Source: Eledone cirrhosa
Lineage: Eukaryota
Length of the DNA stretch: 64,000 nucleotides
Assembly (NCBI GenBank): GCA_964016885.1
Contig: OZ024742.1
Location: 119,908,001-119,972,000, forward strand
Direction: 5' to 3'
The first letter of the stretch is position 1; the number at the start of each line of letters is the position of its first letter. This document shows, one piece after another, positions 1-64,000 of the stretch. Position numbers and translations under genes: made by a program. A model generated the notes under the pieces. It had not been told where the DNA came from and searched no databases. It saw nothing but the letters and a program-made list of their open reading frames with translations.

Positions 1-513
1 CAGCCATTTAAACCCCATCTACCCAGCAGCTTGGTACTGTTCCTACACTTTTCTTTCTTCTTCTCCTACACTATATTTGATAAAGGATTTAACCTGAAAC
101 TTCAGATCACTTCTTTATCTATTCAGCATAAATATTTCCACTGTAGACACATTGTTCATGTCAATTACATGCTTTCTTTTTTCACTCTTTATTTTAAACC
201 CCCATGTATCAATTGTTTGCTCCGTTGTCATTTTGAGTCGTTTTTACATATGATATATATATATTCTTATGACAAAATGTTGAGCCCTGTTACACTAGAG
301 TTTCACCTGTGTAGTCATGTGTGTGCATTTGTGTGTGTTTTTTTCAGTTTGTGTGTGTTCATAGGTAACAAATAAGATTACTAATTAATACCTTATGTAA
401 GACGTAATCGGGTGAAATAAATTCTTCTGTAAATAACGAGGTAAAATTGACCATCTTACATTTTATGCAAGTCTCTAGTACTCTCACCACATTCTGTGTT
501 AGAATAAGCAAAT

Positions 514-6096
<5,583 letters not shown>

Positions 6097-6097
<1 letters not shown>

Positions 6098-6395
6098 ACA
6101 GGAGCAGATATTGCAATACCCTTCGGTTGAAAGGCCTCCTTACTCTCTTCAACAAGCCACAAACAAAGTTAAGAGATCTGTATGGTGTGGACATGGATGT
6201 TTACAAGAAACATCTCAACACTCTGCTATCCAGGATCCCGGATGAGCCCGCAGCATGTTACGAAGTTAACCTAAGGGCAGCAACAACGAACTCCCTCTTA
6301 CACCAATGGCCAGCCAACACAGGCTGGAGATAGAATGTGTAGCAAAAAGGCTGATGCCCGAGCTTGGTGTCTGCTGGATGGCTGGAACATGTAAA

Positions 6396-6400
<5 letters not shown>
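6097..6400 (+). mobile_element. 3' end fragment of a non-LTR retrotransposon (CR1/L2-like)
   Basis: Translation [35 protein letters not shown]...[11 protein letters not shown] resembles LINE ORF2 C-termini; flanked by (TA)n. Confidence 0.55.
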
Positions 6401-6427
<27 letters not shown>

Positions 6428-6553
6428 CGTTATTCCGGGTTGAATCGGAGGTAACCACAGTAAGTAAGGTACTCAATACATAGCAGAGTATAAAAGTTTT
6501 AATATAGATGAGATTCTACAGGACTAGAACTGTTTCATTCATTAGAAATCATC

Positions 6554-6604
6554 AGATTCCTAATGATTTCTAATGAATGAAACAGTTCTAGTCCTGTAGA
6601 ATCT
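6554..6604 (+). ncRNA. Hammerhead fold with core mutation (CTAATGA) inside a palindrome; the opposite arm has intact CTGATGA
   Basis: Stem I AGATTC/GAATCT, stem II TTC/GAA, GAAA 6579-6582, stem III CAG/CTG, GTA triplet. Confidence 0.6.
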
Positions 6605-6606
6605 CA

Positions 6607-6641
<35 letters not shown>

Positions 6642-6786
6642 CCTACTACCATCTACAAACTGACCAATGAGAATCAAGACTATTCCTGCTGACAACATCA
6701 AAATATTCCTAACAAGCTCATATGTCCCAAGGCTCTGATACCATCAACACTATAAACACAGAGCTGGCATATCTAGGAACTGACTA

Positions 6787-6842
6787 ACTGCCTGATGAGG
6801 TCATAGCCATTCAATGGCTATCATTGAAATATATATAGCAGT
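6787..6842 (+). ncRNA. Minimal type I hammerhead ribozyme (Penelope-type, palindromic loop III)
   Basis: Stem I ACTGC/GCAGT; CTGATGA 6792-6798; stem II ATAGCCAT/ATGGCTAT; GAAA 6826-6829; T-ATAT-A stem III; ATA triplet, predicted cleavage after 6837. Confidence 0.75.
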
Positions 6843-7065
6843 AAATAAATGATTATGAGTTCATGCAATTGACTTATGTTTCATCACTATATATATATAT
6901 ATAGTAATAATAATAAATTTGAAGACTAAAATCCCAAGAGGGCTCGATAAGGATAAATATATATTAAATATATAAGAACCGTAGACCAAATATTTATTAA
7001 AATAACAGATTAAAGTTTAAGCAAAGAATCGCTGCTTCCACCCTTAACGGGATCTTCTGAAACTC

Positions 7066-7118
7066 GAGTTTCAGAAGATTCCTTTCAGGGTGAAAGCAGC
7101 GATTCTTTGCTTAAACTT
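7066..7118 (+). ncRNA. Hammerhead-like fold with variant core CAGAAGA inside a palindrome
   Basis: Stem I GAGTTT/AAACTT, stem II TCC/GGG, GAAA 7092-7095, stem III GCA/TGC, CTT triplet. Confidence 0.5.
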
Positions 7119-7667
7119 TAATCTGTTATTTTAATAAATATATATATATATATATATATATAGTAGAATAATCGAGTATCGAAAAATCGGCGCACGAGTT
7201 CACGATAAACAAAATTCGATATGAGCGGCAGAGTGCTCCATAATTTGGATAAATCAGAGCTATAACTATCGTTAAAATACCGTCACACACAGAACAAGTC
7301 TATAATCAACCGCACGATCGAAAATTTGCGATCCGGAAGATTCGGGACACTCAGATAAAAAATCTCAATAATTCAATAAATTAAATGAATGTAAAAAGCA
7401 TACCCGGACCCGCTAGGAAGATGTTAAATCTAGCTTCTTGGGTTTCTGTAAATCCTTAAACTGCTCTCTATCAGCTCACATAAAAATATATAAGACTTCT
7501 AGATATCAGCGGACAGGAAATTTACTTCTTCAACGAGCTTTGTCCAAACGAATGAAATGGCATAACCCAAGCTAAATACGCACATGGAATTTGGCAAGGG
7601 AGATAACCTCTACATCCGCGAAAACTATTCGGGAAAATGTGGAAATATACATATCGAATAAGACACA

Positions 7668-7707
<40 letters not shown>

Positions 7708-8190
7708 TGTGTGTGTGTGTAGATAAATATATATATAGGTATATATGTATATGTAGATATATATATATATATATATAGGTGTATATATATATATGTATGT
7801 GTATATATGTATGTATATATAGATATATATGTATATATGTGTATATGTATATATGTATGTATATATATATGTATATATATATGTGTATATGTATATATAT
7901 ATGTGTATATGTATATACACAATAATTAAAAATATAAATTAAAATGCGCATACGCACCTCTATAACTATATAGCACACGTACAAATCTTGATAGTTCGCT
8001 CCTTAGTCTTTCCTCTCTCTCTCTTTAGTTGAGCACGTCTCTTTGAGTGGTTTTGGGCTGCCATTTGTAGCAGCTCGTCCCTCAGATACCACTGGTTCAC
8101 TGTCCTATGCACGCTGTCACATCTCTCTGCCGCGTGTTGCAGGACGGTTATCTTATATTTCCTTAGAGTTGTCTGGAATGTATTTGCCTT

Positions 8191-8273
8191 ACACACGCTG
8201 ATGATCCATAGGCACTTCCATTTCAGTCAACAACTTCCTGGCGAAACAGATCTCTTTGGATTTGTACGTGTGT
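8191..8273 (+). ncRNA. Type I hammerhead ribozyme fold
   Basis: Stem I ACACACG/CGTGTGT (7 bp); CTGATGA 8198-8204; stem II CCA/TGG with long loop; GAAA 8243-8246; stem III CAGATC/GATTTG; GTA triplet, predicted cleavage after 8266. Confidence 0.8.
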
Positions 8274-8880
8274 CTTATATATTTATAGAAGGGCATATAT
8301 ACATTTTAATTTATATTTTTAATTATTGTGTGTCTACCCTGCCTCCCATAGGTTATAGATTCCATACACTGGAGGTTTCCCTGTTTTGTTGATGGCACAC
8401 ACTCTCTCTCTCGCTCTCTCTCTTTAGTGTGTTACCCTTTCTACATATTGTATTTTGAAGAGCTCAGGATTCCTTTTCCTTTGAGCACATAATTTACAGG
8501 GAATAACGAGAGTCTATGGCTCCGTTAATTTATCTTGATACATGTATATATATATATATGTGTGTATATATACATATATGTGTGTATAAATATCATCTTG
8601 GTTAAGAGAGTGGGACTGGCTTTGTGCAGTGCCTTTGCTCACTATAAAAGCTTCACGGCACAGGCATTGCTTTATATCTGGAGATCTCTCTACACTTGTT
8701 GTCACATAGTACCATGGGCCCAGCACTATGTGTCAATAATTGTCACAGGTGTAGTGTTTGTACCAGAGTTTTCAAGTCGCTGGCTGGACTAAAAAGTCAC
8801 ACTCGTTCAGCGCATCGGTAGGGGTTCTCCTACATGGATATAAAGTAGTGGCCGTACTCGAAAACGAGTTGGCAGCCACT

Positions 8881-9133
8881 ATGTGTGTATATGTATATAT
8901 ATATATGTGTATATGTATATATATATATGTGTATATGTATATATATATATGTGTATATGTATATATATATGTATATATGTATATATGTGTATATATATAT
9001 ATATATGTATATATGTGTATATGTATATATATGTGTATATGTATATATATATATGTATATATGTGTATATGTATATATATGTGTATATGTATATATATGT
9101 GTATATGTATATATATATATATATATGTATGTG

Positions 9134-9187
<54 letters not shown>

Positions 9188-9600
9188 TATATGTATATAT
9201 ATATATGTTTATATGTATATATATATATGTTTATATGTATATATATATATGTTTATATGTATATATATATATGTTTATATGTATATATATGTTTATATGT
9301 ATATATATATATGTTTATATGTATATATATATATGTTTATATGTATATATATATATGTGTATATGTATATATATATGTGTGTATATGTATATATATATAT
9401 GTGTGTGTATATGTATATATATATATATATATATGTGTGTATATGTATATATGTGTATGTGTATATGTATATATATATGTATATATATGTATATATATAT
9501 GTGTATATATATATGTGTATATATATATGTATATATATATATGTGTATATATATATGTATATATATATATGTGTGTATATGTATATATATATGTATATGT
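8881..9600. repeat. (TA)n/(TATG)n microsatellite
   Basis: Direct reading. Confidence 0.97.
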
Positions 9601-9767
9601 AAATGTGACAACCATTTAGCCCATGCAAGTATGGAAATGGTGAATATATTTATATATATATATATATACATTTATGTCTATACATATGTATGTAAAACCT
9701 ATATGGATGTATATGTATATTTATGAATAGGTATGTATACATATTGTGTGTAAATACCTATATATAT

Positions 9768-10200
9768 CTTCTTCTTCGCCCACTTATTCCTGAGAGTGTT
9801 GTGGGGCCAGAATTCTCAAACACTCCTCCCAATTGATCCTGTCAGAAGCAACAATCACTAACTGATCAGGTTGGGATCCCCAAGCAAGACCAGCCAAGCT
9901 CATGGATGTTATTCAACCATCTTGCTCGGGATCTAGCCATGGGTCTCCTGCCAGTTAGTTTTGCCCTTATCATTTGTCCAGTGATTCTTTCCTGAGACAT
10001 TCTAACCATAGTGGAGCTGTGATCTCTCAATTCAGAGAAGTAGCAACTCTACCTCGAGTGACTCTCGGATCTCCAAGCTATGCACTCTATCTAGCAATCC
10101 TACCCCAAAGGCTTCTCAGAAGAACTCCATTTTGGCCGCTTGTATACTTTCAGTCATTATCCAAGACTCATGTCGATAGGTAATGGTTGGCACGAATACC
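9768..10200 (-). mobile_element. RTE-clade LINE 3' fragment with (GAA)n tail
   Basis: Minus strand reads FVPTITYRHESWIMTE..QAAKMEF, matching the RTE consensus LTYGHESW.MT..QAAEM.FLR. Confidence 0.65.
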
Positions 10201-11928
10201 GAAATGAAGATAGCAAGTTTGGCTCCCACACCCACCTATATACACACACACACATATATATGTATACATATATGTTTATATACATACATATATATCTATT
10301 ATATTGGATAGAAAGTTCTTGCTGTTTTTCAAAATGTTTTTGACTTTGGTGTTTTTTAACCAAAGTCAAAATAATTGCCATCATTTGCAATTACTGTCTG
10401 TTGTTGTTTAGAAAAGCACATGATTCCATTCTTGTTGAATTCTTCTGGCTTCGATGGAAAGAATTTCGTCAGCCACTGATTCCACTGGTGATGATGCATT
10501 GCTCATTGAGAAAAAGGTGATAGTCTGTAGGGTCGAGGTCAGGCAAAGATCCATGCTGCTGCCTCCTTGACAGCGTAACAGAAAATGAGAAATGCAAATA
10601 GTGCATACTAAAATCATTAATGCACAACCTTCAATATTTCCAGAGAGTTCTACCAAAAAATACCTCCTTTTGCAAAATGGCAGGAACTTTCTGTCCAAAC
10701 CAATATATATATAAATGACATGTATATTTGTGTATCATGATCCTCATTTACATTGGCTTTCCCTGCTAGTAAGGGTTAGATGGGCTACTGACCTCCCAGA
10801 TAGGCTGAGGGGTAGGAATCCAGCTTAAATATGGTCATACGATCTATTGGGTGCAGAGGAGAGGTTATCATGTCTTTTGTTAGGCAAGGTTGCTATGGCT
10901 AGATGCCCTTTCAAATATCAACCATTTTACAGTGTGTACTAGGTGCTTTTATTGTGTAGATCACCAGCACTAGGGAAGTTGTCATGTATTTGACACAACT
11001 AAAGCGTCCTCTCAAGTTTTCTACTGCTGGATGCCCTTCCTATCTCTAACCACTTTATAGATTGTACTGAGTGCATTTATCATATATATATATATATATG
11101 CTTGATTACCATATATTAAAAATAATATATGTGAATATATATAAATGTATGTGCACATGTATATATTTATTCAGTTTAGAATAGGTGCACTGTATCCCTG
11201 TATGTCAACTGAGGCCACTGAAATGGTTGGCACTATGAAAGATATCTAGTTTTAAAGCATTGCCTCAGAAAGTACCCCATGTCAGGTGTTCCACTATATC
11301 AATCTCTACTTTAGCAAGGAAAATAGCCTTAAAGCACTTGTTGGTGTATGTGTATGTTTATAATCATTTAATGTTGGCTTTCTATGCTAGCATGAATTGG
11401 ACAAATGTTGACATCAGCGAGATTTGAATACAGAGCATAGATTGCCTCAATAAATGTGGCAAAGAATTTTATGTGATGCTTTTATTATTCAGCCAATTCA
11501 CCCCCTTATACATAGAGAGAGGGTATCTACATTATATATATATATATATGCATCTATGTCGTGTATAAACCCATACAAGTATGGAAAATTGGATATAAAA
11601 ATGATGATATATATATATGTACCTGTGTGTGTGTACATAAGCGATTAAGGGAGAAGTGTTTCAATTGTGTACTCAATACAAAATAGCAGTGAATGTATAT
11701 TCATTTGATATCGTACATTTTGATGAAGATCTTGTTTCACTCTAAGGTGCTGCTCAGCTCCTTAGAGCAAAACAAAATGATCTTTTTGTAGGAATGAATT
11801 ATGTCAAATTTATATATATATATAAACCCATACTAACATGGAAATTAAATGATGATACATAAATATATGTATATGTGAGTATGCATGTATTGATGTATAT
11901 ATATAGAGAGATATATATTATTCCTATA

Positions 11929-11960
<32 letters not shown>

Positions 11961-14900
11961 TCTTCATATATATATATATACACACACACTTATAATATAG
12001 GAAGAAATTCTATTTCAATATACTTCTGATACTTTTTAAAGGAAGATATTGTAATGAAAGTTAATATTTTAATACTTATTTTAGTTCATTTGTTTGTTCT
12101 CGACATTCCCACATTTTCCTAAATTTATTTAAGATATTATTCATGTATTGTATATTATCTATTTAAACTTATTAGTTACACTCAGAAAACAATTTATGAA
12201 TTTTGTAAAATACATCCAATCTAGAAAGATTTTTTTTTCTAAGGAAATATGAATATCTTTTGAAATAATTTTTTGTGGGGGTGTAATATATTCCTGGGCT
12301 GTCATATTTGAATGTATGTGAACATAAATCATGAAAAACTACAAATATATCAATCAAGGTGTCTTTATACACCTTTGATGTCTTGAACGTATGAGCCAGT
12401 GATAGCTGTGGCTCTCATGAAACCGTATTCCTTATAGAATTTCAAAAGAGCCACAAATTTTACTGGATATGACTGTCATAAGTTTACTTGTATTATTGGG
12501 ACCTAAATATTCATAGTAGATACAAATTCTTACATAAATATATAAACTATATTTCCAATGATCAAATCAATATGAATGCATTATAATAAGAGTATGATTT
12601 GCTTTTTAAACTTAAACTAGAACTATTGACAAGTCAGTCAAACATGTGAAAATTACATCCTAAGATACTTAAAAATTTGGTAAAGGAAACCCACAAAGGA
12701 AATAGAGAAACTATATAAAGTAGTGCAAATGATCATTATCTTTATATGCAGCTAATTTATCATTTATTATCATTTTCTTGAGACATATTTTTGCTGGCAT
12801 TGTAGATTTAATCTATTCTTGCAAAATAAATTCTTGTTTTTTTTATATAAACACAATTTAGCTATTTTAACCATGACACTATATGTGTAATAATTTAAAT
12901 AGAATGAAGACAATCAATTCATTTTATTTTTGTTTAAATCCAACAAAGCATACAAAAATGTTATAGAATAAAATCCTAAACAAACAAATGGTGCCATTTC
13001 TCAACCCATGAATATTCTTCCTGCTAATACAAGTATTCCAAATACTCAAATGTTGCTAATTTCTTATGTGCTCATTTCTACATTAACAATTATGTGAATT
13101 GAAATTTTTTAAAAGTTTAACGATAATAGGATTTTGTGACATACTGTATTTTTCTTAAAACATGCCTGTCATAGTTACAAAAGATACTGTAGAAATTTAT
13201 TGTTAACTGTTATTTAATCACACAAATGTAGGCTATGTATTTTGGTAGATATGCATGGCAGTCCGTAATAAATTAAGAAAAAAATAGTTCTTCTGCTATC
13301 AAAAGGTGTTGTTTTAACACACTTTTGATGTAGATTTTAAAAAATAATTTACACTTTGTTAAATTTTTCCAGTTTTATCAAAAAACTATCTGTACAATGA
13401 ATATTCATATTTCTGTGACCAACACACATACTTTGTAGTCGTTGCTGAAAGAAATGTTATGTCAGGCTAAAATTTCCAATGTTCTGTCTTGATAGTTTAT
13501 CCAAGCAATAGATTCTTCCCAAAATATTGTAAGGGAATACTGGTGCATTGTTTATCAATAATTAATTTTGGATTGTTTTTATAGTTGTGGAAAAGTGTTA
13601 TTCAATCTGTATTATTACACCATCACTAACATTGTACAAATACACTTAAGAGTTTAGCCTTTTGTCAGCCTGTAGTGAATGCTCCCTTTGTAGATTATCT
13701 GCACCTTAATTATCTATACATATGGTTCATAATTATACTTTGTTTCCTCTGTATCATTATTGTTAAATAGATTTTTAAACTTAATCTTTTGATATTTTAC
13801 TTGCATTGATTTATATACAGCCAACCTGTGTTCTAATTAATATATCTTTTGTTTTTATATCCTTAATAACTTCAAAGATTTTTGTTCACCTTAGTTAAGA
13901 AAATATTTGAAATAAAAACTCTATGAATGATATAAGGAAACATGAAAGTAATTTTAAATCAGTTATAATTTTTACTTGTGACATACAAGAATATATATAT
14001 TCAGCAACAAAGTTTACATCTAACTAAACATGGAGCTGTATGTAAGCGAGATGCAAAACCCCAGCCTTGTCTGGAACGTCAGTAGCCCCACTTCAGTACT
14101 GACTTGGTTTACAAAGACCTGTCCAACCCTTGCTAACAGAGAAAGTGGATGTTAAATGATGATGATCAATTGCACTGTTGATCAAAATATATTACTTATA
14201 ACACCAGTAATATAAACACCTTAGGTTGTGTTTATAGTACTTCTTACTGGTGATTTAATTTGGACTATTATATGAAAATTTAAATCATGTCATTCTTCAT
14301 ATATTTCATTAACCTAGTGGCTTTAATATATATTTTTCAAAATTTAATATATTTTTCTTTTCTTTTCTTTTAACTTGCAATATTTTATTATTCTTTCTTG
14401 CATATCAGAGAAAACTTTCTCAGAAACAGAGTGAAACTCAGTTGATAAATGAACCATGTGCAAATGATTTTAGAATCATTGTGTTTATGGATAGGTAATC
14501 AAATTTCAGCTTGTGTAAGTTAACTACTTGGTGAAGAAAGATTAAGATATCTCATAGAAACAATCAATTTGATTGTAAAATGTTGCTAAAAATTAAAATA
14601 CTACAGTTTCAAATTATCAGTTATTTAATCAAGAACATTTCATTTACATTTTTATTTTGAAATTGTTATTTGGTTTGTTGTTTATTGAATTACCTTATTA
14701 AAAATTGGTTGGTTTGGTTGAATGTTCTATAAATGCTGATTTTGAAGAAAATTTCTGGTAAATATTACCATAGAAAAAGGAGTCTTCAAAAGAAGTAAAT
14801 TTTACTGTGTTATATTTTCTTAATAAAATATAATTTGCATGTTCATTGATTTTTGTCATTTTTTTAAATATATATTGTTTGTTAATTTTTTTAATTTTAA

Positions 14901-14975
14901 TTACTTAAATAAAAATCAAAGGAATGTGTAAATCAGATTTGAATTATATTAGTTGGTTACAGTTTGATAACTGGA

Positions 14976-15099
14976 TTAAACTAAATAAGGAGAATCCATG
15001 GCAGCAAAGCCAGCAGCAATACCTCCTTCATCCACACCAAGAACTTTAGTCCGCATTAAATGCCCAACTTGTTTGTTCATATGGATATTTTGTTCATCT
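14976..15099 (-). CDS. GSS: GSS last coding exon (DEQNIHMNKQVGHLMRTKVLGVDEGGIAAGFAAMDSPYLV*)
   Basis: tttcag acceptor; typical GSS C-terminus; TAA at 14978-14976. Confidence 0.96.
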
Positions 15100-18000
15100 C
15101 TGAAAAAGAAAATGGAATATATATTTTTGTGTCAAATATTGAGTAGGAGACAATTTTCTTTAAAAATACAATAGTATATATAGCAACCATTCAATTTTCC
15201 TTTTATTCTTGCAGAGTTTAACAATTAATATCTAATCAATAATATATATATATTGCTATATTTTCATTGAAATTAACAATAATATACATTTATCACCAGG
15301 GAGAAATCTAAAAAAAAAAACAGATCCTTTGCATTTTTTATTTTGGTAGTGAAAGTCCTCAGTAGACAAATGGATATAAAGTCTACTCTGGCACCTCAAC
15401 ACCTTGCTAATCAAACTTTTCCAAGAACAAGCCTTTCCATTATTATTGGACCCATTTATGGTGCATGTCTTTAAGATCCAATACATTATGTAACAAAGTT
15501 ACTGCAATAGAAAATTAAATTGAAATTCCAAACAATATCAGTTTTTAAATTACTTTTCTTGAAAAATAAAATTGTTGAATTCATCTTTTTCATATTGAAG
15601 AGCTTGAATTATTAATATTTAAATATTTTTAGCAGAATAACATCAATATTAAAATTTATAGCAACAAAATTCTTAGTAGAATTAGTTGGTAATTACAGGA
15701 CAACAGTTTTAAATACATGAACATATTTTGACAGAAATTTACAATTCATAAATAGAAAAAGTAAGTGAAAGATCAGTATATTTCAGCTTCACTCTGTGGA
15801 TAAAATGGTGAACAACCAGTGACACCCATTGCATTAACCGCTATAGCTTGCAGGGCTCCTTCCTCAGGTGGGATATACTTCTCCCAATTTTGTGGAAGAA
15901 AACTAATTCAGAGACTACGGACACTGGCACAAAAAAGAATTTTCTTTTCATGAACTCAACAAAACTATGTAGGGCTTAATGTTTGAATCTCATCCACTTT
16001 TCAGAAGGCAGAGTTAATTCTGTTAATGCTTACCCAATAATAACTCCATAAATTCCAAGTTCACTGACAACATCAACAATATCACTTGCTTTTTCAAAAA
16101 GTAATACATTTTTCTGTGAGAAAGGGAAGATTCTTTTCATCAAAATGTAAGCCATTCTCTCAGAAGAGTCTTTAATTTTAGACAGATATTCTTTGATATC
16201 TTCATTATAGATGTTATTACCTACAAGAAAATATACAAATTTAATGAATATTCGAAACACAATTATTATTTTGAAATTTTAATTCATAAAATCTTACAAC
16301 ACAATTGATTTAGAAAAAAGAAAGAATGAAATACTCAAATATATTTTATAGTATTTCAGATATAGCAACTATGCCAAACAAAGGGTTCAGAGAGCCCTTT
16401 ACTTGTGTCAAAGACTTGACAACCTCCTTAGTGCTGTGGCTCCACAATAAAATGCACCTGTCAACACTTTCTAGCAGGAAAAATGGGTATCAAATGATGA
16501 TTATATATATATATATATATATATACATACACACCCATGCTAGCGTGGAAGATGGACGTTAAACGATGATGATGATGATATGTGTATCTGACACCAATTT
16601 ACATTGGTGAGATAACAAAACTGGTGCTTTAAGAAGTCCCTTGTATCCAGTTAGTAACCCCCTTGTCAATCTCACTAGGAACCAGTGATTCACTTATTTC
16701 CCAAACAATAATTTGAAATAAGTAAAAATAAGCACATCAGCTTTTCAACAATAAAAAAGGCATATTTGTCAAAACAAAAAAAAAAGAAGCACCAATCATA
16801 TGGCTAGTCAAAGATAGAACAGTTCCCTAAAGAAAGGATAAAAATATGCAATGTATGACAAATTCCATATATTATTCATCCAACAACTACAACTTTGACT
16901 TTTGTCAGGCACAAAGACAGATATGCCACATATCCTACTAAGTCATAACATATTTAATAGTTTGTTGCTTTCAACATACCAGTAATTATCTCTGTTGCTT
17001 TTAACATATCAGCAAATTATCTCTGATGGATTTATTTTGTCAAGATCGTACGACAATATAAACAGAATACAGAAATGAAAGTGTGGCTGAAAATGTCTAC
17101 CTTGTGGTAGCTGGTATAACATGAACTTAATGAGAAATGGGCACAACAACCATCACATGTAGTGCATAATCAGAAACCTGATGCTGAGTATTAATGTGAG
17201 TTTCCTGAGGGCAAAATAGGGAATTAACTCAACACTGCAAATTAATAAATCATCAATTTTACATTGATACTGCTACATACAGTAATAACTTCTTCCTGAC
17301 ACCCTTAACATTATCAACCATCTTGCCAACAACAACCCTGAGCACTTTTTTGAATTCTGTGTGTCTAACACCTGTAGATATGCCTACAAAGTCAGAAAAC
17401 AGCACAGCTCCCCTGACTTTATGAAACATTTTTTCATGCTCAAAGTTGCTGAAGTATGGAACAAACTACCTGCATCAGTTGTTATCCTTTAAGACCTCCA
17501 TGCTCCCTGAAATTCGCCAACACTACACCTGATCTTCCTCCATACACATAGTCATGATATACACACAGATGTGTGTATATCATGACTCATACACTGTTCA
17601 CTTTCCTGACATTTGTACATTATTCTATGTACTATACATGCACCTTTGATGAGTTGTAGTGCACCTGGGCACTGCATACAATAATTTCATTATTATCATT
17701 ATTATTATAACCTACATTTACTATTTTCATTTAGGTGGAATTGACTGTTTAATCATTTTGTGTCCATATACATTTAAATAAATTTTGAAAATAATATTTT
17801 GGAGGATTCAGTGAAATAAGGATGGACTGTTTTAATTTAAATATGAATTCTTTAAAACAAGAAGTGGTCTTAGTTGAGTTGGTATCAAAAGGGTTAAAAG
17901 TTAAGTAACTTAGCCAGAGACGATGCAGAACTAAAGATAGATGCACCAGAGCTAAGGATAGATGGCACCAACCTCTCTATTAAATGTATATACCCTATAA

Positions 18001-21000
18001 ACTACTCCAGCAATGCACAACCTTTCTCAGAAGGTGGACCACAAAATTCATGAGGAAGATTTCAGGGACCATTAGGCAACACAGTAGATCATAAAATATA
18101 CCATGGACCATCACAACTTTAGTGTAAATCCCTGGACTATCTGGTACACATTGTGCATCACTAGACTAGTCCATCACCACAGTCATGAATGGAATATATC
18201 TATTCTTTAAATAATCTTTTCATGAGTATACTTTGTGAGCTTTAAGAGCTAAAAATGTCAATATAAATAAACTGGCTTAATGTAAGCCTACAAAACATTG
18301 TTACCCCATCATTACTTTTATCAGTGGGTGCAGGCATACTGAGTAGTTAAGAAGTTTGCTTTGTAATCATGAGTTTCAAGGTTCAATCCCACTGCATGGC
18401 TTCATGGCCAAGTATCTTTACCATAGCCTTGAGTTGACCCAGACTTTGTGAGTTGAATTAGGTAGATAGAAACTGTATGGAAGCCTGTTGGATGGTCTAT
18501 ACCAGCAATTTAAAGGTCTGGCCTTGTCACATATTGTGTCATGTTGACTCTGCCTGAGAATTATATTAAGGGTACACATGTCTATGGTATACTTCAACCA
18601 TTTAAACATTAATTCATGAGATGAGTGTTCAGTTGATAGAATGACTGAATTCTCACCTTTGAAACCAAGGGAGGGCCTTTATCAGTGTCAGCATTTTACT
18701 GTTTGTTGATTTTGGTCAACTCCAGTATTATCTCACACCATGCCCCACTTCATATCATTTATTTGTATTACATGTCTATGAAAGTGCATTTGTCTTTTTT
18801 GTACATTAAATACATCAGTCAGCAACTTTGATACTCAAGCTATCTCAGCTCATTGGGCTTAATCTGTTGCTCAAATTCATATCTTTTATTAATTTTTGTG
18901 GAAAAAAAGACAAACTATTGTAAATATTATTAAAAAATAATTAAATAAAGTAATGACTTTTAGTTAATGCTTACCTCCACCTTCTCTCTGCGGTTTCAAC
19001 ACATAACTGGAAGGGTTTTCAAGTGCCATACTGACAGCTTCCTCTCCTTCAGGAGTCTTACAGAACATTTAAAAAAAATAAATAAATAAAATATAACTTT
19101 CTCTTTGTTTTTGTATTTGTTTAACAATACTCTTCATGCAAAATCATTTGTTGAAACAGATATTATACTTTGGAAGGGTCATATTGTCAATAAAAACACA
19201 TGCACCAGTTGGATTTTTACTTCAGTTTTATTATTAGTTAGGTATGGTTATTTGTCATCTGTTTACTAAACTAATGGCAGAATGAATTACTGACCTAATT
19301 AATTATAATTGAAATGAAGCTGGTGCATGTTTTTTATTGGCAACATAAGCCTCCTAAAGTACCTTTCTCTTACAGTGTCTTGTAAAAAGAAATTAATTCT
19401 AAATCTAAACATAAAGCTTTCACATTAGTAGTGTACATTGTTTATAAATTCTTTTGATGCCAACCTAGCCAAAAACATATTGGATTCTATGAAACAAAAC
19501 CACCAATTTTAAAGGGTTCCTATTTATATTAAAAGCATACAACATAACTTTATATAAGAACCATATATTTAGTTGCTATCTTAGTAATGATATAACTTTA
19601 ATTTTAGTAAATCCCTCCAAATACTTCATTAATTAATTGAAATGGAGTAGAATATTTCATTAGAAATATGGTCACTAGAGGGTTAAAGAGTATAACGTAT
19701 CTTTTTTTAAATCTTTGTCTATTATAAAACTTGGAAGAACAAGCCTCTTTTAGATATGAATAATTTGTTAGGAAATAGATAGCTATGAAATATTACAATT
19801 TGGTCCAGAAAAGCAAACCTGTTATCTTTTCAGACTAACACAGGCTCTGCTGCACTTTGGGCTGAGGAGGGTAAACTCTCCAAATATCGGTCACTCTCCA
19901 ACAGGTTTCCAGTCAAGCTTGTAGCTGTGGAAACTTCTGGTGTCCTTAAACCTAGGACCACCTCCCTACTTATCATCATCGGTGCAGAATTGGCTAGCCA
20001 CAGGTGTGAGCCTTGCGAGCTGGAATGGCTCTTCCAGCCCATCTCCCTCACCATCGTCTGGGGAAACGCCTTCTCTATTCTGTCCGCCGGAGCTGCGGAG
20101 TGGCCAGCATGTGGGACCCCATTTGCTCATAATAGTGAGAGATGGGGAGGGTTGGAGGGATGGAGGTGATGACAGTGGGAGTTTGGTTTCTCTGTGTTCT
20201 GACCTGGTGTACATGTATGTGTAATTTTACACTTATTTTCCAAGAAAAGACGTTATCGTGTATCATCATCATCATCGTTTAACGTCCGTGTTCCACGCTT
20301 GCATGGGTTTGGACGGGGGTTTTTCCACTTGAGGCAAGAGTGATTGTCTTGCTCGCATAGGACTGTCTGGCAGGTTTTCTACAGTTGGATGCCCTTCCTA
20401 ACACCAACCACATTTACAGTGTGGGTCTGGGAGGTTTTTACTGTGTTACCTACACGGCCACATTACAGCGTGGACTGTGTGTTTTTTTGTCGTGACACCT
20501 ACACGATCTCATTTGTTTGTATATATATATATATTGATAAAATACCTGAGCAGTTTAACAAATCATTCATAATTGATAAAATACCTGAGCAGTTTAACAA
20601 ATCATTCATAATTGATAAAATACCTGAGCAGTTTAACAAATCGTTCATAATTGATAAAATACCTGAGCAGTTTAACAAATCATTCATAATTGATAAAATA
20701 CCTGAGCAGTTTAACAAATCATTCATAATTGATAAAATACCTGAGCAGTTTAACAAATCGTTCATAATTGATAAAATACCTGAGCAGTTTAACAAATCAT
20801 TCATAATTGATAAAATACCTGAGCAGTTTAACAAATCATTCATAATTGATAAAATACCTGAGCAGTTTAACAAATCATTCATAATTGATAAAATACCTGA
20901 GCAGTTTAACAAATCGTTCATAATTGATAAAATACCTGAGCAGTTTAACAAATCATTCATAATTGATAAAATACCTGAGCAGTTTAACAAATCATTCATA

Positions 21001-24000
21001 ATTGATAAAATACCTGAGCAGTTTAACAAATCGTTCATAATTGATAAAATACCTGAGCAGTTTAACAAATCGTTCATAATTGATAAAATACCTGAGCAGT
21101 TTAACAAATCGTTCATAATTGATAAAATACCTGAGCAGTTTAACAAATCGTTCATAATTGATAAAATACCTGAGCAGTTTAACAAATCGTTCATAATTGA
21201 TAAAATACCTGAGCAGTTTAACAAAATCTAAATTATCAGATAGAATTTTAATACAGCTGCTAAAAATTGTTAAAGATTTTTTTTTTTTTTTTTTAAAGTT
21301 AAGTAAAATGCAAAGCATCAAAAGCTAGAAAGTTATAAATATGAATCCATATTATAAATGGAAGTCTTAAAATATTGTAAAAGTCACATACAACCATATC
21401 TTAAATAGGGAAGTTTTAAATTATTCTAGAAGTGACATATTACCATATTTTAAATGGGGAAGTCTTAAATTATTCTAGAAGTGACATATTACCATATTTT
21501 AAATGGGGAAGTCTTAGATTATTCTAGAAGTGACATATTACCATATTTTAAATGGGGAAGTCTTAAATTATTCTAAAAGTGCGATATTACCATATTTTAA
21601 ATGGGGAAGTCTTAGATTATTCTAGAAGTGACATATTACCGTATTTTAAATAGGGAAGTCTTAAATTATTCTAAAAGTGCGATATTACCGTATTTTAAAT
21701 AGGGAAGTCTTAGATTATTCTAGAAGTGATATATTACCATATTTTAAATGGGGAAGTCTTAGATTATTCTAGAAGTGACATATTACCATATTTTAAATGG
21801 GGAAGTCTTAAATTATTCTAAAAGTGCGATATTACCATATTTTAAATGGGGAAGTCTTAAATTATTCTAAAAGTGACATATTACCATTTCCAAGCTGTAT
21901 TGATCTACAAATGTATTTCTTAACCCCTGCACTCGAGATGAATCTGGAATAAATTTTTCCAAAGCTCCAGGACGAGATAGCTCCTGCTGAATTTTTTTGG
22001 TTCCAGCTAAATGATAATTTATAGATGGGCATTTGATAGCAAATGAAAGTTCAATCATTTTGCGAGTATCCCAATCCTGAAAAAAGAGTTAGTTTATGAA
22101 GGTCAATAAATCAATCAGTTTTATTTTATCATTCAAGCAATCAACATATTATTTTTCAGAAGTATCATCTATCAATGTGAGGTCAGAGAAATGGATTGTG
22201 AGGTTCATATTTTTCAAGCCTTGTGAATGTAATATGATATAGCAACACCTAGAGTTTGAAACAGATGTGGTTTTGGTTTCAACAAGAGAGGCAGGCATGG
22301 CTATGAGGTTAAGGAGCTTGCTTCACAATCACATGGTTTCAGCTTTAATCCCATTGCACGGCACCTTGGGCAGGTGTCCTCTACTATAGCTTAGGATGGA
22401 CTAATACCATGTAGTGGAATTTGGTCGATGGAAACTAGAGAATCATCATCATCATCATCGTTTAACGTCCATCTTCCACGCTTGCATGGGTTTGGACGGG
22501 ATTTTTCCCACTTGAGGCAAGATTGGTGGTCCTGCTCGTATAGGACTGTCTGGCAGGGTTTTCTACGGCTGGATGCCCTTCCTAACACCAACCACGTTTA
22601 CAGTGTGGACTGGGAGGTTTTTACTGTGTTACCTACACGGCCACATTACAGCGTGGACTGTGTTTTTTTGTCGTGACACCTACACGACCACTGTATGCTT
22701 TTTGTCATGACACCTACACAACCACTTTACAGTGTAGACTGGGCATCCATTGTTGTGGCTCCAAGATGACCATTTTATAGTGTGGGTTGGGGACATGGGT
22801 GGGGGAGATGCATGGGGAAATAGGGAGGTAGATATAGGGGTGAGGTGATTACAATATGGGAGGTGCATGGAAAGAAAGGTGGTGCATACATTCTATTCAG
22901 TATATTATAGCATTATCAACAATAAATAGACATTTAGATATTTTACCTGTGGTGATTTATAACTAGCAGGTGAGTAACCATCTCTAAAATATACAACAGC
23001 AATTTCTAAACCATTTCTACAAATAAATATAATTGATTATTCAAAAAATGATAACAAAGAAATTAACATGAAATAGCACACTTCAAAACTAATGAAATAT
23101 ATGTACAGTTATGAAGTAAAATGAAGTAAAACTTGTTTTTAATTTTTATGGTGTTTACAAACAGATAAGATGTGATGAAAATAATTTCACCATTAGAACA
23201 AGATGGATAAGGTTTCACAGCGCTAGAATCACTCCTTCATAGTCAGCCTATGAACTTTTCAGTCAACCCTCATAAGGACATTTGTTAAATAGATTTCTGT
23301 TTATAAGCAGCTAAACATTTTATTTAGTAACAAATATAAAATTAGCATCTATGTATGTATATGTGTGATATCTGAATACGTATCCTCCACCTAAACTATT
23401 TTACCCTCCACCTCTTGATCCTGACCAACAGGTTGGAGAATATATTACCCCATAGGATAGCAAGGGAGATGCGCTGGAACAGCCAATCCACCTCGCAGGG
23501 CTCACACCTACGGGTAGCCAACTCCACTATGGTCGCCGTGAGTAGTGATATGGTCCAGGTGAACTATCCAAAAGTTTGTATAACAAAGGCAATGAACGAC
23601 TTTACAGCTGCTTAGGCAGGGAAGTGTTCAGTAGTTGGAAAGAATTAGATCCTGTATAACTTTAAATATGAATAATGACTAAGTTTTCATTCTGCATTCT
23701 TTCTGTCTGATACATTTTCCAATGAAGGTCACTGAGAACTCACTAAGTTAAATAAAATAAGTAATCTAGACCAGATTGACACTTTAAGATACTTCAGTGT
23801 TCTGAGTTCAATACCTGTCATGGCTAACTTTGTTTTTCAGCTTTGAGGATCAATAAAAACATTTATCAAAAATATATTGATTTCAATTAAATCCCTACCA
23901 ATATAATTTGTCCCTCTACATGCTCTGACTACTAAATTGTCAGTGGAAAAATAGCTTACAAAAATTGTATTTTATCCTGAAGGATACATTTGAAAGCTTA

Positions 24001-27000
24001 CTACATAAAGGTTGGGTTGAGTCTTCAGTTGTGTCAAGACATGACAACCTCCCTAACACAGGTGCCAAGATAAAATGCAATCAGCAGAGTGTAGAATCAA
24101 ATACAAGTGAGAAGTGGGTCACAGGCCCATCTGAGCACTTGCTACAGCACGGGAACATATGTGTGTGAGAGACAGGTTCACAGCCCATCTAAGAGATCTG
24201 TAGCTTTACTTGAGTACTGACTCAATATTGATGAACCATCTAACTCTTAATACTAAGGAAATGGATGTTTAATGATGATGATGATAACTATCCACTAAGA
24301 GGTGAACATTGATGAAAAGTTTATGAATAAAGAAATTGGTTGAGAATTTTATTCTTCAAAGATATGAGAATTTTGAAGTATGAAGAATAAATAAATGGCT
24401 GAATTTTAATGAAAGGTTAAAAAGTTTGTGGCTATTATATTAAAACATTGAAACAACTATTAAACTCTGTGTTTTGAAAATGGAAGATTAAATCCAAATT
24501 AATACTTTTAGATTGAAATTTGAGTAACAAAGAATATATTAGTAAAGTTTGGAGTATATTGATGAGCCATGAAGAGAAATAAAATCTAACAATTTCAAAG
24601 GTGTCCTTTACTAAAGAACTCTCCCAAGTCAATGTTTCGTTACCAAACCGCCCAAAGCCACCCGAAAAAAATTTTAGTTCATGTGACCAAACCACCCAAA
24701 ACCGCCTGTGCTCACACATTCATATTTAAATGAGAATATCAGAGCAAATCTCATTAGTACATTCGTGAAAATACGTGATTATACTACATAAACAATTGAG
24801 CTACAGTTTTGGACAAATATCGACGTGTTATTTTAATTCTGTGAATTTTGGGAGATTTTTTTCCAAATTTGTTCCTGTTGTGTTTTGAAAATTTTTAATT
24901 CTGACAAAAAATGGATACCAATTTCATTCAGTCAAGCAGCGAGTCAGAATTTGAAGGATTTTCTACTGAAGACCTTGAAAAATCTAACTATAACTGAAAA
25001 AAAAAAAAGCATGAATCCGATGTTTCATTTTCCGAAAGTGAAAACAGCGATAAAAAAATGAATTGGCCCCTGAATGGAGTAAAAATTTAAAAACTGTTTC
25101 TTTCAGTGATTTTTTTGAAGAAACTGGACCAAGTCACAGTCTATCCCAGGAGAGCAAAGCTTTAGACTATTTCCTTTTACTTTTTCCTATGAGCTTGTTT
25201 GAAATTATTAAAAAAACCGTTACGCTGAAAGTAACCAAAGCGAGAAAAAGGATAGTTTGTGGTTTCCCACAAGCTTAAATGAAATTAGGGCTTATTTTGC
25301 CATAACTATTATTATGGGCATTAGAAAGCTACCCAGAATTACAAATTACTGGAGTAGCGATGAACCCTTTGGAGACAAATATGTCTCAAGTATAATGACG
25401 AGGACACAGTTTTAAAATTGATGCAGTATTTACATGTAAGAGACACGAGCAGTACACCAGTACGTGGAGAACCAAACTATGATCCCTTATTTAAAATAAG
25501 ACCCCTCATTGATTGTGTTCAAAACACATATAAAACAGTTTACAAACCTGGGAGATATTTATCTATCGATGAGGGTATGGTGGGCTATAAAGGCCAAGTG
25601 CGTTTTCGACAATATATGCCAGGAAAGCCCACGAAATGGGGTTTCAAAGTTTGGAAGATTTGCGAATCGAATACTGGGTACTGCTCTGGATTTGAATTTT
25701 ATACTGGCAAAAGAGACAATTATGTAAGTCAGCATGGCCTAGGGTATGATGTGGTCTGGAATTTATCACTTCCATTACATAACCAGGGCCATATATTATT
25801 TTTTGACTGGTTTTTCAGTTCGGTCAAACTTGCGGAGAATTTAGATACTGTGGCAACACATACATGTGCTACAGTGATCGCTAATAGAAAAGGACTGCCG
25901 TTGGATATAAAAAAAGCAAAATTAAAAAAAAAAGGTGAAATAATTCAATGGCAGAAAGGAAATTTGTTAGCAACCGCATACAGAGATAAGAGGCAGATCA
26001 ATTTTCTGTCTACCTGTGCACGGCCACATGTGGATGAAAATGGCACCCCATTTGTAAATCTTGATTATAACAGGTACATGGGTGGTGTAGATCGGATGAA
26101 TCAGATGATGTCTTATTACTCAGTTGGCAGATCGGGGAATAAATGGTGGCGATACCTGATTTGGTATATAGTAAATATGAGTATTACTAATGCGTTTATA
26201 CTATATACCAAATCGGGACCGGCTCGAAAGCGATGAGACCATCTGCAGTTCTGAGCAGATATAGAAACACAATTAAGAGCTGGTTATTCATAAAAAAAAA
26301 TAACTGTAGGGAGAAAAAACAAAGCCTGCCAGAGAGATATCCCTCTGAATTCAGCCGATCTCCATAAATTAGAAAAAAAAAAAAAAAAAAAAAAAATCGA
26401 GGGTCACAAAAGGCAGTGTCGTGAATGCCTTCATCAAAAAAGCAAAGCTCCTAGTGGAAGGTCTGTTGAAACAACTTTCCAATGTGCATTCTGCAAGGTT
26501 GCATTATGTAGAGCAGGGTGCTTTACAAGTTTTCATGATAGGAATATTGTTTGATTTGTATATATGTGTGATTTTATTTTATTAATATTTTCAAATTTAC
26601 TTCGTTTTTCTTTTTCTTTATGTGTAATTTTAATTTACCTGTAAGGTGAGTGACGAGTTTTGATTAATTTCTTTTGTAAATCATTATTGTATATTTCTGC
26701 ATATCTATGTATGTGGGAGAGCTTATTTAATCTAGTTGATGGTGTGTGTGTATTTTGTTTTCTAGTTTTCTTCACAGACAAATTCCAGTCTTTCATTTTA
26801 TTTATACCTTTACGGTACACCTGTCTTTTGTGTGTTTAAATTCACCTGATAAATCCAGTAATGTGCACAACTCTTCTATAGTAAAATGTTGTTGTATACC
26901 CAATTGAATATTAGCTAATAACCCGTTTTCTATAGTGATGTTTGAACAAAATTTAAATAATTTCATATTTTGTTGAATTTACCTGTATTTACCTGTAATT

Positions 27001-30000
27001 AGAGTCACTTTGAGACAAAAATTATGGAATAGAATTGGTTGAGAACCTTTCGTTAAATTTTCTTCCAAAAATCACATTAATATGTTGATAAATAAAAAAG
27101 TTAGAATTGTTTAATGAAACCAGACTAAATTTATGATTATGTTAGAAATTAATTGAAACACATAAGGGGTGTATTTTGGTTAGAAATATGGTAACGAAAG
27201 GGTTAAAGAAATGTTAGATTTTTCATCTCAAGACAAATGTATGAAAATGGGATATTTGTTAAGAAACATTTTATCTGAATCAATTCCTATTACTATATAC
27301 CACTAGTAGAATATTTTATATCTAGTGATTACCTATTAAAAACAGGATTTTATTTCAATTTTTTGGTATATAACATCATGTTTGACTTGATGCATGAATG
27401 TGTTAACTTTATAAACATAAATAATAGACTTAAATGTATTGTAATATGGTAGTATGACAAAAACTTTAGAGTACCTTTAGTAGGATTAGACTTTATACTA
27501 GCACTGGACTTAAATATGTGTATGAATATGTGTGCACGTGTATACAACTGTGTGTGAACATATATGAGTTTCCATTTTATAATCAACTGCTCAAGAAAAT
27601 GATAAACCCCAAACTCACACAATAAGATTATTTTGTTCATCCAAATGTCCATTTTGCTTTATATCTTCAAGTGTTTGACGAACAACTGATATTCTGGGAT
27701 TGATTTCAAAAATTTTATGTTCCACCCATTTTTGGTCAAAGATATTTCGCTCAGTAGATGAAACTATAAACAGGATTACTGAGCTGCAATATAATTAGTT
27801 TTAAATATTTCTTTAAAAGTTTAGATTTTTAATAAATTCTTAAAAGAAAATACATAGAAAACTAATTTAGAGAACATGTCTTCTCCATTCTGTCCACTGG
27901 GACCATGAGGCAGACTAATCCTTAAGCTTAGTAGTAAATACAGATCTTCTCTCTCACACATAGTAAACAATAACAATACATTATAACAATTTCAGTCATT
28001 AAGGTATCTAATGTTAATCAGAATAATTATTATAGCAATATAAATTATAGATATTTTACATTGGGTTTTCAGAGTAGCAGAAGGTAAACTTAAAATTTCA
28101 ACTTTATGAAATACATTCTTTCATATATCAAGGAAGCTGGATAGACCCTCTGTTGACTTGACGAGTATTTCAGTTGACTGATAAATAAGATTGCCTGCTC
28201 CCAAAATTAACAGACAAATAGCTGGGTATTCCACAGACATATGAATCCCATTAACATAATGCTCTCTGAGAATTATGACATAATGTGTGATAAAACTGGC
28301 TCTCCATCCAATATGCTTCCAAACAGATTGCATCAACCCAATTCTACTCTCAAGGCTTCAGTAAGCCCAAGACATATGCCCACGATGCCATGTAGAGAGA
28401 TCAAACCTGGGACCTTACGATTACAAAGTGAACTTGTTAACCATTTAGTTATGGTGAATTCACGAATCAAGTTAAATAACTATAGAAATAGCAAATTTTC
28501 AAACAAATTTACACGTGTTTAGCTTCAAGTCAACCCTGATCAAATAATTATCATAGGATATAAAAAATATATATCTTAAAGTATATAAAAATAGAAACTG
28601 GTATAAAATTGTGATTAGAAATTATTTATTTATTTATTTATTTTAATATTTTGTATGTTTTTATGTAGAATAATATCTGCTTATCAAAATTATTTTTGTT
28701 GTTTAGCCTCAGAATAGACCAGTGATCAAAGGCTTTTCATCCATGACCATCATTCTCCAATATATCCAATGAGCCAATACATTATCGGTAAATTGACCAT
28801 CAGGCCAAATACATTGTTGGTAAACTTATTGTAGTGTTTTTTATCTATGGAGTATATACATCATTAACCCTTTAGCATTTAAACCTGCCATATACCTGGC
28901 CAGAATTCTCTCACCTCTTTCTGTTCAAACTGGCTGTAACCAGCTGGTTATACTGATGTTAAGGTATTATTCCCAAAGTAAATAATATCAAAATCTCATA
29001 GATTTAATATTATGTGAGATAATTATGTAAGATAAAGCCTTTACCATGAAAATACAATAGTAAATATAGAGTAATGTAAATACTAAAGGGTTGAATATTA
29101 TTGAAAGTTTGTATTAGTGGAGTAAATATTTGTCATTTTATTTACAACGGAAAAGAAATTCAAAGTTCCAAACTGGAAGTTCTTAGAGATCTTGAATTTA
29201 AAGAAACAATCAAGAAAGGAAGTAATAATCAAACAACACTAGGGTGGTTTTTCACCTGGGAATTGAATTCACAACCTCATTGTAAGTCTAATGCTCTAAT
29301 CATCTTCACAGTATATCAGAAATTCCACATAGAAAAAAGAAAATATACAAAGATAGTACAGTGTTCAAATTTATTTCAAAATCATGAAATAGTGGATTAT
29401 TTAAGAGATTTGTCATTTAAGAAAATGTCTTCCCTCTTCTAATTTAAATGTTATTTTTTTTATTACATTTATTTATTTCATTTTTTGTGTTTCTTTTTTT
29501 TTTAAATAGCTTTGATATGTTTTTCATGTATATATCAGGTAAATTTTATATGAACAAATTTTTGTCTTTGAATTTATTTTCAATATTAATAAAATACACT
29601 GAATTTAATCTTTGAATAGTGTTTAGCAATATATTAAGTCTGTAGACAATATATTTAGTCTGTAGACAATGAATTTAGTGTTTAGCAATGTATTTAGTCT
29701 ACAGACAATGAATTTACCAACAACATATCTAGAATGACAATAAATTTACTGACACTTTATTGGCTTGCAATATAACTGGAAGCCAATAAAATTACAAAAC
29801 CATGGAAGAACAGATGTATTTACAAACAACACAAGCAGCTTAAGGCTATTTTCCTAATCAAAGTAGAAGTTAGCTTTGTGAGCTCCATAGCATGCTCAAT
29901 ATCCCTCATGGAGAGCTTTTTAAGACAATATTTTCTGGTTGGATGCTATTACTAGTATTAACCCTTTTAGTCATCTCTTACAACATATTGATAGCGAGTA

Positions 30001-33000
30001 CCTATTCTAAGCCAGATATGACTGCAGAATTTTGATATATTTACTGCAAAGTAATTTACAATGATGACTTTACTGTATAGTATCAGCTGTCGCTGTAGAA
30101 GTAGTTGTAAGTACTGTGAGAGTTTCAACTTGCTGCAGCAACATAGAATAGGTTACTTACTTTGCTTTCCCATAAAGATTCCATGCTTCAGCCATTCCCT
30201 CTGCAAGTCCATAGGCTGGATCATTGTTCGGAATCTTCCAAAACACAAACATAAGACATAGCATTGGAGAGATATGAAAGAGAAGGAATGAGGGAGAAGA
30301 AAGGACCATCCTCATTATCACAGTTTAATGTCTAATTTCTATGGGTTAGATGGGTTGTCAGGTCCTGAGGTTAGATTAGTCAGGTGATCATGCTCATGTG
30401 CTCCCTTTTGGCTTGGTTTCTACAGCTTGATGTCTTCCTAAAGCCAACCACTTTACAGAATGTACAGGGAACATTTTATTTTGATTCTGATATCACCATC
30501 TTACAGGGTGAAGTGGGTACTTTTCATCATGACACTAGAATAACCACTTTACAGAGTTGACTAGGTGCATTATTCTTGAGGCAAAGAAAAGTAGATATGG
30601 AAAAAGAAGGAATGATGTAAAAAGTTAAAAAGTAAAGGAGATGGAAAGAAGAAAAACATATTTGTGGCATAAATATTTAATGTAATGAAATATAAAAAAT
30701 AATCCCCCCAAATAGTGATTTCAAATGAATGTTGCCATGCCATGGGCCTCAATACCTGGTGGAGCTGTAAAAGTTCCATTGTGAAATACAGCATGTCTTC
30801 TCTCTAAAGGTTTCCCATTGAAATATTTTTTCAACTTAGTTAAGTCAGATACAATACAATACAATTCATTTCATACGCTTATCAAAGGAGTGCTTAATTA
30901 TACAATACAATACAATAAACAACAAAAATTATCACATTAACAGCACAGCTACATTTAGAATTCTTTTATAGGCAAAATAAGACAAATTCAACTGACTGAT
31001 GAAATAGTTCTTTCATGAGAGAGAATTTAGTAATGTGTCAGCTGTCAACCTTATAATCATAAGTTAACATTAACATATTTAATTTAGAGCATAACAATTC
31101 TAACTAGAAATAATTATGTGGCAAGAAAAATCAATATTAATTAATGACTAATATTCTTTTAATTAAAGAAGTATGCTTGAAATGTAGAGAGCGTAGTTTG
31201 GAATAGAAATAGAAGCTTCCCTGTAATATTTTGACTAAATATAATCTAATAATGGGGCATATAAACCCACTGAATGGAAAAAGATGGGAAAAAGCAAATT
31301 TCAGCAAGAGAGATAATTTCAGACAAGCATAAAATTCCAAGTAAATATACACATAGGTGTCCCGACAAGAAGTACCCACCACACACTATAAATGTGGTTG
31401 GCATTAGGAAGGGCATCCAGTCATAGAAAACCATCCAGAAACTCTCCTATATGAGCGAGACATGGTCACCTGACCCAACTTATCTCTAATTAGGACAAAC
31501 CCATGCTAGCGTGGAAGATAGACATTAATCGACGATGATACATTGATTGGCATAAAAATATAGAGTTGCTTTAAAAAATAAACAATTCAGAGACACCATC
31601 CGCAGAGAAAACAATAGTTGTATTTACAGGTTTTTCAAAAATCATTTCCAAGCTTCATTATAGTAAAAAGTAAAAAAAACAATTTTGCTGGACAATTCTT
31701 ATTCCTCTAAACCAACATCCACTAAGGTTTCTGTCCAATCTTGATTCTATCCATCCCCATCATTATACAGAGCCCAAATGTTATTCCCCTCTGTACTTTA
31801 AATAATTCTTTAAATAACTTAAATAACATTAAAAAGAAACAAAAAGTCAATTGAAAGTTTTAACTCTTTGTTACCATATTATGTATGTTTTTTAATTAAT
31901 TTTCAAAAAATTGGAGGATTTAGTATTATTAAGCTCATGTTTTTACTTAAAATTATAATTGTTTCTACTTTTGGCACAAGGCCATTATAATGAAAAGTCA
32001 TATGTACAAACACTTTAAACACAGTTTTATATCATAAAACCAAGGGTGGTTTCAGATGGGTTGGAATCAATAGGATTAGATAGAAAACAGAATATATAAT
32101 TATAATTAAAAATATCATTATAATATAGAAAAAGCATTGTTACATCCATAAATGATGTCTTAAAAATTTAAAGATTTTACCTGTTTATCATTTTCGTAAT
32201 AGCCTGCCAGTGCCATAGTATATCTGCATTAAATATATACATTTCTAAGTATATAATTCTTATTTTATGACATTTATGTACTACTATAATAATATATGAT
32301 ATGTCGGGTGACTTAATGTGCAACCCAGCAGGACAAAAACAAGAACTGTCAATAGGACAAATGAACCCAGCAATAGTGCAGTGGGACATAGAAATTTCCA
32401 AAACGACGAATGATCTTTGTTTTAACCCTTTAGCATTTCAACTGGCCATATCCAGCCAGAATTCTATTACCTCTTTCTGTTCAAACCTGCTGTAACTAGC
32501 CACTCATACTGATGTGAAGGTATTGTTCTCAAAATATATAATATCAAAATCTCATAGATTCAATATTATGTGAGATAAAGCCATTAATGTGAAAATACAA
32601 TAGTTAATATAGAGTAATGTAAATGCTAAAGGGTTAAGAATAATTTGTGAGTGGTTGACAGTTTTTGTCAAAACAACTGCCAAGGACAGGGGTAAATAGA
32701 GGTTCTTAGCATTGGTTGGGGCAACATATCTACACTTATTTTATTGATCCCTATTTGTCAAATTGCTAAGTTATGGAACATAAGCAATCAGTGAACATAA
32801 ACAGATACAAATTCAGGCTTACACACACACATATATATGACGGGCTTCTGCACATTTTCTGTCAACCCAATTTTACTGACAAGGTATTGGTAAACCTGAG
32901 ACTATAGTAGAAGATACTTGCTCAAGGTGTCATGTAGTGGGACTGAAATCAAAAGCATGTGGTTGGATTGAAATGTAAACTTAACCACACAGCCATTCCT

Positions 33001-36000
33001 GCATCTCTCTCTCTATATATATATATATACACATGTATGTATATATATATATATATATATATACATACATACATACACGTGTATATCGTATATATAAGGT
33101 AGCTTAGAAGTGTCACTACGAGAGGCTACTAAATGAGGAGAATAAGTGGGAAAAAGTCTGCCCCAAATTGATCCAATAGAGGGACCAGCAGTGCAAGTTG
33201 AAGGTAGTATAATAAGTAAGGCAATCAAAGATATGAAGCCAGGCAAAGCAGCTGGGCCTTCGGAGATAGTTGCTGAAATGCTGAAAGCATCTGGATCGGT
33301 GGGACACACTATGGTCACCCGGATAGTAAACCAAGTCATACAGAATGGGGCACATCATCATTAACTGCTACAAGGGTAAAGGAGATGCCTTAGATAGTGG
33401 AAACTATAGAGGCATTAAATTAATTGACCAGGTCATGAAGGTCACAGAAAGAGTTATAGCGCAACTAATTAGCGAGCGAATTGATCTAGAGGAAATGTAG
33501 TTTGTGTCAGGTAAAAGTATCACAGACGCTCTTTTTCTTGTACGACAATTACAGAAGTTCCTAGCTAAAAGTAAACCCCTATACTTAGCTTTTGTTGACT
33601 TGGAGAAAGCTTTTGACAGAGTCCCCTGCTCAATTATCTGGTGGGCTCTTAGAAAACTGGTGTTAATGAATGGCTTGTGGGAGCTATACAAGCCATGTAT
33701 AAAGAAACAGTCAGCAAGGTTAGAATTAACAACGAATATAGTGAAGAATTTAGCGTAAAAGTTGGTGTTTATCAGGGCTCTGTCCTTAGCCCCCTCCTAT
33801 TTATTATTGCCCTTCAGGCTATAACAGAGGAGTTCAAGACCGGCTGCTTATGGGAACTTCTATATGCAGATGATCTAACGCTCATAGCTGAATCAATGGC
33901 TGAACTGGAGAAGAAATTCCAAACATGGAAGCATGCCTAGAATCAAAAGGCCTTACAATTAACTTGTCTAAGACTAAAGTTCTAGTATGTAGGAAGGAAA
34001 ATAGGGCACTGGTCCCCTCTGGGAAATGGCCATGCTCAGTGTGTAGGAAAGGAGTAAGCAGAAACTCCATTTTATGTCCCAAATGCAAAGTATGGGTGCA
34101 TAAAAGATGTAGTGGGATCACAGGTAAGCTAACTAAGAACATAGATATTATATGTGGCCGGTGCTCAGGTGCAATAAGTAGCAAGTACCCACAGGATACT
34201 AGCTCCTTCCATTGCCCAGATGGTTCTATAGAAATAGTGGACAGCTTCCGTTACCTGGGTAACAAAATCAGTAGTGGTGGTGGGTGCTCTGAAAGTACAG
34301 TAACCAGAGTCAGAACGGGATGGAAAAAGTTCAGAGAGCTTATACCACTATTGGCTGCTAAAGGTTTCTCTCTAAAAATGAAAGGCAGGCTGTATGATAC
34401 CTGCATACGAACAGCAATGTTACATGGCAGTGAGACATGGGAATTGTGTGCAGAAGATCTGCGCAGACTGGAGAGCAACGAAGCTTGCATGTCCATTGGA
34501 TGTGTAATAGTAATATACATGAACGGCAAAGCATAAATGAACTAAGTGAGAAATTAGGAATAAGAGGTATCAGATGCTGTTTACTCGAGAGAAGACTACG
34601 TTGGTATGGTCACATGATGCGCATGAAGGACGACAGCTATATAAAAAAGTGCAGGGCGATCAAAATTGATGGAAGCTACGGAGTAGGCAGACCCAGAAAA
34701 ACCTGGGACGATTTGATAAATTCCAACTTTACACACTTACACCTCTCCAAGACAATGTCACTGGACCGAGAACTTTGGCGCTATGCAGTAATACAGAAGA
34801 CCCGCCTTGCCTAAGTACAAAGCGAAACCTACAGGCACCTCTTAACTAAAAATACACCCCATCCCACTACCCCCACCCCTTTCTCTGTAAAGTTATGTTG
34901 GTACCACAACATCCAGTCCTAAATAAATAAGGTTGTGTAGGTGTCATGACAAAAAAACACACTAGTCCACGCTATAATGTGGCCCTGTAGGTAACACGGT
35001 AAAAACCTTCCTGTCCACACTGTAAATGTGGTTGGTGTTAGGAAGGGCATCCAGCCGTAGAAAACCTGCCAGACAGTCCTATACGAGCAAGACAACCAAT
35101 CTTGCCTCAAGTGGGGTAATTCCCGTCTAAACCCATGCTAGCGTGGAAGATAGACGTTAAACGATGATGATGATGATATATGGATTATAAAGAAAAATAT
35201 ATGCACATCATGCATGCATAGTGAACAATTCTTTATGCTATGAATTCAAATTCCAGATGTCAACTTTGACCTTCATTTTTGGGGGTTGATAAAATACAGA
35301 ACTTGTCCAGGTCAAGTTTGTAGAACTGATAGGACTTTGGACAAGATGTTCTTGTAGCAAGCTACTTTCCTTTGGTGCATTGATACTCTGTCCGTGCATG
35401 ATTTGGCTAACTTAGGCCAATCGTTAGCTGCGCACGGATATGTATTTCAACTTCCACCCAAACGGAGAATTCCCCGCTTCTTTTAATAAATTCATTCTCT
35501 TGCAACTTTGACTGTGGTAAGGTAAACAACCATTTTGCTTTTGCTCCGCAACCATTAACCAAAATGTAATACAACATGTAACCACGGCCTGTCCAACACC
35601 TCAGCCAGTAGACCGTGCCATCTGCAATCTTAATTTGTTTGATTCATTTGTTTTGGCATGCCAGCCCAGCTCAATCCAGTTCTTTGTTAATAAATTATGT
35701 AAAAACCTGTTACAACAAACTACATATTGTCGATTTTATTATTATTACATGGCATAATATTATTTAACAGTTAAACTAGTTACTATTACTTGCTGCTATA
35801 TTGGTGACCTCTGTTGATACAATACAAACTACAAAGACAAATAATTGTTTCTACTTTAGGCACAAGGCCAGCAATTACCCAGTGCATTACTGGTACTTTA
35901 TTTTATCGACCCCGTAAGGATGAAAGGCAAAGTCAACCTCGGCGGGATTTGAACTCAGATCGTAAAGGGACGTAACTATGCTGGAAAGCATGGCGTCCGA

Positions 36001-39000
36001 CCCTCTACCGATACTGCCAATCCACAAATAATAACTATTAACATTATTTTAGAAACTGCTAGACTCTTTCTGTTCAGTGTTTACTTAATCTAGTGTACAG
36101 CTTAACACTCTACACCAGTACCTTTAGTCAAGTTCAGTTTATTGCAAGCATTCAGGCCAGGTCTCCGGTTTAAGGATACATTCCTCCATCCAGCCTACTA
36201 ATCTTGGAGGCTCTGTAAAGTATCATGGGAATATTATTTCTCTCCTCTCTGACTAAACAGTTAAAAAACTTGTTTCAAAAGTAAAATAAGTAATAGAATA
36301 ATAAATACAATAAAATGTCATGTACCTATGTAGTGAAACCATGTTCAATGCTAAACCAGCAAAGCTACTTGCAATTGTGTTGATTTCAATCTGTTTTAGA
36401 TGGAGGTTTGTAGCAAAATCTTCAATGGTTAAACTGGAGGATCCTTTATCACAGTGAAGCATGTAATCACTACGAAGTATTCCAAGGCTTAAATGCTAAA
36501 AGAAAAAAAAACATCATCATTATCATCCCATTCTCAGGTTAGACAGATCAGGTGACCATATGTCACTCATTTGGGCTTGGTTTTCTATAGCAAGTACTGG
36601 GAGCATTTTTTGTGACACCAGCACTACCTAATTACAGGGTTGAGTGGGTGCTTTCTTTTGTAAGGTAATAGAACTAGTGCCATGACAAAAAAGCACCCAG
36701 TTCACTCTTCAAGTGGTAGTGTTGGTGTCATGATAAATAAATATATCTTGTAAGACTGTCCCAAGTCTCTAGGCTCCTCAGGCTGCTGATTATTCTGATT
36801 ACACTGGCGCTAAGCAACTGAGAGATAAGCCACCCTCCAGGACAGGATGCCAGTCTATCACTGGATTAAACCTAAGATGTTACTGGTACTTATTTTTCTT
36901 TTTTTTTCATCTATGTGGATTGGACAACCATGAATGAAGTGTTTTTCTCAAGGATACAATGTTTCACCTAGACTGGGAATTGATCTTACGATCATGAACC
37001 CAATACACTAATCACTATTCCACATGCCTTTACTTACATCAATTAGCAAAGAAATTTATTTACATATTACAAGGGGAGCTAAAACAATGAAGGATGACAA
37101 TTACATTAAGATATTCTGATAGATTGTCAATTCTCTTAAACAGTTTAGGATGATGAACTATCTGTCTATCTAACTATCTGTTTGTTTATTTATTTAATTA
37201 ATTAATTAATTTATTTATTCATTTATTTCATAAACATTTTAAAACAATTATTTAGTCAAGGAAATGAGATTGAATTAACAGTAAAAGGTAGAGCAACAAA
37301 AAAAAAATGCTTTGCAGTATTTAGTTAAAACTTCCTATGTTCTAAGTTCAAATCCTGCTGAAGTCAACTTTGCCTTTCATCCTTCTGGAGGTGATAAAAT
37401 AAAGTACCAATTAAATACTGGAATCTCTCCACAAATTGCAGACCTTGTGCCAATGTTAAAAATAATTATTTAGTCAAGGAAGATATGACAGTGTCTGTAA
37501 CACATTTATGGCCTCTGAGATGGATGAGATGAAAGGAGGAGGATGTCCTCAAACTGGAGATCTGGCCTGAATACATCCAAACAGTGGTCTCTAATAGAGA
37601 CCACTGTTTATCTCATGTAAGTTAAATGCCAAACAATTATGTTGTTTAATTAAAAACTATGTTTATGAATTGTTTATAAAATATGGTTGCATTTATTGTG
37701 TAGATCGCCAACATTGGGAAAGATGTCAATGTCTTTCACACATCTGGAGTCCTTCATGCCCTTTGTTTAGTGAGTTTTCTATGGCTGAATGAGTTTTCTA
37801 CACCAACTACTTTACAGATTGTACTGGGTGTGTTTATCATGTAGATAACTAACAGTTGTTATGCTCTTGATGCAGCTGAAGAGTTCTCTCAACATTTGTT
37901 GACATAGTTTCTATAGCTAGATGCTTTTCTTATCACTAATTACCTTACAGGTTGTACAGGGTACATTTTTCGTGAGGTTATGTCATGCTGGGAGGGTCCC
38001 CAGCTTGATTTCTATGGATAGAGGCCTTTCTGACACCAATCACTTAACAGAGTGTGCTGTGTGTTTTATCATGGCACCAGCATTAGAGAAGTTGTCAATC
38101 ATAGGCTCAATTGAATAACCCTCTCCACTCTATAGGGGGGTGGGGTGGGGTGGGGGTAGGGGTTTATATATCTCAAAACTTTACATAGTAATTTTCCTCT
38201 AAATTCTTCATTATTTTCAATATGAATTGAAAATCATAGGCAGTGTCTTTCATTAGAAATATGACAATAAAAAGGTTATTAGTTGTAAAAATATTTTGAG
38301 AAATAAAATTTCTTTCTTGAGAAAATAATACTATTAATTACATTGTGTAAATCAATTAATATAATAAATTCTAACCTGCTTTCTTTTACCGTCTTGCTTA
38401 AGGGTAGCTTCATAGATATCCCATAAGTTTTTAGTGAAATCATCAGCTTCTAAGGTACTGAAGTAACAAAATAAATTCAACGAGTAGTTAAACATACAAG
38501 CACAAATAATTTTCATTTCACAATTCTTATTCCACAAAAAGCCAATTATACCAACCCAATTCTATTGACCTAATTATACTGAAAGAACTATTCTTTAGTG
38601 GTTTTAACATCAAAGTTATTTTAGAGCATGTTTTTATTCTTAATTACACTATGTTATCACTAATTAAACATAGCCAGTTAAATTCATATTATATGTAAAC
38701 AAGCCTTCACCAAAAACAATGTGTTTACCAAATCTATAAGAAGATATTGTCTTTAGTATCTCAGCATATGGGGATAAGTAAGTGCTGATGAAATGTTATG
38801 TCACATGCATCTACCACTCTTGTCCCAATTACAGCTTAAAATACTCATAGTGAGACTAAATGTATGTTTATTATTTATAGACATAGGAGTTCATTATGTC
38901 TTTATTCTGAATTATGTTGTGTCAATGTTATTGTTAATTTAGGGTAAGATTGCTGTATGTATTTGTAGATAAGTCATACATAATTTACTCTATTTTGAGT

Positions 39001-42000
39001 AATGGAAATTTAGGAAACATACATTTCTATTGCACATATAGAGATCAAATTCTTTTTCTCTTCACTTTTCAATCAATATCCAACTGTTTTAATACGAAAC
39101 TCATTTTATTTCGAAGTATCATATTACATATGTATGGAATTTTAACATTTTTGTTACCATATTTGTTTACAATAAAAATTAAGCATTTAGAGGGATTTAT
39201 TAAAATTATTTTTTATGAGAATGGCTTTTATAACATAAATATCTTTTATATCAAATGACATAAGAAAATTTTATCTGGGTGGTTTTATTTCATAAAACCA
39301 AAGGTGGGATAGGTATTAAAAGACTTATCATATAAACTCGAATATAAGCCAAGAAATTATCAACCATCTTGTCAACAACAGCCCTGAGTACCTTTTTGAA
39401 TTCCATGTGTCTAACACATGTGGGCATACCTACAAAGTCAGAAAACAACACAGCTCCCATGACTTTCAGAAACATTTTTTCACACTCAGAGTTGCTGAAG
39501 CATGGAACAAACTACCTGCATATGCTTCCTAAATTTCCATTGTTAGCTGTCGAGACACTGCATCCTTTAAAACCTCCATGCTTCCTGAAATTCGCCAACA
39601 CTACACCTGATGTCCCCCCCTCCGTACACATGCACACATGTATATCATGACTCATACACTGTTCATTTTCCTTACATTTGTACAATATTCTATGTACTAT
39701 ACATGCACCTTTGATGAGTTGTAGTGCACCTGAGCACTGTACACAATAATTTCATTATTATAACAAATAATTGTTTCTACTTTTGGCACAAGGCCAGCAA
39801 TTACCCAGTGTATTACTGGTACAAATAATATTTAGATATCAGTAGTTAAATATTGTCATTAAGTTGAAAGTAAATTATTTTACTAAACTTCTAATAATTC
39901 TTCATTATTTTGATAAAATACAAAGGCAATGCCAGATTAACTTAATATCAATTAACATTTGCTGTGGGCCATGTATTTTTAGAGGCCCCATGCTAAGTGT
40001 TTTACACTATAGTACTTTACTGCCTTTAACTTTTATATCATGTATTTTTAAATTTAAGATTCCTTTATATTATCTGCTATAGGCCATCACTAACCTAATT
40101 CACCATTGCACAAAGACAGTATATTCTTGTCAAAAACATTATCATAAAAGAAATAGCTATGCTACAAAGCTATGACTGTTTGCAATGCGGCATTAATTAG
40201 ATTCTATGGGAAACTATTTATCATCTTAAATCAATCTTTAGTCTGTATTCCAGAACAAATTTCAGTTATAATTTAGATTGTATGTTTATTACACCTAAAA
40301 TATTCTCCAATATTTAAACAATGGAGCCTTTGTGTTGTTTAAATCAGTGGTTGCCAACCGGTGGCCCGAGAAGAAATTTTCCACAGAAAAATGTGGACTT
40401 TATTTGCAATTTCTATGTTTTATTAATAATAAAACAAAAATAATATTTGGTTAAAATATATTTATAACACCCCTAAAAAATATTTCTCCTCTGTAAAGAA
40501 ATAACATCCATGAAAGTATTTTACACATGTGTATCATCTATCGACAATATGACACATGTACACTCCAGTATTGTTTCAATAAATGGAAGTTCTCTGATCA
40601 TTAGGGTCGGACGCCATGCTTTGACGCATAGAGTTACGGTCCTTGCCATTCTGAGTTCAAATCTCGCCGAGGGTAACTTTGCCTTTTATCCTTATGGGGT
40701 CGATAAAATAAAGTACCAGTAATACACTGTCAGGTCGGGTGACCTTGTCTTGCTCATACAGGAACTGATTTTGGCTTCGTTTCTACAGCTGGATGGCCTT
40801 CCTAACACCAACCTCATTTACAGTGAGTGCTGGGTGCTTTTTTCCGTGGTGCCTACACGTCCACTTTACAGTGTGGGCTGGGTGATTTTTTGCTGTGGCA
40901 CGTCCACGACCACTTTGTAGTGGGAGGGTGTGGGGCATATTGTCTATATGTTTCAGCTTGTACCCATGGGAGGTCGGGTACTCTGTATTACTGCGTGACA
41001 CCAGAGGTCACAAAATTTGTTTTATTTTTAACATGGTGGATACCTAAGTGTATTTGTGAGTGAATAACAATAATATTGTAATAATATCATAACATTAATA
41101 TTCAGTTTGCTTGCAAGCAAATAACCTCATAGACACCATGTGTTAGATGACGTCATCCTTTTGTTCCAGCGGTAGCTGAGAGAAAACAATAGACAATTGT
41201 TTCGGAATGTTTTGCTCCTTATCAAGATTGTGTATTCTGCTCACTGTTACCCACTGGAACTGCTGAGAATACATAGTATTCTCAAATGTATACATCAGCT
41301 GATTAACCTCATTTTAATTTTCAGCAAAGCCAGCCATAAAATCGTTGCTAAGCAATGACAACGGTGACAGCAGTGACAACAATGACTTTCCTAATTCTTA
41401 TGTCAAGGGTAACAAGTTTATCCACAGTCTTTATAAAACTGATAAAAATAGTATGTCACACTGATTACTGGTAGATATGTCTATGACCTCAACTATAAAC
41501 TGTTTCTAGGTCAATTTAATTTGAAAACAAAAGCAAATGGTGATACATTATTTTGACATGACAGTGTATAGAATCTAATGTTCTCATACATAGTATGTTT
41601 TCATAACTGATTAAACACCTTAAATATACCCAATTATCTTAAGCAGTTTATAGCAGTTTATAGCAGTTTATATATTCTGCTTCAGTACATCAGTATAACC
41701 CAAGTCAAGTTCAGCTTCAACATATGCCAGCGTATTTTGTTATTTACACTCTGAACTGTGTAGAATATTTGTTAACAAAATGAATTGTCTACCTGTTGCA
41801 AATAATTTTGAAAAATATTACAGAGCTTGGATGAACTGAGGGAGAAATTGCATGTAAGAGGAATCTGATGTGGTGTGCAAGAGAGAAGACTGTGTTGGTT
41901 CGGACATGTGATGGACATGGATGATGATCACTAGAAAATCCAGTGGAAGAAAGCTACAGTAGAGGTAGAAAGACCTGGGCAGAAGTGGTGAGAGCTGATC

Positions 42001-45000
42001 TCAAGTTGCTGAGACTTACAAAGGAGATGATAAAGGAGTGTGGTGTGTGGAGAGATGCTGTGCTGAAAAGGACCCTTCTAACCCATGCATAAAAATGTTG
42101 ATGATGATGATGATTAGAAAGGATTTAGTAAAGTATCTAACGTTTTCATTATTTAGCTTTAGAAATGATGAGAGGTTTCAATATACAGGATGACACAAAA
42201 ACAACTGGCCCCAAGAACGTTTTTTATCCCTATATATTCATTTTCTAACAGATCAACCTTATATTTCAGGACATGGCAGATACGTCTGAGAAGACAAGAC
42301 CTCAATGGGAGCTCCAGCACTTGATTTTCTATATGAAACATTACTATAAAAGTACTTCATACAAGCATGTTCTGGAGCAATTCATGCATTTTTTGGAACA
42401 GACAGATCTCCCTTCAAAGCCAATATATAAAACTGAGTGAAGAAGTTTCAGACCTATAGGACAGTGGAGAACCTCAATACAATGTCTGAGGACTATCCTA
42501 CCCACTCTGGATGATCCAAGAATCATACACAAGAAGTTATTGACATAATCCAAGAGTTTGTTGAACAGAGCCAAAAACGATTGCTGTGCAGGAGAAGCCA
42601 ATCCTTGGGTCTCTCTACAGAAACTTGCAGAAGGGTTATTTTGGATCATAGAATCAGAGACAGTCTTGAGCAAGTTGGCGTTAAAATAGTTCAGGCTTTT
42701 ATTTGCTAATATATAAATACAATAGTTTCAAATAGAGATATTCTTACCGTTCTTACTATTTAAATTATTTTCTTTTCAAATAGGTTCATACAAACTACAA
42801 ATATTATGGAACTCTATTCAATAAATTATTTTGATTTTGTTTGATATAATAAATGGTTAATTTTTCATAGAAAATGGAGTAGAAATTTTCAACAGCTGGC
42901 ACTTTATTGTTGTCTTTGTGGTTAGAGAATTTGGCTCCTGATTGTAAGGTTGTGAGTTTGATTGCTGGCAGTGTGTTGTGTTTTCAAGTAAGACAATTTA
43001 TTTCATGTTGCTCCAGTCCACATAACTAAAACAAATGAGTTGTACTTGTAATTCAAAGGGGTCAGCTTTGTCACACGCAGTGACATGCTGAATGTCCCTA
43101 ATAATTAGTAAAGGCATATGTGTTTGTGGTATACGTGTTTTCTCAGCCACATACACGTTAATTTGATGAGCAGGCTGTTCCATTGCTCAAATAACTAAAA
43201 CACTTGTCATCAGAATTGATGGAAGTCCAATAAACACACACACATGCAGGGTAACCTAAAATAAACATTAAAAATTGAAAGCTGTATATTTTATACTTTA
43301 AATTTCAAGTACATAAAATGTTCAAATACCTTTTTAAGGAGTTGTAGAGAAAATTGTAATCATGGGCAACTTTGTGAACCAGTAAATTAAAATCAACTTG
43401 CAAAGATTTGGCCTCTTCAAGCAGAGAATGTAAGATTACTGATGGAAACAAAGCAAAAGGTGCATTTTGAGCAGAGGAAGATGAGGTGCTGGCAGCTTCT
43501 TTACTTTTCATTAACACTCCTGCAACAAAATAATAGCTGTTTTATTATAAATTAGCAAAATGCCCATTGTTGCCAAGCACACCTTTCGCCACTGTAAATA
43601 AAGACCCCCTATCCCACTTTCTCCTCAACATGGCCATCTTTAAATAGCCCCAGAACTCTGCTATTTTAGAGGAGAGAAAGATGTAAACTATATGTTGACA
43701 GGCTTCGGGAGCTAAATAACCTTTGTATCGAATTTGATGCATCGCCTGCATACAGACAGACAGACATTTTCGTTTTTATATATGTAGATAATTGTTTCTA
43801 CTTTTGGCACAAGGCCAGCAATTATCCCAGTGCATTACTGGTACTTTATTTTATCGACCCCGTAAGGATGAAAGGCAAAGTTAACCTCGGCAGGATTTGA
43901 ACTCAGACCCTAAAGAGCCATAACTCTATGCTGCAAAGCATGGCGTCCGACCCTCCACCCTTTATATCTATAGATAATAGCGAAACTTAATGTAACGTAT
44001 ATATAATCATCATCATTTTACATCCACTTTCCATGCTAGAATAGGTTGGACAGGTTGTCACAATCACAAACTAGATGGGTTAGAGAAGCCTCATCTTATT
44101 CATATGTTGTATCTCATGGACAGTCCCCTCTAAATGCCAGTTGTGTAGATCAGTGTGTTGAAGCACTAGTAACAAAGTCATATTATGTTTGTGACGTTAG
44201 GTTCAGTATTATAGAAAATGTGTCTTACATCCAATGTAGTTTTTCAACTTCACTGTCACCTATGGTATTCTTCTGGTCATCATCACCTGATTCGTCCAAC
44301 CTTACAACAGGCAACTATGCTCTTCCATCACTTTCTGTCCTTGACGAGGGTTGGGGCTTGATACCAGTTTGTGCCACAGTAGCACAGATCATCTTTTATG
44401 GTAAATCTCCTGGTCTTCTTTGGCTTACATTTTGGTCATTTCCCATCAGCTAGTAACCATGTTATTAGAGCCGAGATATTGCCCCCCCCCCCCCCCCATA
44501 CATATGTATTTTCTCCTGCACACCACCTTGGATTCTTCTTAAACCCAGTTTCTCCCATTCATTCTCTATATTCATCAGCCTCTCATTGTAACATTTCCAG
44601 GGCTCTTCCTTTTGAGCATCAGTGGTGCTAAGTGCATCAATCACATTTCTAACACACTTTTCCCCAACATCCCGATCCAGTGGCACACTGCCTTGCCATG
44701 TGTAACACATCACGTCTCTGGTCATCACATTGCAAGTTATTGGCAAACTTTCTTTCTTCAGTCTCTTTCTGAGCTATAAATACCTGCTATCTACCTTCTC
44801 TCTTATCTCCTGGTACTGGTCTCTGCTACTTCCATTGCTCCTGGACATCCTTACATGAGCCACTTTTATAGTAATATTTGTCTCTTGACTTTAATGACTA
44901 TCCACTGTGCTATTCCCCCACCAGGTCACTGAGTATGCTTTGCTCCAGCCACAAGTCTCAGTAGTTTGCAATAGGTTGTCATGTAAGAATTTCCAATTGT

Positions 45001-47831
45001 TCTCAATGCCATATATATCTAACTCATTTCCCTTCTCATCAAATGCATCCTGTAGGGCCTTCTATACCTATATTTAACAGAAAGGTCTTTTAGCTTCCAA
45101 ACCTTCCATCTCCATATTTTGTTCGGTGCATCTTGTTTTGTCTTGTGTTTATCCTCATGTCACTAATAACTAACTTGTGTTGGGCAACATATTCTTTCCC
45201 AAGGAAGGCCTTAGCATTTATTACTATCTGTCTATCTTGTTGCCTTACAAGTAAGAAATCAATCTGGCTTGTGTTCACCTGATTGGTAAGTGATCAGGTG
45301 GCTGGCCAGTTTCCTGAAATTTGTGTTGCAAATTGTTAGTTCATTTGCATCACAGAATTCCAGGAGACTCACTCTTTCTTCATTTCTTGAGCCATAACCA
45401 TAGCCACCATGAACTTCACTGAAACTACCCTCATACTGTCCAACATATCCATTGAAGTTGCCTGCTAAGATGATGAGGTCTGTTCCATCTGTAGCTTAGG
45501 TTGCTAGTAAAAGTTCCTCAGAGAATCTGTCTTTTTGTTCTTTACTCAATCCTTCCTGTGGTGCATAGGTAGATGTAATTGTCATCATTCTATTTCCTAC
45601 TGCTATTATAAGCTTGATAATTCTATCACTTACTCTAACTACCTCTATCACCTTATCTATACATTTCTCAGCTAGTAGAATGCCTATACCACTTACCCCA
45701 TTGTCATTTCCTACCCATAAAAGTTTGTATCTAAGTTGTTTTCCTGAGAGTAGTCTCACAGAGGCACTCCTACATCTCATCTCTTGTACACAACATACAT
45801 CCACTTTTCTTCTCTCTAACAGTTCCACAATTTTTACTTTTCAGGGTGCCAACATTGAGGGTGGCAGTTCTGAGGTTTGTAACTTGACAGTGGTTAGTTC
45901 CTTGAGTAGCAGTGCTTTGATATGTATATATATATTCTTCTTGAGTTGTCCCTCCATCAAAGGTGAAGCATGCACAAAGATCTTGTTCCAGACTTCTCGA
46001 TTTCTCATTGCAGCAAGAAAATCCTGCCCAATGAGGCCTGTGTCAGAGTCCCGATGGCTATGTTTGAATGTACTTCTCAGCATTTTGCATCTGGTGACCA
46101 GAAAAGCTATTTTCCTGCAGATTCATCATAGCAGGAAACATGACCAGCAAGAGCCAAGCAACGGGTTCGAACTGTCAATGAAACTTCTGGCAGATTACAA
46201 TAAAGAACTGTAAGTAGTGTGACTTTGCCAGGAAATGTTGAACACCACACATATTTTGGTGTAGGAAACATCAAGTCTCCTTGAGTGAGTAACATTGAGA
46301 GTCCAGGACTCTGAACCGTATAGCAAGATGGCCTCAACAGTAGCCTTGAAGACCCTGCACTTCATAGATTTTAAGACTGGAGTTTTCCAAACGTTTTGCA
46401 GTGAATTTATTGTACTCCATGCTCGACCAATTCTGGTGGTTGTATCATATGCAAAATCAGTGTAACCATCTAGATATTTAAATCTTGAACTAGGTCAATA
46501 GGTGAACCGTCAGAAGCGTGTAGTTGACTGAGAGTGGATGGATTCAAATGCATGAATTTAGTCTTTGTATCTTTGAGAAACAAATTCACCTCCTGGCAGG
46601 CAGTCTCAACATGATAGAGGAGGTCCTGAGCTGATTCGATGGAATCTTCCAGAAAAGCAATGTCATCTGCATAGTCAAGATCAGGGAGCACAATAGCTTG
46701 ATGATGGCAACTCTGACATCTCTTGATGGTTATACTCTCAGTATCTGTGATGGCAGTGTGAAGGGTGTAGTCCAAACGCCTGTATCAATTGTAAACATGT
46801 TGATTTCTCCCTCAGGTGTACAGACAACAGCTGCGGTGATCTCATACATGACACAATTAGCATAAACACAATTAGCACAAACACATCAAGAGAAATTCCA
46901 TAAGATTCAAGAAAAGTTTTGTGTGATCAACTGAATCAAAGGCTTTAGGGAAATCAATAATCTGTTTCCTTGTCATAATACTCAACAATTCTACATAAAG
47001 CGAGATGAGATGTTGTGGATCTACCTTTTCAGAAACCATTTTGATTTGAATGAAGAACTGCATTGATAACTATTCAGCAATCAATCTAATGAGTGGGGCA
47101 TATCAGGCCTTTCTCCAATTCCAAAAGGTGATCTGCATTTCACAGACTACAGAGGCATATCTCTTACTCAGGTTGCCTCCAAGATCTACAATCATTATTT
47201 GCTAAACTGAGGGGCAGTGGATTGGCAGTATCGATAGAGGGTCGGACGCCATGCTTTGATGCATAGAGTTACGGCCCTTTCCATTCTGAGTTCAAATCCC
47301 GCCGAGGTTAACTTGGCCTTTCATCCTTACGAGGTTGATAAAATAAAGTACCAGTAATTGCTGGCCTTGTGCCAAAAGTAGAAACAATTATTTGCTAAAC
47401 TGAATTCATCCAGTTATCTGTCCAGTTTTATATATATATATATATATATAAGAGAGAGCCTGAGGAAAATGGGTTGAAGTTGTGAAGAATGACTTCAAGA
47501 AACTGAATCCAGCAGATGAGATGACACAGGTCTAATTTGACTGGTGATATGCCATAATACAAAAGACCTGCCCACCAATAGAAGCACTGTGACACTTAAA
47601 CGAAATGTGGTTAGACTCTTTTTGCCTGCATTAGATGAAACAGCCCCAGGTACCACAATTGACTGTACCAGTCAACCCACTCATAAAGAATCTTCATATG
47701 CTATTGTTGTATTTATTGCATAATTTCATTGAAGGGTACTCACCATGAGAAAGGGCCCAATATGTGGCTTTTTCTATAATCTTTGGAAGATTTACTTTGG
47801 AATAGTCAGAGTTTAACATGAAGAATGCCAT
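14976..47831 (-). CDS. GSS: Glutathione synthetase (eukaryotic type), full spliced CDS span; 12 coding exons, 1467 nt, 488 aa
   Basis: Hand-spliced exons join in frame with GT-AG ends and give the GSS motifs [85 protein letters not shown] and GHLMRTK..EGGIAAG..AMDSPYLV*. Exon lengths 88+190+82+170+43+74+165+70+192+82+187+124 = 1467. Confidence 0.96.
16034..16220 (-). CDS. GSS: GSS coding exon 11 (NNIYNEDIKEYL...AYILMKRIFP...VSELGIYGVII)
   Basis: tgtag acceptor, GG|gtaagc donor, YILM and SELGIYG motifs. Confidence 0.96.
17310..17708 (+). mobile_element. CR1-like LINE 3' fragment
   Basis: ..YKVRKQHSS.DF.KHFF.L.VAE.WNKLP..; tail gtagtgcacctg.gcactg..acaataatttc(att)n; near copy at 39290-39760. 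Confidence 0.7.
18975..19056 (-). CDS. GSS: GSS coding exon 10 ([28 protein letters not shown])
   Basis: gtaag acceptor, G|gtaagc donor, glycine-rich loop [10 protein letters not shown]. Confidence 0.95.
19833..20230 (+). mobile_element. CRE-like (RLE-type) non-LTR retrotransposon 3' fragment
   Basis: Translation AALWAEEGKLSKY..VAVETSG..WLFQPISLTIVWGNAFSIL fits the C-terminal restriction-like endonuclease region (AE..K..KY / ET.G / FQR.SLAI.RGNA). Confidence 0.7.
20533..21225. repeat. 39-bp minisatellite, ~17.8 copies (attgataaaatacctgagcagtttaacaaatcRttcata), in GSS intron 9
   Basis: Direct reading; copies differ only at one A/G site. Confidence 0.97.
21345..21888. repeat. 49-bp tandem repeat, ~11 copies, overlapping the GSS exon 9 donor
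   Basis: Unit taccatattttaaatggggaagtcttaRattattctaRaagtgRcatat starts at 21441, 21490 ... 21833, with the last register at 21882 running into exon 9; degenerate copies at ~21347 and 21392. Confidence 0.95.
21885..22076 (-). CDS. GSS: GSS coding exon 9 ([33 protein letters not shown]...YSLEM)
   Basis: tttcag acceptor, ATG|gtaata donor, KCP..LAGTKK.QQEL motif. Confidence 0.96.
22290..22440 (+). mobile_element. tRNA-derived SINE (family C, ggcaccttgggca.gtgtc.tctactatagc core)
   Basis: Related copies at 18330-18670, 32820-33003(-), 42915-43230 and 49765-49920. Confidence 0.7.
22947..23016 (-). CDS. GSS: GSS coding exon 8 ([23 protein letters not shown])
   Basis: tgtag acceptor, CAG|gtaaaa donor, [10 protein letters not shown] motif. 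Confidence 0.96.
23410..23630 (-). mobile_element. CRE-like 3' fragment
   Basis: Minus strand reads IQTFG..RRCEPCEVDWLFQRISLAILWGN. Confidence 0.65.
24635..27202 (+). mobile_element. piggyBac DNA transposon, near full length, disrupted transposase
   Basis: Right end tggtaacgaaaggg|TTAA (27189-27206); left TIR remnant tttcgttacca (24635-24645); transposase inside. Confidence 0.9.
24911..26554 (+). pseudogene. piggyBac (PGBD-like) transposase pseudogene
   Basis: Acidic N-terminus MDTNFIQSSSESEFEGF; DPLFKIRPL; SIDEGM; KPTKWGFKVW; FFDWFFSS; YNRYMGGVD; KWWR; C-terminal CRECLH...FQCAFCKVALC..CF..FH*; stops and frameshifts outside the 272-aa ORF 25418-26236. Confidence 0.9.
27619..27783 (-). CDS. 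GSS: GSS coding exon 7 (SVILFIVSSTERNIFDQKWVEH...LDEQNNLIV)
   Basis: tgcag acceptor, GT|gtgagt donor, ERNIFDQ motif. Confidence 0.96.
28868..29090 (+). mobile_element. TTAA-specific MITE (piggyBac-type), TIR CCCTTTAGCATTT
   Basis: TTAA|ccctttagcattt ... aaatactaaaggg|TTGA; same family at 32426-32633 and 52001-52221. Confidence 0.85.
30161..30234 (-). CDS. GSS: GSS coding exon 6 (IPNNDPAYGLAEGMAEAWNLYGKA)
   Basis: ggaag acceptor, AA|gtaagt donor; corresponds to human [22 protein letters not shown]. Confidence 0.93.
32181..32223 (-). CDS. GSS: GSS coding exon 5, 43-nt micro-exon (YTMALAGYYENDKQ)
   Basis: tgcag acceptor, CAG|gtaaaa donor; supplies the phase 2 to phase 0 bridge needed between exons 4 and 6 and matches the length of human HVLSVLSKTKEAGK. 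Confidence 0.8.
32426..32633 (+). mobile_element. TTAA-specific MITE, perfect 13-bp TIRs and TTAA TSD
   Basis: TTAA|ccctttagcattt ... aaatgctaaaggg|TTAA. Confidence 0.9.
33115..34900 (+). mobile_element. 5'-truncated RTE-clade LINE (RT, Cys/His finger, 3' end), frameshifted
   Basis: MKPGKAAGPSEIVAEMLKA; NYRGIKL; AFVDLEKAFDRVP; GVYQGSVLSPLLF; LLYADDL; WPCSVCRKG..C..C..WVHKRC..CGRC; RRLRWYGH; GRPRKTW. Confidence 0.92.
34920..35178 (+). mobile_element. SINE / RTE-tail repeat (family B, ends ccatgctagcgtggaaga..gacgttaaac(gat)n)
   Basis: Copies at 20262-20500(-), 22440-22760(-), 31350-31540(+), 40730-41010(-), 53727-54040(-), 58880-59190(+). Confidence 0.8.
36326..36495 (-). CDS. GSS: GSS coding exon 4 (HLSLGILRSDYM...[16 protein letters not shown]...LHR)
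   Basis: ttttag acceptor, AG|gtacat donor; conserved RSDYM and QIEINT motifs. Confidence 0.96.
38376..38457 (-). CDS. GSS: GSS coding exon 3 (STLEADDFTKNLWDIYEATLKQDGKRKQ)
   Basis: ttcag acceptor, CAG|gttaga donor, DDFT..L.DI motif. Confidence 0.95.
39290..39760 (+). mobile_element. CR1-like LINE 3' fragment (same family as 17310-17708)
   Basis: High identity by eye to the 17310 copy; isolated tails also at 57927-57975 and 62517-62565. Confidence 0.7.
41820..42114 (+). mobile_element. RTE 3' fragment with (GAT)n tail
   Basis: LREKL..QERRLCWFGHV; ends ccatgca...gatgatgat. Confidence 0.7.
43330..43519 (-). CDS. GSS: GSS coding exon 2 (GVLMKSK...APFALFPS...VDFNLLVHKVAHDYNFLYNSLK)
   Basis: tgcag acceptor, AG|gtattt donor, clear similarity to the GSS N-terminal region. 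Confidence 0.95.
43547..43790 (+). mobile_element. DINE-1/Helentron-like non-autonomous element
   Basis: Starts ttagcaaaatgcccattgttgcc; ends with (acag)n and then ttttatatatgtagat, the usual organisation of this class. Confidence 0.45.
44150..45890 (-). mobile_element. RTE-clade LINE 5' part with AP-endonuclease domain, decayed
   Basis: TLNVGTLK; LERRKVDVCCVQE; VSDRII; YAPQEG; GNFNGYVG; SQIDFLLVR; QHKLVI. Confidence 0.88.
45920..47425 (-). mobile_element. Second RTE-clade LINE with inverted 5' segment (47085-47425 on + strand)
   Basis: Minus: NQNGF.KGRSTTSH, IDFPKAFDSVDH, DLDYADDIAFL, LAGH. Plus: PIPKGDL..DYRGISL..ASKIYN..LLN. Confidence 0.8.
47211..47386 (+). mobile_element. tRNA-derived SINE (family A) with 17-bp TSD
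   Basis: A box tggcagtatcgata, B box gagttcaaatcc, core gcctttcatcctta.g.ggt.gataaaataaagtaccag; TSD attatttgctaaactga. Other copies at 35839-36027(-), 37300-37470(+), 40600-40729(+), 43789-43960(-), 52245-52430(+), 54815-54924(+), 55911-56097(-), 57979-58160(+). Confidence 0.88.
47744..47831 (-). CDS. GSS: GSS coding exon 1 (MAFFMLNSDYSKVNLPKIIEKATYWALSH-G)
   Basis: ttttgcag acceptor at 47841-47843, 9 nt of UTR, ATG at 47831, donor G|gtgagt; phase 1 fits the next exon; WALSHG corresponds to human RALAEG. Confidence 0.85.
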
Positions 47832-49379
47832 AATTTTAATCTGCAAAAAGGACATAATTTGTGATTGTGAATTTCCATTTGAAATTAAACAGAGAAGAAC
47901 AACTTATTGATTGCACTAAATATAATATGATGTAAAATTAACTTTAATTAAAGTAAACAAAAGTTTTCTAAAGTTAAAAACATTATTAATAATACTAAAT
48001 TTCTTCTGATTAAATACAATAGTAGCAAATTTCATCCCAAAGACTAGCCTTCTCCTTCAGAGCTAGAAAATGTTTCATCTCTACCCAGCTTCTAAGTATC
48101 CAGGAAACTTGTACTTGTGTCAGTGTTCACCCAATATGGGCTGAGCTGGTTTCAGCCAGTATGAACTCTCTACATACAGCAATCATTTATTATATCTCTA
48201 TATGCATCAATCATTTATAATACATACAGGGATCGCAAACACAAGATTCTAAAAACCTTTGCTAAGTACAAACAACTACCGCCCTACGGATAACTGACGC
48301 TGCACACCAAGTCCGAAGACGGAAGAGCCCGGCAAAAGAATGGAGAAGGCAAAGGAAAATTTAATTAGATTAATAAAACACCTCACATGTATCTCCTGAC
48401 CATCATTGAACTACAGACAACTCTCCACCTCTCACTAGGCCTTTCAACTTAGTTAAAATATTATCTCACTGCATCCCAGCTACTGTGGGATATACTATGA
48501 ACTTAGTTCACCCGTATAGTTTAAATATCATCTCGCTGGGTCTCAGCTGCTGTGGGAGGGACAACGGAATCAATCAAGTCTAAAACTCCTTATTTTTAAT
48601 GTTACTTGATTGTTGTTAGTTTTCCTCAACTTGTTGGGGGGCGGGCATAGAACGTGCACAGAAATAATAACATAGTAAAAAAAATAAAATAAACTGAAAT
48701 CACGGTATAAGGTAATATTCATTAACCCCCCCCCCCCCCCCCCAAAAAAAACCCAACAGGTAAAAATGTCACACTTCATTTAAATACCATCAATAATAGC
48801 TAAAGTAATTAAACAAATAATTTAAGAAGCTTAATAACCGATACTACATGACTTGCAAAGCACTATATATACATGTCATTACACGAACGTGAGGAAAATC
48901 ACATTTTATTCAATGTGTTAACTTTTAAAACAATAAGTCACACCTACAACTTTTTTTTATATTAAGAAAGTAAAAAATAAAATTAATTTCCTGCAAATAC
49001 AATTTATAGAAGAGAGTGGTTAATACTGTCAACAAAGACAATTGAATGAAAATATACTGAAAACTATGAGAAGTTTCTTTTAAATAAATATCATATAATC
49101 AAAACAAAGCGGGGTTAAATTTTGTTAGAATTACAGTAAAGGGTTATGTTTAGCGAAAATTAAACAACATTCTTACTTAATGATAATATATTTATAGTGT
49201 TAGTTTACAATTTAGTGAAAATTACGATGCTACATTCCCTTTAAGTAAAAACTGCAACTAAAATATATTTAATAATTGTTTCTACTATTGGCACAAGGCC
49301 AGCAAATACTCAGTACATTACTGGTACTTTATTTTATCGACCCCGCAAGGATGAAAGGCAAAGTTAATAATAAATACAT

Positions 49380-49760
49380 TTACTTTACGAAACTCTTTCG
49401 AACTCGCAAGATTTCCGTGTAAAAAGTTTGTTATGACAAGTAGATACGTAAAAACTGTCTTCCAAATATAACCATAAAGAGGATGAATCGTTTATATAAT
49501 CATTTCATATTGACTTAAAAGAATATGATATATATATTCTTTCTAAACAAACAAGAATGACATATATTTATATTAAAACGCAAAATAAAATAAAATACAC
49601 TTACGCTCTAAAAAAAAACCCTTTCGTCTTATTGTAGTAGCTTTGTATGTCAAGCTTTCGTTATATACCATGCAACCCGTGGATATAAATAAGTGTTTAT
49701 AGTCGTTGTGTTTACTGACCGTGATTTTAAAATATATTGATTAATAATGCTATTATTGTC
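49380..49760 (-). promoter_or_regulatory. Candidate GSS promoter and non-coding first exon (donor GAGC|gtaagt; exon ends at 49605)
   Basis: The ATG exon starts at a splice acceptor, so an upstream exon is needed. This non-repetitive patch is locally richer in CpG and carries a consensus donor. No TSS is visible. Confidence 0.4.
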
Positions 49761-49949
49761 TCTGGCTGTGGGTTTAAGAGGTTCGCTTCATATCCACGTA
49801 ATTACGGTTTCGATCCCATCGCACGGCAGCTTCAGCATGTCTTTAATATAGCTTTAGGTTGATTAAAACTTTGTATGGGAAATTTCGAAGGTGTAAACTG
49901 TTTAGAACCCAGTCGTATGTATAATCAGTAACCTTTATTATAATATTAG

Positions 49950-51630
49950 ATGCTGTGATGAAGTCGGGGATCAGTGCATCCATAGTCGAACGTAATAAAA
50001 TACCAGGACATATTTTTGTCTGAGAGTATTCTCCCCTATATTCATCTTTGGTCTTCAGTCTCAGCAAGTCCAATGATGGCCTCTTCTCAATTGCAGTAGG
50101 GGGCACTTTGTGATGGTGAAAGTGTGTTTGCCATCAGTCACAAACCACCTATCCTCAGAATTTTCCCTTATTCAACTGGGGGCAAGCATCAAATTAGGAT
50201 GTGAGGCAGACACCCATGCTACACGAACATGTTCAGACTTTTGAAGTTCACAAGATTGTCCTCAAACTTGATCTCAAGAAGACATTCAATTCCATCAGAT
50301 GTGAAGTCATCTTCAGCTCAATAAAGGAGGCCTCAGAGCCCTACCACTTTGCTTGGCAGGCTTATCAGAATCCCTCTCCTCTCTCCTCTGGTCACTACTA
50401 CATTATATCTGCCTCAGAAGTCCAGCAAGCAGACCTCTTCAGGCCTGTTCTATTTGCATTGAGTATCGATAACATTTGTAAAATGGAAACCAACATGGAT
50501 TTGAATGTCTGGAACCTTGATGATGAGTGTTTGGAGAGACCCTTAGAGGATGATGATTGGAGGACATTGGATCATCAAACAATCTGGTCCCTTCCTCCAT
50601 TGTATGGAGTATTTTTGGAGCCACAATTTCTGACCTCACTTTTGAGGCCACCTTTCTTTCTAAACTGGCAAACTTCAAGCAATTATTCCAAAACATTAAT
50701 ATAATTGAGCCCCATCAAGGTTTTTTCATACTTAGAAATTACCTACCAATTCCTATGTTTATAAACAGAATCAGTCCTTCATGTAAAATCTTATCATATC
50801 TGGAACGTTTTGACAACCTAATTTTTGGCAAACTCAAAAGTTTGGTTAATAGACTTTCTCTGGAGTCATGTGACCAGGCTTGTATTGCCCAAACAAATCG
50901 GGGTCTAAGCTAATGCAAATGCTCACTTCTGTCTCTACCCTGTATTATTTCTGGCATCCCTGCTTACTCCCCTTTAGTGGGTACCATCCTCACCTTTCCA
51001 ACATTAACTTTAACAGGAAAGAGTATGAGGTCCTTTTACTGTAGGAGCTGGGTTTCTCAGTTCTTGGTACAGAGTAGGATGAATTGAAACATGGAGTTTG
51101 GGAAAAGTTTCAACTTGCTCTTTAATAATTCAACTAATACTCAAGGTGTCACTTTCTTTCTGTGAGAGCCAAATTCTGGGTTAATGCTTTGCTCAGTCTG
51201 GATGAGCTCCAGATTTCTATTGCACTCAGGGGATTTAAATGATGTGGCAAAGCCCTAGATTTCCCAGGTTTTCATGGATTGTCATGCCATCTAAATGCAG
51301 GTTTCTTCATTTATCATACCAAGCTGAAAAATAATTAAGTGGACTCTAGTCAGAGTTGATAACCCCTCACAACTTGGAAGCTGTGAAGATGAATGCATCC
51401 ATAGCTGAATGAATGGAATAAAATTCTAAAATACCAGGAATTATTAGCAAGCTTGGTTTTTAGCCTGTGGTGTTTGAGACATTTGGGGTACTGACAGGTG
51501 GGCTACTGACAACAATGTTTTTGTCATTGTTCACTTTCATGGGTGCTTGGTTATTCCAGTACCTAAGCCTCGCTATCACTTGTGGCAATACCGCAAGGGT
51601 CTTGGCTTGCCTAAAAGCCTTTAATGGGTA
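49950..51630 (+). mobile_element. Decayed CRE-like non-LTR retrotransposon (RT, CCHC knuckle, RLE tail)
   Basis: IAVGGTL; QLG...GCEA..HATR; VLKLDLKKTFNSIR; VQQADLFRPVLFAL; LNVWNLDD; CGKALDFPGFHGLSC; VFETFG; WLFQYLSLAITCGN; many frameshifts. Confidence 0.8.
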
Positions 51631-52000
51631 ACTTCAGTGCCCCCTGACTGTGTATGATTTTAAAATAAATTGTAGTAATTAATGAGTATAAACCATTTAA
51701 AAGAGAAAGAAATTAGTTTAGCATGAAGAAAAGGAAGTATTTAATGGTTTGGGCAGTTTTCTTCTTCCCTGTGGTATTACCTTTTGTATTAATTATATAC
51801 TAAACATTATGTAGTATGTATCTCACGAGGAGCAGGATATTACACTGGATACTCTTCTCAGAATCATGTGTGAGTCGAAAGGTACTATCAAGAACAAGCA
51901 CTTACATCCTTGCCAAAACTTTCATTACTGCATTTAACAAAGTTAGAGACCTGGGATTGTCTAATATATCCTCTTTTGTTGGTGTTCTTTTTCTCTTTAA

Positions 52001-52221
52001 CCCTTTAGCATTTACATTACTCTATATTTTCTATTGTATTTTCACAGTAAACACTTTATTTCACATAATTATCTCACATAAAATCAAATCTACGAGATTT
52101 TCATATTATTTATTTTAAGAACAATACCATAACATAAGTATGAATATCCAGTTATGGCCAGTTTGAAAAGAAAGAGGCAAGAAAATTCTGAACGGATACA
52201 GCTAGCTTAAATGCTAAAGGG
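52001..52221 (-). mobile_element. TTAA-specific MITE, same family in opposite orientation
   Basis: TTAA|ccctttagcattt ... aaatgctaaaggg|TTAA; interior is the reverse complement of the 32426 copy. Confidence 0.9.
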
Positions 52222-53111
52222 TTAAATATTTGAGAGGTTCAGAAAAATTGGCAGTATCAGTAGAGGGTCGGACGCCATGCTTTGACGCATAGAGTTACGG
52301 CTCTTGCCATTCTGAATTCAAATCCCGCTGAAGTTAACTTTGCCTTTCATCCTTATGGGGTCGATAAAATAAAGTACTAGTAATGCACTGGGTAATTGCT
52401 GGCCTTGTGCCAAAACTAGAAACAGTTATTACCAACTCATTAACCCAAAGAATAGATTTTGTGTCTCTGTCATAGAATATGCCTTAGTATGGACAATTGA
52501 ACCTAGAACAGGTAAATTTCTTCACTGTAATACCCGCTAGACTTTAACATACCAGAATTATTTAAAGGTATTTATATAGCTGGACAATTTAATGTAAGCA
52601 GGTTTTATATTTTGAAAGTTACAATCTATAGAATTTTAATATATTTCTCACATAAAAGATATATAAAATGAATCAATGGGTAAAATATTTGTGTATTTGT
52701 ATTAACTACAAAGCAAAATAGTTGATTTTCATGTTTTTTCCATTATGGTTAATTTGGTTTGCCCTGAATATAAAGTAATGTTAAATATTTTCTTCATACA
52801 ATAACACAGTTTTCAAATTCAGCACAGGAATTTGTGTATAATTTTTAATTGAGTACAATATCAATATAAAGAAAATGTTAGTGTAGTATAATTATCAACG
52901 TGAATCACTAATTAATAATGACTTTCGTATTGTACATTGTGGCTTGTTTTAGGAATGTTTTACTTCCAGTGTTCAAAGTTAAAGTGAATATTGTAAAGTT
53001 ACAAGTTAATGAGTAACACAAGTTATTTAGGAAGGTAGGCATTTACTTATTTCACATAAAAGCTTTAGGTAATTGTAATAGAAAGTGCTTTGAAATATAG
53101 ATTGTTGGATT

Positions 53112-53625
53112 CAGTGCTGGATTTACCATTGTGCTTAGGTGTGCTTAACCTGTTGACTGTCGCGTATATTTTACACAGGAACAGTTGCTGTGGCGTTTTT
53201 TTTTTAGTAAAATGACTATTTTTTTAAACAAACATTTATTAACAACACATATCTGAATGATTCCCAAATGTCACATCAATAAACTGGTAACCCCATCTAG
53301 CTTTGAAGTTATGAACTGCTGGAAACAAGTTCATAACTTTGAAGTTATGAATTGCTGGAAACGAGTTCATAACTGTGAAGTTATGAACTGTTGGAAATGA
53401 GTTCAAACATGTTAGGACAAATTATCTCATCCATGACACTGGAATGCATACATGTTAGGATGAGTTATCTTGTCTATGGCACCAAAGAGGTTAAACACGG
53501 GGCTCCGTTGGCTGGGGGGCATCTTTCCTGCCCCAAAAATGATTTACTTCTTTCAGGGTCCAAGTAAGAGGCCTCCCTCGTAACTTAACTAGCACAAGGC
53601 CTCATTTGTTCTAAATCTGGCACTG
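53112..53625. mobile_element. hAT-type MITE with internal 36-bp palindromic tandem repeat
   Basis: TIRs cagtgctggattta / taaatctggcactg; 8-bp TSD gttggatt / ggtggatt (7/8 match). Confidence 0.75.
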
Positions 53626-54349
53626 GGTGGATTGAAGATAGAAAGTTATGCTGGTATCAATTTGTTTTCCTTAGTTAGTTAATATGAATGTCACTCTTAA
53701 ATAATAAATCAAAATTATTATTTCAATCATCATCATCACCATTTTACGTCTGTTCTTCCACGCTAGCATGGGTTAGATGGGTTGTCCTGTTGTGGGCAAT
53801 GTCAGGTCGGGTGACCTTGTCTTGCTCATACAGGAACTGATTTTGGCTTCGTTTCTACAGCTGGATGGCCTTCCTAACACCAACCTCATTTACAGTGAGT
53901 GCTGGGTGCTTTTTTTCCGTGGCGCCTACACGTTGACTTTACAGTGTGGGCTGGGTGCTTTTTTGTCGGGACACCTACACGACCACTTTGCAGTGGGAGA
54001 TGGTGGGGGCATATTGTCTATATGCTTCAGCTTGTACCCTTAAATTGTTTTTACTATTTAGACATGATATCATTTGTTGTTGTTACTTGTGTGTGTGTAA
54101 GTTTCTATTGTGAGCTGATATAATGATGTTAGGAAGAAGATAAAACATTGTAACACCCCAAAAGACCAATAGTAAACTGAAATAAATTAAATGAATTTGG
54201 AGCATGTCTAGCATAATATTGGGTAACATGAATATTTTATTATATAATTTTTTTGTAAACAAGGAAAACATTACATATCCATAATTGCACAAACACGAGT
54301 TTTGTTTTGTCTATAGAATAGTTTGAAAATTTGTCATTTGAATCATTAA

Positions 54350-54814
54350 TCTCAAAGGGAGACAAGAGAGACTGTTCCAATTATAGAGGGATCTCCTTGT
54401 TAAGCCTCCCCAGTAAAGTCTATGCTAAGTGTCTGGCAAAGAGATGCAGGGAGATTGTTGAGTCCAAGCTAGCTGATGAACAGTGTGGTTTTCTCCCCAG
54501 ACGCAGCACAGTCGACCAAATATTCACACTGCGGCAGGTCTTCGAGAAATTGTGGGAATATTGTCAAGAGGTATATTCTTGTTTTGTCGACCTTGAAAAG
54601 GCATATGACCGCATTACTCGGGACCTGCTGTGGAAGGTTCTGCTGGAGTATGGGATTGATGATCAGCTCCTTGCTGCCATGATGTCTTTATATGAATGCA
54701 CGAGTATTTGTGTTCAGGTAAATGGTGCTAAATCAAAACCATTCAATGTGGGAGTCAGACTCTGCCAAGGGTGTGTACAGTCACCTCTCCTGCTCATTAT
54801 TTACATGAACAGGA
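54350..54814 (+). mobile_element. RTE RT fragment interrupted by a SINE
   Basis: KGDKRDCSNYRGISLLSLPSKVY; EQCGF; STVDQIFTLRQ; FVDLEKAYD; QGCVQSPLL. Confidence 0.88.
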
Positions 54815-55049
54815 GTTCAAATCCCACCGAGGTTCACTTTGCCTTTCATCCTTACGGGGTCAATAAAATAAAGTACCAGTAATGTACTGGGGTAATTGCT
54901 GGCCTTGTGCCAAATGTAGAAACAATTATTTACATGAACAGGACTGACATACGCAGCCGGATTGGAAGTGGTATCATGACTGGTGGGTGTACAATGTCCA
55001 TGTAACCCTTTTTGTAGACATGAATGACAACTTTGAAATGGTTCTTTTA

Positions 55050-55780
55050 GTACTGTCTGTCTATTGGTTTTTAGTTGCATCAGTATATACACACACAAAG
55101 CCACAGTGAAATGATTCCTTTCATTTCATGTTGTTATTCTACACATGAGTGTTGCCACCAGTGCTATGTACTATTATTCTATTGTCTGGAAGATATAAAT
55201 ATATAAGGGTCTCATTAATACAGGAGAGAATGTAGTTATTGGTCTTTCTTCTTTTTAACATAAAAATGAATGGAACTTGGTGATTTAGTCATCTAGTTGT
55301 TCTGGAAGCTTCTGGCTAATTTTGTTGTGCATTTATAGAGACAGGTCTGAAGAATCTTTGAAGTTAGGGCACCATTCAGCAAAAGCTTTAGCTCTTGACA
55401 TTCTGTAAGGATTTAGCAGAAAATATCTAAAAGCAGGCTTGTTAATTCAAATGTTTATAGTATTTTAACATTGTGAAAATTTGCAGTATTAGAGTAAAGA
55501 CTAATTTTTAATGTGATATAGTCATATTACTGCTGTGTACATTCCAAAAATGTCTTGTTAATGTGGTGTGATGCAGTGCTCCTTCATCTATTTCATAGGT
55601 TTAGTGAATCCATGAGAGGCCTTCTTTGTTCTTGACAGTTCTGCTATTTAAGCAGCTGGTTTCTTTCACTTTTAAATTCCTGAGCAGCTTTACTGTTCTT
55701 CTTGTGCTAAATTCTATATGTTACCACTTTTAACTTGAAGTTGGCATCATAAGCATGTCTTTTAGTTTGACCAAGCATTT
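55050..55780 (-). mobile_element. pogo-type (Tc1/mariner superfamily) transposase relic
   Basis: Minus: RHAYDANFKLKVV (BrkDBD-like), ISQKLPEQL, INETL..LPDN, HFTVAL..TDATK; heavily frameshifted. Confidence 0.6.
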
Positions 55781-56688
55781 TGGCTTTAAAACATTGCTGT
55801 ATTTTTTTTTATAATGATAAAAACAGAAATTGTTAAATTATATCACAAGATTGATGTCATTATACAACATAACCTCAGTAATAATAGTAAACTTTTGATG
55901 AGCCAGATAATAATAATAATTGTTTCTACGTTTGGCACAAGGCCAGCAATTACCCAGAGCATTACTGGTACTTTATTTTATCGCCCCCGTAAGGATGAAA
56001 TGCAAAGTTAACCTGGGCGGGATTTGAACTCAGAATGGCAAGGGCCGTAACTCTATACATCAAAGCATAGTGTCTGACCTTCTACCGATACTGCCAGATA
56101 ATAATAATAATAATATATATTTAATGTAAATATTAATGTAAGAGTCGGTCACTTAATTTGGCTGTAATTTTACTGAACATCATTTTAGGTACTACAACTA
56201 AACAAAAGTGTAATAATATGGTGTGCTTGTCTGGGGATATAATATTCAGGTAATCAATTTCTCAGATAAAAAAATATATATATTTTCCTTTATTAAGAGT
56301 AAACCCCATTGGTTTTCAATATTGACAGTACTTTTTGTAAGCTCTGGCAGAAATTATTGCTATCAAAATGAAATCAATAAAAACACTTATTGATAGTCCT
56401 CTTGTATTTCACAATAACTGTCTAGGTTTTAATACCATTAGAATATAACTCAGATGGAAATATCAGATGAAACTGGTAATTGAATACTGCAATTTTTAAT
56501 ATAACTCATATGGCTTTATCGTTTCTGTATAACAGACTTAATCATAAGTTGAGTTGTTAATTCTCAAGTACTTTTTAGGTAAAAAAAATCTTGACTTATT
56601 GACATAAGCATTTATTGTATATATTCTCTTTTATTTGTCCCAGCCATCTGGCTGAGGCCATACTGGGGCACTGCCCTTGATATATATG

Positions 56689-56720
<32 letters not shown>

Positions 56721-57189
56721 ATGACCGACTGAATACACTGGTGTGGTTTTATTCTCCCCAATTTTTTTCTCATTTTCCCTGTTCCTTACTCTTATCACTT
56801 TTTACTTTCTATATATATCTTCTGATGATAGACTAATGTCCAAAACGTTAAGACTCTCTTCCTGCTATTTCAAACATTAAACTAATATATTTCTTCCATG
56901 TACTGCGTTGTTTTATTTTGTCAATTTTGTTATTTCTGTTTCCGTTTTACATACGAATATATATATATATTCCATGCTAGCATTGGTTAGATATACTTTT
57001 AGATCTCACACACTAAACTTTCTATATATCTACCATAACCTAAACAATAAAATACAAAATGCATACCATTTTAAACAAGTTTTATCTTGTTTATTGTATT
57101 TCATTATATTCTAGATTCTCCTTCTCCACAGCTTACTCTTCTTTTCTTGCTATGAACTACATGCACTAAGAAAAAACTACACAATTCAC

Positions 57190-57560
57190 TATTGGTGGGA
57201 TTGAGTCATTTCTGATGCAATCCCAACTCAGATGGGTTGGTCATGTCCTAAAGATGTCCACACACCTAAGGTACTCCTGTATAGTTAACTCCAGGATGGT
57301 GTGCATATTGTGGGAAGGCCACTACTCCGATATAAGGACAAACTGAAGTACAATTTTAAGTTTGTCAACGTACCTCTTTCTTCGTGTGAAGCTGTAAATG
57401 ATGGAGAACCGTCTGCTATGAAGTTATAAAGAACTTCCAGAAATCTCATTTAGCCCACCTCTGTGAGATAAAATCTAGCACCAGGGTCTGGTCAGGCATT
57501 TCAGCCTGCTAAGTACAAAATCCTGTCACCTGCACCAAATGCAGATTGACGTGTAAATTA
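57190..57560 (+). mobile_element. RTE-like LINE 3' fragment
   Basis: LMQSQLRWVGHV; LLYS.L; GRPLLRYKDKLK. Confidence 0.65.
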
Positions 57561-58650
57561 GCAGCTGGATTGAAGTGCCATTTAAAGTATAAACATAAAA
57601 CAACAAACTGAAAAGACTGTTGAATCCCCGAGAGTCCAACATATATGTGTGTGTGCATATATTGTTGACTTTCATGGGTCTTTTCCAGTATAGCTTCCCT
57701 CAACTCATCCCCATCCTTTGGCATCTCTTGTGAGGTTGAGCAATTTAAGATTAGCTTTCACAACTTCCACTCAGGTCTTTCTTGATCTATATACAAATTA
57801 TCTTTAATATTATATATTGTGCTACTCATATTTTTGGCAATTTTGTTTTCTAGCTTGATCCTCCTATCACCAATCACTTTTCATTTGGGTCACCAGCACT
57901 AAAGAGAATGTTTGATTGGTTTTGTTGTAGTGCACCTGAGCACTGTACACAATAATTTCCATTGTTATTATTATTTAAGGATGGTGGATTAGCAGTATCA
58001 GTAGAGCATCAGTACCGTGGAGTTATGGCTCTTCATGGTCTGAGTTCAAATCCTGCTGAGGTAAACTTTGCCTTTCATCCTTACGGGGTCGATTAAATAA
58101 AGCACCAGTAATACACTGGGATAATTGCAGACCTTGTGCCAAAGTAGAAACAATTATTATTATTTAAGGTTCCTCTGAACCCTGTATCAGTTTTTAGTCA
58201 ATGACTGCTCTCAGGTTGCCTTCACTCTGGCTTCAGCACACTTCTCACTATATATCTTAATTAATTATCAACAGAAGTGTTAATTATAGGCAAATTAGTA
58301 CATCTATTTCAGAATAATACTAAGATCAAATAGGTATATATACCCACCAAATACATGTTACTTTGAGGTTCATTGGATGATATACAAATCTTCTGGGGTT
58401 TAATATGATCTGAAAGTCGATTAAAAATGTTTACCATTTTTTTTCTAATCTACAGGGAAATTTGTATTTTCTGGCATGTTTATATGCCAGAATATTAGAT
58501 GTGTGTATATATATTTATACAGATATAACTATATATACTCTTTTACTTGTTCCAGCCATCCGGCTGAGGCCATGCTGGTGCACTGTATATATATATGTAT
58601 ACATATATATACAACATAAATAACAATGAAATTGTGTTTAAGGCATTTAT

Positions 58651-58702
58651 TGCTTACGATCGTTTCATCCAGATATGGGTCTGGAATCGAATCATCGGAG
58701 CA
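58651..58702 (-). ncRNA. Minimal hammerhead with core variant CCGATGA
   Basis: Minus strand reads TGCT-CCGATGA-ttcgat-TCCAGA cccata TCTGGA-t-GAAAC-GATC-GTA-AGCA, followed by a short tail ending in (TA)n. Confidence 0.55.
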
Positions 58703-59440
58703 TATAAAGGGTTAAAACAAATATATTCCTAATCATTAGAACATTCAAAATGTATTTCTGCTCTGTAGTATATCTGGTATTTTACATTGAGCTACTTATC
58801 TTACTGGTAATATACAATATTACCCATATCCTATTTATATTTCTATATAAGTATAACTATTACTATATATATATATACGTGATCTCTGGTGTCACGCAGT
58901 AATACAAAAGACCCGACACCCCCATGGGTACAAGCCGAAGCTGAAGCATATAGACAGTATGCCCCCAACCCCTCACACTGCAAGTGGTCATGACAAAAAA
59001 AAGCACCCAGCACTCACTGTAAATGAGGTTGGTGTTAGGAAGGGCATCCAGCTGTAGAAATCAGGCCAAAATCAGTTCCTGTATGAGCAAGACAAGGTCA
59101 GCTGACCTAACATTGCCCACAACAGGACAACCCGTCTAACCCATGCTAGCGTGGAAGAATCAACGTAAAGCGCTGATGATGATGATGATAAATATATATG
59201 TATATATATATATAACAAAGAGGGTGTGGTAAGATACCAGGTGGACTATAAATGCACCAGAGTACTCAATACTTAGGGTAGTAGAGTGGGTAATAGGAAA
59301 AGAGTCAGGACCCTGACGGCTTAGCTCTGCCGTTTTGACAGCTAGATTCAAACTAGCTGTCGAAATGGCTGGAGCTCAGCCGTCAGGGTCCTGACTTTAT
59401 ATATATATATATACACACACATAGATAGAAATACACATAT

Positions 59441-61760
59441 TTGGCTTCTGTAGGATTTAAATTCAGAATGTAGAGTACCAGAACAAATACAACATAGCAT
59501 TTGTCCAGCTGTTTAATAGTTCTGCTAACCCACCACCCTAATAATAATAATTGTTTCTACTTTAGGCACAAGGCCAGCAATTATCCAGTGCATTACTGGT
59601 ACTTTATTTTATCGCCCCCGTAAGGATGAAAGGCAAAGTCAACCTCGGCGGGATTTGAACTCAGATCGTAAAGGGACGTAACTACGCTGGAAAGCATGAC
59701 GTCCGACCCTCTACCGATACTGCCAATCCACCACCCTAATAATAATAATGGTTTCTGATTTAGGCACAAGGTCAATTTTTGGGGAAGGGAAAGTCTATTA
59801 TATCGACCCCAATGCATTAAGGGTATTCTATTTTATTGATCCCAAAGGAAGAAAGACAAAGCTAATCTTGGCGGGAATTGAACTGAGAATGCAAAGGGCC
59901 GTAACTCTATGCTGCGAAGCAGGGTGTTCGGCGCTCTACCAATACTGCCAATTCATCGCGCTAATAATAATAATTGTTTCTACTTTAGGCACAGGGCCAG
60001 CATTTTGAAGGTGAGGGGAACGTCTATTAAATAAACCACAGTTCATTACTGGTACTTATCAAATCCCGTTAGGATGAAAGGCAAAGCTAACCTCAGCGTC
60101 ATTTGAACTCGGAACGTATAGGGCTGTAACTCAATGCTGTAAAGCATGTTGCCCGGCACTCTACTGTTTATGCCAAAGGTCAGTGGGTTGGCAGAATTGG
60201 TAGAGCGTCGAAAGAACATAATAATAATTGTTTAAAAATGAGGAACAAGGCCAGTAGTTGTTTGGGAGAAGGAAAAGTTATGTCGATCGTAGTATTTGAC
60301 TCGTACTTTATTTGATTAAATCCATCAGGGTGAAAGGCAAAGATTATCTCGATGGGGTTTCCACTCAGAACAGAAAATCATAAATACCACAAAGTATATT
60401 GTCTGACTCTCTACCAATACACTACCCTATAATAATAATTGTTTCTACTTTTGGCACACGACCAGCAATTATCCCAGTACATTACTGGTACTTTATTTCA
60501 TTGACACCATAAGAATGAAAGGCAAAGTTAACCTTGGCGGGATTTGAACTCAGACCATAAAGGGCCGTAACTATGCTGCAAAGCATGGCATCCGACCCTC
60601 TACTGTTTCTGCCAATTAATAATAATAATAATAATAATAATTTCATTTATTAGCCACAATACAAAGACAGGGACAGTGGGGGTTTACAATAATAATAATA
60701 ATAATAATTGTTTCTACTTTAGGCACAAGGCCAGCAATTACCCAGTGCATTACTGGTACTTTATTTTATCGACCCCGTAAGGATGAAAGGCAAAGTTAAA
60801 CCTGGGCGGGATTTGAACTCAGATCGTAAAGGGACGTAACTCTATGCTGGAAAGCATGGCGTCCGACCCTCTACTGTTTCTGTCAATTAATAATAATAAT
60901 AATAATAATAATGGTTTCTGATTTAGTCACATGGCCAACAATTTTGGGGGAAGAGAAAGTTGATTAAATTGACCCCAGTTTGTTACTGGTACTTTATTTT
61001 ATAGACCCCGTAAGGATGAAAGGCAAAGCTAACCTGGGCAGTATTTGAACTCAAAATGTAAAGGGCCGTAACTATATGCTGCAGAGCATGTCATCCGATG
61101 CTCTACCAATTCTACCAATCCACTGCTCTTCAATAATGGCTTCTGATTTAGGTACAAGACCAGCAATTTCAAGGAAGAGGAAAGTCGATTAAATCGACTC
61201 CTGTGTGTTACTGGAACTTTATTTTATTGATTTGGCAAAGATGAAAGATAGCCTCAGTGGATTTACACTGTAACTCTATGCTGCTAAGCATGTTGTCCAT
61301 TGTTCTATTGATACTGCCAATTCAAATAATTCAATAATAATATTAGGATTTCTGATTTAGGCACAAGGCCAACAATTTGAGGGAGGGAAAAGTCGATTAA
61401 ATTGACACCAGTAGATTACTGGTACTATATTTTATCAACTCTGTAAAGATGAAAGGCAAAGCTAATCTTGGTAGGATTTGAACTCAGAACGTAAAGGGTT
61501 GTAACTGTATGCTGCAAAGTATAGTGTCTGACACTCTACTGATACTGCCAATCCACCGCCCTAAATTATAATAATTGTTTCTACTTTAGGCACAAGGCCA
61601 GCAATTATCCCAGTGTATTACTGGTGCTTTATTTTATCGACGCCGTAAGGATGAAAGGCAAAGTTAAACTTGGCGGGATTTGAAGTCAGACTATAAAGGG
61701 ACGTAACTCTATGTTGCAAAGCATGGCACCAGACCCTCTACCGATACTGCCAATCCAATC
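59441..61760 (-). repeat. Head-to-tail cluster of ~11 family-A SINEs separated by (AAT)n
   Basis: Repeated ttgtttctact..ggcacaaggccagc...ggatgaaaggcaaag...ggatttgaactcag units, almost all in one orientation. Confidence 0.92.
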
Positions 61761-62508
61761 TAATTTTATAAGAAAAAGGATAGCAGTAAATTGAAATGAG
61801 GGTAGTGGAAGAGTCATGGTAACCTGAAAAAAGAAGGGACTGCAACAACAGTTCAGTATATAACCAGATTGTCTTTTAACACAAATAAATGAAAACAGTT
61901 TTTTTTTTACTGAAACATTCAGTACTTTTCCTCTCACTTTTATTATTAAAATAACAACGAAGAAGGTCAAAGTCAGATGTAAGCAACAACAACATCAACA
62001 ACATATTTAAAAAAAACTTACCCCAAAAAACAATTGTTTTTTTTAATTCTGCTTTAACGTTTGCAAGAAAACTCATTAAAAAAAATTAAATAAAATATGA
62101 TGAGGATGAAGATGATATGAAAAAGAATATTCTGATGTACAGACTGTTTCAGGAATAAAAATATTTGACAGAAAAGTTAAATTCTTTCTCTTCCAATCAA
62201 TCCTGAAAGCACAGTCTTAATATGTATCATTCACTTATTGTCCAAGCCAGATTCCTATTCTATACCATCTGCCACAATATTACGACTGTTTATGTACGCA
62301 TGTATATTTGTGTGTAGGCAGGACCATTGTTAAGTAATAGGTAGAGGAGAGAATTATCTGAAACCAAATAAAATACCCAACTTAATACAAGCAGATGGAT
62401 AGATATTAAAAATGCCTTATATGTCTGAGAAATAAAACAGAGTCAAAGTACTGTCTTTTGTTTAATTCATTACATAATTAAGATGATTATAAAGAGAAAG
62501 TATTTTAA

Positions 62509-63066
62509 CCCTTTTGTTGTAGTGCACCTGAGCACTGTACACAATATTTTCATTATTATCATTATACTGAACTACCTGAAACCACACTTGGTTCAATGAT
62601 ATACAAAGTTGTATATTTTAAAGAGTATATGTTTTTCTAAAGATCTTCCATCATAATTTTATGTAAAGTTGAGCTTCAAATACCATTAACTCTTTCTAAA
62701 ATTCTTGATTATTTTCAAAATGATTTGTAAATTATAGGCAGTGTCTTTCATTAGAAATATGATAACAAAAGGGTTATGTAAGCCAAGAAATGTACCAAAG
62801 TAGCTCTATATTCCAGCTAACAAAATACTAATAAAAGATGTCACATAACCTTTTTGATACCAAATTGTTGGTTTCAAAGTGTTTATATTTACCTAAAAAT
62901 CTTACACCATAGTTTTATGTAAGAACTTTTTAAGTGATGCTTTAAACACCAGAATAGTAATAAGAAAGTCATTTGTATTTCTAAATCCCTCCAAATTCTT
63001 GATTATTTTCAAAATTTATTTGAAATTCACAGGTAGTCTTTCATTAGAAATATAGTAATGAAAGGG
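62509..63066 (+). mobile_element. Two adjacent piggyBac-derived MITEs (62509-62773, 62849-63066) sharing the right end of the 24635-27202 element
   Basis: Ends like ttagaaatatg.taac..aagggttaa; similar copies near 19450-19682, 17780-17897, 31861-32075 and 38170-38278. Confidence 0.7.
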
Positions 63067-64000
63067 TTAAAAAGTGCATGAGATTAAAAAATAAAGCCAT
63101 TACACTACTTCAACTCATAGGAACACGATTAAATTTTGAAGTGATGATAAAAATTATTTCTAAAATCCTTTAATTAAATAAACTTCCCAACAATTTTGAT
63201 GGTAAGAAGTTTATTTGGATAATAGGATTTTGATTATGAAACCTATATAATCTGCATCAATTTAAAGTGAAGCAAAACCAACCCAATTTTCAATTCTGCT
63301 GGAACTGCTTCAGAGTTTCAATATCTCTTCAATAAATGTGGATTTCATTTTTAAAAAAGTATTCTTCAATTCCAAATGAGAAATCACAATGGAATTGAAA
63401 TACAGCTAAAAATATCAATCACATCTCTCTCTCTCTCATGCACACACACAAACAAAACCTGGCTTTAGGCATTACGTAGAATTTTATTATTTGTTACTTA
63501 GCATCTTTGTATAGTACATAGAGACTTGTAGGATTTTTCTGACATCTTTCTCTGCCCTGTACACTTTCTTATGCTTATAGATAGCACAATTTGCTTCTGA
63601 AAAAATATAATTATATAAAGAAATAAGGAAAATTGAATACTACCAGAAACAAAGAATTTCTCCATTCTAATATGACCATATTGTGGGTTTTCCTCTCTTG
63701 TACTTATTTTACACAAAAATTAAAATTCTATGTAAGAGAGTAAAAAATATATATTTAAACAATATCTAGAATATAATATGGTTAGAATTAGACATAAATG
63801 AGGTAGCATCTTATCTAGAATTTTATACAATAAAAACCTTATCGAAAATAAGCTGTGTTGATTGGTATTTTGCTTTATCATTTTATGGTATAATAGATGT
63901 GCATGTGTGCATGAGGTAAACATTTAATCATGAGACCAGCAGTTTCAGCTTTTTATCTCACAAGCTTCTTTAGAGCTTGCGAGAGATCAAGTTGAATGGC

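Follow-up and report, generated by a model that had tools for sequence, protein, structure and literature searches.

A type I hammerhead motif in a dispersed 547-nt repeat of the Eledone cirrhosa genome, likely a parasite of Penelope-like elements

The hammerhead motif and its setting

The DNA analysed, here called the window, is a stretch of 64,000 nt from Eledone cirrhosa (assembly GCA_964016885.1, contig OZ024742.1, positions 119,908,001 to 119,972,000 of the forward strand), and all positions below are counted from its first letter. At 7911-8540 the window holds one copy of a dispersed, closed, non-coding repeat unit of 547 nt, and it is within this copy that a hammerhead motif is situated. 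Two (TA)n-type microsatellites, at 7671-7917 and 8543-8593, form the left and right flanks of the insertion target. The unit itself, which we interpret as a non-coding retrozyme or non-autonomous Penelope-like element (PLE) unit, lies on the plus strand at 7985-8540, that is, one full unit (7985-8531) followed by 9 nt of the next, and is preceded on the minus strand by an inverted 5' piece of the unit (7911-7987) that overlaps the forward copy by 3 nt. The unit is closed in that 7985-7993 recurs as 8532-8540, the unit junction, which is also the main 3' end preferred by the family; a second preferred 3' end (8448-8456) is read through in the window copy. The order of microsatellite, inverted arm, unit plus 9 nt, and microsatellite fits that of the family as a whole.

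The motif occupies 8191-8273 on the plus strand. Stem I (ACACACG, 8191-8197 : 8267-8273) has 7 bp and leads into an intact CTGATGA core (8198-8204) and position 10.1 (8205), which is U here and A in 108 of 142 copies. The stem II segment (8206-8242) follows and, as a sequence-only reading of this DNA had already observed, stem II opens with a U8205.C8242 mismatch, C11.1 being 8242, and carries a long loop; the mismatch is followed by three base pairs (8206-8208 : 8239-8241) and a loop II of 30 nt. The remaining segment (8243-8266) comprises GAAA (8243-8246), stem III with its CUUU loop, and the GUA triplet, with cleavage predicted after 8266. Stem III had been recognised in that reading and given 6 bp; it is present, with 8 pairs (8246-8253 : 8258-8265) when A15.1-U16.1 and two G.U pairs are counted, and a stem of this strength suffices without a dimer, as had been supposed.

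A hammerhead descriptor run over both strands of the window returned 8191-8273 as its sole match, and a match of equal quality occurred in none of 100 Markov-resampled windows (a loose match in 6 of 100). With the core, GAAA, GUA and a 7-bp stem I all in place, the type I hammerhead motif is genuine and beyond chance, as the sequence-only reading had held. The Rfam check suggested alongside it left the motif without a match: nothing in the window reached a gathering score, and nothing at E<=10 was returned over 8191-8273.

The repeat unit and its copies

Comparison of 8040-8340 with the 3.0-Gb genome of the same species gave 1913 candidates, the best 40 of which were scored. Exact patterns returned 393 matches genome-wide for the core and the start of stem III, 480 for the hammerhead region from the flank to stem III, and 1179 for a 21-mer at the 3' end, with 0-1 matches for the controls. 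The 129 family loci discussed here, from which three overlapping loci were left out, consist of the top-40 BLAST subset and the first listed pattern matches from two contigs, and are not a random sample. In 64 of them the sequence reads through from the end of the unit into its start, crossing the junction, and copies are mostly 1-1.5 units long. Adjacent full units occur at two loci, one a trimer (L157/L219), with substitutions in its hammerhead cores, and the other a dimer (L046/L220). Mean identity among 33 full units is 89%. The short unit is non-coding, a 119-aa frame over it having no Pfam match, and carries one type I hammerhead. Folded as a circle it is moderately structured (z -2.3; 56% paired, a fraction equal to that of shuffles), and the consensus fold is branched. 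Our own covariance model found no second copy of the family in the window and did not reach the sister families described below.

The sequence-only reading had placed the motif in an island bounded by an inverted repeat. The inverted repeat is real, 7911-7987 being the reverse complement of 8259-8337 at 85% identity; its extent differs from that first given, and 8259 lies on the 3' strand of stem III and not in its loop. The supposed island is a copy, here running on to 8540, of a retro-repeat present hundreds of times, and the arm is no boundary but a 5' inversion in a family of which 71 of 129 loci have an inverted neighbouring piece. Nor does any meaning attach to the start of the arm near stem III: 9 of 165 5' ends fall within 8255-8280, in a roughly flat spread, and the proximity is a coincidence. 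As there is no pile-up of 5' breakpoints at the cleavage site, cleavage is without a footprint.

The window copy is a monomer of the unit. It differs at 26 of 552 sites (4.7%) from the majority of its eight closest full copies, and changes private to it affect position 10.1 and the eighth pair of stem I. Because of this divergence, the private U at 10.1 and the misfolding predicted below, monomeric cleavage, for which the motif had been put forward as the best candidate in the window, is doubtful; taken singly, the copy would be an ordinary decayed insertion, aged and probably dead. Its inverted arm is 93-97% identical to other copies against 85% to its own forward partner, a discrepancy hinting that another template, or another insertion, was involved. 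When arms were compared across the family (loci L007, L020, L173 and L176 versus L011, L153 and L183), those of 3 of 11 adjacent pairs were mutual nearest neighbours within their locus, the remainder matching different subfamilies; this mixing suggests either that two RNA templates contributed to each insertion or that older copies received later insertions.

Selection on the hammerhead across copies

Among 110 copies not picked on the core, shared variants occupy 33 of 113 positions and none of the 12 positions of the strict core (Fisher p=0.012, the positions not being independent of one another), while position 7 varies among T, G, A and C. Because shared subfamily variants avoid the core, with the exception of the free position 7, this pattern indicates that the hammerhead motif was under selection. 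The core CUGANGA, GAAA and UH stand intact and in type I order in 113 of 142 copies. The sequence-only reading had looked to homologues for preservation of the pairings, and the homologues do keep them: 90.3% of stem cells are paired, stem I reaches at least 7 bp in 91 of 142 copies and shows A-U/G-C covariation at 8195:8269, and stem III is nearly invariant, partly owing to the choice of copies. The first stem II pair, 10.1:11.1, is A.C in 96 of the 142 copies, C.C in 20, G-C in 5 and U.C in 2, these last being the two copies with U at 10.1; the usual, though not obligatory, G10.1-C11.1 pair is missing in the U.C window copy. A U.U at this pair is a known active natural variant, as described in PMC3088659.

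Predicted pairing of loop II with the 5' flank

The long loop II had been regarded as a mere departure from the canonical form. Its segment 8210-8231 is complementary to the 5' flank of the hammerhead (8168-8189), with which it is predicted to form three helices, 8184-8189 : 8210-8215 (the inner helix), 8173-8180 : 8219-8226, and 8168-8171 : 8228-8231, comprising 18 pairs. The duplex of the window copy is worth -22.5 kcal/mol, compared with -6.4 +/- 3.0 in 77 other segments along the unit. Every one of 200 swaps of flank and loop was outdone by the native combinations (134 of the 142 copies being long enough), and 92.9% of 2506 duplex cells over the 142 copies are paired, as against 28-47% when the strands are slid; RNAalifold recovers the duplex unprompted. 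Changes on both sides affect 35 duplex cells versus 13 in shuffled data, but the number of pairs showing such changes, four, is not above the shuffles (422/500), only one of the four has many, and at 8174:8225 pairing is lost in 60 of 140 copies. The covariation of the duplex rests on few subfamily changes, most of them carried by the inner helix; the outer helices are conserved like the inner one (93.1% vs 92.6%), and the shared changes mostly preserve pairing as G.U on the plus strand. These comparisons indicate that the long loop II is not decay and that its ability to pair with the 5' flank has been conserved.

Other structures were tried and set aside. A pattern built on the idea that a short canonical stem II had acquired loop II by insertion gave 0 matches. 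An outer register of 8174-8178 : 8216-8220, compensatory in 66 copies, failed in 142 (8176:8218 being paired in 89 of 136), and 8173-8180 : 8219-8226 was adopted instead. An extension of stem II by 8210-8212 : 8234-8236 competes with the better-kept flank helix.

One nucleotide separates the duplex from the tip of stem I and one from that of stem II, and the core bases all lie outside it. Zipped in full, the duplex would exclude stem II and act as a lock, because by a geometric estimate just 7 nt would remain to reach stem II; formed by itself, the inner helix might serve as an activating pseudoknot, and the activating pseudoknots described in PMC3088659 occupy a matching position. In folding with no pseudoknot term, the active fold of the window copy lies 8.5 kcal/mol above the ensemble when the flank is left off and 13.1 kcal/mol above it when the flank is included. 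Of the 142 copies, 75 have intact stems, and for these the corresponding medians are 7.0 and 9.3. The fold of the consensus circle shows the blocked state too.

Insertion footprint and Penelope-like elements

The 3' ends of copies cluster at two sites, about 8453 and 8540, while 5' ends are scattered along the unit. Ends that do not continue into a further unit enter a microsatellite in 79 of 85 cases at 8540 and in 81 of 99 cases at 8453, as against 11.7% of random positions. Partial tandems, inverted 5'-truncated copies and a bias toward microsatellites are hallmarks of PLEs (as described in PMC8557442), two internal start sites of reverse transcription (RT) and nicking of AT-rich DNA are reported in vitro for a PLE (PMC11167929), and PLE insertions are mostly 5'-truncated, scattering hammerheads (PMC4209133). 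Partial tandems, 5' inversions, fixed ends and microsatellite targets amount to a PLE insertion signature, and the family has likely been spread by PLE machinery. A reading of the repeat as a MITE or DNA transposon was rejected because the arms vary and are internal pieces, not terminal repeats.

Candidate ORFs of PLE type number in the tens of thousands in the genome, two families yielding 27,737 and 53,490 first-look candidates; GIY-YIG matches in these families are weak and fall under the Pfam cut-off. A search for an autonomous partner through 60 loci from two PLE families revealed no sequence in common with the unit, eight stretches between spaced copies (up to a few kb apart) contained no PLE ORF, and the unit lacks the RT and GIY-YIG ORF that an autonomous PLE has between its repeats. 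A young, high-copy PLE-type family (L091-L120; 92-98% amino-acid identity, 150 scored) has a long C/A-rich 3' region, with a minimal hammerhead about 1.4 kb past the ORF in 12 of 30 loci.

Comparison with known systems

The class of animal retrozymes and its link to PLEs have already been published (PMC7229834; PMC7761336; preprint 10.64898/2026.07.22.740005). Judged from its sequence, the unit has the testable genomic attributes of two classes, the animal non-LTR retrozymes and the non-autonomous PLEs. Like the animal non-LTR retrozymes described in PMC7229834 and in that preprint, it is non-coding, with GC below 50% and one type I hammerhead; it occurs as monomers, dimers and multimers in a genome that also holds PLEs; its 547 nt fall inside the 51-972 bp range given in the preprint; and among them, too, helix II can begin with a mismatch (U.U in axolotl). 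It is unlike them in consisting mostly of dispersed 1-1.5-mers with 5' inversions and not of arrays, and in having no detected PLE homology. Its hammerhead, moreover, is predicted to be self-blocked, whereas by the account in PMC7229834 the hammerhead stays free in most circles of animal retrozymes, some of those from mussels excepted.

With EN+ PLEs and their non-autonomous derivatives, as characterised in PMC8557442 and PMC11167929, the unit shares partial tandems, inversion of a 5'-truncated copy, insertion at microsatellites, a pair of internal 3' ends at fixed positions, and a hammerhead within the repeat. It differs in having no ORF, in 3' ends 87 nt apart as opposed to a tail of 30-40 nt, and in a stem III that is a full 8-pair hairpin in place of a minimal palindromic one. 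The pseudoknotted hammerheads of PMC3088659 likewise combine a short stem II with Watson-Crick pairing between loop II and sequence adjacent to stem I, but their pseudoknots have 4-6 bp whereas the duplex of the unit has 18 pairs and in full would exclude stem II, and their first stem II pair is G-C or U.U where that of the unit is A.C. Viroids and plant LTR retrozymes, according to PMC7229834, block their hammerhead, and in the unit too the ribozyme is predicted to be silenced by complementary unit sequence; unlike them, the unit has a type I and not a type III hammerhead and no LTR, PBS or PPT, and its block would work via loop II, leaving core bases unpaired.

No published description of the 547-nt family was found in the literature, although it could be catalogued in Repbase, Dfam or bioRxiv supplements; a text search of preprint 10.64898/2026.07.22.740005 returned no sampled mollusc. 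That animal retrozymes ride on PLEs has been a proposal from co-occurrence and terminal-repeat homology, to which the present family adds, for a closed unit bearing a hammerhead, the marks left by insertion, namely inverted 5' pieces, microsatellites as targets and two internal 3' ends at fixed positions. A lock formed by the flank and loop II would moreover be a testable answer to the question, named as a gap in PMC7229834, of how animal retrozyme RNA avoids cutting itself.

Origin and mode of spread

The best explanation, to which we assign a probability of about 0.7, is that a dispersed non-coding repeat of 547 nt, likely a PLE parasite, i.e. an animal retrozyme, has this motif as its type I hammerhead, and that the window copy is aged and probably inactive. 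Under this scenario multimeric source copies would be transcribed, and an occasional hammerhead cut would yield unit-length RNA, which may be circularised. The long flank-loop II hairpin would keep the ribozyme mostly off, and the template would therefore stay intact. The reverse transcriptase/endonuclease of a PLE would nick (TA)n DNA, copying would start internally at 8453 or 8540 and pass the cleavage site and the junction, and a second priming event would give the inverted 5' arm.

One might instead suppose that, in the same element, the flank-loop II pairing is an activating pseudoknot conferring efficient monomeric cleavage, the inner helix, perhaps together with 8173-8180 : 8219-8226, bracing stems I and II and offsetting the 10.1:11.1 mismatch. 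The placement of the duplex next to the tips of both stems with the core bases free, and the concentration of covariation in the inner helix, accord with this; so does the account in PMC3088659, by which about 40% of natural hammerheads have a pseudoknot between stems I and II and a stem II of one pair can function with one. Against it, the outer helices are as well conserved as the inner, the 7 nt left by the full duplex are too short by the geometric estimate, and a longer flank favours the long hairpin more (in folding without a pseudoknot term), so that we hold this possible but somewhat unlikely. Less likely again is a two-state switch, in which the selected 18-pair duplex would lock when zipped while the inner helix braces, timing cleavage in a PLE-driven rolling-circle cycle.

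Quite unlikely, in our estimation, is the proposal that the repeats are no more than the 3' terminal repeats of an autonomous PLE that escaped the search, truncated and duplicated on the spot, with no independent short RNA. PLE insertions, being mostly 5'-truncated, do leave dispersed hammerheads (PMC4209133), and about 130 of more than 480 loci were covered here; yet a shared ORF never appears upstream of 7985, where in 64 of 129 loci, spread over every chromosome sampled, the sequence is the 3' end of the unit itself, and a full-unit trimer exists. Just as unlikely is the notion of the hammerhead as a relic that does not cleave, with the complementarity of loop II surviving as a neutral trace of an old inverted duplication. 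The non-canonical 10.1:11.1 pair and the predicted misfolding would suit a relic, hammerhead activity is dispensable to PLE insertion in vitro according to PMC11167929, and eight of nine Xenopus retrozyme dimers tested in preprint 10.64898/2026.07.22.740005 were non-cleaving; a relic would, however, sit poorly with shared variants that avoid the core while position 7 changes freely, and with duplex changes that mostly preserve G.U pairing on the plus strand.

Sister hammerhead families and other features of the window

A second pattern gave 507 matches to sister motifs. At 30 loci these keep the core and have stems I, II and III of different sequence, the first stem II pair being U.U in 18 and A-U in 6. 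A set of PLE-type retrozymes seems to reside in this genome. Further short hammerhead repeat families with inverted pieces were seen at loci L061-L090, L068 and L136, their tandem periods being about 220 (L068), 310 (L136) and 320 nt. The window itself has, at 6508-6610, a head-to-head inverted pair of a sister hammerhead repeat within (TA)n, of the same family as L061, L068 and L084, with an intact core start in the minus-strand copy (6532-6555) and CTAATGA in the plus-strand copy (6560-6583).

Elsewhere in the window, two clean minisatellites lie side by side at 20533-21225 (39 nt x 17.8, 98%) and 21347-21887 (49 nt x 11.1, 91%), and a 290-aa open frame at 25364-26233 matches DDE_Tnp_1_7, a piggyBac-type transposase (E 2.8e-58). 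LINE fragments are found at 33904-34811 (PHD finger) and 54322-54879 (RVT_1), and a cluster of diverged tandem repeat units of 225-433 nt, which we take to be a SINE-like repeat, at 59617-61754.

Follow-up and report, generated by a model that had tools for sequence, protein, structure and literature searches.

The 5' splice site of coding exon 9 in the glutathione synthetase (GSS) gene of Eledone cirrhosa forms the start of a 49-nt minisatellite, which reiterates it nine more times within the intron. GSS is expressed and is spliced at the first of these donors, because a spliced contig carries exactly that junction. The best explanation, to which we give a probability of roughly 0.8, is that the gene tolerates a junction-spanning minisatellite: splicing takes place at the first donor, and the nine spare sites probably go unused and are excised as part of the intron. 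Positions below are those of the window, the whole stretch of 64,000 nucleotides that was analysed, and exons are numbered as coding exons (exon 9 is the ninth of 12).

The repeated donor of GSS exon 9

A gene model built from tblastn matches and inspection of exon boundaries has 12 coding exons and 488 amino acids, no internal stops and GT-AG ends at 11 of 11 introns. The protein is 80% identical to that of Octopus sinensis and 73% identical to that of Argonauta. For the 64 residues of exon 9, identity to O. sinensis and O. bimaculoides GSS reaches 92%, and a search of the whole 3.0-Gb genome returns a single match to this exon. An acceptor-like tract lies immediately 5' of the ATG, which suggests that an untranslated exon is likely to precede the coding exons. 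Two O. bimaculoides GSS protein entries leave the family consensus right after YSLEM, the position of the exon 9 donor; these are likely to be gene-model errors in which exon 10 was missed. The features discussed here are as follows, with a caret marking the exon-intron junction.

14976..47831, minus strand: GSS coding span (tblastn with GSS proteins plus exon model)
21885..22076, minus strand: GSS coding exon 9, 192 nt, 64 codons, phase 0, equivalent to human GSS residues 279-342
19057..21884, minus strand: GSS intron 9, 2828 nt, GT-AG, containing both minisatellites
18975..19056, minus strand: GSS coding exon 10, 82 nt, encoding VLKPQREGG (human residues 346-370), acceptor partner of the 21885 donor
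21347..21887, minus strand: 49-nt minisatellite (TRF: 11.1 copies, 91% matches, no indels, score 865)
21877..21887, minus strand: authentic 5' splice site, ATG^GTAATATG, last exonic base 21885
21436..21838, minus strand: nine intact pseudo-donors, A(T/C)G^GTAATAT, at 49-nt steps, last 'exonic' base 21836 to 21444
21346..21394, minus strand: degenerate edge unit, 14/49 differences from the consensus, with a decayed donor (21395, ATG^GTTGTAT)
21867..21869, minus strand: in-frame TAG at read-through codon 6 (GTA ATA TGT CAC TTT TAG), intron nucleotides 16-18
20533..21225, minus strand: separate 39-nt minisatellite in intron 9 (TRF: 17.8 copies, 98% matches)

The first array unit includes the last three exonic nucleotides (ATG), with the array edge at 21887 and the junction at 21885/21884; the initial 46 nt of the intron make up the rest of the 49-nt unit. 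Downstream of it, 9 of 10 units keep an intact GTAATAT, and the corresponding pseudo-donors have their last 'exonic' bases at 21836, 21787, 21738, 21689, 21640, 21591, 21542, 21493 and 21444. Seven of these read ATG and two read ACG before the junction, while GTAATAT follows it in all nine; the seven match the real donor exactly from -3 to +7. The sequence-only reading had described an array that multiplies the exon 9 donor about nine times, together with the sequences of the real donor, the 49-nt repeats and the TAG of the first unit, and all of these statements are correct. Judged from the sequence, the array as a repeat is far beyond chance, and the repetition of the donor merely follows from a unit start that lies 3 nt inside the exon. 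In units 1-10, 0-5 of the 49 positions depart from the consensus, so the inner units are homogenised, and the eleventh, at the edge, has diverged. The array probably arose through slippage or unequal exchange, for which a short ATGGT match 49 nt downstream may have been the seed, and it probably turns over as other minisatellites do, with homogenised inner units and a decayed edge unit.

The array is not an assembly artefact, because the contigs of one DNA run agree with it to at least 99% and because their depth ratios (0.85-3.2) track the 31-mer multiplicities of the assembly (1.0-4.0) among the 8 pieces listed out of 14; this run is possibly from the assembly's own sample. On copy number within the species, the one DNA sample that covers the array matches the assembly, and a RAD-seq run gave no reads there. 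A search of the species' own genomic DNA revealed no second copy of the array, and one other genome match was rejected as an unrelated repeat with 67% identity. An A/T run (21267-21307) follows closely on the 49-nt array and precedes the 39-nt one. Elsewhere, the window holds a 5.1-kb TA-rich microsatellite tract (514-5663) and tandem copies of a 225-433 nt element (59617-61754) that looks like a locally duplicated interspersed repeat.

We also estimated the chance expectation for arrays that start at a donor. Twenty 10-kb stretches (199,800 bases) of contigs C1, C2, C3 and C11, picked evenly rather than at random, were searched for arrays whose period is at least 15 and whose copies number at least four, excluding those with low-complexity units. 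Thirteen were found, 6 of which contain a GT site as good as the exon 9 donor. Scaling to the genome gives ~195,000 arrays, and with an assumed 100,000-200,000 donors and an interval of 5-30 nt, an order-of-magnitude estimate is that ~30-400 of them begin at or near a donor by chance.

Use of the first donor and the predicted fate of decoy products

The evidence for splicing comes from one run (X4) in the form of assembled contigs, which has no RNA record and which we read as RNA because a contig in it is spliced at both sides. This contig (1646 nt, depth 18.3) is 100% identical to the window over 21885-22079 and spans exons 8, 9 and 10. Its 298 nt past exon 9 fit exon 10 (82 nt), exon 11 (187 nt) and 29 nt of exon 12, and it would end at 15071, which is the start of another contig. 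The junction joins the 21885 donor to the 19056 acceptor, so the acceptor named in the sequence-only reading is confirmed by this contig as well as by the gene model. No decoy junction occurs among the two X4 contigs at 21240-22300, where contigs drop minor forms and nonsense-mediated decay (NMD) presumably lowers them. The second of these contigs (79 nt, depth 2.34, 21634-21712) lies within the array and has no loose ends. It may be pre-mRNA or DNA background, and it is indistinguishable from an extended exon. X4 coverage of the bin with the 39-nt array is also low (1.33 vs 0.68).

The preference for the first site probably reflects exon definition, in which the most upstream of a series of identical donors is taken, by analogy with the human F7 gene. 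Borensztajn et al. 2006 describe a polymorphic 37-bp VNTR in F7 intron 7 (IVS7) whose first site is used exclusively, and whose other copies do not compete even when strengthened and take over if the first site is mutated (PMC1557585). The same paper attributes exclusive use of the first site to the LMNB2 and PDGF minisatellites, and use of the two nearest pseudo-sites as well to CBS and the interferon-inducible gene 6-16 (PMC1557585). The F7 mechanism was shown there in mammalian cells, not in molluscs (PMC1557585).

If any copy served as the donor, the product would be a protein of 363 aa that ends in VICHF and lacks exons 10-12, so that the lid domain and the KPQREGGG G-loop would be removed. 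This agrees with the earlier proposal that a decoy donor adds a premature stop and costs the protein its glycine-rich loop. For the nine intact copies, the premature stop would lie 300-692 nt upstream of the last junction. The exon-junction rule for NMD places the limit at 50-55 nt and is based on vertebrates; a literature search on NMD in cephalopods yielded nothing usable among the 10 of 21 matches listed. Any rare use of a copy would bring in the TAG and likely end in clearance by NMD, so that the array would cost the gene little and would not be regulatory. Some leakage to the copies is plausible, because the real donor is weak, seven of the copies are identical to it and none is masked.

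The TAG behind the exon 9 donor is itself ordinary, because early stops are found in most GSS introns and after most random starts, and in-frame stops lie upstream of nearly all human latent donors. An in-frame stop occurs within 49 nt of read-through in 9 of 11 GSS introns, and in 4 of the 10 others it comes before codon 6. Of 20,000 random intronic starts, 32% run into a stop by codon 6 and 63% by codon 16. In human introns flanked by coding exons, more than 98% of latent donors lie downstream of an in-frame stop, and latent donors are activated by heat shock in human cells (PMC3510495). The latent 5' splice sites of that study, discussed there as 'suppression of splicing', are likewise unused donor-like sites in introns that lie behind an in-frame stop and would be NMD substrates if used (PMC3510495). 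The suppression mechanism has been put forward for mammals (PMC3510495) and failed to account for F7, and the octopus copies differ in being tandem duplicates of the true donor.

These data bear on a second explanation, in which the array acts as a leaky rheostat, a form of regulated unproductive splicing: a real share of transcripts would be spliced at the copies nearest the exon, gain the TAG and be degraded, and copy number or stress would thereby tune GSS. The weak real donor, its identical and equally accessible copies and the truncation expected from each of them are all compatible with such a role, as are the use of nearby pseudo-sites in CBS and 6-16 (PMC1557585) and the activation of human latent donors by heat shock (PMC3510495). 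Against it, the assembled transcript uses the first site, the strengthened copies of F7 still fail to compete (PMC1557585), and the unit sequence differs in a related species. Extra copies would also add little, since one stop is common to all of them and the human cases use only the nearest copies. Nor does the stop stand out, given the early stops of other GSS introns and of random starts. We consider this explanation unlikely. Of the earlier suggestion, the part on what decoy use would do, with its stop and its truncated protein, stands. The functional part, in which copy number tunes GSS output, lacks support: the true junction is the only one seen, and an early stop is typical of introns. 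One paper on human CBS reportedly ties its VNTR, by its title, to lower enzyme activity, which would favor a rheostat.

Donor strength was assessed from pairing with U1 snRNA. The genome has 42 matches to U1 snRNA, and the 5' end is canonical in 12 of the 12 loci read. With this U1, the exon 9 donor forms five contiguous pairs (-5.1 kcal/mol) and ranks last in strength among the 11 GSS donors, the other 10 ranging from -5.5 to -10.6 kcal/mol and the array motif from -5.1 to -5.3 kcal/mol, where duplex energy is a rough stand-in for a trained splice-site score. The acceptor of intron 9 ends in AAG, so that the motif of this intron is weak at both ends. AAG replaces YAG at 2 of 11 GSS acceptors, those before exons 6 and 10 (30235-30237 and 19057-19059). 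Masking of the pseudo-donors by RNA structure was rejected: in folding calculations the unpaired probability is 0.43-0.60 at the copies vs 0.53 at the real donor, which makes them equally accessible. The true donors of this species and of the relative described below (GTAATAT and GTAGTAT) correspond to the U1 complement minus one base and thus permit a bulged register. An 8-bp register of this kind offers no gain here (-4.7 vs -5.1 kcal/mol for the 5-bp register).

U1 snRNA genes lie in tandem arrays with a period of ~2674 bp (9 matches at C2:180973544-180995099 and 19 matches at C1128:1476-49773), and there are more U1 clusters near C2:27.9 Mb and C2:169.4 Mb. Two other modes of splicing were rejected for the array. 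A recursive splice site juxtaposes YAG and GT. The units instead read TG^GT or CG^GT, and 31 nt separate their YAG from the GT that follows. Minor-class splicing does not fit the motif, as compared with the familiar consensus.

The nine adjacent G^GTAA motifs might also act as a sink that titrates U1 snRNP and so alters splicing or guards against early polyadenylation, as the sequence-only reading had raised. Each copy, however, forms just five contiguous pairs with the canonical U1, and when every GT site in the pre-mRNA of the GSS coding region is given a rough Boltzmann weight, the pseudo-donors account for ~0.01% of the total. Of the 1713 intronic GT sites that GSS has beyond the array, 199 pair equally well or better, 30 of them within intron 9. 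This low weight and the 199 competing sites rule out a meaningful U1 sink on these estimates, and we regard the idea as extremely improbable. Eighteen of the 30 sites in intron 9 belong to the 39-nt array, whose 18 CAG^GTATTT motifs pair with U1 more strongly (-7.2 kcal/mol) than the real donor does and serve as an internal control. This second array appears younger than the 49-nt array, and each of its units contains an acceptor-like and a donor-like junction. Its unit length is a multiple of three; in the frame that follows exon 9 it contains a TGA, and the other two frames are open.

Remodelling of the array in a related species

A related species, represented by short contigs of a single run (X5) from which its array was inferred, has a similar repeat at the equivalent place. 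Its exon 9 carries at least five substitutions among those listed, and the pieces of its array are mostly 90-95% alike. Its true donor reads ATG^GTAGTATC, with a 4-nt insertion that is also present in one inner unit (tables read by hand). The array has other unit variants and another arrangement, which indicates that its sequence is turning over rather than being conserved. From these comparisons the array is probably older than the split between the two species and was remodelled in each lineage, and the intronic half of the donor seems to change along with it. Retention of the array in a second species is compatible with selection and also with simple age.

In one contig of the relative (116 nt, depth 14.4), the final 33 nt of exon 9 and the donor follow a unit that ends in TTTTAG. 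The unique flank is similar in depth, at 15.2, and a shared piece has a depth of 30.3. The relative thus seems to carry the end of exon 9 twice, and the extra 33-nt copy is a candidate for an in-frame micro-exon of 11 codons.

In a third explanation, the copies are raw material for splicing and could serve as backup donors if the real donor mutated, or become exonised between a YAG and a GT. Every unit has a YAG at +16-18 with a GT 31 nt later, the relative's 33-nt candidate lies behind such a TTTTAG, and amphioxus 'mirages' have been proposed as a route to intron gain (PMC3087553). In F7, the copies replaced a mutated first site (PMC1557585). In this octopus, a backup donor cannot rescue GSS, since the first unit carries the stop. 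A 31-nt piece would shift the frame, and the polypyrimidine tracts are short. On balance, we find a role as raw material very unlikely.

These elements can be combined in a bolder scenario. The true donor is the weakest in the gene and forms the first unit of a minisatellite with fast turnover, which would rewrite this donor and its competitors together. A share of GSS transcripts that depends on stress or copy number would be spliced at the nearest copies and degraded, and glutathione synthesis would be tuned in this way; in the sister lineage, the same process would have built the in-frame 33-nt micro-exon candidate. We hold this scenario to be quite unlikely.

A known class of minisatellite in a cephalopod

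The array is a junction-spanning minisatellite, a class already known from human and amphioxus genes and found here in a cephalopod. We describe this class, of the F7 type or mirage, by six features: a head-to-tail unit of 10-160 bp, overlap with the junction, a retained splice motif, use of the upstream site, copy-number variation and homogenised inner units. Five of the six are present here; on the sixth, variation in copy number within the species, the data are the one DNA sample that matches the assembly, and the array of the second species differs.

The closest counterpart is F7. Both genes have little exon in the first unit (4 nt in F7 and 3 nt in GSS) and use the upstream site, and F7 has 4-8 extra identical donors where GSS has nine (PMC1557585). 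The GSS unit is 49 nt long, AT-rich and from a mollusc, and every copy lies behind one stop, whereas two F7 pseudo-sites would give none (PMC1557585). The 31-bp VNTR of CBS intron 13 and the minisatellites of 6-16, LMNB2 and PDGF resemble the GSS array in reiterating a donor at an exon boundary (PMC1557585). The nearest pseudo-sites are used in CBS and 6-16 according to this source, whereas no such junction is seen for GSS, on weak data (PMC1557585). The CBS unit, given as c.1444_1467+7, is also mostly exonic (PMC2630376), whereas the GSS unit is mostly intronic.

Tandem repeats at exon-intron boundaries are also described for human paralogs (PMC2812944). The amphioxus mirages in Adh3 and the globins BflGb6 and BflGb9 leave splicing apparently undisturbed and have been proposed as a route to new exons as well as introns (PMC3087553). 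Like the GSS array, they copy an exon-intron boundary in an invertebrate and have homogenised inner units and diverged edges; unlike the mirages as described there, the GSS array copies just three exonic nucleotides (PMC3087553). Among the matches listed in a literature search, no title or abstract opening mentions this locus or a cephalopod case, and searches of the literature by gene name gave no further VNTR-donor cases.

In the most likely case, the array matters little and is one more junction-spanning minisatellite, in a cephalopod. It nevertheless provides a natural test of whether the F7 rule that the first donor wins holds in a mollusc whose true donor is very weak. If decoy use did scale with copy number or stress, then the array would be a repeat-length dial on an antioxidant enzyme with a single match in the genome, similar to the role that the CBS VNTR has been claimed to play in humans.
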